Source: a virus
IMG/VR virus record: IMGVR_UViG_3300034284_003265
Coordinates: 1 to 64,000 of that record
Direction: 5' to 3' (one strand)
Length of the DNA stretch: 64,000 bases
Shown here: positions 1 through 64,000 of the stretch, one piece after another
Numbering within the stretch: position 1 is the stretch's first letter
How the letters are laid out: the number at the start of each line of letters is the position of its first letter
Program-made: the position numbers and the translations under genes
Notes under the pieces: model-generated
Seen by the model: the letters and a program-made list of their open reading frames with translations, nothing else
Databases searched by the model: none
Told to the model about the DNA's origin: nothing

Positions 1-309
1 ATGAAGCTACTGACCAAGGAACTGACCGCTAAACTCAACCGTGCTGGATATGCTGGTACCAAGCCGATCTGCAAGCTGTTTACGCCGTGGGGACGGGCTA
101 CCTGGCTGATCACTGGGATTGAGGATGGCATTCTGTATGGGTATGCCGATCTGGGTATGGGCTGTGTGGAATGGGGTGGTATTGAGTCTGTGGAGGGTCT
201 GGAGGCGATCCGTGGACCGTTTGGGATGCGGATTGAACGAGATCTGTATTGGGAGCCGGTGGAGGGTGAGGTTGAATATTGTGGGATGGAAAGTCTGATT
301 GGGGCTTGA
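1..309 (+). CDS. DUF2958-like small protein
   Basis: KLFTPWGRATWLIT...YGYADLGMGCVEWG resembles the DUF2958 family motif. Confidence 0.7.
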   Translation: MKLLTKELTAKLNRAGYAGTKPICKLFTPWGRATWLITGIEDGILYGYADLGMGCVEWGGIESVEGLEAIRGPFGMRIERDLYWEPVEGEVEYCGMESLIGA

Positions 310-343
310 CATTCGATAAAAAGCTGATAGACTAGTCTCCACA

Positions 344-607
344 ATGAAGAACGTCACGTTTACGCGAGTCAAGAATCAAAGTCTTCCCAATTTGTATAGT
401 GGTACAATTAATGGTGAGATTGTTGGGTTTATCTACAAGCCTACTGATACTAAGACTGACAAGAATGCTTGGCGTAGTTATGTTGGTGTTGGTGATAAGG
501 CTAAGTTTTTGTATCATACGTGGGATATGAATGATGCTATGGAGGCGGTTGAGTTAGCGGTTGATACGCAATATGCTGGTGATTGGCCTAGTAGTGTGGT
601 TAAGTAA
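344..607 (+). CDS. hypothetical early protein
   Basis: ORF directly behind a promoter. Confidence 0.75.
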   Translation: MKNVTFTRVKNQSLPNLYSGTINGEIVGFIYKPTDTKTDKNAWRSYVGVGDKAKFLYHTWDMNDAMEAVELAVDTQYAGDWPSSVVK

Positions 608-625
608 TAATAACTAAAATAATAT

Positions 626-826
626 ATGAAGGATTTGATTTTGACTGCGGTTGGATATACTATTGGTGTGTTGGTTGCTAATGGTATAGTTATGTGGGTG
701 TATAATAGTGTTGTACCTGATGTATTTGGGTTTAAGCCTATTGGGTATTGGCAGTTGTTTGGGTTGTATATGATTTGTCATTATTTGTTCAAACCCCATT
801 CGTATGCTAAGAACAAGAACAATTAA
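626..826 (+). CDS. small membrane protein
   Basis: two hydrophobic segments, FGFKPIGYWQLFGL motif. Confidence 0.7.
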   Translation: MKDLILTAVGYTIGVLVANGIVMWVYNSVVPDVFGFKPIGYWQLFGLYMICHYLFKPHSYAKNKNN

Positions 827-880
827 GTAGTTAAAAAAAGTGGTTGACATTTTAGAAAAAGCTGATAATCTATTTAAACA

Positions 881-1171
881 ATGAAGAACACGTTTCCCAC
901 TTTGGAAGAAATTCAAACGGCTCGTAATGTTGATGCTCCTCTTACGGCTCAACAGATGCTTGATAGGATTGCGGATAGTGTTCGTAATAGTATTAAACAG
1001 AATCCTCATAGTACATTTGTCAATGTGAAATTTCCTGAGTTTGCTTCTTGTAATAGTGACTACAATTTTAACTTATTGTGTAATGAAGTGTGTCACAATG
1101 TTCCGTCTCACTACGACTGTAAGTGGATTTGGACGACTAACACACTACTATTCACGATTCGTTGGAACTAA
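881..1171 (+). CDS. hypothetical early protein
   Basis: ORF behind a promoter. Confidence 0.7.
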   Translation: MKNTFPTLEEIQTARNVDAPLTAQQMLDRIADSVRNSIKQNPHSTFVNVKFPEFASCNSDYNFNLLCNEVCHNVPSHYDCKWIWTTNTLLFTIRWN

Positions 1172-1175
1172 CCGC

Positions 1176-1765
1176 TTGACATTTTAAAAAAAGCTGGTAA
1201 ACTAAAAGAGTAAATTAAATAAAACATATGGGATACACAACTGATTTTGAGGGTGGTTTTAATATTACGCCGAATCTTTCACAGAAGGACAATGAGTTTC
1301 TCACTAAGTTTCATAACACTCGACGGATGGCTCGTAGTGTTGGACCTGAGTATGGTGAGGAGGGTGAGTTTTATGTTGATGGCACTGGATGGGCTGGTCA
1401 AGATCATGATAAGAATGTGATTAATTACAATAGGCCTCCTGGTACACAACCTGGATTGTGGTGTCAATGGATTCCTACTGATGATGGTTGTGAGCTTATT
1501 TGGGATGGTGGAGAGAAGTTTTATAACTATGTGGAGTGGTTGGATTATTTGATTGATAAGATTCTGGCTCCCCGTGGTTATACACTCAATGGTGAGTGTC
1601 AGTGGTTTGGTGAGGAACGTGATGATGTTGGTGTTATTATTGTTAAAAACAATAAGGTGACGACCAAGGTTGGCAAGTTGACGTATGATTGATTAATCAA
1701 AAATACTTGTTGACATTTTAAAAAAAGCTGGTAAACTAAAAGAGTAAATTAAATAAAACATATGG
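1176..1765 (+). repeat. Identical 56-bp promoter/leader direct repeat (1176-1231 and 1710-1765)
   Basis: TTGACATTTTAAAAAAAGCTGGTAAACTAAAAGAGTAAATTAAATAAAACATATGG occurs twice. Confidence 0.95.
1228..1692 (+). CDS. conserved phage hypothetical protein
   Basis: MGYTTDFEG...QPGLWCQW...WDGGEKFYNYVEWL motif typical of phage early proteins. Confidence 0.8.
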   Translation: MGYTTDFEGGFNITPNLSQKDNEFLTKFHNTRRMARSVGPEYGEEGEFYVDGTGWAGQDHDKNVINYNRPPGTQPGLWCQWIPTDDGCELIWDGGEKFYNYVEWLDYLIDKILAPRGYTLNGECQWFGEERDDVGVIIVKNNKVTTKVGKLTYD

Positions 1766-2184
1766 CTACTCGTTCTAATATTGGTATTGTCAATGGTGAT
1801 GGTAGTGTTACTGGTATCTATTGTCATTGGGATGGTTATCCTGAGAACAATGGTAAGCTTCTGTTGAAGCACTACAATAATTCTGGTATTGTCAATGAGT
1901 TGATGGATTTGGGTTATCTGTCTAGTTTGAACAAGAATCTCTATTGTGAAGACAACAATCACTCTTTTAACAATCCGGCCGACGGAGTGTGTGTTGCTTT
2001 TGGTCGGGATCGTGGTGAGAAGAATGCTGATAGTAAGTCGTTCACCAATATCAGTGAGTTTGAGAAGTTTATGGATCGTACTACGGCGGACTATCAGTAT
2101 TTGTTTAACAATGGTAAGTGGCAGTACCGCAATTATGATAGTACTTGGAATGAATTGACCGCTCGTGTTTGTAAGTGTGATTAA
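1762..2184 (+). CDS. conserved phage hypothetical protein
   Basis: MATRSNIG...IYCHWDGYP motif. Confidence 0.8.
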   Translation: MATRSNIGIVNGDGSVTGIYCHWDGYPENNGKLLLKHYNNSGIVNELMDLGYLSSLNKNLYCEDNNHSFNNPADGVCVAFGRDRGEKNADSKSFTNISEFEKFMDRTTADYQYLFNNGKWQYRNYDSTWNELTARVCKCD

Positions 2185-2277
2185 CACAAAAGGTTGGGGG
2201 TGATCCTATGTAAAACCCTCAAACTTTTTCAAAAAAGCTGTTGACTTTCAGCCTGGTTGGTCTATACTGTTTCCACG

Positions 2278-2610
2278 ATGAAGATCAGCCCTCAAGTTAC
2301 CAACTACGTCAAGAACCAACTGTCCTCCAATCCCGCCTGGGTTCAACGAGCCATCGTGAAGCTCTGGCAACGTCAAACGGCTGATGAGCAGGCTAGCCAG
2401 AACACTGGTCACGACAACGGTGTGGGTTTCAATGGTACGGATGCTTTTATTCTTAGCTCGTTTGCAGAACAAATCAACAAGGGTAGAACTCTTAGTCCTA
2501 AGCAATTGACTATTGCATTCAAGAAACTTCCCAAGTATAGTCGTCAGATTATCAGTGAGATACCCGCTGATAAACTGAGTGAGATTGAGAAGAAAGCGGT
2601 TGTAGCTTGA
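2278..2610 (+). CDS. hypothetical early protein
   Basis: Start moved to ATG 2278, 9 nt after the -10 box (ccacgATG); QTADEQ...NGVGFNGTDA motif. Confidence 0.8.
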   Translation: MKISPQVTNYVKNQLSSNPAWVQRAIVKLWQRQTADEQASQNTGHDNGVGFNGTDAFILSSFAEQINKGRTLSPKQLTIAFKKLPKYSRQIISEIPADKLSEIEKKAVVA

Positions 2611-2643
2611 CAAATGGGTGTGGTATAGCTTATAATATAATAT

Positions 2644-2850
2644 ATGAATACTGATTTAACGCAGCTTTTTAAGACTATTACAGAGAGTGTTCCCCATTAT
2701 TTGATGTTTATGGGGTTAGTGTTTCTTGCTTACACTCTCACTATTGCTACTATCAAAGTGATTAGTGATAATGTGGTTAAAGTGGTATTGGCTGCTCGTG
2801 CTCCGGTTGCCTTCAAGATTAAGGATGGCAGCGATGATGAAAATACCTAA
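2644..2850 (+). CDS. small membrane protein
   Basis: single hydrophobic helix. Confidence 0.65.
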   Translation: MNTDLTQLFKTITESVPHYLMFMGLVFLAYTLTIATIKVISDNVVKVVLAARAPVAFKIKDGSDDENT

Positions 2851-2897
2851 AAATAGGTGTTGACGTTTGACTTGGGTCGTGATAATCTATTTACACA

Positions 2898-4256
2898 ATG
2901 AACGTTGAACTTCTACTTCCTCCCCAACGGGAGCACGCTGTTAATATGCTTAACAGTTTGTATATCAATGGTGTTGCTTGTGATCAGAGTGAGACTGGTA
3001 CTGGCAAGACTTATGTGGCTGCTTGGATTGCTAAGAATCTTAATAGTCCTGTGGTTATTGTGTGTCCCAAGGTAGTTATTCCTAGTTGGACCAAGGTACT
3101 TAGCCATTTTGGTATTAAGGCTCATTGTTTGATTAACTATGAGAAATTGATTCGGGGTAACACTGAACATTTATCATTTAAAGATGGTAAGGATAATAGT
3201 GCTAGTGATTATATTATTAACTTCCCCAAGAATAGTTTGGTTATTCTGGATGAAGTACATAAGTGTAAGTCTAGTACCAGCAAGAACAGTGATTTTCTCA
3301 TTAAGTTGAAGATGGATGGTTATAAGTCATTGTTGCTTAGTGCTACTGCTGCTACCAATCCATTGGAGATGAAAGCGTTTGGTTTTGCTACTACTCTTCA
3401 CAATCTCACTAGCTATCGTCAGTTTATCACTGATAGTGGTGCTTATGTTGGTCGATATGGTGGATTTCAGATTGATCTACAGAGTCAAAAGACTGTAGAG
3501 GCTATGTCTAACATTCACGATAAGCTGTTTAATCTGTATAAGGTTAGTAGCCGTATGACCCGAAAGATGTTTGATAAGATCTTTCCTGACAACCACGTGA
3601 TGGCTGAATGTTTTGATATGGGTAGTAATACCGATAAGATCAATCGGGTTTATCAACAGATGGAATCTGAATTGGCTGCTTTGGAGGAATCCAGTGTCAA
3701 TTATAGTCAACATCATTTTGCTATTATGACCAAGGCTCGTCGTATGGCTGAATTGTTGAAGGTACCCACTATGGTTGAAATGATTGAGGATTGGTATGAT
3801 GAGGGTATTAGTCCTGTTGTGTTTGTTAACTTCACTGACACTGTTGAGGCTATTGAGAAACAATTGGCTAAGAACCGGAAGTTTGATGGTAAGATTGCTA
3901 GGATTGTTGGGGGACAATCTGATAAGGTTCGACAGAAGGACATTGAATTGTTTCAGAGTGATGACAAACGAATTATGATTGCTAATTTGGCTGCTGGCAA
4001 TGCTGGTGTTAGTTTACACGATTTGATTGGTAATTTTGCTCGTGGTAGTATTATCAGTCCTAGTTACAGTGCTATTAATCTGTTACAGGCACTTGGTCGT
4101 ATTCATCGTGCTGAGGGTAAGACTAAGTGTATACAGAAAGTTATGTTTGCTGCTGGTACCATTGAGGAAGATGCTTGTAAACGTGTACAGTCTAAGCTTA
4201 ATAACTTGGAATGTCTTAATGATGGTGATTTGACTTATAGTGTTCGTATTGCTTAA
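2898..4256 (+). CDS. superfamily 2 (SNF2-like) DNA helicase
   Basis: Walker A ETGTGKT, DEVH, LSAT, motif VI QALGRIHR. Confidence 0.9.
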   Translation: MNVELLLPPQREHAVNMLNSLYINGVACDQSETGTGKTYVAAWIAKNLNSPVVIVCPKVVIPSWTKVLSHFGIKAHCLINYEKLIRGNTEHLSFKDGKDNSASDYIINFPKNSLVILDEVHKCKSSTSKNSDFLIKLKMDGYKSLLLSATAATNPLEMKAFGFATTLHNLTSYRQFITDSGAYVGRYGGFQIDLQSQKTVEAMSNIHDKLFNLYKVSSRMTRKMFDKIFPDNHVMAECFDMGSNTDKINRVYQQMESELAALEESSVNYSQHHFAIMTKARRMAELLKVPTMVEMIEDWYDEGISPVVFVNFTDTVEAIEKQLAKNRKFDGKIARIVGGQSDKVRQKDIELFQSDDKRIMIANLAAGNAGVSLHDLIGNFARGSIISPSYSAINLLQALGRIHRAEGKTKCIQKVMFAAGTIEEDACKRVQSKLNNLECLNDGDLTYSVRIA

Positions 4257-4267
4257 TTTATAAATAT

Positions 4268-4540
4268 ATGACTAAAGTACTTGCGGTTAAGTATCCATCT
4301 AGTGTGGATCGTGTTCGACAGAGTTTTGATCATTTGCGTCAGGTGTTTGATGTACCTGATGTATCTACGATCAAGGATATGTTTGGGTCATTGTTGTTTA
4401 ATGACAGTGCGTTGTACCGATACAATTATTGTTTGGTAAGGTTTGATAATAAGATGTATGTGATTGAACCGGTGGATTTGGCTAAGTGTACATATGTGAG
4501 AAAGCAAGTGGAGTATCATCCGTTGCAGCATATGATTTGA
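4268..4540 (+). CDS. hypothetical protein
   Basis: ORF following the helicase. Confidence 0.6.
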   Translation: MTKVLAVKYPSSVDRVRQSFDHLRQVFDVPDVSTIKDMFGSLLFNDSALYRYNYCLVRFDNKMYVIEPVDLAKCTYVRKQVEYHPLQHMI

Positions 4541-4744
4541 TCTTCCCCGGTGTTTATACAGTTTCATCGGGTTCTACAACAAACAAAAAGCTATTGGTTG
4601 GTGTTCATTGTATTGAGGCTGGAGGAGCAATCTTCCAGCCTCTTTGGTTGCGCCCAGAGGCTGCTAGGTTGACGTTTGATGAAGAGGCTGCAGCGTAGAT
4701 ATGGTCCGGAAATCAAAGAGGCCTATAACCGAATCTCTAACGCT

Positions 4745-4802
4745 AACGTTATAACGTAATTTGGGTAGCTCCTGGTCCCCTACCCTGGCTGTGAGCCGAT
4801 CT
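4745..4802 (-). ncRNA. putative small RNA, copy A (homologous to 12510-12566)
   Basis: minus strand reads GATCGGCTCACAGCCAGGGTAGGGGACCAGGAGCTACCCAAATTACGTTA behind a TAAGAT -10 box. Confidence 0.5.
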
Positions 4803-4919
4803 TGTAAATATCTTATCAGGGTTGGCGGCGACCACAAGCTAAAAGTGGCGAAAAAATGTGGAAAAAAGTTGAAGAAAGTGCTTGAGGTTTGGCGCGGGGT
4901 GGTGTAGGATATATCCACA

Positions 4920-5135
4920 ATGAACATTGAATCTTCTATGAAAGTTAAAGTTACTGGTATTGTGTACGATACTGATATTGATGATGATAGTTCTCAATTT
5001 GTGCTTAATTCGGATTTGCCTAGTGAGATGATTGTGGAGGTTGATGGTATTATTGATGTTGAGAGTGAGATTGCTGATGCTATCAGTGATAAAACTGGAT
5101 GGTGTGTACAGGGTTTTAACTACGAGATTCTCTAA
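4920..5135 (+). CDS. small acidic hypothetical protein
   Basis: behind a promoter; DAISDKTGWCV motif. Confidence 0.75.
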   Translation: MNIESSMKVKVTGIVYDTDIDDDSSQFVLNSDLPSEMIVEVDGIIDVESEIADAISDKTGWCVQGFNYEIL

Positions 5136-5182
5136 AAAAAGTTGTTGACGTTTTAAAAAAAGCTGATAGGATATTACCCACG

Positions 5183-5413
5183 ATGAAGAATATGACGTTT
5201 GAAGAGATTCAGTCCAAGATTCAGAATCTTCTTAAATTGGCTGGTGTGAAAGTTGGTACTAAGAAAGCTAATGAGTTTGAGCACGTGTATGTATATGCAC
5301 TTCGTGATGCTGGAGTGACTATTCCAGCAGCTGTTGATGTGATGTTGTTGAGTGGACGTAGTGTGGCTGGATACAAGCCTAGTAACATTGGCAAGCGGGT
5401 TCAACTTCCCTAA
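5183..5413 (+). CDS. hypothetical early protein
   Basis: behind a promoter. Confidence 0.75.
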   Translation: MKNMTFEEIQSKIQNLLKLAGVKVGTKKANEFEHVYVYALRDAGVTIPAAVDVMLLSGRSVAGYKPSNIGKRVQLP

Positions 5414-5446
5414 AAAAGTTGGTAAACTCTTAAAATAAATAAAATT

Positions 5447-5758
5447 ATGAATACCGGCAAGATTAACAACATTTTGGCTTTGTTTGACAATTATCGTGTG
5501 TGTATTCCTAATGAGGATGCTATTGCTACTATTGTGAGCAAGAGTGATGTGGTTGGTGAATTTGATAATGAGGTATTGTATTTGGGTTGGGAGAGTGAGG
5601 ATGGTGATGAGTATTGTGTTAAGTTTAGTGAGGATGGATTGAATGGTGCTTTTGTTAGTAATGGAATGTTGGTGATGAAAGATATTGAGGGTGATGATAT
5701 TGAGATTGAGTTTCAGGAGATTAAGATGCATTATTTGGTGAGTGAAGAACTTGATTGA
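5447..5758 (+). CDS. acidic hypothetical protein
   Basis: ORF with codon usage like its neighbours. Confidence 0.7.
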   Translation: MNTGKINNILALFDNYRVCIPNEDAIATIVSKSDVVGEFDNEVLYLGWESEDGDEYCVKFSEDGLNGAFVSNGMLVMKDIEGDDIEIEFQEIKMHYLVSEELD

Positions 5759-5768
5759 ATAATAAAAA

Positions 5769-5939
5769 ATGAAAATTAATCGTGAAGAACTTGTTATCGG
5801 ATATATCGCTACTTTGGTTGCGGGTGTTTTATTTGCGCTCGGTCCAATTGGAAATGATCAAACAAAAGAAATGGCTTTGTTCTTTTTTAAACTGAGCGTT
5901 ATTCTGTTTGTTATCTTTAGGGTAACAAAAGAAAAATAG
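5769..5939 (+). CDS. small membrane protein (56 aa, not in ORF track)
   Basis: MKINREELVIGYIATLVAGVLFALGP... with two hydrophobic segments. Confidence 0.55.
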   Translation: MKINREELVIGYIATLVAGVLFALGPIGNDQTKEMALFFFKLSVILFVIFRVTKEK

Positions 5940-6175
5940 AAAAACTAAATTATTTCCACGATGAAATCTGAATCTGTTGTAATTTACCGATCTCAATTTG
6001 AAGCTGATGCTGATGCTTTTTGGCACGATAATCCTCAATATGTTATTTACTTTTTCGCTGCAATTCTAGGATTATTTCTCATTATGATGATTTACAAGAA
6101 ATTTCAGGAGAAGAATCGGAAATTTTGAAAAAAGCTGTTGACTTCTGGGTTGGTTGGTGGTAAAGTATTCCCACA

Positions 6176-6337
6176 ATGAATGAAGAACTTGTCACTTACG
6201 AGGTTGAACTGGATAGTCCCGACTTTTTTGTCAGTTTTCAAGCTGAAAAGGGTTTGAGTTTGGAGCAAATTGAGTTTCTTGCTATTCAAGAAATGACCCG
6301 AAACACTAGGGTTTGGAATGTCAAGATTGTTGAGTAA
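6176..6337 (+). CDS. small hypothetical protein (53 aa, not in ORF track)
   Basis: ccacaATG 9 nt after -10 TAAAGT. Confidence 0.7.
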   Translation: MNEELVTYEVELDSPDFFVSFQAEKGLSLEQIEFLAIQEMTRNTRVWNVKIVE

Positions 6338-6388
6338 TTAAAAAAAGCTGTTGACTTCCCCGAGGAATTCCTGTAAAGTATTTGAACA

Positions 6389-6694
6389 ATGAAACGCACT
6401 CTTTATTTTCTCCGAGATAGTGTTAGTGGTAGTTATTATAATGGTAATCTTCCAGATGGTCCCAAAAAAGACGAAGGGTTTGTTGAATTTGATTGTGCTC
6501 CTATCTTCGTTAATGAGAAGAATGTGAAAACGAAGCTCAAATATCTTGTTGAAAAATGGGTGTGGGCAGAGGGTTGTTTGCCTGTTTGGAAGAAAGAAAA
6601 GCGTTGTGTTGGTATGGATAAGATGGTGAAACAACGCAAAGACTTGCCTAACTGGGGTATTGAAATTGTGACGGTTGAACTTAGTGTAAAGTAA
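6389..6694 (+). CDS. hypothetical early protein
   Basis: behind a promoter. Confidence 0.75.
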   Translation: MKRTLYFLRDSVSGSYYNGNLPDGPKKDEGFVEFDCAPIFVNEKNVKTKLKYLVEKWVWAEGCLPVWKKEKRCVGMDKMVKQRKDLPNWGIEIVTVELSVK

Positions 6695-6703
6695 ATAAAA
6701 TCT

Positions 6704-6898
6704 ATGAATACGACTATTAGGTTTAATTTGATTAATAAGGTTGCTTCGTATGCATACAACGGATATTATGATACACAAGAATTGATGTGGGTTATTGGTA
6801 TGTTAAGTGATGTAAGAAATAGTGATGATATGCTTATCACTGAAATTGAAAAGGTAAAGAACCAATTCCCAGAGTTTGTTGAAATGTTGACTTTTTAA
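6704..6898 (+). CDS. hypothetical protein
   Basis: ORF in tandem. Confidence 0.6.
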   Translation: MNTTIRFNLINKVASYAYNGYYDTQELMWVIGMLSDVRNSDDMLITEIEKVKNQFPEFVEMLTF

Positions 6899-6955
6899 AA
6901 AATTTAAAAAAAGCTGTTGACTTCCCCCACGGAAAACCTGTAAAGTATTCTCACA

Positions 6956-7138
6956 ATGAACAAAGATAAATTCACTTGTCTAGTCTGTAAAAAACAGCTT
7001 AGTTTCAATTATGAATCAACTGTTGTTCGTAAGGCAATCAAGCCGCCGAGACAACCTCATCGTTGGATTGAATTGGGTTGCGTACACGAAGAGTGTGAAC
7101 ATTTGATTGAATTGGAACAAGATTTTTGGAAAAAGTAA
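6956..7138 (+). CDS. small putative zinc-binding protein
   Basis: CxxC...HxxC; behind a promoter. Confidence 0.65.
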   Translation: MNKDKFTCLVCKKQLSFNYESTVVRKAIKPPRQPHRWIELGCVHEECEHLIELEQDFWKK

Positions 7139-7184
7139 AAAAGCTGTTGACTTCCCCGAAGAAATCCTGTAGGATATATCCACG

Positions 7185-7373
7185 ATGAAAGAACAACCAC
7201 ACAACCCTTACGATTATCCAAACGATTATTTGAATCAATATGGAATTACTGACTCAGATGGTTTCAGGAAGTCTCAAAAAAGAAATCAAGATATCTATGA
7301 AAAAGTGTTGTTAACGGCTTACCAAAATTTGACGGGTTCAAATAAGACGAATAAAATCAAGAAAAAGGGTTGA
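7185..7373 (+). CDS. hypothetical early protein
   Basis: behind a promoter. Confidence 0.65.
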   Translation: MKEQPHNPYDYPNDYLNQYGITDSDGFRKSQKRNQDIYEKVLLTAYQNLTGSNKTNKIKKKG

Positions 7374-7407
7374 TTTCTGGGGTGATCTGGTGTAAGATAT
7401 ATCCACA

Positions 7408-7590
7408 ATGAAACTGATTGATGTTGATAACGCCGAGGTTGAAGTGGAAGATAGTTGGCAAGAGGAATGTCCCCAATGTGGTGACACGAATGTGGAATGT
7501 TTCTATGTGCCAAACTGGGCTGCAACTCGTTGTTATGACTGCCTGATTAACGAAGCGATCAAGTTTCATTATCGGGTTGAAGAAAAGTAA
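7408..7590 (+). CDS. small zinc-ribbon protein
   Basis: CPQCG...CYDC; behind a promoter. Confidence 0.7.
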   Translation: MKLIDVDNAEVEVEDSWQEECPQCGDTNVECFYVPNWAATRCYDCLINEAIKFHYRVEEK

Positions 7591-7636
7591 AAAAAGCGGT
7601 TGACTTTTTCGGGTGGGTAGGGTAAGATATTTTCAA

Positions 7637-7730
7637 GGTTGGTTGATAGTCTCCCCAGCAGAACATTTGGGAGTGTGAAGCGGTTGAAGAAACATTAGAA
7701 ATCTGTCCAGCTCACTATCAATCAACCCCA
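7637..7730 (+). ncRNA. stem-closed small RNA 1 ending in CCA
   Basis: own promoter; GGTTGGTTGATAGT pairs with ACTATCAATCAACC, followed by CCA. Confidence 0.65.
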
Positions 7731-7785
7731 AAGATTTTCTAAAAAGCGGTTGACTTTTCGGGGTGGGTAGGGTAAAGTATTTTCA

Positions 7786-7881
7786 GAGTTGAGGGGGTTG
7801 TAACGAAGAGGACTCCAAAAGACCTTGTGAAACATCAAGAGTTCCTATGGATCAAAGTCCAAGAGTAGTTCCTCTCAATTC
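7786..7881 (+). ncRNA. stem-closed small RNA 2
   Basis: own promoter; 12-bp terminal stem GAGTTGAGGGGG/TCCTCTCAATTC. Confidence 0.6.
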
Positions 7882-7935
7882 AAGATTTTAGAAAAAGTTC
7901 TTTACAAGTCAGAGAAATCTGATAAGATATTTTCA

Positions 7936-8175
7936 GTTGATGGGACCGGAAGGAATACGACTGGCAACCCTGAAACTAAAAGATTGACGATTAAGTTCAC
8001 CCGGTTTTCATCCGGGAAACCAAGAAATAGAGGGCAGTGGGTTACGATTCACTGATAAATACTTGGATGTCAATCTAGTTAGTGGAAAATAACCGGAACT
8101 AATGTGCCGGACCTCCACCGGGAAACAACGGGATCCTGAGGAGGTGAGATACGTAATCATCGTGTATCCATTAAC
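7936..8175 (+). ncRNA. stem-closed structured RNA 3 (about 240 nt)
   Basis: own promoter; GTTGATGGG/TCCATTAAC terminal stem; internal helices such as AGATTGAC/GTCAATCT and CCCGG/CCGGG. Confidence 0.6.
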
Positions 8176-8179
8176 AAAT

Positions 8180-8300
8180 TTGTTAGTTATAGATGGTATT
8201 ATATGAGTAGACGGAGAATGATGCTGATGTTACCGTCAGTAATCGACCAGTAGGGGTATAATACAGGCAGTTAAATGCGGTCATCGAAGCTAACAAACCA
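8180..8300 (+). ncRNA. stem-closed RNA 4 ending in ACCA
   Basis: TTGTTAGTT/AGCTAACAA + ACCA + ATTTT. Confidence 0.6.
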
Positions 8301-8308
8301 ATTTTATA

Positions 8309-8400
8309 ATTTGATTGAATATCTGATATTAGCTTAAGTAGAGCCGTCTGTTGAGTCAGCGAGGTGTAGTATCAAATCTACATATCAGTAAAAGTCAAAT
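8309..8400 (+). ncRNA. degenerate tRNA-like RNA inside an extra stem
   Basis: CTGATAT/ATATCAG acceptor-like stem, TAGCTTAAGTAGAGC D-arm, GTAG..CTAC T-like arm; no normal anticodon loop. Confidence 0.55.
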
Positions 8401-8474
8401 TGGTTGATGAGGTTCTAGACCAATCCAACATCTATAAAGCAGAGAAATTTGGGACTCTGCCATCAACCAAACCA
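8400..8474 (+). ncRNA. stem-closed RNA 6 ending in ACCA
   Basis: TTGGTTGATG/CATCAACCAA + ACCA + ATTTTT. Confidence 0.6.
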
Positions 8475-8482
8475 ATTTTTAT

Positions 8483-8617
8483 GCCAAGGAGAGTGCGAGT
8501 AATACGCCTCCAATCATCTGTAATAACCAATGGATGAATAGGGATAGAACACAGGACACCGGAATGGTTATCGGATCAACCTGTTGTAGATGGATAACGA
8601 ACCATCCTTTGGCTCCA
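8483..8617 (+). ncRNA. RNA 7 with 7-bp acceptor-like stem and TCCA end
   Basis: GCCAAGG/CTTTGGC + TCCA + ATTTTTT. Confidence 0.6.
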
Positions 8618-8622
8618 ATTTT

Positions 8623-8709
8623 TTGAGTAATATATACAGGCGGTCATTCTAAACTGATCTGATCAATTAGTGGTGAATGAGAGGTTCAAATCCTCTGTAT
8701 GTTATTCAA
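8623..8709 (+). ncRNA. tRNA-like RNA with long closing stem
   Basis: T-arm AGAGG-TTCAAAT-CCTCT; TTGAGTAATATA/TATGTTATTCAA stem. Confidence 0.55.
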
Positions 8710-8730
8710 TAGCAAGTAACAGATAGACTA

Positions 8731-8796
8731 TAGGTGTAGCATTCGGGCAATGCGCCGGTAATTACAGGAGACTAGGTTCAATTCCTAGACACTTAC
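8731..8796 (+). ncRNA. tRNA-like cloverleaf without a canonical anticodon loop or CCA
   Basis: TAGGTGT/ACACTTA, GCATT/AATGC, CTAGG-TTCAATT-CCTAG. Confidence 0.55.
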
Positions 8797-8910
8797 AACG
8801 AGGAACATACGGGTAATTTTAATTAATCATTCGGTGAAATCCTGAAAACTTGTTATTTTTTCACTTTTTCCGTTGACTTTTCCCAATCCGTGGGGTATAG
8901 TATTTCCACG

Positions 8911-9117
8911 ATGAACAAAGAAGACAAGAAAGCCTTCAACGAGATTTCCGCTCAAATTCGGTTGGTTAAGAAGCAGAAGGCTCAAGCTTATCGTGAAAAT
9001 CGGTTGGAGGATGCCAAGAACTTTGAACGAGAAGAGACTTACCTTCGCCAGATTTCCAACAAGGTTCAAGGTAGGGATTTGGAACTTTTTCTCGGCAAAA
9101 GCATCTTTTCCATTTGA
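8911..9117 (+). CDS. hypothetical early protein
   Basis: start set at ccacgATG 8911 behind a promoter. Confidence 0.75.
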   Translation: MNKEDKKAFNEISAQIRLVKKQKAQAYRENRLEDAKNFEREETYLRQISNKVQGRDLELFLGKSIFSI

Positions 9118-9150
9118 CTTTTCACTAAAACCTGTTAATCTATTTCCACG

Positions 9151-9315
9151 ATGAAGACTATGTGTAAGAATGTGAAGCCCGTAAATTGTGTTTGTGGGTC
9201 CAAGGCGAATGGAAAGGGACGGTTAATTGAATGCTCTTCAAGAAATTGTCTGCGGTTTGTTTCACGGCCAACGAGAGCTGAAGCCGTCATCCGATGGAAT
9301 GAAATGAACGCTTGA
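9151..9315 (+). CDS. Lar-like (restriction alleviation family) zinc-finger protein, 54 aa, not in ORF track
   Basis: CVCG...C-x4-C...AEAVIRWN pattern; behind a promoter. Confidence 0.55.
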   Translation: MKTMCKNVKPVNCVCGSKANGKGRLIECSSRNCLRFVSRPTRAEAVIRWNEMNA

Positions 9316-9361
9316 AAAAAGTTGTTGACTTTTCACTGAAACCTGTTAATCTATTTCCACG

Positions 9362-9664
9362 ATGATTCCTCCGAGCAAGACTGAAACCATCAAGACAATC
9401 GCTGACCTCAAGGCTTATTTTGTTGAGGTTGATGAATTGAACCGCTATAATGGTGTTACCGCCGTTAGAACCACAAAAGAAATTGCTACTGAGTTGTTGA
9501 TGGATAATGTGAGTATTATTCGTGGTGGTAATATCCGATACTTTCAGATTAAACATATTGGTCTGGGAGTCTATGAAGTTAAGTTACGGGATAATAACCG
9601 AGTTAATACAATTTTAGTAGAAAATTGGGAAAAACGGGTTATTAATAATACTGAACATTTCTGA
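9362..9664 (+). CDS. hypothetical early protein
   Basis: behind a promoter. Confidence 0.75.
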   Translation: MIPPSKTETIKTIADLKAYFVEVDELNRYNGVTAVRTTKEIATELLMDNVSIIRGGNIRYFQIKHIGLGVYEVKLRDNNRVNTILVENWEKRVINNTEHF

Positions 9665-9711
9665 AAAAAGCTGTTGACTTTTTATCACGGGTAACTTAAT
9701 ATATTTTTACA

Positions 9712-9873
9712 ATGAAATACAAAATGTTTGTTTGTGTTAACGGCAACAAAACTTTAATTGCTAGTTCTTATGAGTTTAAGGGGCTTGAGAAACTTATTGA
9801 GGAACTTGAAAATTTTGGTACTCTATGGGAAGTGACTGAAGATGGTGTTACGGTGATTACTAATTTTAATTAA
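9712..9873 (+). CDS. small hypothetical protein (53 aa)
   Basis: acaATG behind a promoter. Confidence 0.6.
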   Translation: MKYKMFVCVNGNKTLIASSYEFKGLEKLIEELENFGTLWEVTEDGVTVITNFN

Positions 9874-9881
9874 TTAACAAT

Positions 9882-10259
9882 ATGAATTACGTTAACTTTT
9901 TTGAACTTAAGGGTAAGACTATAACTTCAATTGATGGTAGTAACTCTGATGATAGTGACACTATTATCACTACCAGTGATGGTTCTATTTATACTTTAAC
10001 GCATATACAAGATTGTTGTGAACACGTTAGAGTGTATGGTTCTGTTGGTAATATTGATGATGTGCTTAATGTAGAAGTAATTGATGCTGAGGATACTAAT
10101 CCTATGGATAATCCTAATGCACCTGACTATAAGGCTTATGATTCTGCTACTTGGACTCAATTTAGAATTGTTACCAACAAGGGTACTTTTGAAATTTGGT
10201 GGTTGGGTGAATCAAATGGATATTACGGTGAAACTGTTTCTGTAATTAAGAACTCATAA
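9882..10259 (+). CDS. conserved phage hypothetical protein
   Basis: HIQDCCEHV...TWT...TNKG...WLGESNGYYGE motif. Confidence 0.8.
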   Translation: MNYVNFFELKGKTITSIDGSNSDDSDTIITTSDGSIYTLTHIQDCCEHVRVYGSVGNIDDVLNVEVIDAEDTNPMDNPNAPDYKAYDSATWTQFRIVTNKGTFEIWWLGESNGYYGETVSVIKNS

Positions 10260-10521
10260 TTTCTGAAATAAAATAATATCGTACTTTTATAAAAACACTA
10301 ATTATTTGCGCAGAAAGCGCCTGAAAAGTGCTTGACTCCTGAAAAATTCCTGATAAATTATAAAAATGAAAATTAAAGTTAGAAAGAGCTGGGGAGACAC
10401 CAAACCCATCACCAAGCGCATTGAGAGTGCCAAACTCTACAAGCGCAACAAGAATAAGTTCAGCTATTCAAATTACAGCTGGGGAGATCTTAACTAAATT
10501 TAAAATAATATAAATAATAAT

Positions 10522-10818
10522 ATGCCTGAAATTGATCCTGAATTGCAAGATGAACAGCTAGAAGATGCTAAATACCTGGAAGAACTTAATCACTATGTAA
10601 ACACTCTTTCAGCGCCTAGTGCAGAAGCAGTAGCTCTATATAGTGCCAAACTGTCTATGCTTGAAGATATTCATACAGAAATTAGAGCTAAATATCCTGA
10701 TTTCAAGCCTGTATATGATTCCAGTATGGATGCTGCACTCAATCAAGATCTAGGCAAATATCAAGAAATGACTTACAGCTTCTCAAGCCGTGACCTCAGC
10801 GGAAATCGCTCGGAATAA
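10522..10818 (+). CDS. hypothetical protein
   Basis: ORF. Confidence 0.65.
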   Translation: MPEIDPELQDEQLEDAKYLEELNHYVNTLSAPSAEAVALYSAKLSMLEDIHTEIRAKYPDFKPVYDSSMDAALNQDLGKYQEMTYSFSSRDLSGNRSE

Positions 10819-10869
10819 GCTAAAAAACTGTTGACTTTGGCCAAAACTAGTGTAGACTGTATCTCGTAA

Positions 10870-11442
10870 ATGAAAAAGCTCCAAAAGGAATTCACCGGTA
10901 ATTACGACAAGGTTGGCATGAACAAGTTCGTGCAAATCAAGAAAGAGAATGGTGTGGCTATCTATCAGAGGTTCAACACTGATGGTACTCCTCGTAGTTA
11001 TGAAGTGTTTATTGTGAAGGTTGTGCCTAAGGGTGCTCCTCTGCCCAATGGTAAGACTGTAGAGGAATCGTATGAACAGTATCCAGGCGCTAATGCATTT
11101 GGTAAGACTGCTTATGATTGTCGTACACTTGGTCAAGCAGAAGAACGTTTTGATCAACTTGTGATTAAGGCTAAGGATAGTGCTGAAGCCAAGGAAGAAT
11201 CTGCTAAGACTGGTATTCGTAATCGTGGTCGTCGTGGTACTAGCAAGAAGATTAAGCTGGATATGACACTCAATAAGGGTACCAAGTTTACCGCTAAGTT
11301 TCTTATGAGTGCTTTGGGAGTGACTCAGCCTGTGTTGTTTCCTATTCTCAAACAGTGGGAGAAGGAAGGTAGTATCAAGGTTAATGGTACTGTAAAGGCA
11401 GAAGGTAAAGGACGACCTGCTACTGAGTACATTGTGGTTTAA
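10870..11442 (+). CDS. protein with a putative C-terminal winged-helix DNA-binding domain
   Basis: C-terminal wing motif GKGRPATEY; basic. Confidence 0.65.
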   Translation: MKKLQKEFTGNYDKVGMNKFVQIKKENGVAIYQRFNTDGTPRSYEVFIVKVVPKGAPLPNGKTVEESYEQYPGANAFGKTAYDCRTLGQAEERFDQLVIKAKDSAEAKEESAKTGIRNRGRRGTSKKIKLDMTLNKGTKFTAKFLMSALGVTQPVLFPILKQWEKEGSIKVNGTVKAEGKGRPATEYIVV

Positions 11443-11465
11443 AGTATCACTATTAAGCATTTACC

Positions 11466-11501
11466 AACCAGATAGGGTCAAAGTACTCTATCTGGTTTTT
11501 T
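11466..11501 (+). terminator. intrinsic terminator
   Basis: ACCAGATAG/CTATCTGGT + T tract. Confidence 0.8.
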
Positions 11502-11611
11502 GTTGTGGGTATTTAATATTAATTTCAGTATATAGTCTACCCAAAAGATTTTTGAAGAAAGTTGCAGAAAACCCTTGATTCCGCCACAAACTCTGGTAGA
11601 TTAGACACGTA

Positions 11612-11956
11612 ATGAACAACGTCTCCAACGATTCGAATATGAACTCCACCTCCACCAAGACCACCTCCAAGGCTGGTCGTCCTGCCAAGAACCTTAAGCT
11701 GATCCTCAACAAGAGCTTCACTCTCAAGGATCTTCAAACCCTCAATCCCGATGTCAAGGCCGTGACCATCCGAGCCGCTGTTCTTCGGGGTCTGTCCAAT
11801 GGCAAGTATACCAAGCTTCCTCGTAATGTCCAGACCGGTCGTAAGGGTAAGCCTGCCAATATCTTCATCAATACCAAGGTGTACAAGGCTAACCTCGCTA
11901 ACCTTGCCAAGTCCAAGGCTGTCGCCACTGTGACTGCCGAGGTTGTGACTGCTTAA
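11612..11956 (+). CDS. basic winged-helix-like DNA-binding protein
   Basis: FTLKDL...GRKGKPANIF; C-ending codon bias. Confidence 0.65.
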   Translation: MNNVSNDSNMNSTSTKTTSKAGRPAKNLKLILNKSFTLKDLQTLNPDVKAVTIRAAVLRGLSNGKYTKLPRNVQTGRKGKPANIFINTKVYKANLANLAKSKAVATVTAEVVTA

Positions 11957-12023
11957 AGATAATTTAGAACTAGTTCAAAAACCCCTTGACTTTGAACGGT
12001 CAAGGGTTTATTCTTTTTACACA

Positions 12024-12383
12024 ATGAAACGCAATCTTATTAATATTATTTACCCAGACGAAGCCGTTAACTCCTTTGTGATGACTACTGATATGTCCAC
12101 AGCTGACATTCTGGAACGTGTGTTCGCTGAATGGAACCATGGATCTGGTAGGGAGTGTGAGATGTTCATCAACTCTAAGAAGCGCTCATTGAGCGTCAAT
12201 GATATCGTGTGTGTCAATGGTACGTATTTTCAGTGTGCTAGTGTTGGATGGTATGAAGTAAGTCCTGAGTATGTCAATGCTTTGGAAAAGGAAGTAGCTG
12301 ACCATCCCAGTCGGCTCGACGGTGCTTGGTTTGCTTTGAGTGAAGTAATGTGGGGTCGAAAGTGTGTGGTTGAGACCGTTTAA
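12024..12383 (+). CDS. YodL-like domain protein
   Basis: LERVF..WN...RSLSVNDIV motif. Confidence 0.55.
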   Translation: MKRNLINIIYPDEAVNSFVMTTDMSTADILERVFAEWNHGSGRECEMFINSKKRSLSVNDIVCVNGTYFQCASVGWYEVSPEYVNALEKEVADHPSRLDGAWFALSEVMWGRKCVVETV

Positions 12384-12430
12384 AGGGTAGCCAGAACGCC
12401 CTATAGGCCTCATACAGACACTTTGATTGG

Positions 12431-12463
12431 TTGGGAGGGTCAACATACCCTCCCAATTTTTTT
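12431..12463 (+). terminator. intrinsic terminator
   Basis: TTGGGAGGGT/ACCCTCCCAA + T tract. Confidence 0.8.
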
Positions 12464-12509
12464 GCACTCTAGTGTTGACTTTTTGACTGGGTAGTGTAAA
12501 GTCTTTACA

Positions 12510-12566
12510 GATCGGCTGAACAAGCTAGGGTGGGGGACCAACTCCTACTCTGATTACGTTAACATT
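12510..12566 (+). ncRNA. putative small RNA, copy B
   Basis: promoter TTGACT(12475)..TAAAGT with no ORF behind it; hairpins GGCT/AGCT and AGGGTGGGGG/CTCCTACTCT. Confidence 0.55.
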
Positions 12567-12627
12567 AACGCACAAAGTTGAAGAAAGTGCTTGAAATTTG
12601 GCCTGGGTAGTCTAAGATATTTCCACA

Positions 12628-12870
12628 ATGAACGTTGCTTCTATCGCTTCCAACAAGATCAAGGTCGAATATTCCGCCGTACCGGGTGACAACCGTGAGT
12701 TCCTCACCTTCAGCGTGCCGAACGGCTGGGATGATGTTAAGAAGCTGACCAACAAGGTGCTGACCTACAACAACAAGGACTTCACCTTCAGCGGCTGGAA
12801 CAGTGACCGTAACGAGTGCTACTTTGTTCGATTGGTCAATGGAATGAGCTTCGTGGCTTCGATTCGGTAA
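12628..12870 (+). CDS. hypothetical early protein
   Basis: behind a promoter; FSGWNSDRNECYF. Confidence 0.8.
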   Translation: MNVASIASNKIKVEYSAVPGDNREFLTFSVPNGWDDVKKLTNKVLTYNNKDFTFSGWNSDRNECYFVRLVNGMSFVASIR

Positions 12871-12920
12871 TCAAAAATAGTTGTTGACTTTCTCTAAAAA
12901 GCTGATAATCTATTTACACA

Positions 12921-13112
12921 ATGAAAGTTCAAATTGAGTTTGATACCGATAACGCCGCTTTCGAGGATTCCTTCCTTATGGAAGTTACTCGGACTCTTCA
13001 ACAGTGCAAGAGTGCTTTGTTGGATAGTGAACGAGGTACTATTACTATTCGTCATATTCTCAAAGATTCCAATGGTAATAGGATTGGTGTGGTTAGTATT
13101 GGTAACAATTAA
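12921..13112 (+). CDS. conserved small phage protein
   Basis: DNAAFED...DSNGNRIG motif. Confidence 0.8.
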   Translation: MKVQIEFDTDNAAFEDSFLMEVTRTLQQCKSALLDSERGTITIRHILKDSNGNRIGVVSIGNN

Positions 13113-13134
13113 ACAATAAAGAATAAACAATAAT

Positions 13135-13419
13135 ATGACTCTCACTGAACATTATAGTAATGATAATAAGATCCGCAACTATACTCGTATTTATGATCCT
13201 GGTCATAGTTGGCTAGAAGTGCCTGCTAAAGATGTACGAGATATTGCTGGGGTTTGGGATGATATTACAGCTTATTCCCCACTTAAACGTCATAAGTTCT
13301 ATCTGGAAGAAGATTGTGATCTATACACCTTCTACAAAGCTATGACTGATAAAGGATACACTATCAATATCACCGAGGTCGATGTGGATGACTTTGATCA
13401 ATATCTACAGAACCAATAA
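13135..13419 (+). CDS. conserved phage hypothetical protein
   Basis: DPGHSWLEV...YLEEDCD motif. Confidence 0.8.
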   Translation: MTLTEHYSNDNKIRNYTRIYDPGHSWLEVPAKDVRDIAGVWDDITAYSPLKRHKFYLEEDCDLYTFYKAMTDKGYTINITEVDVDDFDQYLQNQ

Positions 13420-13424
13420 ACACT

Positions 13425-13631
13425 ATGAGTACACTAGAACAATACAAAGAAAACCTCAGTATGAAGATATTTAGCCGTAGTGTCATACTAGCACAAGCCG
13501 GTAACCAATGTGTTGAATGTGGTAAACAAGCAACATACTTTCGTGACGCTCTTAGTGCAAAAGAGTATAAGATTGCTGCCACTTGCCAACACTGCCAAGA
13601 CAAGTACTGGGGTCTTCACCAAGCTGAGTAA
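13425..13631 (+). CDS. small zinc-finger protein
   Basis: CVECG...FRDALSAKEY...CQHCQD. Confidence 0.8.
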   Translation: MSTLEQYKENLSMKIFSRSVILAQAGNQCVECGKQATYFRDALSAKEYKIAATCQHCQDKYWGLHQAE

Positions 13632-13693
13632 TCAAAAAAAACTTTTAGAAAAAGCTTGAGGTTTCGGTCTGGGTACGGTAGGATATTTCCACA

Positions 13694-13996
13694 ATGAACG
13701 TTGATTCTGTCCCTTTCATCCCTACCCGTGATGACCTGATCGGCTACATCTCGGATACCTACAAGGAGATCAACGGCTTCCGCCCTCGTCCCACCTGGTC
13801 CGAGTTGACCTACAACCAGCTGGACCAGTGGGGCCGACAGTTGGCGGCTGAGGCGGTTACTCACCGCAAGCAGGAGGTTATCCGTAACCGCATCGCCCGA
13901 GGCCTCCGTCGTGCTCAACAGCGCGCCTGGGTTGAGAAGAAACGGGGCTACTTCACTCCGTCTACATTCACCCTCGGAAATCTGGTCAACTTCTAA
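13694..13996 (+). CDS. conserved phage hypothetical protein
   Basis: ISDTYKEINGFRPR motif; behind a promoter. Confidence 0.8.
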   Translation: MNVDSVPFIPTRDDLIGYISDTYKEINGFRPRPTWSELTYNQLDQWGRQLAAEAVTHRKQEVIRNRIARGLRRAQQRAWVEKKRGYFTPSTFTLGNLVNF

Positions 13997-14043
13997 AAAA
14001 AGCTGTTGACTTTCTCCTCAACTCTGATATTCTATTTACACAA

Positions 14044-14196
14044 TGAACGTTGACTTCAGCACGATTGATCCCCAGAACGAACTGTCTGACCTCTACACTC
14101 CCGACTATCGGGAACAGGCTCCCAACGAGGATGCCTATTTGGACCAGGCCTACGAGGACCGATTTGAATGTGCTTGTATGGCCGACTACCAGTAAT
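14044..14196 (+). CDS. small acidic protein (50 aa, not in ORF track)
   Basis: acacaATG behind a promoter; DAYLDQAYEDRFE. Confidence 0.65.
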
Positions 14197-14240
14197 TTGT
14201 TCGGGGTAATACAATAACTTTAACTAACACTAACACTACT

Positions 14241-14753
14241 ATGGCTATTAAAAAGAACGACATCGTTACCAATAACAAAGATATCCGCGTTGGTTCACCC
14301 TCTAACCCTCTTGTTATTCCTGCTGGTACTCAACTCCGTGTATGGAAAGCTACTCGTCGTGGCACTCTCTTCTGCAACGCTGTTGATCGTATTCTCTCCT
14401 ATTACACCGTCAATGCATATGCAACTGATGTCACTAAGGTTGAACAACCCAAACCCAATGTCAATGTAGGCGACATCTTTGTGTGTAGTTGGGGTTATGA
14501 CCAAACCAATATCGACTACTACATGGTTACCAATGTAAAGAACAAGACCGTCAACCTCGTTAGTATCGGTCAGAAGCGCAACTACACCGGACCTATGCAA
14601 GGCGAGTGTGTGCCTGATACTAGTGTTGTTGGCAACAAGATCTACACCAAGCGCATGATCAACGATGGTAATAGTGTCAGTTTCAAAATGACCAGTTACA
14701 GCTGGGCTTACAAGTGGAATGGTAAAACCAACTGCTTCACTGAGTGGGCTTGA
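14241..14753 (+). CDS. conserved phage hypothetical protein
   Basis: VGDIFVCSWGYDQTNIDYY motif. Confidence 0.8.
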   Translation: MAIKKNDIVTNNKDIRVGSPSNPLVIPAGTQLRVWKATRRGTLFCNAVDRILSYYTVNAYATDVTKVEQPKPNVNVGDIFVCSWGYDQTNIDYYMVTNVKNKTVNLVSIGQKRNYTGPMQGECVPDTSVVGNKIYTKRMINDGNSVSFKMTSYSWAYKWNGKTNCFTEWA

Positions 14754-15123
14754 TAGGGTAGCTGGGTAGGGGGCTATGTCACTTTTAGCCTATTTATAAA
14801 CTTGACGGGGTAGGGGGTATAGCTCCCTACCTCTTTTTATTATAATAGGGGGGAGGGGGTATGGGGTACCCTACCGAAGATGGTTCTGAACATGAGAGGC
14901 TGCGCGCGGTACCCCGCGCGGGGATACGCACAGCACACATTGAGGTTTTTTACTTGGGAAAAAGCACATATGAACATTTGTTTAGTGTGCTTGGGGGTAG
15001 TTATAAAAAGTGGGGATAAAAGGGTGTTTTTGGAGGGTATTTTTTGGGTTTTTTTGAGAAGATGTGAAAAAAACAGGGGGAGTATTTTTTTGTTGGGGGA
15101 ATTTATATATGTTGACGTTGATA

Positions 15124-16014
15124 TTAATTATCGTAGTATATTTTGCAGGAGTGTAGACTTTCCATATTTGGATATTTAGTTAATAAATTTTGTAGATCTT
15201 GTTTGGTTTTTATGTCTGGTAATGTTGATATACAATTTGAATTTACTTTCCAACTAAACGAGAAAATTCCGCATATAATTGATACTATTTCCCATGGTTC
15301 ATAATATAATAGATTCCTTTGATTATTATAATATAGTAGATGATTGGATGGTTTATATTTTTCTGTTAAGTTTATTATTTGTTGTATTAGGTATACAACG
15401 TCTTTTTTTCTGTCGATGAAAGTTGAGTGAATTTTTTTTGTTTTGACAATTGAATTTGCACCAAAGCATGTTCTCATGTCATTTTTTGCGGCTGTGTCTA
15501 GATCTATATTAATTTTTTTGCAAACGTCATTTAAGTCACTATAGAATTTTCGAAAATTTTCGAGACGTATTGTATCATTTTCTCCTAATTTCATCCATGT
15601 ATTTAAAAATAACCATGTTACTTTAAGATCTGAGAGATTATCTGGACAATATATGTCTATGTTATTTTTGTTATAAGAATTGTCTATTGTTTTAAAGAAC
15701 ATTGAATCTGGTTCGGCTAATATAAAATAATTTGTATCTATAATAGAACATGGTTTTACGAATATATTATAAATCCAGTCTATGATATCGTTTATTTCAT
15801 CTTTGGTAAAAATAGGATATTTATATTTTTTATTTGGTGTATAAGTTATGATGTTTAAGTTTTGGCATAAATTTTGATATTCAGGTAACTGTTGTACATT
15901 TACTGCTATTACATTTTGATTGTTATATAGCATATAATCTGAAATGCTTTTTTCTATGGATTTTATATGATTTGTTGTGCCTCCTAAAGATAACAATGTT
16001 AAATCGTCGTTCAT
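15124..16014 (-). CDS. hypothetical protein (possibly glycosyltransferase-like)
   Basis: 296-aa AT-rich ORF with ILAEPD acidic motif. Confidence 0.55.
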   Translation of the reverse strand: MNDDLTLLSLGGTTNHIKSIEKSISDYMLYNNQNVIAVNVQQLPEYQNLCQNLNIITYTPNKKYKYPIFTKDEINDIIDWIYNIFVKPCSIIDTNYFILAEPDSMFFKTIDNSYNKNNIDIYCPDNLSDLKVTWLFLNTWMKLGENDTIRLENFRKFYSDLNDVCKKINIDLDTAAKNDMRTCFGANSIVKTKKIHSTFIDRKKDVVYLIQQIINLTEKYKPSNHLLYYNNQRNLLYYEPWEIVSIICGIFSFSWKVNSNCISTLPDIKTKQDLQNLLTKYPNMESLHSCKIYYDN

Positions 16015-16093
16015 GTATAATTTAACAATATCTATATAATTGTTAAATTATTAATTTTTTATAATGTTTTAATTTGTATGTATTATAAAATAT

Positions 16094-16243
16094 ATGTTAT
16101 CGTTGAATGAAAGTCAGTTGATGTTATTGGGTTGGGTGATTACAATAGGCAGCAGCATTATTGTGATGGGGTTGACGTTATTGATGATGTATTGTATATA
16201 TAGTTTATATAGAATTGTAAAGAATTTTAGCAATAAAAATTGA
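16094..16243 (+). CDS. small membrane protein (49 aa)
   Basis: MLSLNESQLMLLGWVITIGSSIIVMGLTLLMMYC... hydrophobic helix. Confidence 0.5.
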   Translation: MLSLNESQLMLLGWVITIGSSIIVMGLTLLMMYCIYSLYRIVKNFSNKN

Positions 16244-16276
16244 TATTTGTATATATTGATGATATATATTAACGTA

Positions 16277-16360
16277 ATGAGAGTACATTATACAAATATT
16301 AAACGTTGGAATACCTTTACAAATTGTGAAGATAGAGGTATGGCGGCTGATATTGTGTAA
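16277..16360 (+). CDS. attenuator leader peptide 1 (MRVHYTNIKRWNTFTNCEDRGMAADIV)
   Basis: short ORF whose 3' end is the 5' strand of an antiterminator; codons match tRNA array 1. Confidence 0.8.
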   Translation: MRVHYTNIKRWNTFTNCEDRGMAADIV

Positions 16361-16424
16361 ATGTAGATCTAAAACCCAAACAATATCAACCGTCACCAAA
16401 AAAAGTGACGGTTTTTTTATTTTT
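16341..16424 (+). promoter_or_regulatory. attenuator 1: antiterminator 16341-16356/16380-16395, mutually exclusive with terminator 16388-16424
   Basis: TGGCGGCTGATATTGT pairs with ACAATATCAACCGTCA (15/16); terminator AACCGTCAC/GTGACGGTT + T tract. Confidence 0.85.
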
Positions 16425-16428
16425 GGTG

Positions 16429-16547
16429 TTGACGTTCTTTGGATGTGTGGTAAAGTAATTAAACAGTGAACGAAGTAAGTAGTTCATTAAATGATGAAAA
16501 AGAAATTTTAAAAGTCAGTTGACAACAGTGAAAGCTGTGATAGACTG
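16429..16547 (+). promoter_or_regulatory. two sigma70-type promoters upstream of tRNA array 1
   Basis: TTGACG..TAAAGT and TTGACA..TAGACT. Confidence 0.7.
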
Positions 16548-16651
16548 AGTGAAGAGTAAGGAAGGTTTGAAACTCCATCTGTTGAACCTCCTCCAGTGAA
16601 CCGAGTAATCGGCGATAAGGTAAAGTCTGGGAAAATCAATTGATTGGTCCG

Positions 16652-16679
16652 TGGGTGTTATGCTGAAATACAGAACCCA
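16652..16679 (+). repeat. 28-nt element identical to 24600-24627, in the leader of tRNA array 1
   Basis: TGGGTGTTATGCTGAAATACAGAACCCA. Confidence 0.95.
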
Positions 16680-16740
16680 TAGGGCGATGACAGTATTACT
16701 GAGGTGATTACTGTGAATGTTGAAGTAAAGAAAATTTAAC

Positions 16741-16822
16741 GCCGTTGTGAGTTGAGTGGTTGAAAACACCAGTTTTGTAAACTGGAAAATCATCGCAGGT
16801 TCGAATCCTGTCAACGGCTCCA
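16741..16822 (+). tRNA. tRNA-Thr(UGU)
   Basis: cloverleaf, CCAGT-TT TGT AA-ACTGG, TCCA end. Confidence 0.9.
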
Positions 16823-16834
16823 GATTATAGTAAT

Positions 16835-16910
16835 GGTGATATTGGTGTAACAGTTAGCACCTGAGTTTGTGAAACTCAAGGAACGAGGGCAGCACTCGTA
16901 TATCACCCCA
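16835..16910 (+). tRNA. tRNA-His(GUG)
   Basis: G-1 present, TT GTG AA loop, atypical T-loop GGCAGCA, CCCA end. Confidence 0.85.
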
Positions 16911-16918
16911 ATTTTAAT

Positions 16919-16994
16919 TACCCTATCGTCTAGGTTTAGGACGGATGTGTTCTCTGAGACATCAACCTTGGTGAAAATCCAAGTGGGGTAACCA
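16919..16994 (+). tRNA. atypical tRNA-Gln(CUG)/Glu(CUC)-like gene with a 10-nt anticodon loop
   Basis: TACCCTA/TGGGGTA ACCA; GATGT-GTTCTCTGAG-ACATC. Confidence 0.55.
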
Positions 16995-17000
16995 ATTTAT

Positions 17001-17078
17001 GCTTCGGTGGTGAAAATGGATTTATCACGCAACGCTACGAACGTTGAGTTTGGGGTTCGAATCCTCACTGAAGCGCCA
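17001..17078 (+). tRNA. tRNA-Arg(ACG)
   Basis: CAACG-CT ACG AA-CGTTG, GCCA. Confidence 0.9.
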
Positions 17079-17089
17079 ATTTACATAAT

Positions 17090-17166
17090 GGCCTCATCGT
17101 CTAATGGCAAAGGACGGTAGACTTTCAATCTACAAATCGTGGGTTCAATTCCCCGTGGGGCTACCA
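17090..17166 (+). tRNA. tRNA-Glu(UUC)
   Basis: GTAGA-CT TTC AA-TCTAC, ACCA. Confidence 0.9.
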
Positions 17167-17174
17167 TTTTAAAA

Positions 17175-17260
17175 GTGACGAGGGCAACAAAGAGACTTAA
17201 ACCCAAAAGATTGAAGGAGCCCTGCATGCCGGGTAATTCCTACTGGGGTAATCTCGTCAC
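17175..17260 (+). ncRNA. stem-closed non-tRNA RNA
   Basis: GTGACGAG/CTCGTCAC termini. Confidence 0.55.
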
Positions 17261-17270
17261 AATATTTAAC

Positions 17271-17347
17271 GGTCGCATCGTCTATGTGTGATAGGACACC
17301 ATCCTCTCAAGATGGAGAATAGGGTTCAAATCCCAATGCGACTACCA
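17271..17347 (+). tRNA. tRNA-Glu(CUC)
   Basis: CCATC-CT CTC AA-GATGG, ACCA. Confidence 0.9.
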
Positions 17348-17357
17348 TTTATAGTAT

Positions 17358-17435
17358 ATCCGCCAATGTTCCAAGGATTAGGCGACAGGCTCTCCAAAAG
17401 CCCGTGGGTAAGTTCGATTCTTACGGTGGATGCCA
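17358..17435 (+). tRNA. tRNA-Trp(CCA)
   Basis: GGCT-CT CCA AA-AGCC, GCCA. Confidence 0.85.
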
Positions 17436-17442
17436 TTTTTCA

Positions 17443-17556
17443 AATACATTAGGTGAAGGCAACGAACGTAGCTTAACTGGTAAAGCAACCGCACGAATAA
17501 GCGGGAGTCATTCAGTTCGAATCTGAATCAATAGTTGAAGTAGTAAGTAATGTATT
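17443..17556 (+). ncRNA. tRNA-like core inside an extended interrupted stem
   Basis: D-arm TAGCTTAACTGGTAAAGC, T-arm TTCAG-TTCGAAT-CTGAA, outer stem AATACATTA/TAATGTATT. Confidence 0.6.
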
Positions 17557-17647
17557 GACACTGATAGACATTGAAGGTTATAATCTGACGAGGTTATAAT
17601 TAGTAGGTGGAACAAGCATAGTGAAATCCAGTAAACATTTTTTTAAT

Positions 17648-17721
17648 TCTCGGATCGTATAATAGTATTACCTTCGGTTGTTACCCGAATGATAAGGGTG
17701 CGATTCCTTTTCCGAGAGCCA
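17648..17721 (+). tRNA. tRNA-Asn(GUU)
   Basis: TTCGG-TT GTT AC-CCGAA, GCCA. Confidence 0.9.
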
Positions 17722-17729
17722 TTTTCAAT

Positions 17730-17855
17730 TCCAGAGTAGCTCAATGGTAGAGCATTCGGCTGTGGGCCATAAAGTATTATTTAATAGAGAGTGCAAATCT
17801 CATAAGGCCAAAGTTAACCGAAATGTTGAAGGTTCGAGCCCTTCCTCTGGAGCCA
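17730..17855 (+). tRNA. tRNA-Asn(GUU) with a 51-nt insertion in the anticodon loop
   Basis: canonical body; removing 17762-17812 restores TTCGG-CT GTT AA-CCGAA. Confidence 0.75.
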
Positions 17856-17860
17856 TTTTC

Positions 17861-17965
17861 AAGTGGGACTAGTAATTGATAAAAAACAAATCAGATAGAT
17901 AAGCAAGTTCGAAATTGTTTGACCCGTGTGAAATCCTGATGTAAGTTTAGATGAAAGTCCCTTTT
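17861..17965 (+). ncRNA. stem-closed non-tRNA RNA
   Basis: GGGACT/AGTCCC termini, ATCAG/CTGAT inner helix. Confidence 0.45.
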
Positions 17966-17972
17966 AATTTTT

Positions 17973-18089
17973 TATATGATGTATGGAGTATGCTGATTAA
18001 GGGTTAGGCAGTTGATCAAATTGCAATAGTATGAACATAAAGTGCCTTAAGAGATTTAAATAATTTCATTGTTCATCATACATTATATA
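17973..18089 (+). ncRNA. stem-closed non-tRNA RNA
   Basis: ATATGATGTATG-like 5' end pairs with CATACATTATAT; inner TTAAGGG/CCTTAA. Confidence 0.5.
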
Positions 18090-18095
18090 TTTTTT

Positions 18096-18182
18096 GGGAG
18101 TATCGCATAGCAGCAATTGCAAGAGACTGTAAATCTCTCGGCCGAAAGGCCTACGTAGGTGCAAGTCCTACTGCTCCCACCA
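18096..18182 (+). tRNA. tRNA-Tyr(GUA)
   Basis: AGAGA-CT GTA AA-TCTCT, long variable arm, ACCA. Confidence 0.9.
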
Positions 18183-18187
18183 TTTTT

Positions 18188-18275
18188 GGGTTATTATACT
18201 ACTAAAGACGTAGCTCTGACTGTAAATCAGAAGGCCATAGTGCCTGGGTAGGAGCATTACCTACATAACCCACCA
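18188..18275 (+). tRNA. tRNA-Tyr(GUA)
   Basis: TCTGA-CT GTA AA-TCAGA, T-loop AGCATTA, ACCA. Confidence 0.85.
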
Positions 18276-18280
18276 TTTTT

Positions 18281-18430
18281 ATTCGGTGTCAGCAGGCTCA
18301 CGATGCTGAAGAAAGAGTTGATAATTGCAAGTATCAATGTCGTGGAGAGTGAGTGGGTTGATCTATACAAGATATCGTGCTATAGGTCGTAATGATGTCT
18401 GTTAAACATTCCCGTAAACCAACATCGAAT
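18281..18430 (+). ncRNA. stem-closed non-tRNA RNA
   Basis: ATTCGGTGT/ACATCGAAT termini; CACGAT/GTCGTG inner helix. Confidence 0.5.
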
Positions 18431-18435
18431 TGTTT

Positions 18436-18516
18436 TTGACAGGTGCTAGTGCGCATGGCGTGGTAAAGGAGCGGGCGACTCTGTTCCGAGAAGGTTCGAT
18501 TCCTTTGACTTGTCAA
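18436..18516 (+). ncRNA. tRNA-like RNA with a T-arm but no canonical anticodon arm
   Basis: TTGACAGGT/ACTTGTCAA, GAAGG-TTCGATT-CCTTT. Confidence 0.55.
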
Positions 18517-18528
18517 TTTATTTTTAAT

Positions 18529-18604
18529 CCCAGTTAAGCTAACCTAGTGAAAGCGCAAGTCTGAAGAACTTGAGAGGTTGGGGCGGAACCAACAACTGGG
18601 ACCA
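18529..18604 (+). tRNA. tRNA-Phe(GAA)
   Basis: CAAGT-CT GAA GA-ACTTG, T-loop GGCGGAA, ACCA. Confidence 0.85.
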
Positions 18605-18620
18605 TTTTTTAAGAAAGATG

Positions 18621-18648
18621 TTGACGGAACTATAAAGTGTGGTAAGAT
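18621..18648 (+). promoter_or_regulatory. internal sigma70-type promoter
   Basis: TTGACG-16-TAAGAT with extended TG. Confidence 0.65.
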
Positions 18649-18690
18649 GATTATAGTTCGTTGACAATGTAAGATGAAATTTTTAATAAT

Positions 18691-18769
18691 GGAAGTGAAG
18701 CTACAATAGACGGGCATCTGACTCTTAATCAGAATATTCGTGTGGGGGCAGTACCCACCACTTCCACCA
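18691..18769 (+). tRNA. tRNA-Lys(CUU)
   Basis: TCTGA-CT CTT AA-TCAGA, T-loop GGCAGTA. Confidence 0.85.
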
Positions 18770-18772
18770 ATT

Positions 18773-18886
18773 TTGAGTGGCGTATGAAAGATTCAATCGG
18801 TTCCATAAGGATTTAAAGAAGATATTCTTTTTTTCCGGGTATAAAAAATCCGTAATGGTCTCATAACTACGAGATATCCCGCTCAA
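18773..18886 (+). ncRNA. stem-closed non-tRNA RNA
   Basis: TTGAGTGG/CCGCTCAA termini; GGATTT/AAATCC inner helix. Confidence 0.5.
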
Positions 18887-18896
18887 GTTAATTTAT

Positions 18897-18974
18897 GGAT
18901 CGGTAACTCAACTGGATTAGAGTATTCGGCTCTTACCCGAAAGGTTGTGGGTTCAAATCCCACCCGGTCCACCA
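18897..18974 (+). tRNA. tRNA-Lys(CUU)
   Basis: TTCGG-CT CTT AC-CCGAA, ACCA. Confidence 0.9.
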
Positions 18975-19068
18975 TTTTGTAAGTCTAGCGGTAACTCGTA
19001 ACCGATATTTGCCGGGGTTGAAATCCTAGGGATTAAAGAGTGACAGAGGGAAAGACCCACCAATTTAT

Positions 19069-19147
19069 GGAGTCAAAGCCACAATAGACGGGCAGCCGGC
19101 TTTTAACCGGACGATTCGTGTGGGAGCATTACCCACTGGCTCCACCA
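19069..19147 (+). tRNA. tRNA-Lys(UUU)
   Basis: CCGG-CT TTT AA-CCGG, T-loop AGCATTA. Confidence 0.85.
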
Positions 19148-19485
19148 ATTTAATGGGTAACTGACCCCATAAGTGACTGCCGACCGGTACAATCGGTAAA
19201 ACACAGAGACGGCGTGGAGAGCACAGCACCAATTTTTGTTATTTGACAAAGCTAGTCAAGAAGGTTTGTATTGGGTCGCTCCTGATACTATTTCCTTGAA
19301 GATAGATACGAATATAGTTTAAGAGAAGAACGCCGGCGTGTGCTGGAGGCTTGAGGTGCAATTCCTCAATGAGTGTAGAACGTAATTTTACGTGAAATCC
19401 TTTAAAAAATCCAATTTCGTTATGTGTTTGATATAATATTCACGGTGTGAAAAGCTTCCGTGGCAAAAAATCAAATACATAATAT

Positions 19486-19564
19486 GGGGGTATAGTGTAA
19501 TTGGCTAACATCGCACACTGTCACTGTGCAGACTTGCTCGGTTCGAATCCGGCTACCCTCGCCA
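19486..19564 (+). tRNA. tRNA-Asp(GUC)
   Basis: GCACA-CT GTC AC-TGTGC, GCCA. Confidence 0.9.
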
Positions 19565-19571
19565 TTTCAAT

Positions 19572-19645
19572 TGGCTATTAGCTCAATAGTAGAGCATTCG
19601 GCTGATAACCGAAAGAACACGGGGCGGTACCGTGATAGCCAACCA
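19572..19645 (+). tRNA. tRNA-Ile(GAU)
   Basis: TTCGG-CT GAT AA-CCGAA, T-loop GGCGGTA. Confidence 0.88.
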
Positions 19646-19652
19646 TTTTAAC

Positions 19653-19729
19653 GCACTCGTAGCTCAATTGGATAGAGCAACTCGTTTCTACCGAGAAGGT
19701 TGCAGGTTCAAGTCCTGCCGGGTGTGCCA
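19653..19729 (+). tRNA. tRNA-Arg(UCU)
   Basis: CTCG-TT TCT AC-CGAG, GCCA. Confidence 0.9.
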
Positions 19730-19734
19730 TTTTT

Positions 19735-19808
19735 GCCTTCATAGTATAAAAGTATTACACATCATTGGTAATGATGAAACGCAGGGGCGGTACCTGCTGG
19801 AGGCTCCA
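19735..19808 (+). tRNA. tRNA-Thr(GGU)
   Basis: CATCA-TT GGT AA-TGATG, T-loop GGCGGTA, TCCA. Confidence 0.88.
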
Positions 19809-19861
19809 TATTAAAAATATATTTAGAAGTGTGGGGATTATATATATAGTAAAATAAATTT

Positions 19862-20665
19862 ATGGAATCTACAAACGCTCCCCAAACATTTTCGTTTACT
19901 AATAAAAAGGTATTATATGCAATAATTGCTGTAATTGTATTGGTAATTTTTGGATTATACACATTATTTAGTTCATTGAATAGAGATAATAAAGCTTTAA
20001 CTAAGAAGGTTGTTAATCAGACTGAGATTGTTGTAAATCAAAGTTTATTAATTACCAATTTAAATCAAAAGAATGTGGAATTGGCGACGTTATTGAAGAG
20101 TTATGACAATAAATTGAGTATATTGCATACTAATTTAACTCAGTTACAAAGTATTACCGAGAAGTTAAAAGTATCATCTGATGAAAAGGATGTGAAGATT
20201 AAAGATTTGTCTCAAGAAAAAACTGCGCTTGAATCTGATTTAAAGTCTTTGCGTAATACGCTTACAAAAATGACTAAAGAGATCGTAGATTTGAGTGATG
20301 AACTTAAAGTTGCTAAGACTGACAAAGATCAAAATGATCTTGTAGCTAAGATTGAAGAGCTTACGAAAGAAAGAGATTTTTTGAAGAACAAGATTGCTGA
20401 GTATGAAAAGATCATAGAAGAATTGAAGAAAGAAAATGCACTTTTGGCTCAAAATTTGCGACAAAATCTGAAAAAAGATGGATATGAATTTCACAACAAA
20501 TTGGGAGAGTGGCCAAAAGGTGCAGAAGTGTTGATGAGGATTGCTAAGCAAAATGCACAAAAGATTTTAGATGAAGTTAACAAAACTGATGAGCCAAAAG
20601 AAGAAGAAAAACCTAAAAAAGTAGGTTTTTGGAAGCGTATTTTTGGTTCGGGTGAAACTGAATGA
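19862..20665 (+). CDS. membrane-anchored coiled-coil protein
   Basis: N-terminal TM helix, long heptad region, C-terminal amphipathic GFWKRIFG. Confidence 0.8.
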   Translation: MESTNAPQTFSFTNKKVLYAIIAVIVLVIFGLYTLFSSLNRDNKALTKKVVNQTEIVVNQSLLITNLNQKNVELATLLKSYDNKLSILHTNLTQLQSITEKLKVSSDEKDVKIKDLSQEKTALESDLKSLRNTLTKMTKEIVDLSDELKVAKTDKDQNDLVAKIEELTKERDFLKNKIAEYEKIIEELKKENALLAQNLRQNLKKDGYEFHNKLGEWPKGAEVLMRIAKQNAQKILDEVNKTDEPKEEEKPKKVGFWKRIFGSGETE

Positions 20666-20671
20666 TTTAAT

Positions 20672-20745
20672 GCCTGTTTAGTTTAGTGGTAAAACGGTTG
20701 TTTCGTAAACAACGATCACAGGTTCGATTCCAGTAACAGGCTCCA
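20672..20745 (+). tRNA. tRNA-Thr(CGU)
   Basis: GTTGT-TT CGT AA-ACAAC, TCCA. Confidence 0.9.
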
Positions 20746-20752
20746 TATTAGT

Positions 20753-20827
20753 GTCTCGTTGGTCGAGTAGTTAGGCAGCTGTCTGCAAAACAGCATTAGG
20801 TTGGTGCAAATCCAACACGGGACTCCA
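20753..20827 (+). tRNA. tRNA-Cys(GCA)
   Basis: GCTGT-CT GCA AA-ACAGC, TCCA. Confidence 0.9.
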
Positions 20828-20844
20828 TTTTTTATATATTTATT

Positions 20845-21321
20845 ATGTATATGATATTATTGAGAAATTTACTCTCTGAGGCGCCTATTGGGTTAACAGT
20901 ATATAGAGGGGTTAATCCAGCTTATGGAGATGTAGGTTTGGGTATCAATAGTACCAAGATAGGTGATAAATTAGTTGCGACATTGGGGCCTAATCATACT
21001 GATAATTTAGATGTTGCTAAGCGATTTGGCAAACAGATAATAACTACTAAATTAAATGGATCTGGATTGGAATTGGCTCATTATAATGATATAATTAATT
21101 TATATAAGCAGTATGAAAATATGTTACCGCCTGGTCTTGCAAAACAAATCAAATATAGTAGTGGACAAGAACAATTGAATCTAATACAATTAGCTGGTAA
21201 AGAATTGCGTAATATATTGAGTAAGAAATATGGATATATCAAGAGTCCGCTAGCGGTGAGTGATGCTAATTATTTAAGTCAAAAAGGATTAACAGGAGAT
21301 TTGTATATACCGTTGAGATAA
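20845..21321 (+). CDS. hypothetical protein, possibly ADP-ribosyltransferase fold
   Basis: LRNLLSE leader; VYRG...HTDNLDVAKRF pattern. Confidence 0.5.
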   Translation: MYMILLRNLLSEAPIGLTVYRGVNPAYGDVGLGINSTKIGDKLVATLGPNHTDNLDVAKRFGKQIITTKLNGSGLELAHYNDIINLYKQYENMLPPGLAKQIKYSSGQEQLNLIQLAGKELRNILSKKYGYIKSPLAVSDANYLSQKGLTGDLYIPLR

Positions 21322-21340
21322 TCAAACTACTTATTTAGGT

Positions 21341-21514
21341 ATGGAAAGATCTAATCTCTATCAAAAGTTTTTGCAGTTAAAAAATGAAATAGAAAAACAC
21401 AAATGGATAGAGAGTGAGAAAAAAGGTAATGATATAGGTTTTGAGCGAGCATTAGTTGATTGGATGTCTAAACATAGAAATGGTTGGTGTGAGAATATAA
21501 AGCAGAATAAATAA
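21341..21514 (+). CDS. DUF4032-like small protein (57 aa, not in ORF track)
   Basis: EIEKHKWIESEKKGNDIGFERALVDW motif. Confidence 0.7.
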   Translation: MERSNLYQKFLQLKNEIEKHKWIESEKKGNDIGFERALVDWMSKHRNGWCENIKQNK

Positions 21515-21534
21515 AATTAATATATTTATAATAT

Positions 21535-21963
21535 ATGACCAAATCCGATTTTAAAAAAATTATAAAAGAATTGATGCTAGAAGTACTTTCCGAAGATTAT
21601 AAAGGTGAACCAAATCACGCAGCAGAAGTAGAAAGTGATAAATTAACCGCAACTCTTTCTGAAGATGACACCATTAAAGACATTAAGGATTTAGAGAAGT
21701 TGTTGAAGAACCCGGATCCAAGTAGAGTAAAAGATTATGGTTCTATTGATAAGTATAAAAAAATGTTAATAGCTAAAATTGCTAGATTAAAGAAACAAAA
21801 AAATGAAAGTGGCGATCCTTTTAGAGACATTGTGAAAAAGTATGCTAGTCTTTATAGAGATAGTGAATTATCCCGTAGAGAGAAGGAAGATTATTTTAAA
21901 TGGTTGCAAACAAATCAGCCTGAAAAATTCAAAAAGGTTGTAGATAAGATTAAAAAGAAGTAA
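21535..21963 (+). CDS. hypothetical (possible head-internal) protein
   Basis: KKIIKELMLEVLSE N-terminus; charged. Confidence 0.7.
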   Translation: MTKSDFKKIIKELMLEVLSEDYKGEPNHAAEVESDKLTATLSEDDTIKDIKDLEKLLKNPDPSRVKDYGSIDKYKKMLIAKIARLKKQKNESGDPFRDIVKKYASLYRDSELSRREKEDYFKWLQTNQPEKFKKVVDKIKKK

Positions 21964-22066
21964 AAATATAGGTTTAAATTTAAACAAGTGAAACGATTAA
22001 TGTAAAAATTAATCGTTTTATTTTTTATTGACAATCGACCGTTAACAAGTATAATAAAAGTATAGT

Positions 22067-22390
22067 ATGAATGAATTAAGTAAAATTGATATGGCGAATT
22101 TAGTCTTTAGTGAAGACAAAAAGATTAAAATCAAAAATGTATTATGTGATAAGTATGGTGCGACTGACGTTCAATATAGAGACCTATCATATGGTATTTG
22201 TATTGATGTAGTTGGAACTGACAGTTTTAGATTTGTCAAGAATGCCATAATGAAAACATTGGACGTTCATGAAGAAACGTTATCTGTTTTGGGCGAAAGT
22301 AAGAGAAGCATGAAAGCTTCTTATGTTTATTTGCCTGAAAAAGATAAAGCATTGAACAAACGTCTTAAAAAGTTAAAGACTACAGTCTAA
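22067..22390 (+). CDS. hypothetical protein
   Basis: behind a consensus TTGACA..TATAAT promoter. Confidence 0.7.
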   Translation: MNELSKIDMANLVFSEDKKIKIKNVLCDKYGATDVQYRDLSYGICIDVVGTDSFRFVKNAIMKTLDVHEETLSVLGESKRSMKASYVYLPEKDKALNKRLKKLKTTV

Positions 22391-22537
22391 AAATAATAAG
22401 TTATAATATTATTATAATAACTATATATAAATTAAATAATCAATTTCGAAAGGTGCATTTTTGACTTTTCGGATAACGTTAAGCTGTTCTTAACGTCGTT
22501 AGTAAACATAAACAAACAAAATAAAGGATAGTTAAAT

Positions 22538-23248
22538 ATGAAGAAAGTATTAGTATTATTGTCAGTATTGGCCGCTCTAGCAGTATCAGCTGGCGACAAC
22601 TCAAACCTCTCAGTAGAAGCTGGGTACAACAACCAATACATCGTAAATGGTGTAGCTCGTTCCGAGGGATCAGCATTTGTTGGTGTAGGTGCTGTAAAGA
22701 GTTTAAAGTATGCGGATGTATACTTGGGTGGTACTCTATTGGCTAATGGTGATCAAGATCAATCACACTGGACGTTGGGTGCTGGTAAGGAAGTTAGTGT
22801 ATGGAAGGATGTATTTTCTGCCCGTGCTGACGCTACTGTAACTCGCCATCAAGCTGGTAGTTTTGGTATTCCAAACAGTACTGAATTTGGTGTTAAGTTG
22901 GCTCTACCAAACAAGTTGGCAACTCCATATGTACGTGGTGCATTTGACATTGACCTAGACCAAAAGGGTGCATTCGTTGGTTTGGAACGTGCTCAAAAGT
23001 TGCCATTTGGTTTTGTAATTACTCCCGCTGTTGAATACGGTAAGGTATTTGGCGTATCGAGTGATTATACAGCTGTAAATGCTAAGGCATCATTGACTCG
23101 TCCATTCGAAACTTCATTTGGTGTATTGACTCCATTTGCTACTGTTGGATGGTATGATAATAATTTCAAGGTTGGCAATTATAATTGGGCAACCCGTGAA
23201 TTTAGTGGAGATGTAGTATATTCTGGTGGTTTGAGATTAACCTTCTAA
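22538..23248 (+). CDS. outer-membrane beta-barrel protein (TIGR02001-like)
   Basis: signal peptide, YNNQYIVNG motif, alternating strands, C-terminal GLRLTF. Confidence 0.75.
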   Translation: MKKVLVLLSVLAALAVSAGDNSNLSVEAGYNNQYIVNGVARSEGSAFVGVGAVKSLKYADVYLGGTLLANGDQDQSHWTLGAGKEVSVWKDVFSARADATVTRHQAGSFGIPNSTEFGVKLALPNKLATPYVRGAFDIDLDQKGAFVGLERAQKLPFGFVITPAVEYGKVFGVSSDYTAVNAKASLTRPFETSFGVLTPFATVGWYDNNFKVGNYNWATREFSGDVVYSGGLRLTF

Positions 23249-23272
23249 TCTAAACCAGAATAGTGTATGATG

Positions 23273-23300
23273 ACCCGCTTAGAAATAAGCGGGTTTTTTT
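23273..23300 (+). terminator. intrinsic terminator
   Basis: ACCCGCTTA/TAAGCGGGT + T tract. Confidence 0.85.
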
Positions 23301-23339
23301 ATTTTAATAGTCTATTTATAATTAAAGAAAGGTTTATTT

Positions 23340-24293
23340 ATGTCATCAACAAGTGGATCAAGTGGTAGTAGCGGAATAGGCACTTCCTCATTAAAAACAA
23401 TAGTTCTTCAATCGAAATCTGTAGTAACTAAATTTATATCTAATATATTGGTACCAAAAGTGATACATAGTACGGCAGTTGGTAGTAGTGGAATAGGTGG
23501 CAGTAGTGGATCTTCTGATAGTGTACGTACTAATTGGATATCGAATATTAAATCCACACTGATAAAAATGATGGTAGCCAGCAAAGACCGTAGTTTATTC
23601 AGTGCATTTATCCAATCTACTTTTTCTTGGGTTCGAAATCCTGCTTCTTGGGTGACATCTTATAAATGGACAGGTACTGCTGCTGGTATAAATGGACTTG
23701 GTGGTGTTGGAGGTGGAACTCTTATTACTAGCAAGCATGTCTTATTGTCTGCACACGTTCCTTATTTGCCAAATTCAGAAATCTTTTTTGTTAACGATAA
23801 CAATGTGACTTTCAAATACAACATCATCAAGATCGACAAGATTGATGGAAGTGATATTGCAATTGGAACGCTTGATCGATCAATTGATAGTAGTCTTAAG
23901 ATATATTCAGTATTACCAGACAACTGGCAACAATATATCAAAACTGAAATTAATAGTGTGATGGGGGTACAATTCATAACTTTACGGTTACCTGTGTTGT
24001 TCCTCAATCAAGACAAAAAAGTTTCAATTGGAGATATGACACGATTGATTGATGCAGTTGCTGATGTAGAATCTTCAGTATTTGGTACATCACAATCGTA
24101 TTATGAAACACAAAGAGTTGGTGATTCTGGAAATCCAATATTTGTGCAGGTAGGCAGTGAACTGGTACTGTTGGGTGCGTGGTATAAAGTTGGATCTTTT
24201 GCTTGGGTAATCAGTAGAAAAACTCAAATTGAGTCTATTATTGGTCAAAAACTGAACGTAATTAATATGACTGGATTTGAGAAGGTATCCTGA
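23340..24293 (+). CDS. trypsin-like serine protease
   Basis: GGTLITSKHVLLSAH, DIAIG, GDSGNP catalytic-triad motifs. Confidence 0.85.
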   Translation: MSSTSGSSGSSGIGTSSLKTIVLQSKSVVTKFISNILVPKVIHSTAVGSSGIGGSSGSSDSVRTNWISNIKSTLIKMMVASKDRSLFSAFIQSTFSWVRNPASWVTSYKWTGTAAGINGLGGVGGGTLITSKHVLLSAHVPYLPNSEIFFVNDNNVTFKYNIIKIDKIDGSDIAIGTLDRSIDSSLKIYSVLPDNWQQYIKTEINSVMGVQFITLRLPVLFLNQDKKVSIGDMTRLIDAVADVESSVFGTSQSYYETQRVGDSGNPIFVQVGSELVLLGAWYKVGSFAWVISRKTQIESIIGQKLNVINMTGFEKVS

Positions 24294-24333
24294 AAGTTAA
24301 TGAAGTTTATTTGAAAATTATTTAATAATTTTG

Positions 24334-24362
24334 TTGATTTTGAATTTCAAACACTATATATT
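24334..24362 (+). promoter_or_regulatory. promoter of leader 2
   Basis: TTGATT-17-TATATT, ATG 9 nt later. Confidence 0.6.
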
Positions 24363-24371
24363 ATTACGAAT

Positions 24372-24425
24372 ATGAATTTAATTTCACAACCTAGTCAAGC
24401 CAGTCAACTCCCATCCGGAAGTTGA
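24372..24425 (+). CDS. attenuator leader peptide 2 (MNLISQPSQASQLPSGS)
   Basis: stop codon overlaps the antiterminator strand; codons match tRNA array 2. Confidence 0.8.
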   Translation: MNLISQPSQASQLPSGS

Positions 24426-24495
24426 GTGAGAGGTTGTTTGCTATAAAGATCCAACCCGTCACTCTACGAAAAAAGAATGACGGGTTTTTGATTTT
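24424..24495 (+). promoter_or_regulatory. attenuator 2: antiterminator GAGTGA-GA-GGTTG/CAACC-CG-TCACTC versus terminator AACCCGTCA/TGACGGGTT + T tract
   Basis: mutually exclusive hairpins sharing 24453-24460. Confidence 0.8.
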
Positions 24496-24500
24496 AGTGG

Positions 24501-24528
24501 TTGACAATTTGAGAAGGTATGGTAAATT
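24501..24528 (+). promoter_or_regulatory. sigma70-type promoter upstream of tRNA array 2
   Basis: TTGACA-16-TAAATT with extended TG. Confidence 0.65.
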
Positions 24529-24599
24529 AGAAATATAACGAACGGGGTTGAAACTCTATCTGATGTCCCCAACGAAAGTTAAAACATTTGATCGGTCAC

Positions 24600-24627
24600 T
24601 GGGTGTTATGCTGAAATACAGAACCCA
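24600..24627 (+). repeat. 28-nt element identical to 16652-16679, in the leader of tRNA array 2
   Basis: TGGGTGTTATGCTGAAATACAGAACCCA. Confidence 0.95.
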
Positions 24628-24668
24628 ACTGGCGATAATTAAAATAAGTTAAATAACAATTTTTAAAT

Positions 24669-24743
24669 GGGCGGTTAGCTCAGTGGAAGAGCAGGACCTT
24701 TACACGGTCAAGGCCAGAGGTTCAAATCCTTTACCGCCTACCA
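24669..24743 (+). tRNA. tRNA-Val(UAC)
   Basis: GACC-TT TAC AC-GGTC, ACCA. Confidence 0.9.
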
Positions 24744-24750
24744 TTTTAAT

Positions 24751-24824
24751 CGGTCACAAGTGTTACGGTAGCATACGTGCTTTGGGAGCATGGGGAGACA
24801 GTTCAATTCTGTCGTGGCCGACCA
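24751..24824 (+). tRNA. tRNA-Pro(UGG)
   Basis: CGTGC-TT TGG GA-GCATG, C1-G72, ACCA. Confidence 0.9.
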
Positions 24825-24831
24825 TTTTATT

Positions 24832-24916
24832 GGGCATATGATGTAATTGGCAGCCATGCGAGTCTTAGAAGCTCGTGGAGAAATCCGTGGGGGTTCAAGT
24901 CCCTCTATGCCCACCA
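24832..24916 (+). tRNA. tRNA-Leu(UAG)
   Basis: CGAGT-CT TAG AA-GCTCG, long variable arm. Confidence 0.9.
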
Positions 24917-24924
24917 ATTTAAAT

Positions 24925-25002
24925 GGTTACGTAGACCAACTGGAAGGAGTCGTCTATCTCAAAAATAGAATAGTGCTGGTTCGAATCCAGTCGTAACTAC
25001 CA
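24925..25002 (+). tRNA. tRNA-Leu(CAA), short variable arm
   Basis: TCTAT-CT CAA AA-ATAGA, ACCA. Confidence 0.85.
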
Positions 25003-25010
25003 ATTTCAAT

Positions 25011-25095
25011 GGGTGTGTGGATGAGGGAAACTGGCACAACCGCAATACTTAAGATATTGTATCCTATGTAGGTTCGAATCCTACCACACCTACCA
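25011..25095 (+). tRNA. tRNA-Leu(UAA)
   Basis: CAATA-CT TAA GA-TATTG, enlarged D region, ACCA. Confidence 0.8.
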
Positions 25096-25104
25096 ATTTT
25101 ATAT

Positions 25105-25197
25105 GGATGATAGGCAGATATAAGCTGGCTGCACTAGTCTTGAAAACTAGGTCCGTCTAAAAAACGGAGGTCCGGGCAGTACGGACATCATCCGCCA
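25105..25197 (+). tRNA. tRNA-Ser(UGA)
   Basis: CTAGT-CT TGA AA-ACTAG, long variable arm, T-loop GGCAGTA, GCCA. Confidence 0.88.
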
Positions 25198-25281
25198 TTT
25201 TAATACAACTCCACTTGACAATGGAACCGAAGACTGATAATATCGTCTCTTGAAGAAATCGGAGTTTGTCAAAAGATTTAT

Positions 25282-25374
25282 GGAGGTGACGTAGATAGTC
25301 AGGTTTCTACAGCAGTTTGCTAAACTGCCGTGGTCTAAAAGCCACTGAGGGGGCAGCACCCTTCGCCTCCGCCA
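25282..25374 (+). tRNA. tRNA-Ser(GCU)
   Basis: GCAGT-TT GCT AA-ACTGC, long variable arm, T-loop GGCAGCA. Confidence 0.88.
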
Positions 25375-25377
25375 TTT

Positions 25378-25451
25378 GCGGGTATAGCTTAGTGGTAAAG
25401 CGCCAGTCTTCCAAACTGGCAAGGTGAGTTCGATTCTCACTACCCGCTCCA
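25378..25451 (+). tRNA. tRNA-Gly(UCC)
   Basis: CCAGT-CT TCC AA-ACTGG, GCG...TCCA. Confidence 0.92.
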
Positions 25452-25458
25452 ATTTAAC

Positions 25459-25532
25459 TGGGGATTTGCATAATGGTAGTGCGGCAGACTTTGAATCTGC
25501 TTGTGGTGGTTCGATTCCATCATCCCCAACCA
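25459..25532 (+). tRNA. tRNA-Gln(UUG)
   Basis: GCAGA-CT TTG AA-TCTGC, U1-A72. Confidence 0.92.
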
Positions 25533-25539
25533 ATTTAAT

Positions 25540-25615
25540 CGGAATGTAATGTCAATAGTAGACGGCCTGGTTTGGAGCTAGGAGGTTGCAGGTGCGAGTC
25601 CTGTCATTCCGACCA
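25540..25615 (+). tRNA. tRNA-Pro(UGG)
   Basis: CCTGG-TT TGG AG-CTAGG, ACCA; A37. Confidence 0.85.
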
Positions 25616-25622
25616 TTTTATA

Positions 25623-25738
25623 TATCAGACAACGGTAGAGGTTTGAACTTGGCTAGGTCCGAAACAATAACCAACGGCTGTGTTCGGCTAATAATCTGTG
25701 GGTTAAATATGCCCATAAAACCGCCAAGGTGTCTGGTA
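25623..25738 (+). ncRNA. stem-closed non-tRNA RNA
   Basis: TATCAGACA/TGTCTGGTA termini. Confidence 0.5.
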
Positions 25739-25792
25739 ATTTTTTGTTTTTTGATTTGACTTATACTATATATTGGTGTAAGATTTTTAAAT

Positions 25793-25867
25793 GGGCTGTT
25801 AGTGATAGTGGTAGCACGGGAGCTTTGCAAGCTTTAGGGAAGAGTTCGATTCTCTTACGGTCCACCA
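25793..25867 (+). tRNA. tRNA-Ala(UGC)
   Basis: TT TGC AA loop, G3:U70, ACCA. Confidence 0.9.
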
Positions 25868-25919
25868 TTTTAAATTAATGTATGTTGGTTAGTTTCAACT
25901 ATATATTAATGTTGAGATC

Positions 25920-25993
25920 GCGGGTATGATGTAGTGGTAGCCTGCAACCTTGCCAAGGTCGATGTGCCGGTTCGATTCCGGCTACCCGCTCCA
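25920..25993 (+). tRNA. tRNA-Gly(GCC)
   Basis: ACC-TT GCC AA-GGT, GCG...TCCA. Confidence 0.9.
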
Positions 25994-26008
25994 ATTTTAT
26001 AATGTGTT

Positions 26009-26809
26009 ATGTATAAAGGCAAAAAAGTTATATTGACTACAACTGCTTGTAAAAGAATTAATTTATTAAAAGCAGCCATTAAAAGTTTTGGAATTTTTTG
26101 TACAGATAAACACGTAATAGATGAAATTCATTATTATGATGATTCTTCAACACCAGAAGAACGTAATATTGCGATGGAATATTACAAGAAACATATTCCA
26201 GATAAATTGATTAGTTTTAGATTTTTTGAGAAAGAATCTTTTCCGGATAATTATAGACATGCTAGAGTGTTAAATTATTGGAGACAGGGAATTATTAACT
26301 CAAACGCGGAGTATGTATTTCACTTAGAAGATGACCATCAATTCTATAATATGTTTACAATAGGCGATCCTATTGATATTATGGAAGAAAATCAAGAATA
26401 TGGATATATTGGATATTGTCAGAGTTGGAAAAATTTTCCAAAAGATATGTATCCTAAAAAAATAATAGGAAAGTTTTGGGAAACTGTTTACTTTGATAAT
26501 AAACCTATTAATGACCTTTTATTTTTAGACGATGTTATGGCGATGCACACTGGATTAGATTGGTGGATGTATTATATTAACTGGCCATATTTTTCATTGA
26601 GACCGGGAGTACATGATGTTAAAAAGTTATTGTCAGTTGGCGAGTTTTCTACAACATATGATCGTGAAAAAATGAGTGTAGAATTAGAATTTGCAATACG
26701 CTGGAAAAATATGGGATATAAGAGTATGATGTCAAAAATATTTACATCTTTACATACAGGCCAAAATCCAGAATTAAGTGCGTATAAAATTAATAATTCA
26801 GCTAGATGA
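26009..26809 (+). CDS. GT-A fold (family 2-like) glycosyltransferase
   Basis: TTACKR...YDDSS...FHLEDD motifs. Confidence 0.75.
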   Translation: MYKGKKVILTTTACKRINLLKAAIKSFGIFCTDKHVIDEIHYYDDSSTPEERNIAMEYYKKHIPDKLISFRFFEKESFPDNYRHARVLNYWRQGIINSNAEYVFHLEDDHQFYNMFTIGDPIDIMEENQEYGYIGYCQSWKNFPKDMYPKKIIGKFWETVYFDNKPINDLLFLDDVMAMHTGLDWWMYYINWPYFSLRPGVHDVKKLLSVGEFSTTYDREKMSVELEFAIRWKNMGYKSMMSKIFTSLHTGQNPELSAYKINNSAR

Positions 26810-27423
26810 AAGATAATATAGATCCTAAAAAATTAGTGGATTATTGTGTTAACTCTGAGTTAATGCATAAGTGCATATTTATGCAAGTGTATGAAGAGTT
26901 TTTAACCTTTTCATATTGGTTAAAAGGTTTTCAGCCAAATAATATTCTTGAAATAGGTACTATGGGTAGTACTTTTTGGATAATGAATAAACTATCTTCT
27001 GGGAAAAAAGTTTCTATAGACATAGAAAATAGAGAATCTATAATACATCATTTTATGTGGGAAGAAGATTGGATGTTTGTCGCTGGATCATCCCAAGATC
27101 CAAACAATTTTGATAAAATAAAAAATAAATGTGACAAGTATGATCTAATTTTTATAGATGGTGATCATAGCTACGATGGAGTTAAAAATGATTTTAATTT
27201 GTACAAAAGTCTTTTATCAGACCGTGGTTATATAGCATTTCACGATATCGATCCAAATCATATATTTGCTGGATCTTATGCTGGAGAAGTTTATAAATTC
27301 TGGCAAGATTTAGACGAAGGGTCCAAAATTAATTTGACATGTACCAAGTCTTCTGGTAAAGTAAAACTAAATGGAATATATTCACATGGATTTGGTGGAA
27401 TAGGTCTTTGGACTCCAAATTGA
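26806..27423 (+). CDS. class I SAM-dependent methyltransferase (Methyltransf_24-like)
   Basis: ILEIGT, DLIFIDGDHSYDGV, IAFHD. Confidence 0.85.
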   Translation: MKDNIDPKKLVDYCVNSELMHKCIFMQVYEEFLTFSYWLKGFQPNNILEIGTMGSTFWIMNKLSSGKKVSIDIENRESIIHHFMWEEDWMFVAGSSQDPNNFDKIKNKCDKYDLIFIDGDHSYDGVKNDFNLYKSLLSDRGYIAFHDIDPNHIFAGSYAGEVYKFWQDLDEGSKINLTCTKSSGKVKLNGIYSHGFGGIGLWTPN

Positions 27424-27453
27424 TATTTATAATTAGTTCTTTTAAAATTTTAT

Positions 27454-27838
27454 GGGCGCGTACTGGTATCGATTTAATAGTACACGTATGTTAGGCACGT
27501 AGAGGATGATAGTTGGCCTCTTTAATACACCTATCGAAATATTAACTGCTGAAGATAACGTAGTTAGCTATGACTTCTCTTACGATGAAGTAGTAGCCCT
27601 TGCAGCCTAAGTTGTTGCACATTCAATACAATGAAGTCTGATATTTGTGTTGAGTGTAAATTATTGGACTGGACCAAATATTTGATTTGCGTAAATGGTC
27701 GAGATATTAGTAAATCTTAAGGGTAATATTTTTAGATATTTTTCATTATTACTCCCTAACAATTTAAAATATATAAGCGTGTAGTCTGATGTAGGTTATC
27801 TGTTAAACACGGCGGTTCAACTCCGCCCGCGTCCACCA
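27454..27838 (+). ncRNA. ssrA: tmRNA; tag (A)AEDNVVSYDFSYDEVVALAA
   Basis: GGGCGCG/CGCGTCC-ACCA with G3:U70, T-arm GGCGG-TTCAACT-CCGCC, ATTAACT-GCT resume site, tag ends ALAA-stop. Confidence 0.93.
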
Positions 27839-27840
27839 TT

Positions 27841-28056
27841 TTATTCTGGTTCAAAATCAATGTAGCTATCAATAATCAACACTCCACTATCATTGATGTA
27901 ACCTTCTTCAATTAAATACTTCGTGATTCGTTCTCTACAACAATCATCCTCGTATAGATCACATTTTTCTGGATGTCTTAGTACAACAAATCTGTTAGCC
28001 CAAACAGTTATATCGTGGTTGTTTATACTAACTTGGTGAAAATTAATCTCTTCCAT
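27841..28056 (-). CDS. small hypothetical protein
   Basis: ORF with KYLIEEGYI motif. Confidence 0.65.
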   Translation of the reverse strand: MEEINFHQVSINNHDITVWANRFVVLRHPEKCDLYEDDCCRERITKYLIEEGYINDSGVLIIDSYIDFEPE

Positions 28057-28081
28057 TAAGTATAAGTATATTTATACAGTA

Positions 28082-28492
28082 ATGAAAAGATATAGTTTAT
28101 TATACGAATCTAGCATATATGATTATCTAGTGTGGGAACCAACTGGAAAATTTCAGTATATTGCTGATGAGTTAGATAAAATTCCTACAGACAGTACTAA
28201 ACTTTATAGAGGAATGTCTGAGAAAGAATATAATATTTTGAAGAGTACTGGTAAAGTTACTTCAAGAGGTAAAGGAAATACCCGAAACATATCAGGTAGT
28301 TATCTAGCGAGTGATTTTAAATTGGCAGCTAGGTTTGCCTTGGTCAATTACAGAGACAAAGGAGAAGGTATTATAGTAGTAGTAGATAAAAGTAAGTTAC
28401 CCGATTTAAAAAATGTAGATCCAGGTAATTATGTTACTAGTTATATACCGATAGAAGCAGTAACCAAAATTATAGACTTAAAACAGTTATGA
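28082..28492 (+). CDS. putative ADP-ribosyltransferase-fold protein
   Basis: KLYRGMS...SYLASDFKLAARFA pattern. Confidence 0.55.
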   Translation: MKRYSLLYESSIYDYLVWEPTGKFQYIADELDKIPTDSTKLYRGMSEKEYNILKSTGKVTSRGKGNTRNISGSYLASDFKLAARFALVNYRDKGEGIIVVVDKSKLPDLKNVDPGNYVTSYIPIEAVTKIIDLKQL

Positions 28493-28674
28493 GTAACATT
28501 AAACTAACAAAGGCTGAAGCCGAAAAGAAAGTATATCAACTAACCGAAGATCTCTTACACGTTAAGAAAGACTTCAAAGATGTAGCTGCTGGCTACAAAG
28601 ATCGTATGAAAGAAATTGAATCTGAAATTAAAGCTATCGTAGAAGAAGCTTCAATTGGAGATCCAACTAAGTAA
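28489..28674 (+). CDS. small coiled-coil protein
   Basis: overlapping start/stop with the upstream gene. Confidence 0.7.
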   Translation: MSNIKLTKAEAEKKVYQLTEDLLHVKKDFKDVAAGYKDRMKEIESEIKAIVEEASIGDPTK

Positions 28675-28677
28675 AAC

Positions 28678-28705
28678 AAAACCCGGTCTTTCGACCGGGT
28701 TTTTT
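28678..28705. terminator. bidirectional terminator
   Basis: AAAACCCGGTC-TTTC-GACCGGGTTTTT between convergent genes. Confidence 0.9.
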
Positions 28706-28707
28706 AT

Positions 28708-28989
28708 TTATTGTTTAGATATTGGTTTAAACGTACCGTCTTTTAAATTCAGACTGCCGTCACCGTATTTTTGACTCAACGAGTTTAGTAAATTATCTTC
28801 TTCTTGTTGAGTTTTCTTCCAATTTTCAAATACTTCATTTCTACGAAGTGTCAATTCTTTAATTTGTTGTTCCAAATCTGTTTTCTCCAAATCAACTTGA
28901 CCTAAAGTAAAGATATGTTGTTGATAATCATTTTGCAATTTAGCAATTGATTGCATTTCTTGCTCTGTAAACTTAATAACGTCACTCAT
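28708..28989 (-). CDS. conserved phage coiled-coil protein
   Basis: KFTEQE...LSQKYGDGSLNLKDGTF motif. Confidence 0.8.
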   Translation of the reverse strand: MSDVIKFTEQEMQSIAKLQNDYQQHIFTLGQVDLEKTDLEQQIKELTLRRNEVFENWKKTQQEEDNLLNSLSQKYGDGSLNLKDGTFKPISKQ

Positions 28990-29044
28990 AGTATTTTTAT
29001 ATACATATGAACGACGTTATTTTTTTAGTTTTTATAATCGATTA

Positions 29045-31732
29045 TTATTTGTTTATATTTTTTAACAAATTACCAAGTTTTGTTATCGATTCTGCTGCGC
29101 CTTTAGTATCTCCTTTAGATTGAATACCAAAACCTTTTACTTGTGGTTCAGAAGTACTCGTTGGTTCTGGTTTGATAGATTTAGGTTTCTTGGAACCTTT
29201 TGGTTGTTCTTCTGGTTTGTTAGGAGTTATTTGACTGCCGTCTTCTTCAAGAATGAACGTTCTAGCTGTAGTTACAGCGAATATAAATTTAGGTTTATAT
29301 TTTTCGTTCATTGGATCATCGATGAATTTAGATATAAATCTAGTGTGGGTTTGTAACATACTAGAAATTTCGCCACTCAATTGATCGTCGCCTTGAATAC
29401 ACTCATTAACTTTATCAAATAGTACTTGATACGAAGCTTGACTTTGGAACTTATATTTTTTAGGATTAAAAGTAGGATCTTTCATTATTCCATTTGTAAG
29501 AGCCATTACAAAGTGAGAAGTAAATTCTTTTTTCATTGACTCAACAGATAGATTAACTACAGCTTCTTTCAATTTTCCTTTGAATGAATCTACATATGTT
29601 TTTGATATGAGATTTTTATTACCGATTCTAAATGCCATCGGTTTTCCATTCATCAAAATTGTGTATCTAGCACTTACATTTGATGAATTTTTGATATAAT
29701 AAACAACACTTACTTTGTCTGGACCTGTTAATTTTGGTTTCGTATAATCTCCACCTTGAGGAATTACGAATCCTTGTAAACGTAACGCGAATACTTGTTT
29801 ACGAGCAATTTTTCTAATCTTGTCACAATCTTCTGGACCAAATAGATTATCATCGCCTGGTTGTCCTGGTTTTGGAGGAGTAACTAGTCCAGGTTGTGGT
29901 GGTTGTGGAACTGGTGTTGGACCAGGTTGTGGGGTAGGAGTAACTGGTTCTGGTACAATTGGAGTTGGGCCAGGAGGAGTTGGAGTTGGTTGTGGCGCTG
30001 GTACTTTATCTGGAAGTGCTTCTTTATCTGATTTACGTGGATACAACCAATCTTTAACTTTCATCAAGTAGTCATAAACGTTTTTATCAGTTTCCAATAT
30101 TTTTTTCTCAACATCTGCTCTTGTTGGATTTTTAAGTTTGAGTAATATACCAGCATTTGTTAAGAACTTATTATAAGCACTTTCGACTGATTTATAATCC
30201 ATTCTTTCAGCACCCATATTTGCGCCTCTAGTACCAAACGCATATTGAAGAGGATTTGCTTCGGCTAATAATTCAGCTTTAATCACATCTAGTTCCAAAG
30301 CTTCTTGTATACCGAATTTCTTGCTAAACATACTCAATAGTCCTTTTCGCATAAGTTGTTGTCTTATGCCAGGAGCATTTATTAATTGTTTTGCTTCACC
30401 TACGTCTTTTATGGAATTTATCCACATTTCTAATGCTTCTTTAGGCTGTACATATTGACCATTAATAAGTTTTACAACGTCTTGGGTTAACTGCCCAGCT
30501 TTTAAAGAAGTCCAATCTGGTAAATTATTCAATGCATTTATTTTTGATTGAATTGTATCGCCTGTTATTGATGGTACAGTGGTTGTAGTAACTCCTCCAG
30601 TGCCACCACCAAATGATGCTCCAGCGGGTCCTGCTGGACCTTGTGGCCCAGCTGGGCCTTGTGGTCCCGCAGGTCCAGGTCCACTCTCTCCTGGTACTCC
30701 AGGTTCACCAGCTGCGCCTGCTGGACCCATTCCGCCTGCTGGTCCTTGTGGTCCCATTGCTCCAGCTGGTCCTTGAAATTTATGCATCAACCATTCCATT
30801 ATTTTTGGAATGTATTTTGTGAACAGATCGCTAATTCCAATTGCTGCAGCGGTAACGGTTGCGCCTTTAACACCGGCACGTACAGGTTCTTCTCCTTTTA
30901 GTATGCCCACTATGGTTCTTAATGCGGTACCCAATATAAATGTTGATATCTTTGGAATCAATGCTAATGGACCAAGTTTAACAACGAGCAAACTAACGAG
31001 TGCGCCAATAAGTATATTGGTTATATAAGGATGTTCTCTTGCAAAAATACCAATTTCATCTAAAGCATCATTGAATGATTGTGGCAATTTAGCACGTAGT
31101 TTATTCAATAACTGTTCTACTTTAGATTGTTTTGCAGCAATTTCTTCTGGAGTGCCTGCTGACCATTGTAGTTTAGGATTTGGTCTTAAATTTGCAAATC
31201 TTTTACCAAATAGTACACCTAAACCAGGAATGCCTTGTTTAGTATTTTGTGTATTTGCGGTACCTCCGAATTTATCGGCACTTGTTTCTGGATCTGGTGC
31301 ATATTGACTTGGACCAGGACCAACTCCTCGATAATTTTGAAGTGCAGCTGAAACATTAGCTGGCATACCTGAAAGCGCAGGCGGAGGAGTTGTTGTAACG
31401 TATGGTTCGGTTTGTTGTTTAAACGTCTGAAAATAGGTATCTAGTTTAGTTTTAGCGTCTCCAGCTTTAAATATATTTTTGAAACCAGCGGTTGCTCTTT
31501 GAAATATATCTTCGCTTAATTTAGAATCTTGTTTTATTATTTCGTATAAAACCTCTGTTTGTAATTCTATACCCTGATTGATACCCTCTTGATATAATTT
31601 ATAGAATTTTGATTTTTTACTAACTCCTAAATATGATTCGGTCAAAGACTTCTTAGAATTAAATTCTGTATATATAAATTCTCTTAAAATGTCTTTTATT
31701 ACAGCTTCTTTATGATTTAAATTTTGGTCCAT
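29045..31732 (-). CDS. large protein with collagen-like Gly-X-Y repeats and Pro-rich linkers (probable virion protein)
   Basis: GPAGPQ repeats, PTP repeats, hydrophobic segment. Confidence 0.8.
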
Positions 31733-31882
31733 ATTAAATAAATATAGATTTGATCTAGAACTTTAAAATAATATTGACATCTTCAGCTTCTGTATATATA
31801 CTTGATTGAGTATGAGACTGGTAATCTTGTATTTCTAATTATATATACCAACAGTTAAACACTTAAAAAGTAATAATATAGT

Positions 31883-32077
31883 ATGTCAGTAGTCAAAAAT
31901 AACATATCAATGGAGAGACAGAGTAAATACGTTGTTATTCGTAATGGTCTAAGAGTATCCGATTTAGAATATTCGAATAAAGAAGAAGCTAAAGTGGAAT
32001 ATGATCATTGGAAGAATATCATTACACGTTGGCCAGATGGAAGTAAACTAGAAATTCTCGAAACGAAAGGTAGGTAA
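31883..32077 (+). CDS. hypothetical protein
   Basis: ORF behind a TTGACA promoter. Confidence 0.65.
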   Translation: MSVVKNNISMERQSKYVVIRNGLRVSDLEYSNKEEAKVEYDHWKNIITRWPDGSKLEILETKGR

Positions 32078-32079
32078 TT

Positions 32080-32307
32080 ATGGGATTAAAAGAACAAATT
32101 AAAAATGCAAGTTCCGAATCGGAGATTTCCTCTTTATTGACAAAAGGAAAATCTTTTGAATTTGCAAACGAATCCACAAAACGGTCATGGAAATCAGCAG
32201 CTAGAGTTAGGTTAACTTCATTAACTGGCAATGACGTTACTCAAACTCCTGAAAAAGAAGTTGTTGCAAAAAAGACTCCAAAAAAGAAAAAAGATAAAGT
32301 TGGTTAA
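32080..32307 (+). CDS. hypothetical protein
   Basis: ORF in tandem. Confidence 0.7.
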   Translation: MGLKEQIKNASSESEISSLLTKGKSFEFANESTKRSWKSAARVRLTSLTGNDVTQTPEKEVVAKKTPKKKKDKVG

Positions 32308-32330
32308 CTATAAATAAATCACTCGAAATA

Positions 32331-32360
32331 AAGGCGTTACGTAATGGTAACGCCTTTTTT
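32331..32360 (+). terminator. intrinsic terminator
   Basis: AAGGCGTTAC/GTAACGCCTT + T tract. Confidence 0.85.
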
Positions 32361-32387
32361 GTTTTTATTTTTCTATTTATTGAATGA

Positions 32388-32747
32388 ATGGATAAATCAT
32401 TTAGTGTAATGTCTTTACCGTTTGAGTATGATGAAATGGAATCATTTATTCAAACATACAAAGATAAGTTAATGGAACAAATTGTATCATCGGTACAATA
32501 TGCGTTGGACAATGATTATCCTACTGTCGAGGTATTTTCTTTTAAAAATTCAGATTTTATTGTTATATTAACCCAATCGGAATTCAAGGATAATATTGAT
32601 AATGTCTTTGAATATTATGTGAATACGGAGCAATATGAATTTTGTTCCCGTTTAGTAAAATTAAAAAAACAAATAGAACAACATGAGCAAAAACAACAAG
32701 AAAGACACAAGCCCAAAAGTTCATCAAAACGCAAAGATCAGAGATGA
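32388..32747 (+). CDS. hypothetical protein with UVR-like C-terminal motif
   Basis: EQYEFCSRL. Confidence 0.65.
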   Translation: MDKSFSVMSLPFEYDEMESFIQTYKDKLMEQIVSSVQYALDNDYPTVEVFSFKNSDFIVILTQSEFKDNIDNVFEYYVNTEQYEFCSRLVKLKKQIEQHEQKQQERHKPKSSSKRKDQR

Positions 32748-33399
32748 TATCAAGATCGATAAACGTGAATTAACACCAAAACAAAAAGAATTATTAGAAT
32801 TATTACAAAATAAGAATACAAAGTGTGTCTTTATTGCTGGTCCAGCCGGTACATCAAAAACTTATACATCTGTTTTAGCCGGTTTGAATTTATTGAATCA
32901 AAAAAGAGTAAGTGAAATAGTATATGTTAGAAGTATAGTTGAAAGTAGCGATAGTAAGTTAGGATTTTTGCCTGGGGAAATGGATGAAAAAATGAGTCCA
33001 TATATTCAACCACTTATTGATAAGTTAGAAGAATTGGTACCAAAACACGATATTGATAAGTTGAAAAAAGAAGAACGTATCCATGGATTTCCAATAAACT
33101 TTTTACGTGGTTTGAGTTGGAATGCTAAATGTATTGTAGCGGATGAAGCACAAAACATGACTAAAAAAGAACTTACTACGTTAATTACGCGTGTAGGCGA
33201 ATTTAGTAAATTGTTTATTTGCGGTGATCCAGATCAAAGCGATATTAATGGTAAAAGTGGATTTGTACCAATGATGAATGTATTTGACGACGAAGAAAGT
33301 AGAAATAATGGTGTATATGTATTTAGATTCGAAGAAGAAGATATTGTGAGAAGTGGATTAGTTAAATTTGTATTAAAAAAACTAAAAACTCTGCAATAA
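32683..33399 (+). CDS. phoH: PhoH-like ATPase
   Basis: GPAGTSKT, LGFLPG, LRGLS, DEAQN, GDPDQSD, DIVRSGLV. Confidence 0.93.
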   Translation: MSKNNKKDTSPKVHQNAKIRDDIKIDKRELTPKQKELLELLQNKNTKCVFIAGPAGTSKTYTSVLAGLNLLNQKRVSEIVYVRSIVESSDSKLGFLPGEMDEKMSPYIQPLIDKLEELVPKHDIDKLKKEERIHGFPINFLRGLSWNAKCIVADEAQNMTKKELTTLITRVGEFSKLFICGDPDQSDINGKSGFVPMMNVFDDEESRNNGVYVFRFEEEDIVRSGLVKFVLKKLKTLQ

Positions 33400-33417
33400 T
33401 TATATTTATATAAAATT

Positions 33418-34791
33418 ATGCCAGTCTTATCTAATAACGGAAGATTAATTTCGAGTTTACCTATTGCGTCAAGTATAACTGGCGCCGATGAATTATTGAT
33501 TCAATCAAGCGGTGTCACTAAACGAATATATTACGCCACAATTTCTTCCAGCTTATTTTCTAGTTTGAGTTCTTATAACGGACTTGTTATATTAACAAAT
33601 GACAATAATCAGTTTACAGGCAGTTTTTACAACCCAGATTTTAAATCATCTAATTTTTATACAGTTGCGGTTAGAAATACACTGACGGGTAATACTATTA
33701 TTGCAACCTCTGGTTTTTCTGGAAATGTAACTGGCAACATAACATCTACTGGAACAAGTACATTTAGTAGTATTGATGTTAATGGAGGCGCTATAGATGG
33801 AACATCTATAGGAAATTCATCCGAATCAACTATAAAAGGAACGAGAATAAGCGCTAGTATAGGTTTCAGAGGTAATATAACGTCTATAGGAACAAGTACA
33901 TTTAGTAACATTGATGTCAATGGTGGAACTATAGATGGTACGTCTATAGGAAATTCATCCGAATCAACTATAAAAGGAACGAGAATAAGCGCTAGTATAG
34001 GTTTCAGAGGTAATATAACAGGTTCGTTAAGAGGAGATATATATAGCCAAAATGGTAACAAAGTACTAGAAAATGGCACCAGTGCAAATCCAAACGGGAA
34101 TATACCTACAGCATTTTTTTACGGAACAAGTTCATATGCTATACAAGCACTAACAGCCGCCTATGCAGCTGCTGGTGGATCAGCAATAAATGGTATACCA
34201 AGCGGCGGAACTCAGTACCAAGTTTTAACTAAAAATACTGGAACTAACTATGATGTTGGATGGATAACTCCTATTACACGAAGTAGTGTACCAAATTCAA
34301 ATTATTTAGCATTTTGGAATAATCCTACTACTTTATCAGATACGCAGATTTTATATACAACTTCTCCAAATGTTTTAACTTTTAATCCTGGTACACTGAG
34401 AGTTCAAAATATAGAAATAATAGGCAATGGCTCCATTACTGGTTCATATAGAGGCAATCCTACAGATACAAAAACTATTAGTTCATTAAACCAGGGTAGA
34501 TTTTTAAATGGGGTAAAATATGCAACACTTATACTTGAGTTAAGTCAGAGTGGAAACGTTACAATGTCATTATTGGATGGACAAACATCGACTGTTTTGG
34601 TAAAAAACAGTAATACATATACTATTCAACACTGGTCAGGTAGTTTAAATGGATCGACTGCTAATACTAAAATTTATTGGAAATCTGGCGTGGAACCATC
34701 TGTAACATCAGGCAATTTAAAACAAGATGTTTTCACATTTGTTAATGTTAAAGATAGAATTTATGGTTCTGCAATTCAGAATTTTAGTTGA
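33418..34791 (+). CDS. tail fibre-like virion protein
   Basis: ISSLP N-terminus, two 46-aa repeats (138-nt period, 33751/33889), GGTQYQVLTK motif. Confidence 0.7.
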   Translation: MPVLSNNGRLISSLPIASSITGADELLIQSSGVTKRIYYATISSSLFSSLSSYNGLVILTNDNNQFTGSFYNPDFKSSNFYTVAVRNTLTGNTIIATSGFSGNVTGNITSTGTSTFSSIDVNGGAIDGTSIGNSSESTIKGTRISASIGFRGNITSIGTSTFSNIDVNGGTIDGTSIGNSSESTIKGTRISASIGFRGNITGSLRGDIYSQNGNKVLENGTSANPNGNIPTAFFYGTSSYAIQALTAAYAAAGGSAINGIPSGGTQYQVLTKNTGTNYDVGWITPITRSSVPNSNYLAFWNNPTTLSDTQILYTTSPNVLTFNPGTLRVQNIEIIGNGSITGSYRGNPTDTKTISSLNQGRFLNGVKYATLILELSQSGNVTMSLLDGQTSTVLVKNSNTYTIQHWSGSLNGSTANTKIYWKSGVEPSVTSGNLKQDVFTFVNVKDRIYGSAIQNFS

Positions 34792-34792
34792 T

Positions 34793-35233
34793 ATGAGAAA
34801 TTTTGCATTTTGGCAACAAGTTACATCAGGTGGAGGTACCAGTTATAATTTTAGTGATTATAGTCATCCAAGTAATTTTTCAACTTGTAAAACGACGGTT
34901 AGAAATTTAATTACGGCACAAAGTTTAAGTAATATTGGAGATGATACAAAAATAGTATTACAATTTGTTGTGAATAGGTTAACTACTGTTACAAATGTAA
35001 CTAATACAAATTCTTGGGCGCCGTATGGTACAACTACAATTAATTATAATTTAACATATCCAACAAAAGATCCTGATCCTGTAGTTCCAACTGGAAATAA
35101 CATCGTTACTTTTGAAGTAAGAAAAAATTCAGATAGCTCATTAGTTGCTAATGGAACTCTTACGTTTTTAAGCAATGATGGTGCATCTGAATCTTATATA
35201 GAAATTGACTTTATTATATCACAAGTTATATAA
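34793..35233 (+). CDS. virion-associated hypothetical protein
   Basis: start set at MRNFAFW after the upstream stop. Confidence 0.6.
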   Translation: MRNFAFWQQVTSGGGTSYNFSDYSHPSNFSTCKTTVRNLITAQSLSNIGDDTKIVLQFVVNRLTTVTNVTNTNSWAPYGTTTINYNLTYPTKDPDPVVPTGNNIVTFEVRKNSDSSLVANGTLTFLSNDGASESYIEIDFIISQVI

Positions 35234-35265
35234 CTAAATTTCTTATTTAATTATACTTATAATAT

Positions 35266-35610
35266 ATGGCAATAAGTCCCTGTAACACTTTAAATGTAAA
35301 AACGCTTAGAATAAGTCAATTAGCTTCTTCTGCTATTAGTTCCAATGATGTACTGATGATTTCTCAGTATGATAGTATCAATAACGTATATTATTCTAAA
35401 AAAGCTACATTTGGAAATTTAATAACATATTTTGGTACCGTTAACGCTTCTTACAAAGGTTCGTTTACAGGTAGTTTAGACATAACATCTGGTTTGACAG
35501 GATCTAGTGTGGTTATATCACCAAGTGCTGGTACATTTTTTAATGACAATTTCTTATCTATATATTTGAATGGAAATCCATACAAAATTCCATTGTATCC
35601 AAACGTTTAA
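35266..35610 (+). CDS. fibre-like small virion protein
   Basis: ISQL N-terminus, GSFTGS, YKIPLY end. Confidence 0.65.
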   Translation: MAISPCNTLNVKTLRISQLASSAISSNDVLMISQYDSINNVYYSKKATFGNLITYFGTVNASYKGSFTGSLDITSGLTGSSVVISPSAGTFFNDNFLSIYLNGNPYKIPLYPNV

Positions 35611-35622
35611 TATTTATTATAT

Positions 35623-36774
35623 ATGCCTTTACCATGTAATAATGTCAGTGTAACTCCAATTAAAGTAAGTCAACTAGTTAGATATTCAAATTTAGACGGT
35701 GGCGATATATTGTTGACAGTAGAATCAGGTTCTTTACTTTGGTCAAGACGTAGTACTGTTAATGATTTAAAAGTTTCTATGGGAAAACTTACAGGATCGT
35801 ACTCTGGTAGTTTTACCGGAAGTTTTGTAGGAGTATCATCTGGTAGTTTTAGCGGTAGCTACTGGGGAAAAATAACTAGTAAAAATGTTAAAGCCACGGG
35901 TAGTTTTAGTGGAAGTCATTGGGGAAGTTTAATTAGCAAAAACACTAAAGCCACAGGCAGTTTTAGCGGTAGTTATTGGGGAAGTTTAATTAGCAAAAAT
36001 ACTAAAGCCACAGGCAGTTTTAGCGGTAGTTATTGGGGGGCTATAGTAAGTAAAAACATTAAAGCCACAGGTAGTTTTAATGGTACTAATAATAAATTAA
36101 GTGGCAGTTTTAGTGGCAGTTATTGGGGATCCATAAATAGTAAAAATGCTAAAGCCACCGGCAGTTTTAGTGGCACAAACAACAAACTGAGTGGCAGTTT
36201 TAGTGGCAGTTATTTTGGAAAAGTAGTTAGTAAAAATTCACTTTTAACCGGTAGTTTTAGAGGCATAGATAATATCACAAATTTTAAAAATACAGGCAAA
36301 AAAGTATCTTTTAATGGCACATCAAGTTATGCTGTAAGTAGCAGTTATGCACAAACCGCAAGTTTAATTACATCAGGTATTGGTGGATTTCCAGTTTCAT
36401 TATACAAAGAACAATTAAGTACAAACACAGTTGCTTTTTTCATAGGCGGCGGCAATGAAGGAGTCGGGACTTTTAATTTCGCAATAACACATGGTTTTGG
36501 TACTAGTCCATCTTTGGTTAGAGCTACGTTATATTGTAATAGTAATGATTTAGGATACGTAACAGGTGATGAAGTAGGAGTTGAAGTAGCTGAAGATGAC
36601 ACTGGAGGCGCCGATGATGAAAGAAACATCTTTGCGGTTTGGACAAATTCCACATATGCAGGTGTATCAATAGGAGAGTATTCAGCTGGAGTTTATATAT
36701 CACAGAAAACAGGCGGTACAAGATCTCCAATCAATCAAAATAGTTGGAAATTAAAAATTAGAGTTTGGAAATAA
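35623..36774 (+). CDS. fibre-like virion protein with tandem GSFSGSYWGSLISKNTKAT repeats
   Basis: several 19-aa (57-nt) repeats, 35840-36260. Confidence 0.75.
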   Translation: MPLPCNNVSVTPIKVSQLVRYSNLDGGDILLTVESGSLLWSRRSTVNDLKVSMGKLTGSYSGSFTGSFVGVSSGSFSGSYWGKITSKNVKATGSFSGSHWGSLISKNTKATGSFSGSYWGSLISKNTKATGSFSGSYWGAIVSKNIKATGSFNGTNNKLSGSFSGSYWGSINSKNAKATGSFSGTNNKLSGSFSGSYFGKVVSKNSLLTGSFRGIDNITNFKNTGKKVSFNGTSSYAVSSSYAQTASLITSGIGGFPVSLYKEQLSTNTVAFFIGGGNEGVGTFNFAITHGFGTSPSLVRATLYCNSNDLGYVTGDEVGVEVAEDDTGGADDERNIFAVWTNSTYAGVSIGEYSAGVYISQKTGGTRSPINQNSWKLKIRVWK

Positions 36775-36902
36775 ACTTGACATTTTTCAAAAACTAGTTT
36801 ATATATATTCTTGAATGACACAGATGTGTTATTCACTATAGTGCTCGAGTGAGGCTATTAGGTTAATAAGTTCAACAGAATTATTAAAAGAAAGGTAAAT
36901 AT

Positions 36903-37385
36903 ATGTCAGTAATTAGATACAATCCGGCGTTTCGCCATTTAAATCGTGATGAGTTTTTAACTCCATTCGATAAGTTGTTTGATGAAGTATTCACTTCACA
37001 ATTCCCAGAAATCACAAAAGAACTAGGTATAGGATTCTTTGAAAAACAAAGTTATCCCCGTGTAGATGTGATTGATTACAATGATCGTGTAGAAATTTTA
37101 GCAGAAATTCCAGGTCTGTCTAAAGAAGAAGTATCAGTTGATGTACAAGAAAACGTACTTACTATTAGCGGTCAAAAGATTCGAAAACTTGAAGATACAG
37201 ATCTACAAGATCGCAGATACATTCGTAGAGAATTAAAACATAGTAGTTTCAAACGTAGTTTTACGTTAGGCGATATCATTGATAAAGACGAACCATTGGC
37301 TAAATTTGAAAATGGTTTGTTGACAGTCACTCTTAATAAGTTGAAACCAACTGTACCGACAAGTAAGAAAGTAAAGATTGATTAA
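36903..37385 (+). CDS. small heat-shock protein (Hsp20/alpha-crystallin)
   Basis: YPRVDV, EIPGLSKEEV, RRELKHSSFKRSF, AKFENGLL. Confidence 0.93.
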   Translation: MSVIRYNPAFRHLNRDEFLTPFDKLFDEVFTSQFPEITKELGIGFFEKQSYPRVDVIDYNDRVEILAEIPGLSKEEVSVDVQENVLTISGQKIRKLEDTDLQDRRYIRRELKHSSFKRSFTLGDIIDKDEPLAKFENGLLTVTLNKLKPTVPTSKKVKID

Positions 37386-37409
37386 GTAATATTCAATCAA
37401 GGTTATATT

Positions 37410-37438
37410 AACCCCGTTATTAAATTAACGGGGTTTTT
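37410..37438 (+). terminator. intrinsic terminator
   Basis: AACCCCGTTA/TAACGGGGTT + T. Confidence 0.85.
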
Positions 37439-37460
37439 AATTTTACAGATATTTATATAT

Positions 37461-38474
37461 ATGATAAAATTTCAACATTTGGTACTATTTACTTCACTTT
37501 TGATAGCTGGATGTGCAGCTTACTTTAGTGTATATGGTATAGGACTATTATTCTCTGGCGCAACTATTGCTGCTATGGTAATGGCATCTTCTTTGGAACT
37601 CGGTAAACTTGTAACAACTTCTTGGTTATTTAGATATTGGAATAAATCCAATGTTTTGATGAAGACTTATATGATCGTAGCTATATTTGCTTTGATGGGT
37701 ATAACTTCATTGGGTATATTTGGATTTTTAACAGCGGCTTTTCAAAAGTCATCGTTAGAAACAGAATTGTCCGTAAATAAAATCTCTACATTAGAAACTC
37801 AAAAAATTGAAGAAAAGTTAAAAATGGACTCTGTAAAAAAGTCCATTGAAAAAATTTATGCATTGAGAAGTTCTCAAGAATCTAGATTAACCGAAGTGTT
37901 AACTAATACATTGATAGCTAGAAATCCTATTCAATTACAGAATATACAAAATCAAATTAATGATCAAATTGGCGACTTAAACAAACAATTGGAATCTGAA
38001 AACGAAAAGTCTAAAATATATGGAGACAAAGTTTCAAAAATCGATGAAGAAATTTTCAAGTTAAAAGTTGATAATAGTCAGAAAAAAGATATTACCACTT
38101 TTAAATTCGTAGCGGATCAATTTAGTACAACGATTCAAAATGTTGTTAAGTGGTTTATTGCTGTATTAATTGCTGTATTTGATCCATTGGCAGTTATACT
38201 ACTATTAGCATATAACATTTCTTCAAATAGAGTTTATGACGAAGAAAAATTAGAAAGTGTTCAAGAAAACAAAGATATTTCCCAAAATAAACCCGAACAA
38301 ATCATCATAGAAAAAATAGTGGAGAAGCCTGTTGAGGTTGAAAAGATTATTGAAAAACCAGTAGAAATTGAAAAAATAGTGGAGAAGCCTGTTGAGGTTG
38401 AAAAGATAGTGGAGAAAATAATAGAGAAACCTGCTAAAAAATCTACGGGTGTAAGAGGAATGTTCAGTTTTTAA
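37461..38474 (+). CDS. conserved phage membrane/coiled-coil protein with EKPVEVEKIV repeats
   Basis: AAYFSVYG...LELGKLV...VFDPLAV. Confidence 0.8.
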   Translation: MIKFQHLVLFTSLLIAGCAAYFSVYGIGLLFSGATIAAMVMASSLELGKLVTTSWLFRYWNKSNVLMKTYMIVAIFALMGITSLGIFGFLTAAFQKSSLETELSVNKISTLETQKIEEKLKMDSVKKSIEKIYALRSSQESRLTEVLTNTLIARNPIQLQNIQNQINDQIGDLNKQLESENEKSKIYGDKVSKIDEEIFKLKVDNSQKKDITTFKFVADQFSTTIQNVVKWFIAVLIAVFDPLAVILLLAYNISSNRVYDEEKLESVQENKDISQNKPEQIIIEKIVEKPVEVEKIIEKPVEIEKIVEKPVEVEKIVEKIIEKPAKKSTGVRGMFSF

Positions 38475-38523
38475 ATAAAAAAATAATTTTTCTTTATTCT
38501 ACTATATATGTAAATACACGTAT

Positions 38524-38673
38524 ATGGACGAAGAAGAAATTTTTAAATTATATAAGAATCTAAAAAGAGGATTCGATTTATCTGATTGGGACTTAGTAGA
38601 AGAATCAATTGAGTATTTAGCTGAATACATTGACTTAGGCGACGAAGACGAAACTTTTGACGAATTAAACTAA
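38524..38673 (+). CDS. small acidic protein (49 aa)
   Basis: MDEEEIFKLYKNLKRGFDLSDWDLV...; stop overlaps the next ATG. Confidence 0.55.
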   Translation: MDEEEIFKLYKNLKRGFDLSDWDLVEESIEYLAEYIDLGDEDETFDELN

Positions 38674-38987
38674 TGATATATGTTATATTGATAGCATTAT
38701 TGGCATCACTAATAGTGAATATTTTTTTATTAGTGGCCCTTAAAAAGTCTTTTGAACAAATAGACCAATTGGAGTCTTGGTTATTAGAATTCAAATTGCT
38801 TGTAAAAAATACATATAATAAGTTGAAATTTGTTGATGATCGGGGTATCTTTGTTAAAGATGATGATGTTGGCTTTTTATTTACAGATCTGCTTAATATC
38901 ATCGAACTAACGAATAAAAGAATTCAAACTGATGATAATGATAAACCCACCGCTATTAATGAAAAAAACAAAATCGAAACCTTCTAA
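38673..38987 (+). CDS. membrane-anchored hypothetical protein
   Basis: N-terminal TM; DDDVGFLF motif. Confidence 0.75.
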   Translation: MIYVILIALLASLIVNIFLLVALKKSFEQIDQLESWLLEFKLLVKNTYNKLKFVDDRGIFVKDDDVGFLFTDLLNIIELTNKRIQTDDNDKPTAINEKNKIETF

Positions 38988-39921
38988 AAAAATAAAGAAG
39001 ATCGCTGTTACTAAAGACAGTGTTAAAAAAATTAAGAAAGTAGTAAAGAAGGTTAAATCGGTAAAAAAACCTAAAATTACCATCGATATTGTTATTACAA
39101 AAAAAGAAAAAACTCCCAAGACTATTTCTAATATAGAAGTTCCAAGAACAATTCAAATAGAACATATAGCAGATAATGCCTCTGACTCACACGAAGAATC
39201 TGCTTTTGACATTAACGGAGAACGTAAAAAACGTCGTGGTAGAAATAAGAAAGAAAAGATATATTTTTCCAAGAAAACTGAAGATGCTATTATTGAATAC
39301 AACAATGAAGAAGATGAAGTAAGACGAAATGAAATTTATGAAACAAAGATAAAGTTTAGTTTTGATAAATTAGTAGAAAATATATTTAATACATTTAAAT
39401 TCACGTATTTTGACAATAGTCCATTGGAAATTCAGAAAGAAACTGTTTCACATTTAGTAACAAATATTCATAAATTTCAAGCTGGAAAAGGAAAAGCATT
39501 TAGTTATTTCAGTATTGTAGCTAAAAATTATTTGATATTTCACAACAATAACAATTATAAGAAATTCAACCAACACGTAGATATTAGTGAAACACCAAGC
39601 GAATCATCGGTTTGTTTACAAACAGAAGATGCACATCATAAAGATATTCAGACTCAAGAATTTATGAAGTTGATTGTAAATTATTGGGAAGCAAATATAA
39701 CTAAGATTTTCAATAAACAAAAAGATTTAAATATTGCATACGCCGTTATAGAACTATTCAGAAACTGTGAAAGAATAGAAAATTTCAACAAAAAAACTTT
39801 GTACCTGTATATCAGAGAATTGAGTAATTGTAAAACCCAACAAATTACAAAAGTTATCAACAAAATGAAAACATATCAAAACCTCGTAATGAGAAATTAT
39901 AGTAATAGAGGAACATTATAA
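38959..39921 (+). CDS. sigma-factor-like late transcription protein (T4 gp55-like) with Lys-rich N-terminus
   Basis: YFSKKTEDAIIEYN...KLVENI...HKF..GKGKAFSYFSIVAKNYLI resembles sigma region 2. Confidence 0.65.
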   Translation: MKKTKSKPSKKIKKIAVTKDSVKKIKKVVKKVKSVKKPKITIDIVITKKEKTPKTISNIEVPRTIQIEHIADNASDSHEESAFDINGERKKRRGRNKKEKIYFSKKTEDAIIEYNNEEDEVRRNEIYETKIKFSFDKLVENIFNTFKFTYFDNSPLEIQKETVSHLVTNIHKFQAGKGKAFSYFSIVAKNYLIFHNNNNYKKFNQHVDISETPSESSVCLQTEDAHHKDIQTQEFMKLIVNYWEANITKIFNKQKDLNIAYAVIELFRNCERIENFNKKTLYLYIRELSNCKTQQITKVINKMKTYQNLVMRNYSNRGTL

Positions 39922-39937
39922 TATCTAAATTGTTAAT

Positions 39938-39964
39938 AAAACCACTCCGATTGGAGTGGTTTTT
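39938..39964 (+). terminator. intrinsic terminator
   Basis: AAACCACTCC/GGAGTGGTTT. Confidence 0.8.
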
Positions 39965-39978
39965 CTATTTATAGGTAT

Positions 39979-40320
39979 ATGGACTTAAATTTTGAAATTT
40001 ACAAAGGGAAGAATTTTTCTGGTCTTTGTAAAGACATAGTAAAAAATTCAGAGAATAAGAAAGATCAAATTGATATTTTGATCTCAGAATTACGCACTTT
40101 AATTAAAACTGTAAATGATGCTGTAATCATCGTACCTCTTATCAAAGATTATTACGATGTGGGAATTAAAAACGACGAACAGTTAGTTAAATTAGCCGCA
40201 GTAGTACAAAGATTGGTCGCAAAAGGAGAATCTACTGGAGAAGGCAATGCTATGGTTCTCAGTGAAGATGAAAGAAAACAGTTAATGGAAGAAGTTATAA
40301 CAATTAGCAAAGGAGAATAA
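39979..40320 (+). CDS. conserved phage hypothetical protein
   Basis: VPLIKDYYDVGIKNDEQLVKLA. Confidence 0.8.
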   Translation: MDLNFEIYKGKNFSGLCKDIVKNSENKKDQIDILISELRTLIKTVNDAVIIVPLIKDYYDVGIKNDEQLVKLAAVVQRLVAKGESTGEGNAMVLSEDERKQLMEEVITISKGE

Positions 40321-42026
40321 TGAGTACGAATGTATCAAGTATAGTTAGATCGTTAAATCCTTCTACTTCAACTGTTATGAATACATCTATCAGTAATATA
40401 GATGCTAATTTTTTGAAATTGGCGGTTGTAGTTGATATTATTTTAGATGACAAACATCCATTCTTTGGAAAAACTACAACAGATAAAAATTCACAACCTC
40501 CTCCGACCGTAAGATACCAACAGATACCGGTAAATTACGATAATAAAATACCAGTGGCAACAGATACCGATTTTAGTTATATTGGAAGAGCTAAAATTCG
40601 TGTTTTAAGTGAGGAAAAACAAACTGCTTATGATAAGCTACCATGGGCTATTCCGTTGGAGAACACTATTACTCAGTTTCCATTATTAAACGAAACAGTT
40701 TTAGTTATAAAAATAGGAGATAACTATTACTACACGAAACCATTTAATCGTTTAAACTTTTTGGGTACAAATGGAGAGTTTATAACTGAAAAATCAAGTA
40801 GTGACGATGGTAAAAGTGCAATTGCATACTTACAACCCAAGAGCCGAAAAAGCTATGTAAGTCATCCAGCATTTATAAATCAAAATCAAACGGGATATTT
40901 TGGTAATTATTTTATATGTAATCCATTCATACGTAGTGTACGTCAATTTGAAGGAGATACCATAGTAGAAAGTAGGTTCGGACAATCTATAAGATTTAGT
41001 GCGTATGATGATAATCGTTCGAATGATAAAGGTGCTTATCCATCTTATGCTTTAAACGGAAATCTATTTAAAGATTCAGTTGATGGTGGATATGGAAATC
41101 CTAAACTAACTATACGCAATAGACAACGTAATATTGCTCAAAAAACCGCACAACAGTTACATCCTAAACTTCCTCCTATACCAGCTATAACTGAAAAGGA
41201 GAAGAATTATGGTGGTCAGATTGATGAAGATATAAATAATGATGGTAGTACTATTCAGTTTACCAGTGGAAATACTTTAAGTACTTGGCAAACAACTGTA
41301 TATAAAAGTATATTTGGTGTTAATAGTGAAAATAAGCCTACAGAAGAACAACCACGATTTAATCCTAAAGGATCAACATCTTTTAAATTTCCTACTTTAG
41401 ATCGTGATCAAATTGTAATAAATTCTGATAGATTAATATTAAGTAGTAGATTTGCAGAGACCCTACACTTTAGTAAAAAACGATATGCTGTAACTACCGA
41501 TAGTGAATATACAGTTGATGCTAATGATCAAGTTGTTATAACCACTAACAATGTAACTACTATAAATTCTCCACAGATATTTTTGGGTCAATATGGAGAA
41601 ACTAATGAACCTGCTTTATTGGGCCAAACAACTGTAGATTGGATGTATGATCTTTGTAATTGGTTGTTGGATCACGTACACTGGTATCATCACGTTCATC
41701 CACATCCACATGGTCACGTAGATGCTGGTAAAATTGATGCAGAAAATACGAATGATGCAAATCCAGATCAAACACAAATACCAGTACAACAAATTAAGCT
41801 TAAATTACTAAGAGATAATTTGCATAAAACGTTAAGTAGACGAGTATTCGTTACTGGAGGTGGTTATGCGCCTGGTAGTAATGGAGTTAAACCAACTGGA
41901 AGTGGTGGAGAGTGTAAAGATCCAGTAGAAATTAATACTGTTACAGGAGCTGGAGTTGTGGGTGATTTCAAAGGTAGAAATCGTCGTGAAGGTCCAGTAC
42001 AAGTTGAATTTGAATTTGAGGATTAA
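40320..42026 (+). CDS. baseplate hub/central spike protein (gp5/VgrG-like)
   Basis: OB-fold-like FPLLNETV, EGD..ESRFGQSIRF, beta-helix INSDRLIL, His-rich tip. Confidence 0.7.
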   Translation: MSTNVSSIVRSLNPSTSTVMNTSISNIDANFLKLAVVVDIILDDKHPFFGKTTTDKNSQPPPTVRYQQIPVNYDNKIPVATDTDFSYIGRAKIRVLSEEKQTAYDKLPWAIPLENTITQFPLLNETVLVIKIGDNYYYTKPFNRLNFLGTNGEFITEKSSSDDGKSAIAYLQPKSRKSYVSHPAFINQNQTGYFGNYFICNPFIRSVRQFEGDTIVESRFGQSIRFSAYDDNRSNDKGAYPSYALNGNLFKDSVDGGYGNPKLTIRNRQRNIAQKTAQQLHPKLPPIPAITEKEKNYGGQIDEDINNDGSTIQFTSGNTLSTWQTTVYKSIFGVNSENKPTEEQPRFNPKGSTSFKFPTLDRDQIVINSDRLILSSRFAETLHFSKKRYAVTTDSEYTVDANDQVVITTNNVTTINSPQIFLGQYGETNEPALLGQTTVDWMYDLCNWLLDHVHWYHHVHPHPHGHVDAGKIDAENTNDANPDQTQIPVQQIKLKLLRDNLHKTLSRRVFVTGGGYAPGSNGVKPTGSGGECKDPVEINTVTGAGVVGDFKGRNRREGPVQVEFEFED

Positions 42027-42029
42027 TAT

Positions 42030-43670
42030 ATGGCATTACAAGTAGTAGACATATTTGGCAATTTACAACCAGCAACTGGAAGAACTTTTCCAAAAAACTC
42101 TTTGGAAATAATTCCATATTTTAACAAATATAAAACCGGTGTTGGAGCTGTATTTAAAATAAATCCACAGGGCACATCTGTTAGTGATGATAATAAAATA
42201 AAGCCAGAGTCCTATCAATCGTTATATGAATTTTATAGTCCTACTGAATTATTGAATAATGGATATGCACAAATTGGAGATAATAAGTATATTAAAATTT
42301 ATAAAAAATACGATAGAACTTTTCAATTTTTTCAAAATTATTTTACAGAAACTTATACGCCAAAATCAGGAGGAACTCCTAAAATAAACGTATTCGTCGA
42401 TTTGGAGAAATATCCAATATTTAATGAAAGCATAGGCGATAGACTTTCTTGTTTAGCACAATATGATTCTATCAAATCTTCGACACTATCCAATACACAA
42501 CTTGGTTTTAGACGATTTTTTAACGTTCAAGCATTCAACTGGCCAACTGTTACAGACGCATTCAATTACGAATTTTCGTATAATCGATCATTAAATAGTG
42601 TTAAAGCTGACGTAAATTATATATTTGAAGAAATTAAAAATAAAGTTTCTTCGGGTCAACTTGATAAGAAACTAGTACCAGATTGCTTTTTACCTGATCC
42701 TGATCCAGCATTACCAGGACCTCCTACACAAGCAATTAATGGTGTAGCAAATAAAGCTCCTGTAGTAGATAATCCTAATTTAAAACTACCGTCCCAAGAA
42801 GTAAAGGGGTTAGACGCAAATGCAGCACAACAAGCAGCATCACAAGCGCAAGGCGCAGCAAGTAATGCTGCATCTCAAGTACAAAGTGCGGCCGGTGGAT
42901 TGACTAGCCAAGTACAAGGCGTCGCTGGTCAAGCTCAAGGTGCAATTGGTGGTGCTCAAGAATCAGCAGGAGGCGTGCTTAGTAATTTATCATCCGGAGT
43001 TAAAGGTGCAATTGGAGGAGGAGCTTTAGGAGCTGGTATTGGAGCATTAGCCGGTGGCGGTAAAGGAGCATTAATAGGAGCCGGTGCTGGATTGGTTGCG
43101 GGTGGTGTAGCTGGTAAAGTATTTGATAAACTAAATCCTAAAGGTATTAAACCAGATGGGTTGGGTAAGGATTGGTCTCCAGATAAGTTTAGTCCTGAAT
43201 CTATAGCTGGAAATGATAAATTTGTAAATGCTAAAACAGGTATGGTTGAATCTACGTCTGAATTAGCTAAAGGATTAAAAGGTGGATTGTTAGGTGGTGC
43301 TCTTGGAGCCGGTATTGGAGCATTAGCCGGTGGTGGTAAGGGAGCATTAATAGGTGGATTAAGTGGTACTGCACTTGGTACCGGATTATCTGTTGGAGGT
43401 GTAACAGGAGGAGCTTTAGCAGGTGGTGGGTTAGGGGCCGGAATCGGAGGAATAGTGGGAGGTGGAAAAGGAGCTGTAATTGGTGCCGTTTCAGGAGGAG
43501 CAGTTGGGGCGGCTGCAGCTAAATTAGCGAGTGTACAAAAAGGAATGCCTAAACCAAATATACCAAAACCACCTAGTACACCACGCATCAAGACAGTCAA
43601 AATACCAAGACCATCAAATCCAAAAGGTGCAACAGATTTATTAAATTTACCTAAATCTCCGTTGGGTTAA
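42030..43670 (+). CDS. glycine-zipper repeat protein
   Basis: GGALGAGIGALAGGGKGALIG repeats. Confidence 0.75.
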   Translation: MALQVVDIFGNLQPATGRTFPKNSLEIIPYFNKYKTGVGAVFKINPQGTSVSDDNKIKPESYQSLYEFYSPTELLNNGYAQIGDNKYIKIYKKYDRTFQFFQNYFTETYTPKSGGTPKINVFVDLEKYPIFNESIGDRLSCLAQYDSIKSSTLSNTQLGFRRFFNVQAFNWPTVTDAFNYEFSYNRSLNSVKADVNYIFEEIKNKVSSGQLDKKLVPDCFLPDPDPALPGPPTQAINGVANKAPVVDNPNLKLPSQEVKGLDANAAQQAASQAQGAASNAASQVQSAAGGLTSQVQGVAGQAQGAIGGAQESAGGVLSNLSSGVKGAIGGGALGAGIGALAGGGKGALIGAGAGLVAGGVAGKVFDKLNPKGIKPDGLGKDWSPDKFSPESIAGNDKFVNAKTGMVESTSELAKGLKGGLLGGALGAGIGALAGGGKGALIGGLSGTALGTGLSVGGVTGGALAGGGLGAGIGGIVGGGKGAVIGAVSGGAVGAAAAKLASVQKGMPKPNIPKPPSTPRIKTVKIPRPSNPKGATDLLNLPKSPLG

Positions 43671-43687
43671 TAATTATATATAATAGT

Positions 43688-44158
43688 ATGAAAATAGAAG
43701 TATTAAAAGAATTCATCAAGAAAACGGTACAACAAGAAGTACGTAATGTAATACACTCTGAAATTAAACTTCAATTGGCAGAAATATTTTCCAAAGAAGT
43801 TGGTCAGAATAAGAAAAAGTCATCTGAATCTGACTTGGAACAACAAATTCTCAAAGAGTTGGAAACTATGGATGATGTTCAAGTTATCGAAGAGGAAGTT
43901 AAACCGGTCAAAAAGTTTGTAAAATATACAAACAATCCAATGTTGAATGATATTTTGAATCAAACTACAGGCGGAGTACCACAAGAAGGTGGTTTGGTTA
44001 GTATGATGGGAGGACTTGGCGGTGGATCAACACAAGTAATTGCGGAAGCAAAAGCTCCAGAGAATGCTCCTGAACCAGTAAAAAGTGTTTATAGTGCTAT
44101 GAATAGAGATTATAGATCACTAATGAAAGCGGTAAACAAAAAACGTGGCGACAAGTAA
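43688..44158 (+). CDS. conserved phage hypothetical protein
   Basis: NPMLNDILNQT...RDYRSLMKA. Confidence 0.75.
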   Translation: MKIEVLKEFIKKTVQQEVRNVIHSEIKLQLAEIFSKEVGQNKKKSSESDLEQQILKELETMDDVQVIEEEVKPVKKFVKYTNNPMLNDILNQTTGGVPQEGGLVSMMGGLGGGSTQVIAEAKAPENAPEPVKSVYSAMNRDYRSLMKAVNKKRGDK

Positions 44159-44163
44159 AATAA

Positions 44164-44565
44164 ATGGCAACTCCAACCAAATCTATAGGTTTATCATTAC
44201 CAATACAACTTGGTAATCAAGGTTATTTTAACACAAATAAAGATACGATCTCACAGATTGGTACAAATATTCAAAATTTATTGTTAACTATTCCTGGAGA
44301 AAGAAGATTTAATAATACATTTGGATCTGGATTATACAATTTATTATTTAATAATATAGGAGATGATATATCAAATGATATCATTATTGATGTAATTCAA
44401 CGTGACGTTGACAAATTTATGCCTGGCACAACAATATTGAAAGTGGAACTATCTCCAATTCAACCAGATAATAATAGTAAAAATTCGATATTTATAAGTA
44501 TTACCTTTAGATATAACAATACTGTGGGTGAAACCGAGTTTAACTTGGAAACTAATAAAATCTAA
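44164..44565 (+). CDS. baseplate wedge protein (gp25-like)
   Basis: NLLLTIPGERRFNNTFGSGL. Confidence 0.88.
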   Translation: MATPTKSIGLSLPIQLGNQGYFNTNKDTISQIGTNIQNLLLTIPGERRFNNTFGSGLYNLLFNNIGDDISNDIIIDVIQRDVDKFMPGTTILKVELSPIQPDNNSKNSIFISITFRYNNTVGETEFNLETNKI

Positions 44566-46544
44566 TGTCAACGCTAATTAACAAAACATTTGACGCGAAT
44601 ACAAAAGATGTAAATTATCTTAATAGAGATTTTACGTCTTTACGTCAACAACTAATTGATTTCACAAAACAATACTATCCACAAAGTTATAAAGATTTTA
44701 GTGAAAGTTCTCCAGGTCAAATTTTTATAGACCAAGCGGCGTATGTTGGAGATGTATTATCTTACTATACAGATCAGCAATTTTTCGAAAGTTATATTCA
44801 ATTTGCTCAAGATCGTAGAAATATTATAAATTCGGCTAAATATTTGGGTTATAAACCAAAAGTGTCTTCAGCATCTTCATCTGATGTTGATGTATTCCAA
44901 TTATTACCATCTATTCGTACCAAGGATAATGAATATATTCCAGATGAACGTTATTGTTTGATACTACAACCATTTTCACAACTATCTAGTACGCCAGGAG
45001 TCAATTTCGTAATAGAAGAAAGTATAGATTTTAGTCAAGATACTAAATTTTCCCCTAGAGAAATAACTGTGTATAGCCGTGATAACACAGGTGCTCCTCA
45101 ATTCTATCTAATCAAGAAAGCAGCTAAAGCTTATTCTGGAACAGTAATTACTAAACAAGTTAGTGTGGCGGATCAAGTGCCTTTTTATAGTCTAATATTA
45201 GATGAAACGAATGTTCTTAAAATTATAAGTGTAATTGATAGTAATAACAACAATTACTACGAAGTAAATTATTTAGCTCAAGACACAATTCCAATTGAAG
45301 TTGATAACGTACCACTAAACAATCAAACTCTATCTCCATACAGAAGTGAAACTCCTAAAATTCTAAAGTATTTGAGAACAGAAAAACGTTTTGTTACCGT
45401 TGTCGATGAAAATAATAAAACTACTTTACAATTTGGTGCAAATACTGAAAATTTTGAGAATACTATTGTTATACCAAATCCTACTAATGTTGGCGTAGCA
45501 CTATCTAATTTAAAAAATCTAAACATTTCATTGGATAATACTAATGCGTTAAAAGAAAAGTCGTATGGTATGTCTCCATCTAATACGACATTGACTATAA
45601 CGTATGTTATAGGCGGAGGTTTAAATTCAAACGTAAACTCTGGGGAAATCAACAAGATTTTAGGAATTTCTTATTTAAATGATACTACATCATTAACTGA
45701 CAGCGAAGTTATATTATTGAATACTATAAAAAATTCTTTAAGAGTAAACAATATAGAGGCTGCTACAGGCGGTGACGATGCTGAATCTGACGAAGAAATT
45801 AGACAAAATGCAATGTTGAATTTTTCCACACAAAATCGTATGGTTACAGAAGACGATTTCTTGTTGAGAATTTATGCATTGCCACCGCAATTAGGCAATA
45901 TAGCTAAAGCGTTTGTACAAAGTAATTTAACTAGAGAAGTTCAATATAATGGATTGATTAGTGGTATTTTAAATACAGAAAACAATTCAACTGTAAATTT
46001 AGCTCCATTAAATCCTCTTGACAGAAAGAAATTCTTACAGTCAAATAGCCCATTTACTAATAATTTATATTTGCTTGGATATGATGCAAATAAAAATTTA
46101 ACACAAGTAAATCCAGCAACTCTTCAAAATCTAACCACATATATTCAGAACTATAAGATTCTGACAGATAAGATTAATATCATCGATGGTTACATAATCA
46201 ACATTGGAGTTGAATTTAAAATAACTGTATTTAAAGGATTTAATAAATCTGAAGTGTTAAATAACTGTATACAATCTGTAAAATCATTTTTTGATATAGA
46301 TAAATGGAGTTTTAACCAACCAATAAATTTAAGTCAAATAAATTTCGAGATAATGCAAAATGAAGGCGTTCAATCCGTGAGCGACATTGTTATAAAAAAC
46401 TTAACTATTGATGACGGTAATTATTCTTCCGTTGCATACAATATTAGTATCGCGACACAAAATAATATAGTGTATCCACCAAAGGATCCTGCTGTATTTG
46501 AAGTTAAGTTTCCAGATTCTGACATAAAAGGACTTGTAGTATAA
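44565..46544 (+). CDS. baseplate wedge protein (gp6/J-like)
   Basis: YLNRDF...DFSESSPG...AKYLGYKP...ATGG...QNRMVT. Confidence 0.88.
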   Translation: MSTLINKTFDANTKDVNYLNRDFTSLRQQLIDFTKQYYPQSYKDFSESSPGQIFIDQAAYVGDVLSYYTDQQFFESYIQFAQDRRNIINSAKYLGYKPKVSSASSSDVDVFQLLPSIRTKDNEYIPDERYCLILQPFSQLSSTPGVNFVIEESIDFSQDTKFSPREITVYSRDNTGAPQFYLIKKAAKAYSGTVITKQVSVADQVPFYSLILDETNVLKIISVIDSNNNNYYEVNYLAQDTIPIEVDNVPLNNQTLSPYRSETPKILKYLRTEKRFVTVVDENNKTTLQFGANTENFENTIVIPNPTNVGVALSNLKNLNISLDNTNALKEKSYGMSPSNTTLTITYVIGGGLNSNVNSGEINKILGISYLNDTTSLTDSEVILLNTIKNSLRVNNIEAATGGDDAESDEEIRQNAMLNFSTQNRMVTEDDFLLRIYALPPQLGNIAKAFVQSNLTREVQYNGLISGILNTENNSTVNLAPLNPLDRKKFLQSNSPFTNNLYLLGYDANKNLTQVNPATLQNLTTYIQNYKILTDKINIIDGYIINIGVEFKITVFKGFNKSEVLNNCIQSVKSFFDIDKWSFNQPINLSQINFEIMQNEGVQSVSDIVIKNLTIDDGNYSSVAYNISIATQNNIVYPPKDPAVFEVKFPDSDIKGLVV

Positions 46545-46545
46545 T

Positions 46546-48213
46546 ATGCACACATTTATTTATCCATCTCAAGATACCTACATAAACAATTCGCCTGAAT
46601 TTGTCAATAAAAATTTTGGCATTGATGAAATTTTAGAAATCTACGCTTCCAATATTGGTAATTCCGTAGTTTACACAGATCCAGTTTGGCACGATGCGCC
46701 ACAGACTGCTTCCTCTTATGGAAACAATGGATGGTTAGCCTATACAACATCCTCATTATTTATTTATTCAGGAAGTGCTTGGTATGCATATTCTTTAACT
46801 TCGTCTGTAATACCAAATACATCTTTTATATCAAATTTTACCGGAAGATTATCTAATAAAACAAATCCTCCACGAAAACCACTTTACATTTCAGGATCAG
46901 CTACTTTTGCATCTGGATCTTTTGTTGGACAGTTTACCTCAGCTCAATGTGTAACTTCTTCATTTAGTGGAAGTTTTAGTAGTTCTAGCTTTAAAGGAAT
47001 CATCAGTACCAATACGTCTAGTAATTTATACTATGTCGATGTAGTAAATTTCGCTGGATATTTTAAAGGGATTTATAGTGGATCATTTGAAAGACCATCT
47101 ACAGCTACATATCTGAATAGACCTGAATTTTCAAGAACATTGATAAAGTTTGATTTAACTGAGTTAAGTAAATCTGTATCAGATAATAATATAAGCGGTT
47201 CTAATATTAAATTTACTTTGAATTTGAAAGCATGTGGATCTAGAAATTTACCACTAAATTATAGTATATATGCTTATCCAGTCAGTCAAAGTTGGAATAA
47301 TGGAAATGGAAGATATGCAGATCACGGATCTCAATTGGGATCTAGTTGGTTATATAGAAACTACGATGGAAATGGTTTATGGTATGGGAATTCGATATCA
47401 AATAGTTATCAACAAGTAGATTATTTGACGAATCCATCTTATGCTAGTGCTAGTTTTCAAAATCAAGGAGGTACGTGGTATTATAAAGTACCAGCTTCTT
47501 ATACAAACAAGCCAAAATGGATTTGCAATTCAACGAAGTATCCATCTTTGGTAAATGCAAGTTTAATTTGTAGTCAGTCATTTAGTTACGGACAACAAAG
47601 TGACGTTACTATGGATATAACTAAAATCGTTAGAGGATGGTTATGTGGATGCGTTCCAAATCAAGGACTTATGTTATTGAGTTCTTTGGAAATTTCAACT
47701 CCTCCATTACAACCAACCAATGGACTACTACAGTTTTTTAGTAAAGAAACAAATACTATTTATAGTCCATATATTGATGTAGCCTGGGATGACAGTATAT
47801 TTAATACCGGAAGTTTGAAACCTGTTTCAGGATCAATTCAAAATTTAATTACATTGAATTACTTGAAAGAAGCCTATAAAGCTGGAAGTTTACCAAAAAT
47901 ATTTGTATTTGCTAGAGATAGATATCCGTTGAAAAACTTCCAAAAAGCTTATCAACAACCAGCTATGGTTACGCCGCAGTATCTTCCAACTAGCTCATAT
48001 TATATGATTAAGGACGCTGAATCAGAAGAAGTTTTAGTGGGATTTGATCAATATACAAAGTTGAGTTGTGATCCAAATCAAGGTAATTATTTTAAATTAC
48101 AAACAACTGGATTGCCACAAGAAAGATATTTGAAAATATTTATAAAATCGGAATATAAAGATGGAACTATAGATATTACAGATACCCAAAAAATATTTAA
48201 GATAACAAGATAA
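46546..48213 (+). CDS. virion structural protein
   Basis: DTYI..N.G.DEILE, SRTLIKFD, FFSKETNTIYSP. Confidence 0.75.
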   Translation: MHTFIYPSQDTYINNSPEFVNKNFGIDEILEIYASNIGNSVVYTDPVWHDAPQTASSYGNNGWLAYTTSSLFIYSGSAWYAYSLTSSVIPNTSFISNFTGRLSNKTNPPRKPLYISGSATFASGSFVGQFTSAQCVTSSFSGSFSSSSFKGIISTNTSSNLYYVDVVNFAGYFKGIYSGSFERPSTATYLNRPEFSRTLIKFDLTELSKSVSDNNISGSNIKFTLNLKACGSRNLPLNYSIYAYPVSQSWNNGNGRYADHGSQLGSSWLYRNYDGNGLWYGNSISNSYQQVDYLTNPSYASASFQNQGGTWYYKVPASYTNKPKWICNSTKYPSLVNASLICSQSFSYGQQSDVTMDITKIVRGWLCGCVPNQGLMLLSSLEISTPPLQPTNGLLQFFSKETNTIYSPYIDVAWDDSIFNTGSLKPVSGSIQNLITLNYLKEAYKAGSLPKIFVFARDRYPLKNFQKAYQQPAMVTPQYLPTSSYYMIKDAESEEVLVGFDQYTKLSCDPNQGNYFKLQTTGLPQERYLKIFIKSEYKDGTIDITDTQKIFKITR

Positions 48214-48214
48214 T

Positions 48215-48688
48215 ATGGCGGATATACAATTAAATTATGATGTAGCTACAGATGAAGTTTCAAGCTTTAAAAATTTTGGAACATTCACTAACAATTTGGA
48301 TTCTTTTGGCAATTTCCAATTGGTATTTTCTGCGGCTCAGTCTGTTAATGGAAACGTTAATTATGTTAAAGTTCCATTAAAAACATTCTTATACAACGAG
48401 AATAAAATTCTTGATGCAAATACTGCAGATTTTACTGAACTTCAAACTGTTCAACAAGAAGAAAAACGTAATGTGGATGAAGTTTTGAATCAATATAATA
48501 ATCTACTTGAAGAAAATAGAATTCTCAATCAGACGGTTAATGAATTGGTTGAGAAGTATGAGAACAATGATGATAAACAAGTAATCGCAGAGCAAAAGAG
48601 AACAATAATCGGCCTTAGAATTCAATTGGGACAGGGATCTGTTCCATCAGACTTTTCAGATGACTTTCCGTTTTTACCACTAGTATAA
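48215..48688 (+). CDS. hypothetical virion protein
   Basis: in the structural operon; coiled coil. Confidence 0.7.
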   Translation: MADIQLNYDVATDEVSSFKNFGTFTNNLDSFGNFQLVFSAAQSVNGNVNYVKVPLKTFLYNENKILDANTADFTELQTVQQEEKRNVDEVLNQYNNLLEENRILNQTVNELVEKYENNDDKQVIAEQKRTIIGLRIQLGQGSVPSDFSDDFPFLPLV

Positions 48689-48689
48689 T

Positions 48690-51600
48690 ATGCCTTACGA
48701 CTATTTAACAATTAATGAACTTGATCTCGCTAATGGTATAGCAAGTGCTTCGTATTTTCAACAAGACTTACAATCTTTATACGAACAACAAGTTTTAAAC
48801 TCTGAAAACTTTTTCGGGGACACGAATGATGATATATTAGAATTAAGCGTTTATAATAGTAACCAAGAGCCAATTCTTTTTAATAGGGTAATACCGAAAA
48901 CAACTTATAGCATCGTACAATCGTCGTATAAAGATATAAACAACGTTCAACGATCATATAAAGTTGCAAATCCATTTACAAATTATGCTTTATATGGCAA
49001 TGAATTGTTGTTACACAGTCAATTCGATCTTAAGTTTGATGAATTAAGCCCTGGTTTGTATTATGTTCTATATAATCCAATTAGAAACATTGCTGGGAAT
49101 ACGTCTAATAGATTATTTATAAAAGAAATATCTCCAAGTCGAACCGAATTAAGATTGTCTTACGCATTTGATCCAACTCTTAATGAAGCCAATAGAGTAG
49201 ATTCAGTAAAAATATCAGCATTTGCGGATAAAAAATTTGTTTTCTTACAAGTAATAGACCAAATTATTCCTATCGTAGATAGAAACCCTATAGACGAATC
49301 ATTTAACGCAAATTCTCCTAATTTTAATTATTTGAAATATGCACAACTACTTGGGTTTAAATCTTCGGCTGAATTGCAAGAATTTATAAATTCAGTTTAC
49401 GTTGGCTATAATAAAGTTGTAAATCTATCTAATGATGCTGATTCTGTAATTAGTCAGAATATAAAATTTGCAGGAATTGCCGAACAAATAAAAAACTTTG
49501 TTTACACTTATAATGAAACTGAATTTTCCCAGGACGAAATACTGACGGCTATTTCATTGATTGTAGCAAAAGTAAGTCAAGACGCAATATTACAAAGAAC
49601 AACTTTAACAGACACAGATCTCGCCGAAACAGTAAATGTATTTGTAGAAATCGCATACAGATATTGGTTGCAACCAAAGATTACAGAATTATTAAATGAC
49701 TATAGTCTAAAGTTTTATGGATTTTATAAAAATGCATTAAATTTTGATAATGGAAATTTAGTAAAAATATTAACTCACACAAGTTATTTAAATGTAGTAG
49801 ATAATCGTATTAACGTTCAAATTAAATTAGATAGTCCACTTCCATCTGAGTATTCTATAAGAGACACTTGTTGGATTTCTAACATCTCATTGGCTCCTTT
49901 ATATTTTAAAATTAACTTATATACTGCTCCGATTTCACGAAAAGTTTATTTGAATGGAGTTAATTTTACAGTTGCAGTACCATCTGTTAATCCAACGAAT
50001 GACAAGTTTAACGCTACAAATGATAATACATTATTTGCAGCTAAAGCTAGAACTCAACAAAAAATAAATGATTTGTTGATTAACTATAATGATTTTAGCA
50101 ATTTTATTAATTTTTCTTCCGCTGAATTAAGAACTAAGATAGCTAAAAGTAAAATTTCTAAATATGACTCATATGAAACATCCAAGAGTCAAATAAAGAA
50201 CCAAGCATCCGCAACATCTAACATTTCTATATCTGCTTCGTATTCAAATGATTTTACTAAGATTATAAACGAACAAATTTCATTACTAGATAGCTTCGAT
50301 GAATATGAATCTTATCTATTTTATTCTACATCTAGTATAGATCAAAAAATAGAAGATGGCATAAGTTTTGATAAAAGCAATTACAATTCTTTATTTTATC
50401 AATTGCCAGAGTATATTAAGACCGAAGAATCCAATGCTGATTATATAAAGTTTACAGCAATGGTTGGACATTTCTTCGACAACATTTTGGTTTTTGTTAA
50501 GAAGTTTCCGAAATCTTATCCAATTAATTGGGACGATAACAATAGTTATCCTAAAAATTATATAGAAGAATTATTAAATAATTTTAACTGGGATGTTACT
50601 AATTTTAAGTTTAACAAAAGCGATGTAAATCAATTGTTGTTTAACAATACGCAAATGTCTGGAAGTTTATCATCCTCATATTTTGATTATGCTAAATCTA
50701 TATTTAATAGAATAACAAATAATTTAAGTTACATATATAAAACTAAAGGAACATCTACATCGTTTAATCTGATCCGTTCAATTTTTGGAATATCTTCAGA
50801 TTTGATTAATGTAGTTGAATATAGCAGTCCAAATGTTTTAATAAATAGAAATGTTTACTATGATTTTGATGATATAGTGTATGCTACTAAGTATCAAGAT
50901 AATCAATTCATTAACTTCAATTTTACGAGTAGTGAATTTAAATATTTAGTTACTCAAGATAGTTTGAGTGGAAGCTATACAGGAAGTTATAACGGAGACA
51001 CAATATATTTAACAAGATCTTATATAGAAAATTTTACAGGAGTTTCTACTGTAGAATGTACATTTAGATCAAATGAATGGAATAAATATAATTATAAAGA
51101 TAAAATTCCACTTATTAAGAAACTAAGAAATGATAATTTAGACTGGCAAGTTTATTTGTATAAAACAAAACAAAGAGAATCTGCAAAATTAATTTTTGAA
51201 TTAAGTCCTATAGGATCCACAATAGCTACATCCAGTATAGAAAGTATTGAAATGCCTTATTTAAATGGCGATTTTTATACTTTCATGGTTAGAAAAGAAC
51301 CAAATGATTCAATAAGATTTGATGCGTTGTCACCGTCATCCTCAATGACATCAAGCATTGGATATTATGGAAATTATAATGTAACTCAATCTATCTGTGA
51401 AACTTTTTATCCAAATGCGTACAAGTATATACCTCAGACATATACATTATATGTAAATCAATATTATGGAAGTTTATTAAATTTCACAGATAAAAAAACC
51501 AAGACGATATTGTATGATCAAAATCAATATTTCTCTTCTGGAAGTTACTATGTTGGAAACTTTTCATCTTCTATTCAATTTAATGGAAATATAGATAAAA

Positions 51601-53189
51601 TTAAAGTTCAAAAATATGCATTGAGCGATGCTGATTTCCAAGAACACTCTTATAATTTGAGTTCGATTTCAATACCCGAAAAGTCTTTGGTGTATGAAAA
51701 TATGTATTATTTATGGAGTTTTGATACTCCTGTAAATTTGTATGGAAGTCCATCTGTTATTCCTAATCAAAATAATAGATACAACACAGAATTCTATGCG
51801 TATAATTTTCAAAGAACACCAGTGGTATGTGGAGCTCCTATTTGTGATACCATATTATCTGATATTTTCCCATATCAATTTGATAAATTTAATGTTAAAC
51901 AAGCTATTAACTCAAATCGATTTGGGCCAAATTATAAAGACAATGCTAATATCAATAAAATAATACAGGACGTAAGTTCTAATTTGTTACCATACGAATA
52001 TTCCACATATACAAGAGATATAATCGGAAGCGATTCTAATTTGGTAGGATATTATATTTCCCCATATAGATATTTAAACGAAAATATAGAAGACTTTTTA
52101 GGAAAAGAAGGAATATCTGATATCATTGGAGATCCTAAATATCTCACATCAAGAAACTATCCGGAATTAAAACTAAGACAAAGAGAATTTGAAGATTCAA
52201 ATAAAAAATATATTTATCCACAAGAATATTATAGTACCTATAAGTTTTATATCGATTTTTCAATATTTGATTTTATTAAAAAATTGACTCCGACCCGTGG
52301 TACTTTAAAGAGAGGACTTTTATTGGAACCTTCTATATTTGAACGAGTAAAGTTTAATTATAAAGATGCCGTATTTTCCCCTCTTGATCCAAATACAACA
52401 TCTAGCTTAATGTTATATGAAATCAGACCGTCATTCTTATCTTCGTTAATAGATACAGTCAATTCATCAAGTAATACGGTTATAAACATTGAATCTGTTA
52501 ATGGAATTGATACTGATCGTGATACTTATAATTTTTCAAGATTTGAAATCAAAGATAAAGTGGATGATAGAGATTTTATATTTGCTAAATATGGTAAATA
52601 CGTAAATGTTAATAAAAACGGATACATTGTACGAAATACTATAAATTATTCTGAAAATGATTATTATCAATCCCATAATAATACAGGTTCTATTGTAACA
52701 TTCACATCAAGTTATAAATCCGTACAAACTATTGGTTCCGGATCGGGAGATTTAAATAATCAAATTACAGGTAGTCGTTCATTAACAGACATTTATTACG
52801 GAAACATGAGTAGTGGTTATTCCCAAAGACATTTAAGTAAATTTGTACGAGTTGGTAGTAGACTAAAAAGACAAGCCGTTTCTGGATCTTATTACGTTAT
52901 TAACAATGGTATAAAAACATTGGCTAATGGTAAATTATCATACTACACTTATACAAAAGGTCAAAACGATTATACAACCACAGTGAACAGACAAGGTTTA
53001 CCAAATGGATCATCTCCTATTATATCAATACCAGGATATTTGTCAGTTGACATTGAAAGCGATAATTTCCCTAAATATGGTATTCTAACTGGATCGGTTG
53101 GATCGCCAAATAGTTTATTTATACAACAACCACTTACATGTTCTACGTGTACCAGTGCTAGTATGAATATGTATATTATGAATTTATAA
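48690..53189 (+). CDS. large baseplate/virion structural protein
   Basis: EISPSRTELRL, MVGHFFD, YIYKTKGT, GLLLEP motifs. Confidence 0.8.
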   Translation: MPYDYLTINELDLANGIASASYFQQDLQSLYEQQVLNSENFFGDTNDDILELSVYNSNQEPILFNRVIPKTTYSIVQSSYKDINNVQRSYKVANPFTNYALYGNELLLHSQFDLKFDELSPGLYYVLYNPIRNIAGNTSNRLFIKEISPSRTELRLSYAFDPTLNEANRVDSVKISAFADKKFVFLQVIDQIIPIVDRNPIDESFNANSPNFNYLKYAQLLGFKSSAELQEFINSVYVGYNKVVNLSNDADSVISQNIKFAGIAEQIKNFVYTYNETEFSQDEILTAISLIVAKVSQDAILQRTTLTDTDLAETVNVFVEIAYRYWLQPKITELLNDYSLKFYGFYKNALNFDNGNLVKILTHTSYLNVVDNRINVQIKLDSPLPSEYSIRDTCWISNISLAPLYFKINLYTAPISRKVYLNGVNFTVAVPSVNPTNDKFNATNDNTLFAAKARTQQKINDLLINYNDFSNFINFSSAELRTKIAKSKISKYDSYETSKSQIKNQASATSNISISASYSNDFTKIINEQISLLDSFDEYESYLFYSTSSIDQKIEDGISFDKSNYNSLFYQLPEYIKTEESNADYIKFTAMVGHFFDNILVFVKKFPKSYPINWDDNNSYPKNYIEELLNNFNWDVTNFKFNKSDVNQLLFNNTQMSGSLSSSYFDYAKSIFNRITNNLSYIYKTKGTSTSFNLIRSIFGISSDLINVVEYSSPNVLINRNVYYDFDDIVYATKYQDNQFINFNFTSSEFKYLVTQDSLSGSYTGSYNGDTIYLTRSYIENFTGVSTVECTFRSNEWNKYNYKDKIPLIKKLRNDNLDWQVYLYKTKQRESAKLIFELSPIGSTIATSSIESIEMPYLNGDFYTFMVRKEPNDSIRFDALSPSSSMTSSIGYYGNYNVTQSICETFYPNAYKYIPQTYTLYVNQYYGSLLNFTDKKTKTILYDQNQYFSSGSYYVGNFSSSIQFNGNIDKIKVQKYALSDADFQEHSYNLSSISIPEKSLVYENMYYLWSFDTPVNLYGSPSVIPNQNNRYNTEFYAYNFQRTPVVCGAPICDTILSDIFPYQFDKFNVKQAINSNRFGPNYKDNANINKIIQDVSSNLLPYEYSTYTRDIIGSDSNLVGYYISPYRYLNENIEDFLGKEGISDIIGDPKYLTSRNYPELKLRQREFEDSNKKYIYPQEYYSTYKFYIDFSIFDFIKKLTPTRGTLKRGLLLEPSIFERVKFNYKDAVFSPLDPNTTSSLMLYEIRPSFLSSLIDTVNSSSNTVINIESVNGIDTDRDTYNFSRFEIKDKVDDRDFIFAKYGKYVNVNKNGYIVRNTINYSENDYYQSHNNTGSIVTFTSSYKSVQTIGSGSGDLNNQITGSRSLTDIYYGNMSSGYSQRHLSKFVRVGSRLKRQAVSGSYYVINNGIKTLANGKLSYYTYTKGQNDYTTTVNRQGLPNGSSPIISIPGYLSVDIESDNFPKYGILTGSVGSPNSLFIQQPLTCSTCTSASMNMYIMNL

Positions 53190-53236
53190 TATAATTTTTG
53201 ATTAAAAACCGAAAAGATTTGATAATTATTTAATAT

Positions 53237-53878
53237 ATGGCATATCTTAATAATAACGTTCTCACTGTTAACGCGATATTGACGAAAAAAGGTCGTGAAG
53301 TATTAGCAAAAACAGGCGGATTGAACATTACAGCATTCGCTTTAGCTGATGACGAAATCGATTACACACAGTTTAACCCAAATCACCCATTGGGCAGTGC
53401 ATATTACGATATCGCTATTCGTAATACTCCAATCATGGAACCTATTACAGATGAATCACAGACGATGAAATATAAGTTGGTCACTCTAAATGATGGAGTC
53501 ACATCTGTACCAACCATAAGCATCGCCCCTCCATTAATTTCTGTACCACGTACTTATTCAGCGGCAATTGATATTATTCCTAGTACAACTCCTGTTTATA
53601 ACGTAACATTGGGATATACAGCAATATTATCTAATAAAAACGTAGGTACTTTAGTAGTTACTGAAACAAATAGTTTGAACTCTACCTCAGCAACCATTCC
53701 AGCATTTACCGGAGATTTAGCGTCACAAGCTTCACAGGTTGTCATAGGTAATAAGTTTAGATTTATCCCAAATAGTTCTTTGTCTAAGACAACTACTACT
53801 AATATTACTATTATCGGTAATGAAAGTGGCGGAAGTTCTTCCATCAACGTAACTGTCAGTGTTCCTACCACAACTTAA
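53237..53878 (+). CDS. virion structural protein
   Basis: MAYLNN...AILTKKGRE...FALADDEIDY. Confidence 0.8.
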   Translation: MAYLNNNVLTVNAILTKKGREVLAKTGGLNITAFALADDEIDYTQFNPNHPLGSAYYDIAIRNTPIMEPITDESQTMKYKLVTLNDGVTSVPTISIAPPLISVPRTYSAAIDIIPSTTPVYNVTLGYTAILSNKNVGTLVVTETNSLNSTSATIPAFTGDLASQASQVVIGNKFRFIPNSSLSKTTTTNITIIGNESGGSSSINVTVSVPTTT

Positions 53879-53884
53879 TAATAT

Positions 53885-54994
53885 ATGATATTCACCCCAT
53901 TTACTCCAGACGATATAGTAGCAGGCAGAATTAACCAAGTATCATCGGGTATGTTTGGTACTGGTAGTTTAACAGTAGCACAATCGTCCTTCGTAACATC
54001 ATCTGCTCAAGCAAATGTCATGACAGGATCAAGTCCATATGATGTTAAAAATGGACAGTACTATGTAGATGTTTATAGCGGAGCCGATCAATATTTTGCT
54101 ATTGCTTATGGAGATTATTATAATTCAGGAAGTAGCTATTTTGATTGGCCGGGTCAGTCCGTAGCGAGTGTATATACCAATGAAACCAAAATTATATACA
54201 GTCAATATAAAAATACACTTCTTCAACCAGGCGACACATTTTTTAGTTTTGCCTCAGGCAGCGTAGATTCTCCAACCGATAGTTCGGCTATATTCGTACT
54301 AAACTACGTAACAGATAAATTCCAAGATCAAATTGATCCTGGTCAAATTCAATTAAATTTTACAGGCGCTTTAGGTCAATTCTCATATATTGACGATTCA
54401 CAAGTAGTTAATACACAACAAAACGTTTATAATTTGATCTCGGGATCAGTTATTAATGGCGTCCCTACTCCATATACCAAAGGAGGAACAGTTTCGGCTG
54501 TTTACGAAGGAATTGGTTTATTTTATCCAACAAACGGAGTTGTTATATTGAATGCACTAAAGTTAGATGCAAAAGTTGGTATTACCGGAAATCCTCCGGA
54601 AATTACTAGTGCTAGAACCACAAATCAGTATTCAGTTAACTGGAAAAGTTATTGGAGAAATTGGTTGCGTAAATTTTATTTAAGTCTTAGAAGATCAAAT
54701 AAATACATGGCAATTCGTAAATCCGAATTTGTACCATCTACGAATTACTTCATAAGAGTTAAAAATAAAGAGTTCAACTATAGTAACAATCCAACATTTG
54801 TATCAGATGGTACGGATGGTCAAACAAAGGGGACTATTATCTATCCAGAATTGATTAGTAATCCTCGTACTTATATTACTACAATTGGATTGTATGATTC
54901 TAATAATGAATTACTTGCAGTTGGTAAATTAAGTAGACCTACGCAAAAATCATTTGATAATGAATTGTTAATTAAGTGTCGTATTGATTTTTAA
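53885..54994 (+). CDS. virion structural protein
   Basis: EFNYSNNPTF...YITTIGLYD.NNELLAVGKLSRP. Confidence 0.8.
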   Translation: MIFTPFTPDDIVAGRINQVSSGMFGTGSLTVAQSSFVTSSAQANVMTGSSPYDVKNGQYYVDVYSGADQYFAIAYGDYYNSGSSYFDWPGQSVASVYTNETKIIYSQYKNTLLQPGDTFFSFASGSVDSPTDSSAIFVLNYVTDKFQDQIDPGQIQLNFTGALGQFSYIDDSQVVNTQQNVYNLISGSVINGVPTPYTKGGTVSAVYEGIGLFYPTNGVVILNALKLDAKVGITGNPPEITSARTTNQYSVNWKSYWRNWLRKFYLSLRRSNKYMAIRKSEFVPSTNYFIRVKNKEFNYSNNPTFVSDGTDGQTKGTIIYPELISNPRTYITTIGLYDSNNELLAVGKLSRPTQKSFDNELLIKCRIDF

Positions 54995-55029
54995 TCTAAA
55001 TACGTTGAAATCTTCCTATTTATATTGGG

Positions 55030-55773
55030 ATGATTAAATTTCTTAAAAATCAAGACATACAAATCACTACATTTTCAGTAGCAAAAGAAAAGATTGCTAA
55101 TAACATCTTTTCCGATTTGATTTTTGCTAGCGATGGAACTTATAACTTTCCATTGATTATTCCTGTACAAGAATGTGATTACAATTTTAATTCATTGTCT
55201 ACAGGATCTTTTGCCACAGTTAATACACAAACGTGTTATGCGTCAATTGTTAATCAAAATGGATTTTTAGCTTGTTCGCCGATAAACGATCCAAATAATC
55301 CACAGTTTCAACTTGGTTTAAAATTACCAACTGGATCAGTATTTTATCCAGTCGATAATATTCATTATAATGCTGAAACTAATCCTACTAATTTAGACGG
55401 CACTTATCAGGGACAGGTTTATAATACAATTAAGAAAATGTATTATAATAATTATAACAATGCCTACAATATTTTTGGATTTGATAGTTATGATATATCT
55501 GAAGCTAGTTTGAGTCTGGATGATAAATTTGTAAGTTATACATTAAATGTCACTCAGAGTGGCGATAGAATTAGTCCTTTTAGTGTATTAATTAACAATC
55601 AGACAGGCGATATAGTTGGCAGTATTTTAGATGATGGAAATAATAATTTGTATTTATCTGGATCATATTTCATCAATGATTTTGAAGTTTATTCGACCAA
55701 CACGGAAAGTGTGGTTAATTATGGCATAACAGGACTAGGACAATATTTGTATTATGGATCAATGTCCACATAA
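55030..55773 (+). CDS. virion structural protein
   Basis: DDGNNNL motif; operon context. Confidence 0.7.
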   Translation: MIKFLKNQDIQITTFSVAKEKIANNIFSDLIFASDGTYNFPLIIPVQECDYNFNSLSTGSFATVNTQTCYASIVNQNGFLACSPINDPNNPQFQLGLKLPTGSVFYPVDNIHYNAETNPTNLDGTYQGQVYNTIKKMYYNNYNNAYNIFGFDSYDISEASLSLDDKFVSYTLNVTQSGDRISPFSVLINNQTGDIVGSILDDGNNNLYLSGSYFINDFEVYSTNTESVVNYGITGLGQYLYYGSMST

Positions 55774-55784
55774 GTATATAAAGT

Positions 55785-58439
55785 ATGAATTTGGAAAATA
55801 TATATAATCAAAATTATGGTAGTGTAGTAACTACTAATGGCGATCTTGTTGCTATTGGAAATCCGCCATCAGATGTATTTACTACATGTGAGGGGTTTAG
55901 TAAAGTAGGTCAGGTTTATTTGATAAAAAAGGATAGTTTTAAAACAAACTATTCTGTATCTAAAATATTAAAGAAAACGATTTTTCCACAAAACGGCGCA
56001 TTGGTTCCATATTACACGGAACAAAGTTCTAGTGCTGCATTAACAGCTTCTCTGATAATTGAAAGTGGTTCTAAAAATGATTCTTTATCAAATTGTGATT
56101 TTATCGTTGTAGAAACTGATAACTTAAAAGTAAACCAATCCAATTATGGATCGGCTATCGATTTATCCACATATTTCTTGGCAGTAGGAGATACAGGAGT
56201 ATCATCTAGTTATTATCTTGGACACACAAATAACTTTGCATGTGTAGATATATTTAAGATTAATCCAAACTATACTTTTGATAATACAGATGGAATTACT
56301 CCTTCTTCCCCGGAAAATTCTATACCAGTTGATCAATATAATATAAGTGATATTCCATTTTGTACTATTACAGGATCTATGTCCGATAAATTCGGAGGAT
56401 CTGTATCCATTACCAACAACTATTTAGTGGTTGGATCGCCAGAATACAATAATGGTCGGGGAGCTGTTTATATATACAAATATACAGATGCTGATTGTAC
56501 TTATTCTCTTCAACAAATATTAAGTTGTAGTGTTACTAACTATCCACATCAATATGGTTTTGGTTATTCTATCTCTATAGATAAAAAAACTGAGAGTATA
56601 TTAGTGGTTGGAAGTAATCAATTATCACAATCTAATGTTTATTTATTTTCTGGATCCGCAAATAATTGGAGATTAAGTCAAGTATTATCTCAAAATACAA
56701 GTTCACAATATTACACGATTCAAAATACGAACTTTGAATTAATTCCTAGTGGAAGTCAAATTAATAGTAGATATGGATATTCTGTATCATTATATGATAC
56801 AGTTCTAGCTGTAGGTGCTCCCAACGATTTAGTTTATTGGGAATACTCTGGTTCAAATGTTTTGAGACAGCGTGGATCTGTTTACGTATATAATAATCAA
56901 CAATGTCCAGCTGACATTAATTGTGGATTCCAACTTATAACAAAATTATATGGCGATGATGTAACGTTTAAAGATAATTTGTTTGGATATTCAGTGTCTG
57001 TTTTTAATAAAAAAATATTGATAGGTTCACCAAAACCATATTTTCCATTTAGTTCATTATTTATTTCAAATTCTATAAACTATTACGATAAAACGTTTAA
57101 TCAATATGACTTTGGAGAATCTACATATTGCGGACAAACGCTTCTTTATCAAGTTACAGAGTCACTTGTAAATGGAAAAATATTTAGTTCATCGTTGATT
57201 TATCAGATGACAACCGATCCTATATCAAAACGAAAAGAAATAGGAAAGCCATTTACAGCTTACGGTTATTCAGTATCACTATCAGATACAAATTTAGTAG
57301 TAGGTGCTCCTATTCCACTAAATAACGACTTTTATTTATCTGCTCCATTAATAACTGAGTCCGGTAGCATTAATGATTTAAATTATATTTATACATCTTC
57401 ATATCAAAGTGAAGATTGTTTTATTACTTCTAGTTTTGTTTATTTACAGATGGAAGATTGTCTAAGTTGTAACGGATCGGTACCTATTTCAGGCGCATTT
57501 TTAGGCGCATGTGATAATCTGATAATATTTGTAGACGAACAAGGGGAATATTCCTATGCATCTAGTAAGATATTCGGAAAATCATACATTTATGATATAT
57601 CCGATTTACAAACCAATTTTAACGTTGGAAATGTATTTTATAACAATAATAAGTTGATAATAAATAATACAGGAAGTGTATTAAAAAACTTAACGCTTGA
57701 TCCTACCGATCCAAATAATACATATTTGTATATGAAATACAATAGTCAGATAACATTGCATGAAAAGCAATATATCTGCACTGTGGAACCAGGCGAGTTT
57801 AATGTTTCAACCAATCCAACTGCAATAACATCTTCTTTATTTGACTATGGAGTGATTAATACTGAGACATTTAATTTTGATAACTTGGATATAATTTTGA
57901 GATATATCAATACCAGAATTACTGTTAATAACTCGGAAAAATGGTGGAATAATTTTGTGTCAGGAGACATTGAAGAATCTATTTTCAATTTTTACTCATC
58001 TTCTTACACGAATTATCAAGCAAATAGATTAACAAACGAATTGAAATCAAAGTGTAGTACTTTAAACTTCGATGTCAACGGAGATGGTACAGCTAATTAC
58101 CAAGATGCAACAACTATTTGGAAGTATTTTATTCAAGATTTTACAATAAACAATTATCAGAATTATTTGAACCCACGTTCTAGACGCAATAATTACGATG
58201 ATATGGTTTCTTTTTTAAATGATAAAACAGGAAAATCAAACGAAAAATTAGTAAAACAAGAGTTCTTTGGATACAACTATAGTAGTTCATTGGATCCAAC
58301 TGGATCTTATTTGGCGCCATATATAACAACTGTTGGATTATATAGTGGCGCAGAATTGGTTGCTATAGCTAAATTAGCTCAACCAATTAAAAATACGGGA
58401 GAAATTCCTATTAATATTGTTGTTAAATGGGACACTTAA
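55785..58439 (+). CDS. FG-GAP beta-propeller virion protein with dockerin/EF-like loop
   Basis: FGYSVS...VVGAP repeats; DVNGDGTANYQD; C-terminal YITTVGLY..ELVAIAKL. Confidence 0.8.
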   Translation: MNLENIYNQNYGSVVTTNGDLVAIGNPPSDVFTTCEGFSKVGQVYLIKKDSFKTNYSVSKILKKTIFPQNGALVPYYTEQSSSAALTASLIIESGSKNDSLSNCDFIVVETDNLKVNQSNYGSAIDLSTYFLAVGDTGVSSSYYLGHTNNFACVDIFKINPNYTFDNTDGITPSSPENSIPVDQYNISDIPFCTITGSMSDKFGGSVSITNNYLVVGSPEYNNGRGAVYIYKYTDADCTYSLQQILSCSVTNYPHQYGFGYSISIDKKTESILVVGSNQLSQSNVYLFSGSANNWRLSQVLSQNTSSQYYTIQNTNFELIPSGSQINSRYGYSVSLYDTVLAVGAPNDLVYWEYSGSNVLRQRGSVYVYNNQQCPADINCGFQLITKLYGDDVTFKDNLFGYSVSVFNKKILIGSPKPYFPFSSLFISNSINYYDKTFNQYDFGESTYCGQTLLYQVTESLVNGKIFSSSLIYQMTTDPISKRKEIGKPFTAYGYSVSLSDTNLVVGAPIPLNNDFYLSAPLITESGSINDLNYIYTSSYQSEDCFITSSFVYLQMEDCLSCNGSVPISGAFLGACDNLIIFVDEQGEYSYASSKIFGKSYIYDISDLQTNFNVGNVFYNNNKLIINNTGSVLKNLTLDPTDPNNTYLYMKYNSQITLHEKQYICTVEPGEFNVSTNPTAITSSLFDYGVINTETFNFDNLDIILRYINTRITVNNSEKWWNNFVSGDIEESIFNFYSSSYTNYQANRLTNELKSKCSTLNFDVNGDGTANYQDATTIWKYFIQDFTINNYQNYLNPRSRRNNYDDMVSFLNDKTGKSNEKLVKQEFFGYNYSSSLDPTGSYLAPYITTVGLYSGAELVAIAKLAQPIKNTGEIPINIVVKWDT

Positions 58440-58465
58440 TTATATTTATTATAAAATAGACATTT

Positions 58466-58960
58466 ATGGCAACCATTAATTCCGATACTTCTAAGATAAA
58501 TCGAACATCCGTATTCAAAGGAATTTTAGATCTTTATTATTCCAAAGCTCCAGCAGGAGGAGCATTTTCCGCATATGATTCTGGAAAGAATACTATGATC
58601 AAAGGTGTAACCGCTCCATATGGATTTACACAAAAATCAGTGGAATATACAGTTGAACCAGGATTTACGGTAGGTGCAAATAATGGTAAAGAAAATTTCA
58701 ATGGTAAGGCTCTAAATTATAGTGATAAAACTGCCAATGGTCCTGTTCTAAAAACCGGAGTAAATAAAATTTCTACAAATTGGAATGGAAATGCTTCATT
58801 GCAAGATGCTCTATATACTAAGGATCCTGGTTTTAGACTACAAACTTCACTTGGAGCTAGTCAGTTTAAAGACGTAGCTGGACAAAGAAGTTTAGAATTA
58901 TCCAGATACGTTAAAGGATTTAATGACAAAAAATATACCAACGGATCATTTACCCGTTGA
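58466..58960 (+). CDS. hypothetical protein
   Basis: ORF behind a TATTTAT motif. Confidence 0.7.
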   Translation: MATINSDTSKINRTSVFKGILDLYYSKAPAGGAFSAYDSGKNTMIKGVTAPYGFTQKSVEYTVEPGFTVGANNGKENFNGKALNYSDKTANGPVLKTGVNKISTNWNGNASLQDALYTKDPGFRLQTSLGASQFKDVAGQRSLELSRYVKGFNDKKYTNGSFTR

Positions 58961-58972
58961 TATATATTTTAA

Positions 58973-59482
58973 ATGGTTATATTAGGATTAGATTCATCAA
59001 CATCTACAACTGGTTGGTCTTTCTGTGAAAATGGAAAGATTCTTTCTGCTGGTTTCGTAGATACAAAAAAATTAGAAACTACAAAAGAAAAAACTTTTCA
59101 TGTTATTTCGTATCTCGAAAAGACAAAAGAGATTGAAAGATTTGATGAAATTAATCTTGAAGCTGCATTGAGTGGATTTGCGGGAGGATTTACTAGTCAA
59201 CAAGTTATTATTACATTAGCCAGACATAATGCTGTTTTTGCATATATTATAGAAGAACATTTTAAAAAGAAAGTTAATTTGTTATCGGTTAATACGATGA
59301 GAAAACAACTGTTTGGTAAATGTAGAATCAAAGGAATCAAGTCAAAAGATTTTGTCAAACAAGAACTTGAATCGTTAATCCCAGATGTATTGAATTTTAC
59401 TGCTAAAAATAAAAAAGGTAATTGGGATGAACGTAATGGCGATATGTATGACGCTATAGTTGCAGGTTTGTATAAGAATTAA
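58973..59482 (+). CDS. RuvC-like Holliday junction resolvase
   Basis: ILGLDSSTSTTGW, INLE, DMYDAIV. Confidence 0.85.
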   Translation: MVILGLDSSTSTTGWSFCENGKILSAGFVDTKKLETTKEKTFHVISYLEKTKEIERFDEINLEAALSGFAGGFTSQQVIITLARHNAVFAYIIEEHFKKKVNLLSVNTMRKQLFGKCRIKGIKSKDFVKQELESLIPDVLNFTAKNKKGNWDERNGDMYDAIVAGLYKN

Positions 59483-59524
59483 AAGACTTGATTTTATTTA
59501 AATCATCTGTTATTCTAAGATGAA

Positions 59525-60439
59525 ATGATTAATAGTTCGGTTATAGAAACACTATCAAAGTTGTTTAAGCAAAAACCACATATTCAAAAAGGTGGAGCTG
59601 AAATACTTGTGTTTTGTACAAACTGCAATCATCACAAACGTAAACTGAACATTAATACTACAACTGGATATTACCAGTGTTGGGTATGTGGATTTAGCGG
59701 CAAGAGTTTTACATCTCTTCTTAAGAAACTAAAAGCGTCTTCTGAATATTATCAGATTTTATGTAAGAATAAAATCAGAGTAAGTTATGTACCCGAAGAG
59801 AAAAAGACACTAACTTTACCAATTGAATTTAAACCATTATACAAATCAAATGGTGATTTGATATATAAACACGCACTTAATTATTGTTTTAAACGAAATT
59901 TAAGTATACACGAAATTGTACGTTACAATATAGGATATTGTGCGTCCGGTCAATTTGCTAATAGAGTAATAGTGCCGTCATATGATAAAGATGGAAATTT
60001 AAATTTTTATTGTGGTAGAGATTTTTATAACAGTAAACTCAAATACAGATTATGTGATGGTAGTAAAGACATTATCGGATTTGAACTGTTTACCGATTTT
60101 ACTAAACCCATTACAATCGTTGAAGGACCATTTGATGCACTTTCTGTAAAGTATAATGTTGTGCCTTTATTTGGGAAAACTATGTCTCGGAAGTTAAAAA
60201 TGAAACTAATGGAATATAGACCGCCATATGTAAATGTTTTGTTGGATAATGATGCTTTGGGATCTAGTTTGAAAATATGTGAATTTTTAATTTCTAATGA
60301 TATTGAAGCTCGTCTAATTTTACTGGACGGAAAAGATCCGAATGAAATAGGACATATAAAAACTTGGCAAACCATCAGCAGCAGTGTTATAATGGATGAA
60401 AGTCTACTATACAGATATAAATTAACAAATAAACTATGA
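59525..60439 (+). CDS. DNA primase (zinc finger + TOPRIM)
   Basis: CTNC...CWVC, IVEGPFDA, LDND. Confidence 0.88.
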   Translation: MINSSVIETLSKLFKQKPHIQKGGAEILVFCTNCNHHKRKLNINTTTGYYQCWVCGFSGKSFTSLLKKLKASSEYYQILCKNKIRVSYVPEEKKTLTLPIEFKPLYKSNGDLIYKHALNYCFKRNLSIHEIVRYNIGYCASGQFANRVIVPSYDKDGNLNFYCGRDFYNSKLKYRLCDGSKDIIGFELFTDFTKPITIVEGPFDALSVKYNVVPLFGKTMSRKLKMKLMEYRPPYVNVLLDNDALGSSLKICEFLISNDIEARLILLDGKDPNEIGHIKTWQTISSSVIMDESLLYRYKLTNKL

Positions 60440-63400
60440 TCGTATTAAAAAATACCGACGACAAAATCAATTGTGTGATGCATATTGCAGATATTCACAT
60501 TCGTTTGACAAAACGACACGATGAGTATACATCTGTATTTGAAAGATTTTATAACGCATTAGACAAAGCTAAGACTTTAAATGCAATCTTAGTTATTGCT
60601 GGCGATGTTTTTCATAATAAATCGGATTTGAGTCCTGAATGCGTTAAGATCGGAAGCGATTTTCTAAAAAGTTGTGCGGATCGTGTACCCGTAATTTTAA
60701 CAGCCGGCAATCATGACGCTACACTGGCTAACAAGTCAAGATTGGATTGTTTAACTCCAATTGTACAGGCAGTAAACCATCCAAATCTTTATTATCTAAA
60801 AGATACCGAAGTATATCGTTATCAAAACATCTTGTTTAATAATTTCAGTGTATTTGATGATCCCGATAAGTATATTAGATATACAGATATTCCATCTAAA
60901 CATCGTGTAGAAACAGATCATCACATTGCATTATTTCATGGTCCGGTAAACAATGCAATTACTGATGTTGGATATACTGTTAGTAATCGTGCTATTACAA
61001 ATGAACTATTTGATGGACATCATATCGCAATGTTAGGAGATATTCACAAACATCAAATTCTACAAGAATACGATGAAAATGAAAGTAAGCCTATAATTGT
61101 ATATGCTGGTTCTATGATCCAACAAAATCACGGAGAAGAACTAAAAGGACACGGATTTTTGATGTGGGATCTAAAAAGAAAAGTCTATAAACACTATGAG
61201 CTAAAGAACGATTATGGCTTTTATACAATTGAAATCAATAAAGGTATTTTGTTCACTGATATTAGCGACATTCCAAAGAAAGCTCGCATCCGTACAAAAT
61301 GTTTTGAGTCTATACCATCGCACGTTAAGGAGGTAATGAATTCTATCAGGGACAAATGTGAAATCCTTGAGTCTACCTTCATTAGAGTAGATGATGCAAC
61401 GACTGATTTAACTTTAAAATCTGGCCAGATATTTGATATTCATAATATTTTTGATGTAGACTATCAAAATAAATTAATTGAAGAAAATCTTCTCTCTAAG
61501 AGTATTTCCACTGATTTGATTTACAAAGTTAAAGAGTTGAATAAAACTATTAATTTAGAAATACCAAAAGATAAAGCTCCAAAGAATATTCGTTGGAAGC
61601 CAAAGACTTTTGAGTTTGATAATATGTTTAGTTATGGTGAAGGAAACGTAATTGACTTTACCAAATTAAAAGGTACAATTGGATTATTTGCACCTAATGC
61701 TAGCGGTAAGTCTAGTATTATGGACGCATTGGCATTTTGTGTATTTGATAAGTTTAGCAAAGGATATAAAGCCGTTCACGTATTAAATACTCAGAAAATG
61801 AGTTTTCGTTGTAAGTTCAACTTTGAAGTAAACGGCGTAGATTATTTCATTGAACGAGATGGTAAGGCTGATAAAAAAGGAAACGTTAAAGTTGAGGTTA
61901 AGTTTTACAAGATTGAAAATGGAAATGAGGTTCCATTAAATGGAGAAGCTCGTCGTAGTACCAATGACATTATCAGAGATTATGTAGGTACTTATGAAGA
62001 TTTTATTCTTACGGTATTAAGTATTCAAAATAGTAAGGCTGGATCATTTATTGATTTGGGTCAAACAGAACGTAAAGACTTATTGTGTCAATTCATGGGT
62101 TTAACTGTATTTGATCAGTTATATACTATTGCGAATGATAAGTTTAAGGAAACAAATATTTTACTTAAAAATCTTAGCAAAGATAACTTGATTGAAGATT
62201 TGCAAAATGTATCGGGTAGCATTGATCTAAATAATAAAAATATATCGCAGTATAATTGTGATATCAAAGATCTAGAGATCAAGAAAGAAGATCAAAACAA
62301 TAAGCTTTTGGAGTTGTCTAACAATATAATTAAAACAGCTAATTTTGATTTTGATATTACCGAATTAGAATCCGAAAAGACACAATTAGAATCAAAGATC
62401 GGTACGTTTGAAACTGATATAAATGAAAAGAAAACTAAGTTTCTATTAATCGAAACCCAACTTTCAAATTTATCCTCTTCATTAAAGAGTTGTGAAAATA
62501 TAGAAAATGATTATGATCATTATAAAATCTGCAAAGAAGACGAATCTAAAAAGTCTTCTGAAATAGAGAAATTGAAAGTTGTAGTCAAGAACAAGATTGA
62601 TAAGTTGAAAAAGTTAGAGGAACATAAGTATGATCCTAATTGCACGTACTGCGTAAATAACGTATTCGTAAAAGATGCTATTAAAACTAAGGAAGAACTT
62701 GAGCTTGATAAAAACAAAGGCAAAATCTTAGTAGAAGAATTTAATGTCATCAAATCTAAGTTGGATTCATTTGGAGATATTGAATCTCGTTATAAGGAAT
62801 GTCAACGTATAGATGCTGAAAAAGTTAAATTAGAAAAGACCAAAGAAGTTTTATCTACGTCAATATTGCGTGATGAAAACTTCAAGATCCGATTGCAAAA
62901 TGATTTGAACGGGGTAATTCAAAATATTGATACTTTTTATAAGAACAAAGATATTATTGAAAACAATTCTAAACTACTTGTTAGTGTTAATGAAGTAAAA
63001 ACTATTGTTAAAAATATTGAATCGGAGATTAAATCAGTAAATAATAGATTGTTTACCTCTTCTACTGAAAAAGGCAAGTTAGAATTACAATATAAAAATA
63101 CTACGGAACAACTAAATAAAGTTAAGGAACTTGAATCATCATATGAGGCTTATAAGCTTTATACTAATATTATTAGTCGAGATGGAATTCCATATGAAAT
63201 CATCACTAAAACATTGCCTGAAATAGAAAAAGAAGTTAATAACATTCTACAACAAATTGTTGAATTCTCTATCACTCTTCAGACAGACGGAAAGAATATT
63301 ATGACCAATATAGTTTATGATGATAAACGTTGGCCACTAGAAATGGCTAGTGGCATGGAGAAGTTTGTCAGTGGTTTGGCTATTAGAGTAGCTTTAATCA

Positions 63401-63621
63401 ATATTAGCAATCTACCAAGACCAAATATTATTTGTATTGATGAAGGATTTGGCTGTGCTGATAGTGATCATTTGGGTCAGATGGGAGCTTTGTTTAGTTA
63501 TTTGAAACATCAATTTGATTTTATTTGGATAATTAGTCACTTGGATCAGATGCGTGACATGGTAGATGAACAAATTGAAATAAAAAAAGAGAATGGGTTT
63601 AGCAAAGTGTTATATAAATAA
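60436..63621 (+). CDS. fused SbcD (Mre11/gp47) nuclease-SbcC (Rad50/gp46) ATPase
   Basis: HIADIH, GDVF, GNHD, GDIH; APNASGKSS, CTYC hook, ASGME, IDEGF, ISH. Confidence 0.92.
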   Translation: MIVLKNTDDKINCVMHIADIHIRLTKRHDEYTSVFERFYNALDKAKTLNAILVIAGDVFHNKSDLSPECVKIGSDFLKSCADRVPVILTAGNHDATLANKSRLDCLTPIVQAVNHPNLYYLKDTEVYRYQNILFNNFSVFDDPDKYIRYTDIPSKHRVETDHHIALFHGPVNNAITDVGYTVSNRAITNELFDGHHIAMLGDIHKHQILQEYDENESKPIIVYAGSMIQQNHGEELKGHGFLMWDLKRKVYKHYELKNDYGFYTIEINKGILFTDISDIPKKARIRTKCFESIPSHVKEVMNSIRDKCEILESTFIRVDDATTDLTLKSGQIFDIHNIFDVDYQNKLIEENLLSKSISTDLIYKVKELNKTINLEIPKDKAPKNIRWKPKTFEFDNMFSYGEGNVIDFTKLKGTIGLFAPNASGKSSIMDALAFCVFDKFSKGYKAVHVLNTQKMSFRCKFNFEVNGVDYFIERDGKADKKGNVKVEVKFYKIENGNEVPLNGEARRSTNDIIRDYVGTYEDFILTVLSIQNSKAGSFIDLGQTERKDLLCQFMGLTVFDQLYTIANDKFKETNILLKNLSKDNLIEDLQNVSGSIDLNNKNISQYNCDIKDLEIKKEDQNNKLLELSNNIIKTANFDFDITELESEKTQLESKIGTFETDINEKKTKFLLIETQLSNLSSSLKSCENIENDYDHYKICKEDESKKSSEIEKLKVVVKNKIDKLKKLEEHKYDPNCTYCVNNVFVKDAIKTKEELELDKNKGKILVEEFNVIKSKLDSFGDIESRYKECQRIDAEKVKLEKTKEVLSTSILRDENFKIRLQNDLNGVIQNIDTFYKNKDIIENNSKLLVSVNEVKTIVKNIESEIKSVNNRLFTSSTEKGKLELQYKNTTEQLNKVKELESSYEAYKLYTNIISRDGIPYEIITKTLPEIEKEVNNILQQIVEFSITLQTDGKNIMTNIVYDDKRWPLEMASGMEKFVSGLAIRVALINISNLPRPNIICIDEGFGCADSDHLGQMGALFSYLKHQFDFIWIISHLDQMRDMVDEQIEIKKENGFSKVLYK

Positions 63622-63623
63622 AA

Positions 63624-64000
63624 ATGATAGATTTAGATATTACATATAATTGTACAGAAAATGTTATTACTGTAAAAAATAACGCAACCAGTTTTACAGG
63701 AGTATTATGGTTTTCAATTACAGACTGTGAAACAAATCTTAATGTAACATGTTGGTGGATGAATACTGCTCCATATGAATTCCAAACTTGGAATTTGCCT
63801 TTAAATTATTATGAAGTTGTAAAAGAATTTGATATTAATGTGATGGATGAACAGTTTAATTTACTTTTTAAAAAAAACATACAATTAAAAAAATTCACTT
63901 CCAAAATAGATTTCAAACCAAAAAATAAAATGGAAGTTACATATGGATCTTGGGAGTCGCTTGTTTATAGAAATGAGTATGACATAAAAATTAGATCAGA
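63624..64000 (+). CDS. hypothetical protein, truncated by the window end
   Basis: open frame from ATG 63624 to the end. Confidence 0.5.
   Translation, partial: MIDLDITYNCTENVITVKNNATSFTGVLWFSITDCETNLNVTCWWMNTAPYEFQTWNLPLNYYEVVKEFDINVMDEQFNLLFKKNIQLKKFTSKIDFKPKNKMEVTYGSWESLVYRNEYDIKIRS

Follow-up and report, generated by a model that had tools for sequence, protein, structure and literature searches.

We confirmed that positions 7600 to 8862 of the window (the whole 64-kb stretch of viral DNA that was analysed) hold a protein-free row of separately folded small RNAs, in keeping with the original prediction of an ORF-free region. The longest plus-strand open reading frames in 7600-8860 comprise 34, 45 (from a TTG start) and 30 amino acids, and none is credible; they span unit borders or have lost their start codon in relatives. 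Three promoters and 11 folding domains (loosely worded below as about ten RNAs) make up the array:

7600-7628, plus strand: promoter P1 (TTGACT-N17-TAAGAT), driving unit A; followed by ATTTTCAAGGTTGG and no ATG
7637-7730, plus strand: unit A, a 14-bp closing stem (7637-7727) and then CCA; folding z-score -2.45
7750-7778, plus strand: promoter P2, driving unit B
7786-7881, plus strand: unit B, with a 12-bp closing stem; five distinct homologues
7901-7928, plus strand: promoter P3 (TTTACA-N16-TAAGAT), driving the train from C0 to I
7935-7977, plus strand: C0, a hairpin module at the 5' end, where transcription starts
7981-8076, plus strand: unit C1, with a 9-bp closing stem and a conserved core with a T-loop-like hairpin
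8078-8175, plus strand: unit C2, with a 9-bp closing stem; an optional cassette
8179-8300, plus strand: unit D, 122 nt with 36 pairs, ending in ACCA
8309-8400, plus strand: unit E, always adjoining F
8401-8474, plus strand: unit F, always adjoining E; ends in ACCA here
8483-8617, plus strand: unit G, whose 7-bp acceptor-like stem runs directly into a 5-bp hairpin to give a 12-bp stack; ends in UCCA
8624-8708, plus strand: unit H, which resembles a tRNA and has an acceptor-like stem of 12-13 bp and a GGUUCAAAUCC T arm but no D arm
8709-8862, plus strand: I domain, in which helix 8709-8717/8848-8856 encloses a cloverleaf-like mimic (8731-8797, with a short 'anticodon' arm and a GGUUCAAAUCC T arm, without CCA) and a 3' hairpin

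In regard to transcription, P1-P3 belong to a promoter family (AAAAAG-TTGAC-N17-TAnnnT) shared with about 20 other promoters within the first 14 kb. Every one of those others has an ATG 9-10 nt past its -10 box, whereas P1-P3 are followed by ATTTTCA and RGTTGA with no ATG, which bears out the claim that three early promoters here drive no ORF. Because this sigma70-like class is also that of the small early-type genes around the array, we infer that the array is expressed early; the promoter class is what speaks for this part of the original prediction. The helix strand at 8848-8856 and the U-run at 8857-8862 give the array a terminator-like 3' end, and the U-run is likely its terminator.

Global MFE folding of the whole array gave spurious long-range closure, and the pairing span was therefore limited. 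Span-limited folding regained the borders of B, D, E, F, G and H, as expected for the proposed back-to-back units with paired ends, and single units gave z-scores of -1.1 to -3.7, with six of the nine at or below -2.4. Some of the proposed boundaries had to be redrawn. The supposed unit at 7936-8175 is not single but splits into C0, C1 and C2, and three units taken as free-standing are not so: E and F are always adjacent, and 8731-8797 (proposed as 8731-8796) lies within a larger closed domain, 8709-8856. Likewise, the statement that the interiors are not cloverleaves describes most units but not 8731-8797, which is cloverleaf-like, or H, which has a T arm and an anticodon-like arm.

Strong compensatory covariation marks D, H and I, and G, E/F and C1 have some. 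Changes that preserve pairing were found at 15 of 36 pairs in D, 12 of 25 in H and 17 of 41 in I, and these three units beat both controls: none of 500 shuffles matched the observed counts, and 96-97% of cells were paired compared with 27-52% when the 3' partners were slid. The counts are 8 of 37 pairs in G (7 copies) and 6 of 43 in E/F, whose 7 distinct copies always travel together, while one helix of C1, CCAAG/CUUGG, reads GUGAG/CUCAC and GCAAG/CUUGC in relatives. Covariance models built on D (R2) and H (R1) recover 13 copies at 114-144 bits and 18 copies at 76-105 bits, respectively. The fold is strand-specific, with many G-U pairs on the plus strand and an R1 score of 18 bits on the minus strand. 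Unpaired motifs are also invariant, namely the internal loop GAGUAG/CAGUAGGGG of D and the 7-nt loop CUGAUCA on an arm of H, and together with the compensatory changes they point to selection on the RNA itself.

Among about 30 contigs from related phages, the subsets and orders of units differ, with breaks at unit borders. The P3 cassette is present again in L002, L003, L024, L025, L028 and L029, and C0 precedes differing downstream units in relatives. In L003, C1 has a 115-nt insertion and C2 is missing; in L002 another GCCA-ending unit takes the place of C2, and RNA contigs omit C2 precisely, passing from 8077 to 8177. Unit A recurs at an internal position in L089 with 99% identity, although the helicase of L089 is only 55% identical. 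A reverse-strand ORF interrupts the array of L025, and the genes downstream of the array vary between relatives. H and I are contiguous in every case, and I ends every array seen. Comparison of these loci shows that each unit is an independent cassette and that single units move between distant lineages.

The source phage is uncultured, giant and of freshwater origin. A blastn search with 7300-9100 against 50,697 phage records gave no match, and tblastn with the neighbouring helicase gave matches below 25% identity throughout, and thus no cultured relative. The ORF at 8911-9114 returned no relatives when used as a query for related loci, and Pfam searches with small flanking proteins and with ten larger proteins gave no pointer to RNA handling.

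The resemblance to tRNA is partial and differs from unit to unit. An Rfam 15 cmscan of 6500-10000 at E ≤ 10 found nothing at gathering score, returning chance-level matches and a sub-threshold tRNA on I; the units do not match described families. The best score with the Rfam tRNA model (RF00005) in the array is 17.3 bits (8730-8797), compared with a gathering score of 29 bits and with 42-72 bits for the real tRNAs of this genome, and ARAGORN called no tRNA in 7600-8862. In H, the loop CUGAUCA offers U33 and a possible GAU anticodon but a C at position 37, and the acceptor-like stem has 12-13 bp rather than the 7 of a tRNA. The 'anticodon' arm of I has a loop of only 5-6 nt, and neither H nor I carries CCA. 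Units D, C1, C2 and E have nothing tRNA-like apart from their paired ends.

Four units (A, D, F and G) do end in NCCA, as had been noted, and the ends of D, F and G read CCAAUUUU; CCAATTTT follows these three units. This spacer is indeed common to the real tRNAs, since (A)TTT(T) comes directly after the terminal CCA of all 22 tRNAs called by ARAGORN in the window. Conservation of these ends is uneven: D has AACA instead in 3 of 11 relatives, F has lost NCCA in 4 of 7 copies, and G keeps NCCA and AUUU in 7 of 7 copies, including a 72%-identical copy in G003 (L011). CCA follows a 7-bp acceptor stem in all 7 copies of G, in which the 7+5-bp stack is also retained, and in some copies only of D and F. 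The idea that tRNA-style ends act as processing signals is favoured by the AAUUUU spacer, by the stack and NCCA of G and by the GGUUCAAAUCC T arms of H and I. The loss of NCCA in some D and F copies speaks against it, as do A, B and C0, which begin at a predicted transcription start and therefore need no 5' processing.

Parts of the array stretch occur in 21 RNA-library runs. In two river metatranscriptomes, the summed contig depth over 7912-8916 was 42-4490 (X1) and 18-663 (X2), compared with 0-22 over the flanks (5500-7900 and 8917-11500) in the same runs. The array thus exceeds its flanking genes 100- to 1000-fold in RNA depth, a crude figure in which related phages are summed and which comes from assembled contigs, a record of abundance and not of RNA ends. 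In the four RNA runs compared, units A and B reach low depth only. This abundance, the covariation in D, H and I and the lack of an Rfam match at gathering score together sustain the proposal of a library of stable structured non-coding RNAs.

We favour, with a probability of roughly 0.6, the reading that a large T4-like phage of fresh water holds in 7600-8862 a set of genes whose products are small non-coding RNAs, stable and structured, with the following course of transcription, processing and function. Host RNA polymerase would initiate at the three strong sigma70-type promoters. P1 and P2 would each yield one end-paired RNA (A and B) with its 5' end at the transcription start, and P3 a precursor of ~930 nt (C0-C1-C2-D-EF-G-H-I) that stops at the I-domain helix and U-run. 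This precursor would be cut in the AAUUUU spacers, identical to those separating the phage's real tRNAs, presumably by the host tRNA-maturation enzymes: RNase E in the A/U spacers and RNase P at the acceptor-like stems, with 3' exonucleases halting at NCCA or a closing stem. RNAs of 70-230 nt would result and accumulate far above the neighbouring mRNAs. Function is the weakest step; our guess is that, early in infection, the RNAs serve as ligands of proteins of the host or the phage. Since G, H and I mimic the acceptor/T-arm half of tRNA, their targets would be tRNA-handling enzymes or tRNA-targeting defence nucleases.

There are also RNA contigs in which the end of I leads straight into the start of H, at a junction where ...CCUGAAAACUUG runs into UUUUUGAGUAAU. 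This is a hint of a 233-nt H-I RNA in circular or concatenated form. In DNA, I-then-H adjacency is absent from all loci of the comparison and, by two pattern scans, from IMG/VR; an unsampled phage may carry a tandem H-I copy. We entertain, as a tentative and rather doubtful elaboration, that H and I constitute one circularised or concatemeric 233-nt RNA with two tRNA-like modules, within an array that is a horizontally exchanged toolbox of protein-binding RNAs, equivalent at the RNA level to the small early host-takeover proteins encoded in its surroundings. The circle would be covalent and formed in infected cells, head-to-tail concatemers being the alternative form. Stacking of the acceptor-like stem of H on the closing helix of the I domain would place the two RNA ends side by side, as at a nick, where a phage RNA ligase of the Rnl2 type could join them. 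RtcB is absent from the window's contig and two complete relatives.

Alternatively, the units may be selfish RNA-gene cassettes, spread by recombination or endonuclease-assisted homing without benefit to the phage. Their differing presence and order among relatives, the near-identity of unit A in a distant lineage (L089) and the reverse-strand ORF within the L025 array are all consistent with this notion, as is the homing endonuclease SegB in the T4 tRNA/rnaC/rnaD region (PMC2330249). We nevertheless think it unlikely, because the compensatory changes and the invariant CUGAUCA and GAGUAG/CAGUAGGGG imply selection on the RNA, the promoters are strong and dedicated, RNA levels are very high, and H-I terminates every array. 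It is far less probable still that the inverted repeats work in DNA, as recombination sites or as an origin or packaging signal, rather than in RNA genes. Back-to-back elements of 60-150 bp with terminal inverted repeats and cassette-like rearrangement would suit such a role, but G-U pairs are tolerated on the plus strand only, R1 falls from 76-105 bits on that strand to 18 on the other, promoters and a terminator frame the array, it exceeds its flanks 100- to 1000-fold in RNA depth, and no integrase is adjacent.

A reading of the units as tRNA genes in decay, the remnants of an earlier tRNA cluster, is largely refuted and equally hard to credit. Most units lack a cloverleaf, structure is kept up by compensatory change in relatives down to 65-72% identity, the loops are invariant and the RNA abundant, and this genome's real tRNAs reach 42-72 bits. 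In favour of it are the T arms of H and I, the CCA and AUUUU spacers shared with the tRNA arrays and the 17.3 bits of I under the Rfam tRNA model. The array also lies immediately upstream of a same-strand gene at 8911 and could in principle regulate it or serve as its long, structured 5' leader. This we judge most improbable of all, since the helix and U-run at 8848-8862 end the array, the gene has its own promoter (8873-8901) with an ATG 9 nt past the -10 box like its neighbours, and downstream genes differ among relatives. Integron attC sites were rejected on the lack of an integrase, a misfit to the core-site motif and the evidence at the RNA level, and CRISPR-mimic or ToxI-like repeats were rejected because the units are mutually unrelated.

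On the preferred reading, a gene set for small stable RNAs, the lineage holds dozens of distinct well-folded RNA families that are all missing from Rfam, each with clear structural selection, expression that dominates the phage signal in environmental RNA, and cassette exchange. This suggests that large phages have in RNAs, besides small proteins, a major and mobile component of their early repertoire for host takeover or counter-defence. The alignments supply several new RNA families for structure work, and the pattern of unit presence and absence offers a means of connecting individual RNAs with hosts or with defence systems. A circular H-I RNA, if true, would reveal a way of making circular RNA that is new for bacteria.

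Our literature search found no description of such arrays. A survey of IMG/VR, the collection that holds this record, catalogued phage RNA motifs predicted by the thousand, some of them tRNA-like, but its main text presents no arrays, tandem units or cassette behaviour (PMC10690425). The polycistronic tRNA operons of large phages share the CCA and AUUU(U) spacer and head-to-tail transcription with the array, but its units are not tRNAs by ARAGORN or by RF00005 score. YrlA RNAs, the Y-RNA-like RNAs of bacteria and phages, are tRNA mimics bound by Ro/Rsr, and as small RNAs with a stem closed from both ends and a tRNA-like T-arm module they are similar in form to array units; the array has no Rfam match to them, and TROVE/Ro (PF05731) is absent from the window's contig (G000) and the two complete relatives (G002 and G003).

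The species 1 and 2 small stable RNAs of T4 were found in the 1970s. These RNAs, rnaC (species 1, 139 nt) and rnaD (species 2, 119 nt), are the closest analogues of the array, being phage-encoded non-coding RNAs of 120-140 nt arranged head to tail with tRNA-type A/U spacers in front. Within its tRNA operon, rnaC combines a GGUUCGAAUCC T arm adjoining its 3' end with a large interior unlike that of a tRNA, resembling H and G, and in the array, as in T4, non-tRNA RNAs with paired ends or a T arm stand behind tRNA-type spacers. The likeness is one of architecture only: R1 and R2 find no match at E ≤ 1 in T4 66000-76000, which covers the tRNA/rnaC/rnaD region, and homology is therefore not shown. 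Whereas T4 has a pair of such RNAs, which close its tRNA operon, are of unknown function and were classed as late (PMC9697503), the array has about ten, lies 8 kb from the tRNA arrays with its own three early-type promoters and its own terminator, and consists of units that shuffle as cassettes, unlike rnaC and rnaD. This lineage provides a far richer natural experiment on the small stable RNAs of phages.

The region at 7600-8862 (plus strand) is a real, unusual RNA gene array, made up of genuine RNA genes that are under structural selection and strongly expressed. Promoters and a closing helix followed by a U-run delimit it, and its units are swapped between phages as cassettes. Its elements are as follows.

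7600-7628, plus: promoter P1
7637-7730, plus: unit A
7750-7778, plus: promoter P2
7786-7881, plus: unit B
7901-7928, plus: promoter P3
7935-7977, plus: unit C0, a hairpin module
7981-8076, plus: unit C1
8078-8175, plus: unit C2
8179-8300, plus: unit D
8309-8400, plus: unit E
8401-8474, plus: unit F
8483-8617, plus: unit G
8624-8708, plus: unit H
8709-8862, plus: I domain

The window covers the opening 64 kb of an IMG/VR contig 91 kb long. The contig's nearest kin are freshwater phages, uncultured and 230-296 kb in size; no cultured relative was found in the phage collection searched. Within the first 14 kb (800-14000) we counted about 20 copies of a promoter cassette, AAAAAG..TTGAC-N17-TAnnnT, followed by small ORFs of 50-100 aa that have no Shine-Dalgarno sequence and whose ATG lies 9-10 nt past the -10 box, a spacing that indicates near-leaderless, early-type genes. 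The promoters at 7600, 7750 and 7901 belong to the same family and are followed by ATTTTCA and RGTTGA without an ATG. The longest plus-strand ORFs in the array, at 30-45 aa, straddle unit borders or are lost in relatives, so the claim that three early-type promoters here drive no ORF is borne out.

Folding at limited pairing span recovered closed domains whose borders agree with those originally drawn for B, D, E, F, G and H, while the supposed 240-nt unit separates into C0, C1 and C2. Single units have z-scores of -1.1 to -3.7 against dinucleotide shuffles. NCCA forms the 3' end of units A, D, F and G, and CCAATTTT follows D, F and G. Because each of the 22 tRNAs predicted in the window has a 3' CCA followed by (A)TTT(T), the resemblance of these spacers to those of the genome's own tRNAs is real.

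The tRNA arrays elsewhere in the window also hold tRNA-shaped genes at 16835-16906, 18690-18768 and about 19070-19150 that ARAGORN and Rfam miss, with T loops GGGCAGCAC and GGGGCAGUACCC instead of UUCRANY; one looks like a tRNA-His whose acceptor stem has 8 bp and whose anticodon is GUG. At 17730-17852, an Rfam tRNA match (56.7 bits) lacks an ARAGORN call, and its length of 123 nt suggests an insertion or intron. A phage-encoded tmRNA (27454-27838; Rfam 113 bits; tag AEDNVVSYDFSYDEVVALAA) lies just past the second tRNA array.

Structural selection shows in compensatory change. The covariation test covered D, H, I, G and E/F, with C1 judged by eye; A and C2 had too few homologues and were left out.

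Compensatory change among homologues of array units
Unit D: 11 distinct sequences; 36 predicted pairs; 15 compensatory; reached by 0 of 500 shuffles
Unit H: 10 distinct sequences; 25 predicted pairs; 12 compensatory; reached by 0 of 500 shuffles
I domain: 14 distinct sequences; 41 predicted pairs; 17 compensatory; reached by 0 of 500 shuffles
Unit G: 7 distinct sequences; 37 predicted pairs; 8 compensatory; shuffles not counted
E/F: 7 distinct sequences; 43 predicted pairs; 6 compensatory; shuffles not counted

In D, H and I, 96-97% of cells pair, falling to 27-52% once the 3' partners are slid by 1-3 columns. A whole helix of D is rewritten in one relative (L091); GAGUAG and CAGUAGGGG of D are unpaired and invariant. 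Unit H combines an acceptor-like stem of 12-13 bp, a T arm GGUUCAAAUCC and an arm with the invariant loop CUGAUCA. The I domain has three compensatory pairs in its long-range closing helix and three more in the 7-bp acceptor stem of an embedded cloverleaf, and C1 shows helix swaps among relatives. In E and F, the terminal stem is invariant in the copies aligned and so uninformative either way. Many conserved G-U pairs on the plus strand, and scores of 76-105 bits on that strand versus 18 on the minus strand for a covariance model of H (R1), assign the fold to the plus-strand transcript.

We searched IMG/VR and freshwater metagenomes with three baits, namely the Zn-ribbon ORF and the helicase that lie upstream and one conserved motif, and gathered about 30 arrays related to this one. 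They differ in unit subsets and orders, and homology stops at unit borders, as in these loci.

L002: C0-C1-(different GCCA-ending unit)-D-G-H-I
L003: C1 with a 115-nt insert, then D-E-F-(different stem-closed unit)-H-I
L029: C1-G-x-E-F-(two T-arm units)-...-H-I
L100: C0 joined directly to D

E and F are never apart in the arrays seen, and I directly follows H wherever H is present. Each array has the I domain as its last element; this also holds for a second type of array, in the complete relative G003, where the I domain directly follows G. At least 15 further unit families, distinguished by eye, occur in relatives and are missing from the window. Unit A is 99% identical in L089 (2620-2713, minus), a phage that shares just 55% helicase identity with the window; there it sits within a train, with no promoter of its own directly before it, and the identity stops inside the terminal stem. 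This pattern suggests that one RNA cassette was horizontally transferred by itself in recent times.

Also missing from the window is a promoter-proximal RNA of about 170 nt with an invariant GCCGAGCAUGGGG, conserved in many relatives (L024:8175-8345; L025:10205-10365; L005:6735-6895; L003:6504-6660; L006:2951-3135; L089:~2920-2715, minus), which begins with the C0 hairpin module, as does the window's P3 transcript. In L025 (10390-11130, minus), a lysine-rich ORF of about 240 aa is inserted between two units; it may be a mobile gene of homing-endonuclease type, comparable to segB in the T4 tRNA region.

Parts of this stretch are present in 21 metatranscriptome runs from many studies, and we compared four of them over 5500-11500.

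Summed contig depth in runs X1 and X2 (one value per contig, summing related phages and blind to RNA ends)
7912-8112: X1 1316; X2 140
8113-8313: X1 1103; X2 162
8314-8514: X1 42; X2 18
8515-8715: X1 1108; X2 290
8716-8916: X1 4490; X2 663
Flanking gene bins: X1 0-22; X2 0-4

Runs X4 and X8 show a like pattern at low depth. Low-depth RNA contigs with few differences cover the flanks, so the phage or close kin was present in these runs, and the array excess therefore cannot be DNA carry-over. Some RNA contigs skip from 8077 to 8177, dropping C2, or from 7977 to 8176, joining C0 to D; we rejected RNA processing as their source, as they reproduce cassette variants in relatives' DNA.

RNA contigs from X2 and X4 join 8852, the 3' end of I, back to 8620 in the 5' flank of H, and X1 and X2 have matching loose ends before 8619. 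This junction may reflect a circular or concatenated H-I RNA: the X4 contig is 263 nt long, the sum of a 233-nt cycle and an overlap of 30 nt (k-1), which is the form expected of an isolated circular path in a de Bruijn graph. It may also stem from a tandem copy in the DNA of an unsampled phage, an I-then-H order that was not found in the related DNA loci collected or in IMG/VR contigs, or from template switching, an artefact that would nonetheless show where a discrete 233-nt RNA begins and ends. As modeled, the H stem runs on one strand without a gap into the closing helix of I (8709-8717 with 8848-8856), so that the ends of an H-I RNA would abut like a nick. An Rnl2-family RNA ligase domain (PF09414) is matched in two complete relatives, at G003:174263-174760 (L107; 83 bits), 2.7 kb downstream of the second RNA array (G then I), and at G002:287747-288181 (L108; 25 bits, below the family cut-off).

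In regard to mechanism, A, B and C0 would start at transcription start; their stems begin about 7-9 nt past the -10 box, where neighboring genes have their ATG. The host enzymes that separate tRNAs would cut the P3 transcript in its AAUUUU spacers, and the products would be trimmed back to their closing stems. In unit G, a 7-bp acceptor runs directly into a 5-bp hairpin to give a 12-bp tRNA "top half", and NCCA is present in every copy, which makes G a plausible substrate for RNase P and CCA enzyme. The phage's tRNA-Thr genes have G1-C72, C2-G71 and U73-CCA in common with G. CCA is lost in some copies of D and F and so is no general requirement. More speculatively, the array RNAs would bind or titrate proteins of the host or the phage, and G, H and I would mimic the acceptor/T half of tRNA. 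The original prediction is confirmed as an observation, and its reading as a set of early RNAs with tRNA-style processing ends is supported in part.

Apart from a tRNA match on I at 17.3 bits, below the gathering score of 29, Rfam 15 at E<=10 returned only chance-level matches on the array (genuine tRNAs of this genome score 42-72 bits). No family reached its gathering score, and ARAGORN called no tRNA in the region. YrlA/Ro was excluded, having neither an Rfam match nor a TROVE gene. A 2023 IMG/VR survey predicted thousands of anonymous phage RNA motifs, and its main text does not describe any arrays (PMC10690425). The closest design is that of T4 rnaC and rnaD, classed as late RNAs of unknown role (PMC9697503), which lie head to tail behind tRNA-Arg; in rnaC, a T arm GGUUCGAAUCC adjoins the 3' end. 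The likeness is of architecture only, and covariance models of H and D (R1, R2) found no homology in rnaC/rnaD. T4 has two such RNAs within its tRNA operon, whereas the array here is about five times larger, stands apart from the tRNA arrays, carries early-type promoters of its own and varies in modular fashion from phage to phage.

Follow-up and report, generated by a model that had tools for sequence, protein, structure and literature searches.

Two tRNA arrays behind similar leader modules

The uncultured lake phage IMGVR_UViG_3300034284_003265 carries two clusters of tRNA genes, each preceded by a tiny ORF and a predicted RNA switch. In the stretch of 64,000 nucleotides analysed here (the window), both modules follow the same order: an upstream promoter (P1), a near-leaderless short ORF, an antiterminator, an intrinsic terminator, a second promoter (P2) and a structured leader, with the 5' arm of the antiterminator at the stop codon of the short ORF in both cases (Table 1). 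An initial annotation had described this shared architecture, with coordinates that prove correct to within 1 nt, and the case for it is now stronger through conservation, antiterminator z-scores and RNA contigs.

Table 1 Features of the two leader modules and their tRNA arrays, in window positions
Feature	Position	Strand	Details
Promoter P1, module 1	16240-16268	+	-35 TTGATA 16240-16245, 17-nt spacer, extended -10 TGA-TATATA 16260-16268; read from sequence
Leader ORF 1	16277-16360	+	ATG 16277, 27 codons, stop TAA 16358-16360
Region 1, anti-antiterminator arm, module 1	16280-16307	+	In the minimum-free-energy fold, paired with region 2 and the area of the stop codon
Region 2, module 1	16342-16356	+	GGCGG-c-TGATATTGT; within the last six codons of the ORF, ends 1 nt before the stop codon
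Region 3, module 1	16380-16394	+	ACAATATCA-a-CCGTC; 3' part is the terminator 5' arm; with region 2 forms the antiterminator
Intrinsic terminator 1	16388-16420	+	AACCGTCAC / GTGACGGTT and T-run
Promoters P2 and P3, module 1	16429-16546	+	P2 TTGACG 16429 / TAAAGT 16451; P3 TTGACA 16519 / TAGACT 16541; downstream of terminator 1
Element X copy 1, structured array leader	16563-16690	+	Conserved; between P3 and first tRNA
tRNA array 1	16741-20827	+	Thr, His-like, 8-nt-anticodon-loop gene (ctct), Arg, Glu x2, Trp, Asn x2, Tyr, Phe, Lys x2, Asp, Ile, Arg, Thr x2, Cys
Promoter P1', module 2	24334-24362	+	TTGATT 24334-24339, 17-nt spacer, TATATT 24357-24362; ATG 9 nt downstream
Leader ORF 2	24372-24425	+	ATG 24372, 17 codons, stop TGA 24423-24425
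Region 1 and inner hairpin, module 2	24387-24425	+	CAACCT 24387-24392; TCAACT 24404-24409 / AGTTGA 24420-24425; inside the ORF
Region 2, module 2	24424-24436	+	GAGTGA-ga-GGTTG; begins within the stop codon
Region 3, module 2	24452-24464	+	CAACC-cg-TCACTC, the terminator 5' arm; with region 2 forms the antiterminator
Intrinsic terminator 2	24453-24491	+	AACCCGTCAcTCT / AGAaTGACGGGTT and T-run; paralogous to terminator 1
Promoter P2', module 2	24501-24528	+	TTGACA 24501 / TAAATT 24523; invariant in relatives
Element X copy 2	24548-24640	+	Conserved structured leader
tRNA array 2	24669-25993	+	Val, Pro, Leu x3, Ser-like x2, Gly, Gln, Pro-like, Ala, Gly

ARAGORN with default settings called 22 tRNAs and one tmRNA. 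Further genes came from Rfam and from ARAGORN under relaxed settings: Phe-gaa, Lys-ttt, Thr-ggt, Leu-taa, a second Pro-like gene and one for Asn that carries a 51-nt insert. One His gene (~16838-16913) and two Ser genes (~25105-25197 and ~25283-25375) were missed by both ARAGORN and Rfam; we accept them as putative genes only from the anticodon arm, the acceptor stem and synteny with the canonical His and Ser genes of relatives. No tRNA-Met was found across the 91-kb contig, in keeping with the set of 19 amino acids without Met reported initially. Array 1 also contains non-tRNA structured spacers and one 267-aa ORF.

Since the ATG of leader ORF 1 lies only 8 nt downstream of P1, the mRNA of module 1 would be near-leaderless. 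Gene starts in this phage typically lie near AT-rich promoter-like motifs, which the combination of P1 and ATG in the modules resembles, and Shine-Dalgarno sequences are mostly absent (found at 6 of 65 genes). The -10 block of the module 1 P1 is kept in 13-14 relatives, while its -35 is variable.

The predicted folds of both modules are stable, with z-scores of -4.07 (module 1) and -4.37 (module 2). Antiterminator 1 has a ddG of -8.7 kcal/mol and a z-score of -5.5 against shuffled sequences, and antiterminator 2 a ddG of -13.4 to -14.1 kcal/mol and z-scores of -4.7 and -3.4. In sharp comparison, the 11 other terminators of the genome, examined with the same 45-nt upstream length, all gave z > -1.7. 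Among the genome's terminators, the stem motif of terminators 1 and 2 occurs in the two leader modules alone. The two copies of element X are 86% identical over 56 nt, and their stems covary among relatives. Searches against Rfam matched element X to no family and the modules to no riboswitch, T-box or leader family.

Conservation of the modules in relatives

Lake and river phage contigs yielded 47 variants of module 1 at the nucleotide level and about 22 of module 2, and every variant found of both modules retains an ORF ending at region 2. Looking for the leader ORFs in relatives had been suggested at the outset, and they are indeed retained: leader ORF 1 in 47 variants of differing nucleotide sequence, in which indels of 3 and 6 nt stay in frame, and the 17-codon form of leader 2 in 19 nucleotide variants encoding 7 peptide variants. 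The ORF is kept across at least three divergent groups, and in all variants examined, across five sequence designs, the stop codon falls within region 2 or beside it. A tRNA array follows every member of the module family that has enough flank.

Conservation extends to the alternative pairings. In 13 relatives, antiterminator 1 is paired in 98.7% of cells, with a loop that varies in sequence and length and with compensatory changes by RNAalifold; terminator 1 is 98% paired in relatives, with two compensatory pairs. The region 2 variants GGCGG and GACGG of module 1 still pair with CCGTC, and the motif GGCGG-TGATATTGT is kept even where the encoded residues change. The central helix of region 1 is 95% paired across 13 relatives, and two peptide groups (B and C) have equivalent helices of different sequence. 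In module 2, regions 2, 3 and 4 vary in concert in L085 and L087 (GATGACG / CGTCATC), and the inner stem of leader 2 covaries from C-G to T-A in L084, L085 and L087. Lineages of divergent sequence retain the same fold, and antiterminator, terminator and inner hairpins all show compensatory changes. Among close relatives, covariation is not informative statistically.

At the peptide level, core residues of peptide 1 are conserved as amino acids, and core codons 5-15 vary by codon position as 5:1:10, a third-position bias that is subject to a selection caveat. Between peptide groups the order of residues is rearranged and the composition is kept.

Leader composition parallels array content

Each of T, H, R, E, W, N, Y, F, K, D, I and C occurs in leader 1, which has no S, Q, P or L, and 14 of the 16 residues counted in leader 2 are L, S, Q, P, A or G, both exactly as first noted. 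Leader 1 additionally has two V, one G, two A and an internal M, which the original statistic left out. Its codons 2-18 specify array-1 amino acids at 16 of 17 positions, and most of the leader 1 residues outside the array-1 set lie in the codons that form region 2. Leader 2 is rich in Ser, Gln and Pro, with three Ser-Gln pairs. All 12 array-1 types are found together in none of the genome's 213 short ORFs of 22-32 aa, and among 204 ORFs of 15-20 aa leader 2 alone reaches a 75% share of array-2 residues. Simulation with independent residues gave a probability of ~0.003 for all 12 types in leader 1, ~0.05 for at least 20 of 26 own residues, and ~1e-4 to 5e-4 for at least 14 of 16 in leader 2.

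We then compared the actual division of amino acids between the arrays with all 50,388 ways of splitting 19 amino acids 12/7. In the window, the actual split outperforms 99.7% of splits in telling the two leaders apart (p = 0.003), in support of the proposed match. It is the single best split in the L185 lineage (p = 2e-5) and tied for best in L174 (top 0.02%, p = 1.8e-4), although these p-values are not independent because the lineages are homologous. The match recurs in both despite different leader sequences, the leader 2 peptides of L174 being largely different. Longer forms of leader 2 in other lineages (24-26 codons) consist of array-2 residues at 20/23 to 23/24 positions and hold all seven array-2 amino acids.

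Matching at the level of single codons is another matter. The initial annotation suggested testing leader codons for covariation with anticodons in relatives, and what stands is the set-level match in two further lineages; its strict form, an inventory of one codon per tRNA, fails, as gain and loss of leader codons does not track gain and loss of tRNA genes. The Cys codon is missing from the leader at four loci that retain tRNA-Cys, and the L141 leader lacks its Trp codon with tRNA-Trp still there. Val, Gly, Leu and Gln tRNAs are located in array 1 of some relatives, and where array 1 has Leu-tag or Leu-cag, Gly-tcc or Val-tac, the leader changes do not match. Leader Gln-CAG is even anti-correlated with array-1 Gln-ctg, being found where the gene is absent and missing where it is present. 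The one positive case is a TTG Leu codon in leader 1 that accompanies Leu-caa in array 1 (L027 and L174). Leader 2 of the L005 lineage forms the C-terminal end of a longer, 66-codon ORF whose composition is ordinary.

Transcription across the terminators

Metatranscriptome contigs extend through both terminators, and one links leader ORF 1 to element X. Contigs from two metatranscriptome runs cover 24443-24495, including the P2 -10 region, with coverage of the flanking protein genes near zero. Because both terminators are crossed by RNA contigs, the downstream promoters are not the start of every array transcript, as they would be in one of the outcomes initially named as speaking against the proposal. 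The caution voiced initially about sigma70 promoters just past both terminators is justified all the same: P2 and P3 are conserved in relatives and P2' is invariant. With conserved promoters directly behind the terminators, the arrays would be transcribed regardless of the attenuator, and the attenuated P1 transcript may account for a minor share of array transcription.

A model of attenuation and its alternatives

From these sequence features, both modules are probably transcription attenuators of the ribosome-mediated, leader-peptide type, which control read-through from P1 into the tRNA array. P1 would give a near-leaderless transcript, and its short ORF would be translated as RNA polymerase proceeds. 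A ribosome reaching the stop codon would mask region 2, so that regions 3 and 4 pair as the terminator and transcription stops. A ribosome delayed before the last third of the ORF, for leader 1 within codons 2-18, would instead mask region 1 and leave region 2 free to pair with region 3; no terminator would form, and transcription would read through into the array. Without translation, regions 1 and 2 would pair and termination would again result. We infer that the ORFs are translated, that ribosomes stall and that read-through is regulated, as well as the cause of any tRNA shortage, and a link of the leaders to anticodon nucleases is purely speculative.

Because leader 1 specifies almost only array-1 amino acids and leader 2 array-2 amino acids, each switch would report the decoding speed of its own set and exert array-specific negative feedback on tRNA supply. 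We regard such array-matched sensing, on top of transcription from P2, as plausible, with about an even chance of being right. PMC4046918 indicates that single leader-peptide codons can alter attenuation measurably; sensitivity is nevertheless expected to be low, since most leader codons occur once, and theory and classical leaders depend on runs of regulatory codons (PMC1183508).

The attenuators could also be real and ribosome-coupled yet sense translation in general (ribosome availability, leaderless initiation or elongation speed), with codon sets of no array-specific meaning and a composition match that follows from RNA-structure constraints, from peptide chemistry and from common descent. 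All the structural evidence fits this equally well, the covariation of single codons with tRNA genes is missing or contradictory, the 66-codon ORF of L005 uses the same switch, and RNA stems fix some of the residues in both peptides, for instance a CCC/GGG hairpin that yields Pro and Gly. We nonetheless consider it unlikely: the actual 12/7 split ranks in the top 0.3%, as the single best and in the top 0.02% in three lineages and holds for leader 2 peptides mostly different in sequence, nucleotide composition fails to reproduce the amino-acid bias, and the residue sets cross physicochemical classes, with Ile, Phe, Trp, Tyr and Cys in leader 1 and Leu, Val and Ala in leader 2.

Explanations without a ribosome-coupled switch fare less well. 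Were the short ORFs ordinary micropeptide genes, or the P1-to-terminator transcripts trans-acting small RNAs, the terminators would insulate P2-driven arrays and the alternative pairings would have no regulatory role. Such a self-contained unit of P1, ORF and terminator agrees with the conserved peptide 1 core and the conserved P2, and has precedents in Sinorhizobium, where PMC6614838 and PMC7968998 describe attenuator-derived small RNAs and functional leader peptides. It is quite improbable here, as the antiterminator pairing is an outlier among the genome's terminators and is maintained by compensatory changes in five designs with the stop codon always at region 2; the tRNA array behind every family member with enough flank, the rearranged peptides of like composition and the RNA contigs running past the terminators also argue against it. 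An RNA, or a protein of phage or host, might, alternatively, stabilise one of the structures without translation, the ORFs being incidental. Conservation is indeed strongest at the RNA level, as in region 2 of module 1, and the leader ORFs have no Shine-Dalgarno sequence, but the phage as a whole does not use one; against this very improbable scheme stand the persistent ORF, its in-frame indels and its stop at region 2 in at least three divergent groups, and the lack of any match to an Rfam riboswitch, T-box or leader family.

Relation to known regulatory systems

The modules resemble the trp, his, thr, leu, ilv and pheA attenuators in their promoter-proximal short ORF, mutually exclusive 1:2, 2:3 and 3:4 pairings, a stop codon positioned so that the terminating ribosome would mask region 2, an intrinsic terminator before the regulated genes and leader codons related to the product of those genes. 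They differ in that phage tRNA genes rather than biosynthetic enzymes would be regulated, in having no tandem runs of a single codon (10-12 amino acids in leader 1 and 5-7 in leader 2, mostly 1-3 times each), in a near-leaderless mRNA without Shine-Dalgarno sequence and in a strong promoter right behind the terminator; the two groups share no sequence or Rfam relationship. Switches that read out more than one amino acid or leader ORF exist, as PMC3641672 describes for multivalent thr and ilv attenuation and for Salmonella mgtA/mgtCBR. These respond to two or three amino acids, or to proline and Mg2+ status, and serve protein-coding operons, whereas in the phage two paralogous switches divide nearly the whole amino-acid alphabet in parallel with two arrays.

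T-box riboswitches likewise report tRNA status through a terminator/antiterminator decision, but they bind uncharged tRNA directly, need no ORF, span ~200-300 nt and control aminoacyl-tRNA synthetase and amino-acid genes; no T-box in Rfam matched the modules at E up to 1. Bacterial rRNA and tRNA operons have tandem P1/P2 promoters regulated at initiation (ppGpp/DksA, iNTP). Like the phage modules, they place a regulated upstream promoter unit and a second promoter before stable-RNA genes; unlike them, they involve no translated leader and terminator. Phage tRNA arrays are viewed as compensating for codon usage or replacing tRNAs cleaved by host anticodon nucleases. Computational work on a related subject exists (PMC12482277). 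Studies of such arrays share with ours a large phage-encoded set, here covering 19 amino acids, but ask why phages carry tRNAs rather than whether attenuators control them, and full-text literature searches found no description of attenuator control of tRNA genes or phage tRNA arrays. If the array-matched reading is true, the pair of leaders would be feedback sensors of tRNA supply that divide the tRNA set between them in parallel with the arrays.

Two paralogous control regions at the heads of the tRNA arrays

At the head of each tRNA array the initial annotation had placed a short leader ORF, an intrinsic terminator and downstream promoters, and we located all of them within 1 nt of those positions. 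The two control regions are paralogous: the promoter P1, the terminator stem, the downstream promoter P2 and a structured array leader of ~110 nt can be aligned between the modules; no alignment of their ORF segments was possible. Of all terminators in the genome, only these two have the stem CCGTCAC. As the annotation had cautioned, extra promoters (P2, with P3 in module 1) are conserved directly 3' of the terminators. Element X, a conserved structured RNA at the head of both arrays, contains two covarying parts, a stem that encloses a conserved loop (TTGAAACTCYATCTG) and the hairpin GGGTG...AACCC. It matched no Rfam family, and some relatives (L027, L174, L183 and L185) carry a different conserved leader in its place. 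Element X could be a processing or a processive-antitermination element.

Features of the two modules and their arrays
Feature	Position	Description
Leader 1 ORF	16277-16360	starts 8-9 nt past a -10 element
Terminator 1	16388-16420	GC-rich stem of 9 bp, then T-run
Element X, array 1	16563-16690	structured RNA, ~110-130 nt, between P2/P3 and first tRNA
His-like tRNA gene	~16838-16913	GGCAGNA-type loop replaces TTCRA T-loop
tRNA-like gene	16919-16994	four-base anticodon call ctct, 8-nt loop
tRNA-Asn(gtt)	17730-17855	split at anticodon by 51-nt insert, 17762-17812
Leader 2 ORF	24372-24425	starts 8-9 nt past a -10 element
Terminator 2	24453-24491	GC-rich stem of 13 bp, then T-run
Element X, array 2	24548-24640	structured RNA, ~110-130 nt, between P2/P3 and first tRNA
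Ser-like tRNA gene	25105-25197	GGCAGNA-type loop replaces TTCRA T-loop
Ser-like tRNA gene	25283-25375	GGCAGNA-type loop replaces TTCRA T-loop
tmRNA	27454-27838	20-residue tag, end ALAA

The source virus record (91,193 bp, GC 34%, its first 64 kb being the window) belongs, judged by its baseplate, SbcCD-like and helicase genes, to a tailed phage. We searched the INPHARED phage collection at the DNA and protein levels, using the region and one neighbouring gene as queries, and obtained no match and no close relative among deposited phage genomes; IMG/VR and metagenomes of lakes and rivers yielded dozens of relatives. Ten neighbouring ORFs scanned against Pfam returned a methyltransferase, coiled-coil noise and nothing else. 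Only 6 of 65 long ORFs have a Shine-Dalgarno-like motif, so leader ORFs lacking one are normal for this phage, and many ORFs start a few bases past AT-rich promoter-like motifs. The motif TATATTTAT lies 5-15 nt 5' of many gene starts (for example at 20835, 21521, 28067, 33401 and 58441 in the window). This phage apparently relies on a late-type promoter motif of its own and on 5' leaders that are short or lacking.

Mutually exclusive pairings in both leader transcripts

Both leader transcripts fold much better than shuffled controls, with z-scores of -4.1 for module 1 and -4.4 for module 2. Numbering the pairing segments 1 to 4, 1:2 is the anti-antiterminator, 2:3 the antiterminator and 3:4 the terminator. 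The module 1 segment GGCGG-c-TGATATTGT (16342-16356), formed by the final six codons of the ORF, pairs with 16380-16394, the 3' part of which is the 5' arm of terminator 1, or alternatively with codons 2-10. The corresponding element of module 2, GAGTGA-ga-GGTTG (24424-24436), begins inside the stop codon and has two alternative partners, CAACCT within the ORF and, as part of the terminator arm, CAACC-cg-TCACTC (24452-24464).

We scored the antiterminator as the energy gained once the terminator 5' arm is free to pair within the preceding 45 nt. This gain is -8.7 kcal/mol (z -5.5) for leader 1 and -13.4 kcal/mol (z -4.7) for leader 2; with 80 nt upstream and an arm 2 nt off, leader 2 gives z = 0.13, 1:2 outcompeting 2:3 there. 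For eleven other intrinsic terminators in this genome the gain lies between 0 and -8.3 kcal/mol, every z-score being above -1.7. The 1:2 pairing is present in the minimum-free-energy folds of both leaders.

Both modules thus combine a promoter-proximal short ORF, an intrinsic terminator, an exclusive antiterminator and a 1:2 pairing, and they share the four-segment logic of a trp-type attenuator, stop codon placement included. A stalled ribosome would break the 1:2 pairing, and one terminating at the stop codon would mask segment 2. None of the leader families in Rfam (Trp, His, Thr, Leu and the like) matched over either ORF region up to an E-value of 1; a Trp_leader match at 23218-23302 (E 0.4, under the gathering score) lies outside both. 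The T-box model likewise had no match at E up to 1, and the leaders are only ~140 and ~120 nt long.

Conservation of the modules across relatives

Module 1 was recovered in 47 distinct nucleotide variants falling into three peptide groups, whose sole common part is a short core around IKR-x-W and T-x-F. Module 2 has 19 variants of the window's form and, in other lineages, two more forms with ORFs of 24-26 codons and a different terminator. Every variant has an ATG-initiated ORF ending in or beside segment 2, the stop codon itself shifting. All ORF indels (3, 6 and 6 nt) are in frame, and variable sites in the leader 1 core fall 5:1:10 at codon positions 1:2:3, a ratio that the sequence filter may inflate.

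The terminators are 98% paired in relatives. Among close relatives the helices are 82-99% paired yet nearly invariant, which makes covariation counts and shuffles uninformative there; we therefore drew the conservation argument from divergent lineages instead. The helices are rebuilt with different sequences across the peptide groups, with equivalents of 1:2 in groups B and C of leader 1. The arms of the 2:3 hairpin are fixed and its loop is free to vary in sequence and length. Compensatory changes are present in the antiterminator pairing, and in two module 2 loci (L085 and L087) segments 2, 3 and 4 have changed jointly. Segment 2 is nearly a copy of the terminator 3' arm in the lineages of L185 (z -3.2) and L174 (z -6.6).

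In one lineage only (L005:7019-7219, also L006, L024 and L025), a 66-codon ORF with an 18-nt tandem duplication enters the leader 2 frame and shares the stop, antiterminator and terminator of leader 2. We rejected the view that leader 2 is simply what is left of the 3' end of a gene, the 66-codon form being confined to this lineage and a short ORF with an ATG of its own being the usual state; we keep it as a caveat.

The tRNA arrays and their inventory

ARAGORN reported 22 tRNAs and a tmRNA, the latter kept with a variant tag in L016 and L019; Rfam and relaxed ARAGORN added six further tRNA-like genes. The non-canonical His- and Ser-like genes were missed by both programs; we recognised them solely on inspection and because they are syntenic with canonical His and Ser genes of relatives. 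An RNA contig spans 25192-25377, in the Ser-like gene region. Once these genes are counted, the amino-acid sets stand as first listed, with array 1 encoding T, H, R, E, W, N, Y, F, K, D, I and C, array 2 V, P, L, S, G, Q and A, and Met absent from both. The gene with the four-base anticodon call, which the Rfam tRNA model did not report, occupies this position in many relatives too (L028, L029, L031, L033, L039 and L040).

An assignment of the split Asn gene to tRNA-His was ruled out, since ARAGORN and the sequence both read Asn-gtt with a 51-nt interruption. RNA contigs from all four metatranscriptomes join 17761 to 17813, lacking the insert, which reflects either splicing or transcripts of insert-free relatives; L018 has a second, uninterrupted Asn gene. 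Between the two arrays of a relative's contig (G002; L186:12901, L187:401) lies a tRNA with a CUA anticodon, labelled 'Pyl(cta)' by ARAGORN, which by that anticodon is of the amber-suppressor type.

Transcripts that pass the terminators

Four river and freshwater metatranscriptomes cover the arrays, with the protein genes between and beside them at or near zero, which argues against DNA carry-over. Contigs from two runs cover 24443-24495. Contigs also run upstream across the -10 region of P2, with cover beginning near the P1 start, and a single contig links the leader 1 ORF (to 16365) with the array leader (from 16561). Transcripts that start 5' of P2 and pass the terminators therefore exist, and the possibility raised initially, that all array transcripts begin at the downstream promoters, does not hold. 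The contigs attest read-through and not its regulation, transcript ends and ratios being beyond them; uncovered stretches were not counted as silence.

Within array 1, contig depth at 17504-17763 is 470-1000x in three runs, against 10-40x elsewhere in the array. This stretch follows a promoter (TTGACA-N17-TATAAT, ~17556) and finishes in a T-run before tRNA-Asn, which suggests an abundant small non-tRNA RNA.

Leader codon content compared with the array split

No other short ORF of the genome is as extreme in composition as the leaders. In simulations with independent residues, all 12 own types in leader 1 (amino acids whose tRNAs the downstream array encodes) arise with a probability of ~0.003 and 20 of 26 own residues with ~0.05; the value for 14 of 16 in leader 2 is 1e-4 to 5e-4. 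Neither nucleotide composition alone nor proteome amino-acid usage suffices as the source. The absence of S, Q, P and L from leader 1, stressed in the initial annotation, is a selective criterion, as V, G and A do occur there. Its non-own residues fall mostly in segment-2 codons, where the sequence is dictated by RNA pairing and stalling would be no help.

We then compared the real array split with all 50,388 splits of the 19 amino acids into 12 + 7, conditional on the leaders. In the window, 147 splits part the two leaders at least as well (p = 0.003). In the L072/L185 genome, whose two leaders are very unlike those of the window, no other split does as well as the real one (p = 2e-5), and in L174 it ties for best (p = 1.8e-4, or 8e-5 with each residue type counted once); these lineages are homologous, so the p-values are not independent. 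All seven array-2 amino acids occur in the longer leader 2 forms, along with no more than four others. The composition match persists despite extensive sequence turnover. Nor do the residue sets reduce to simple chemistry: Ile, Phe, Trp, Tyr and Cys are on the side of leader 1, and Leu, Val and Ala on that of leader 2.

A literal inventory of one codon per tRNA, as originally proposed, fails in relatives, where single-codon covariation (Cys, Trp, Gln, Leu, Gly, Val) is mixed or negative. The Cys codon is gone in four loci and the Trp codon in one, with the tRNA genes still there; leaders bearing CAG precede an array 1 without Gln-ctg, and where array 1 does hold Gln-ctg its leader is devoid of Gln. 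Some relatives hold Val, Gly, Leu or Gln tRNA genes in array 1, and some leader residues are by-products of RNA stems. The 66-codon form of leader 2 in the L005 lineage and the conserved promoters P2 and P3 also tell against a literal inventory. The one positive case is a TTG codon in leader 1 where array 1 holds Leu-caa.

Discussion

Leader-peptide attenuation is textbook biology for amino-acid biosynthesis, and the regulatory codons of classical attenuators correspond to the product of the operon and usually stand in tandem runs. Neither leader has such runs, except for the Ser-Gln repeats of leader 2. Theory expects low sensitivity where codon runs are lacking (PMC1183508), and in the his leader single codons have been documented to affect attenuation (PMC4046918).

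We consider the two modules probably to be a pair of ribosome-mediated attenuators, that part taken alone. What they sense is less certain. The main rival is a non-specific translation sensor, which would need the pairings and the ORF and no particular codons; the mixed codon-by-codon record in relatives sits comfortably with it, and the agreement between leader composition and array split does not. Because codon content matches the arrays, attenuation with feedback on tRNA supply is the best single explanation of the whole, and we give it an even chance.

A more specific form of tRNA-supply feedback, which we put forward tentatively and hold to be rather unlikely, makes the attenuators array-specific sensors of decoding speed in a counter-defence circuit that induces only the array able to replace the missing tRNAs. 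A host anticodon nuclease, or the phage's own late demand, would deplete any tRNA of one set; ribosomes would stall on that set's leader, and only the matching array would be induced from P1. The leaders would act as test strips, sampling 10-12 and 5-7 different tRNA species at once. We know of no attenuator with such a multiplex design, and a limited full-text search of the literature found none described at tRNA genes or phage tRNA arrays, in a virus, or with a many-codon leader.

Lake and river viromes commonly contain the family (~70 sequence variants, from dozens of samples), so that testing the hypothesis does not require a phage culture. If real, it would mean that phages control their tRNA supply by feedback, with two independently regulated sets, and would provide a natural, compact multiplex reporter of decoding speed. 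It would also give a handle on the near-complete tRNA sets of large phages, and on whether these compensate for the phage's own demand or counter tRNA-cleavage defence.

Follow-up and report, generated by a model that had tools for sequence, protein, structure and literature searches.

Putative leader-peptide attenuators ahead of the two tRNA gene arrays of a freshwater phage

Why phages carry tRNA genes, and how these genes are deployed, is a long-standing question. Excerpts of three reports describe phage tRNA sets as a counter-measure to host defences that target tRNAs (PMC10264068; PMC11555353; PMC12409363), which gives a phage a biological reason to monitor and replenish its tRNA pools. 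In the phage DNA analysed here a short open reading frame (ORF) with its own promoter and terminator lies ahead of a long array of tRNA genes, and its codons read like a list of the amino acids that the array serves. The locus thus raises the question of whether the supply of tRNAs is sensed by translation of this ORF and whether the outcome is passed on to the genes behind it. A sequence-only reading of the same DNA had taken the unit for a transcription attenuator; that reading is supported, and every in-silico test that it proposed (among them folding under the constraint of a ribosome footprint and a search of related phages for a Val gene in the array) came out in its favour.

The phage and its tRNA arrays

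The window, by which we mean the whole stretch of 64,000 nucleotides analysed, covers the opening 64 kb of an IMG/VR record of 91 kb, which has a CheckV completeness of 31%. T4-like baseplate-wedge and tail-fibre proteins are encoded in the record (PHROGs), and on these grounds it looks like a fragment, probably of a myovirus of roughly 300 kb. Related contigs were sampled from lake, freshwater and river. A megablast search of the GenBank phage collection returned no close relatives, no viral relatives of one flanking protein were found, and Pfam and PHROGs gave no useful annotation for the ORFs that adjoin the leader. Two tRNA arrays and one tmRNA gene lie on the plus strand of the window:

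16741-20827, + strand: tRNA array 1, which codes for T, H, R, E, W, N, Y, F, K, D, I and C
24669-25993, + strand: tRNA array 2, which codes for V, P, L, S, G, Q and A
27454-27838, + strand: tmRNA (Rfam, 113 bits), with a 20-residue tag peptide that ends in ALAA

Several of the tRNA genes are aberrant and had to be identified with relaxed ARAGORN settings, with Rfam or by hand. Default ARAGORN settings recover Thr-UGU, Arg-ACG, Glu-UUC, Glu-CUC, Trp, Asn, Tyr, Lys-CUU, Asp, Ile-GAU, Arg-UCU, Thr-CGU and Cys from array 1; relaxed settings add Phe-GAA (18529), Lys-UUU (19069) and Thr-GGU (19735), the last of which is also scored by Rfam (47.5 bits). His-GUG (about 16836-16911), a gene with an atypical T-loop, was seen only in a custom scan for anticodon stems, and its orthologue is called as tRNA-His in relatives. 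Taken together, the ARAGORN calls, Rfam and the anticodon-stem scan bear out the list of array-1 tRNAs drawn up in the sequence-only reading. Array 1 also holds some aberrant tRNA genes and one ORF of 267 aa. In array 2 of the window, Ser-UGA and Ser-GCU were read by hand. The split of the amino acids between the two arrays is identical across relatives, and array 2 carries only V, P, L, S, G, Q and A tRNAs in all relatives examined. The tmRNA gene, too, is kept in relatives.

A short ORF that lists the amino acids of array 1

The unit upstream of array 1 begins with the following two features:

16240-16270, + strand: leader promoter, with a -35 element TTGATA (16240-16245), a 17-nt spacer and the -10 block TATATATT (16263-16270)
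16277-16360, + strand: leader ORF 1, with an ATG at 16277, 27 sense codons and a TAA at 16358-16360

Re-reading of this ORF reproduced exactly the codons that had been listed before. Under standard wobble, 18 of the 19 codons from 2 to 20 can be read by tRNAs of array 1, as had been claimed, and for GTA at codon 3, the lone exception, the one matching tRNA is Val-UAC, whose gene opens array 2. All 12 amino acids of array 1 are present within codons 2-20, plus the one Val; each is sampled one to three times, and among them are the three rarest residues of the proteome (W 0.8%, C 0.9%, H 1.0%). From codon 4 the array-1 codons run without a break to codon 20, and codon 21 is the next one outside the set after Val 3.

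Under a null model of phage codon usage, the probability that at least 18 of 19 codons fall in the set is 3e-4 and the probability that all 12 amino acids are covered is 8.5e-6; both properties jointly were met with in 0 of 2 million codon-usage draws (chance <5e-7). Among the 713 ATG-started open 20-codon stretches in the six frames of the window, that of leader 1 is unique in covering all 12. Dinucleotide shuffling of the 57 bases gave 7241 open sequences, none of which had both properties, and base composition therefore fails to explain the content of leader 1. When leaders 1 and 2 (for the latter see below) were compared as whole ORFs, with no choice of sub-window, the Fisher test gave p = 2.8e-5. 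The match in composition between leader 1 and array 1 is confirmed to be far beyond chance.

As regards the Val exception, the sequence-only reading had suggested looking for a tRNA-Val in array 1 of relatives. Such genes (Val-UAC or Val-GAC) were found in the related contigs L032, L041, L089 and L100, in each case between Ile-GAU and Arg-UCU of array 1, hence the exception of the window looks like the trace of a lost or relocated gene. The phage of the window has probably lost the Val gene from its array 1, to judge by these four relatives.

Conservation of leader 1 in related phages

Leader variants were collected by pattern scans of IMG/VR and by a DNA search of five related records, which yielded 13 distinct leader-1 variants as well as seven short leader-2 variants and one long form of leader 2 (L015). 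Across the leader-1 and leader-2 variants all frames are open, indels are in frame and the stop codon is located 42-55 nt ahead of the U-tract. An ORF broken where the hairpins are kept, which the sequence-only reading had named as evidence against an attenuator, was not encountered among the leader-1 variants, the frame being open in 13 of 13. The length differences inside the leader-1 ORF consist of two different 6-nt deletions and one 6-nt insertion. Variable columns number 7, 3 and 6 at codon positions 1, 2 and 3, which is the direction expected of a coding sequence, at numbers too small to carry weight.

After removal of the Met and of six tail codons from each of the 13 variants, 243 sensing codons remain. 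Of these, 221 (91%) fall in the array-1 set, where about 56% would be expected. The six tail codons are in the set in about 40% of cases (2-4 of 6 per variant). All 12 amino acids are retained in 9 of the 13 variants; the reordered variants L044 and L100 still comprise all 12, and L121, the third reordered one, is without Glu only. Coverage is often restored elsewhere in the ORF: variants with K or Q in place of H4 have H in place of N7, and those with D in place of N12 have C in place of D19. In most variants codon 3 is an invariant Val, spelled GTA, GTC or GTT. The sequence-only reading had placed the match at the level of isoacceptors, and this holds in the window but breaks down in relatives, with exchanges such as GTA/GTC/GTT, CGT/CGC and ACC/ACA. 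The conserved property of leader 1, as judged from the aligned variants, is the set of amino acids and not the isoacceptors.

The leader does not follow the array in every relative. The leaders of L065 and L110 have no Cys codon, yet tRNA-Cys is still present in the L110 array. Several arrays have apparently lost tRNAs that are still sampled by their leader, absences that are unreliable because both ARAGORN and Rfam miss aberrant tRNAs in these arrays. The leader of L124 is without R and E codons, and neither Arg nor Glu tRNA was detected in its short array, nor were those for D, K, H and F.

Alternative RNA structures of the leader

The RNA of the leader comprises four segments, numbered 1 to 4 from the 5' end, with an additional hairpin inside the ORF:

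16280-16307, + strand: region 1 (codons 2-11), predicted to pair with region 2 as an anti-antiterminator
16311-16341, + strand: apical hairpin in the ORF, present in the minimum-energy fold and marked by a compensatory change
16341-16370, + strand: region 2, made up of the ORF end, the stop codon and about 10 nt beyond, in which 16342-16356 is the 5' strand of the antiterminator
16380-16396, + strand: region 3, the alternative partner of region 2 (antiterminator) or of region 4 (terminator)
16388-16424, + strand: intrinsic terminator, a 9-bp stem (16388-16396/16405-16413) followed by T7-A-T5

The full leader has a minimum energy of -38.3 kcal/mol (z = -4.8) and folds into a long 1:2 hairpin, the apical hairpin and the terminator; of the 13 full-length leaders that were folded, 12 have 1:2, apical hairpin and 3:4 as their fold of lowest energy (z from -3.0 to -6.3). 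For an RNA ended before region 4, folding gives the 2:3 antiterminator as the structure of lowest energy. The antiterminator proposed in the sequence-only reading was recovered as 16342-16356 with 16380-16394, and its hairpin at 16311-16341 is present in the computed fold, where it is possibly a pause hairpin for RNA polymerase. The 1:2 pairing of codons 2-11 with the end of the ORF, as predicted by folding, is new here.

These helices were examined for conservation by counting pairs on a 15-sequence alignment, with slid partners as controls. In the terminating fold 82% of the cells are paired, versus 27-48% in the controls, and 12 pairs are changed on both sides; for the 2:3 antiterminator the values are 88% versus 32-60%, with three pairs changed on both sides. 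The terminator stem is paired in 98.5% of cells across relatives and has two compensatory pairs. A compensatory change from C-G to A-U joins the third base of codon 13 with the first base of codon 19, which shows RNA and coding constraints to be interwoven in this ORF.

The position of the ribosome was brought in by a footprint model, in which the ribosome covers the RNA as far as 14 nt beyond the first base of the P-site codon, and folding is confined to the RNA 3' of the footprint, ended before region 4. In this model the GGCGG:CCGUC extension of 2:3 forms only with an A-site codon of 19 or lower; it is lost from A-site codon 20 on and is masked when the ribosome is at the end of the ORF. 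The model is therefore in line with the earlier claim that a ribosome finishing the ORF would cover the antiterminator strand. The sensing limit that it sets, codon 19, compares with codon 21 as the first outsider, and in relatives with a 6-nt deletion the footprint boundary and the boundary in composition shift together. The extra G and Q codons of the L121 leader are located partly within region 2.

Full-length equilibrium folding with a ribosome mask was also tried. This equilibrium model lets region 1 re-pair across a ribosome positioned downstream of it, and it takes the terminator to a probability of less than 0.9 only at P-site codons 8-12; no clean switch resulted, and the co-transcriptional model was used instead. 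On the full-length RNA at equilibrium, a 9-bp antiterminator core and an 8-bp terminator stem can coexist. No more than 6-7 nt of the terminator arm are sequestered by 2:3, and only its 5-6 bp extension competes with the terminator. This implies that the switch must be kinetic, like that of many riboswitches.

A second cassette ahead of array 2

A sister cassette occupies the same position before array 2 as leader 1 does before array 1:

24372-24425, + strand: leader ORF 2, 17 codons, 14 of the 16 after Met specifying array-2 amino acids
24453-24495, + strand: terminator of the putative attenuator 2, the whole 5' arm of which can pair alternatively with 24424-24436

The residues of leader 2 match the set of array 2 (V, P, L, S, G, Q, A) to an extent reached by only 2 of 37669 shuffles, and the layout of attenuator 2 is that of attenuator 1. 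In the short leader-2 variants, 12-15 of the 16-17 residues are drawn from the array-2 set. In L015 (and in the partial L014) leader 2 forms the end of a longer ORF, with 66 codons and an ordinary composition, which in L015 has the same promoter start as leader 2 and ends at the same stop codon and terminator. Cassette 2 is absent from L017, L052, L082, L095 and L133. These five carry a terminator, a promoter, a tRNA-Val gene and an ORF of about 60 codons before the structured element (see below) and array 2.

Initiation, downstream promoters and transcripts

In relatives the leader promoter reads TTGAYR, 17 nt and TATATATT; both blocks are kept and the spacer varies. The ATG follows the -10 block after 5-9 nt in all variants, which in the window places it at about +1 to +3 from the predicted start site, and the mRNA of leader 1 consequently looks leaderless or nearly leaderless. 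Leader 1 is without a Shine-Dalgarno motif. Only 7 of the 37 long ORFs of the window have a Shine-Dalgarno-like motif, so that the missing motif is no argument against the translation of leader 1. Many of the long ORFs begin a few bases after TATATA-type motifs, which suggests that 5' UTRs may be short or absent genome-wide in this phage.

Between the first terminator and array 1 there are further elements, the second of which recurs ahead of array 2:

16429-16456 and 16519-16546, + strand: two sigma-70-like promoters with an extended -10, 3' of the terminator
16561-16700 and 24543-24640, + strand: structured RNA element ahead of the first tRNA of both arrays

Each terminator is followed by one or two promoters of a strong sigma-70-like type (TTGACA, 16-17 nt, TGnTAnnnT) in every relative, with hexamers that are kept and spacers that vary. 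The conservation of promoters in this place implies that the attenuator is not the only control of the array, to which read-through would only add.

The structured element is situated between the array promoters and the first tRNA and matches no Rfam family. About 28 distinct true variants of it were found in IMG/VR, in which paired bases clearly covary (as in GGGG..CCCC to GGGC..GCCC, and CTGGGT..ACCCA to ATCGGT..ACCGAT). It also has the deepest cover by metatranscriptome contigs in the region, up to 130 versus 2-9 over the leader. Contigs from two lake and river metatranscriptome studies lie inside the leader, extend across the terminator and reach into the leader of the array; one of them starts by an adapter, 16 nt into the ORF, and reaches the pre-tRNA element. 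The contigs that cross the terminator are a weak hint of transcription through it, as such contigs may be DNA carry-over and prove no ends; nor do uncovered stretches of the region carry any meaning.

Proposed mechanism and alternative explanations

We propose that the unit is a ribosome-mediated transcription attenuator of the trp type, in which a leaderless ORF of 27 codons is a roster of the array-1 amino acids, a reading that we hold to be probable rather than secure. Five of the six sequence-level hallmarks of leader-peptide attenuators were found at the locus, namely a conserved short ORF, enrichment of the sensed codons, an intrinsic terminator, an antiterminator that a ribosome masks, and a 1:2 pairing that involves the sensing codons; the sixth, dependence of the array on read-through from the leader promoter, was not. 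The ORF, its composition and conservation, the alternative helices and their geometry are established in silico, and it is from this point on that we infer translation, the start site, the response to stalling and any effect on tRNA levels.

Transcription would start at about 16275-16277, and a ribosome would load on the 5'-terminal AUG. With all array-1 aminoacyl-tRNAs plentiful, the ribosome would keep pace with the polymerase and reach codons 21-27 and the stop codon, where it would cover region 2 (16341-16370); 3:4 would then pair and transcription would terminate at the U-tract (16414-16424). If any of the 12 tRNA species were scarce, the ribosome would stall with its A site in codons 2-19, and region 1 would be occupied or parted from region 2. 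Region 2, left free, would pair with the emerging region 3 and sequester the base of the terminator stem, allowing read-through into array 1. Were the ORF not translated, 1:2 and 3:4 would form and transcription would end. The sister cassette (24372-24495) would exert the same control on array 2. The two cassettes would probably add an inducible component to the output of the constitutive promoters 3' of each terminator, and the loss or cleavage of host tRNAs during infection is a likely trigger. A wider proposal, on which we find ourselves evenly divided, is that paired roster leader peptides of giant phages from lakes and rivers serve as a tRNA-pool sensor for each array, each leader probing by a single round of translation every tRNA species of its array, and switch on replacement tRNAs after host tRNA degradation or cleavage by defence nucleases, with product feedback on tRNA genes and leaderless initiation.

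Several observations count against a simple attenuator: the downstream promoters, the dominance of the terminator at equilibrium, the imperfect co-variation of leader and array, the long leader-2 ORF of L014 and L015, and the L017-type phages that do without cassette 2. Single codons, moreover, are weaker stall sites than the runs of classical leaders. The two ORFs might be translated and report the tRNA supply, while the output is something other than read-through into the arrays. A ribosome, stalled or not, might govern the stability, processing or amount of the terminated leader RNA (about 140 nt) or of the peptide, or read-through might act on the downstream promoters by occlusion, the arrays being driven by promoters of their own. 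The conserved promoters directly 3' of both terminators and the thermodynamic dominance of the terminator on full-length RNA would fit such an output, and the composition match and the conservation of the ORF demand translation and leave the output unspecified. We nevertheless consider this rather unlikely: the 2:3 helix, which is conserved and carries compensatory changes, shares bases with the lower part of the terminator stem, and the position of the stop codon is such that region 2 would be masked by a ribosome terminating there. These are two hallmarks of read-through control that would otherwise be unexplained, and no sRNA or peptide target is known.

Somewhat less likely again, in our judgement, is an independent small gene that happens to adjoin the array, either for a micropeptide of 25-28 residues or for a structured small RNA, whose likeness to the array would be a by-product of a hydrophilic and aromatic peptide combined with RNA constraints. 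The self-contained unit of promoter, ORF and terminator with separate promoters after it, the strongly structured RNA (z about -5), several conservative substitutions (N/D, N/H, H/Q/K) and the tie of the codon 13 and 19 changes to an RNA pair would all suit a small gene. What it leaves unexplained is a second, unrelated ORF before array 2 with the complementary set of amino acids; in addition, the rare W, C and H are each still present once in reordered variants, the composition switches at the predicted footprint boundary, and base composition was controlled by the shuffles. Very improbable, finally, is a plain terminator together with an open frame that arose by chance, the terminator shielding the tRNA promoters from transcription that arrives from upstream. 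The arrangement of terminator and then promoter is common in phage genomes and other terminators are present in the window, but the frame is open in 13 of 13 variants with indels in frame, chance is excluded at <1e-6, and the upstream gene is on the other strand, so that there is little to insulate against at 16388. The trp-type attenuator is the reading that we compare with known systems below.

Comparison with known systems

Multivalent attenuators of enterobacteria include the thr leader (Thr, Ile) and the ilvGMEDA leader (Ile, Leu, Val), besides which trpL, hisL, pheL and pheM, the leader of pheST, are classical examples. The phage cassette resembles these leaders in its short ORF (the translation of which is inferred here), in its four segments that pair as 1:2 plus 3:4 or as 2:3, and in its intrinsic terminator, as well as in a stop codon that lets the terminating ribosome mask segment 2 and in regulatory codons that lie upstream of it. 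The differences concern both the target and the sensing. Whereas biosynthetic enzymes or a synthetase are encoded behind the enterobacterial leaders, here it is tRNA genes, and the sensed molecules would be the operon's own products. The enterobacterial leaders sample one to three amino acids in runs, while the phage leader samples 12, each one to three times. Unlike them, the phage cassette has an mRNA that looks leaderless and is followed by independent promoters after the terminator, and it is one of a phage-borne pair that splits 19 amino acids over two arrays.

A T-box riboswitch binds one uncharged tRNA directly through its specifier codon and does not need translation. The likeness to it lies in a terminator/antiterminator switch that responds to tRNA status. 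A T-box was considered for the present locus and rejected, as Rfam gave no match at E values up to 10 over 16400-20900 or up to 1 over 14000-30000; other cis-regulatory families of Rfam likewise had no match over these two intervals.

The nearest published case is the trn operon of Anabaena sp. PCC 7120, a long array of accessory tRNA genes that, according to excerpts of two reports, is induced when translation is impaired (PMC8421152; PMC10272220). That array is controlled by TrcR, a protein repressor that binds the promoter (PMC10272220), and the main text of this paper does not contain 'leader peptide' or words beginning with 'attenuat'. The two systems are therefore alike in their accessory tRNA genes and differ in the protein repressor as the means of control. 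For phage tRNA sets, 'leader', 'promoter', 'terminator' and words beginning with 'attenuat' are absent from the main text of PMC10264068. Our full-text literature searches found no case of leader-peptide or attenuator control of tRNA genes in phages or bacteria. Leader-peptide attenuation itself is a known mechanism; tRNA genes as its target are something for which we found no published account.

If the proposed reading is true, tRNA genes are a new class of attenuation target and are governed by a new sensing logic: the reach of leader-peptide attenuation would widen to RNA genes, leaderless mRNAs and the sensing of 12 amino acids. Phage tRNA sets would then be regulated supplies instead of constitutive cargo, and would be tied to the depletion of host tRNAs and to tRNA-cleaving defence systems. 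At about 150 nt the cassettes are small and suited to reporter and cell-free work, and they could serve as tools that read out tRNA availability.

Other tRNA-like and RNA genes of the region

Some further RNA genes were noted in and near array 1. A tRNA-like gene with an anticodon loop of 8 nt (CUCU) and a CCA end is located at 16919-16994 and occupies the same place in many relatives. The quadruplet AGAG occurs twice in leader 1 (16280-16283 and 16334-16337), which could be a coincidence or could be a test of this 8-nt-loop tRNA. The sequence at 17462-17536 is weakly tRNA-like (Rfam, 23.7 bits), with an anticodon loop of apparently 8 nt as judged by eye, and may be a decayed or an unusual tRNA. 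At 17730-17852 there is a tRNA-Asn(GUU)-like gene (Rfam, 56.7 bits) whose anticodon loop is enlarged by an insert of about 51 nt; this 123-nt form recurs in L035, L110 and L089.

Comparison of the tRNA-His bodies of the window (16836-16911), L032 (3227-3301) and L110 (4079-4156), which are close relatives, revealed differences in nearly every stem, with changes that compensate each other, between flanks that are identical. This points to a fast diversification of phage tRNA bodies. Lastly, the tRNA region of the related contig L100 harbours a GOLLD RNA on the minus strand (2703-3165; Rfam, 212 bits).
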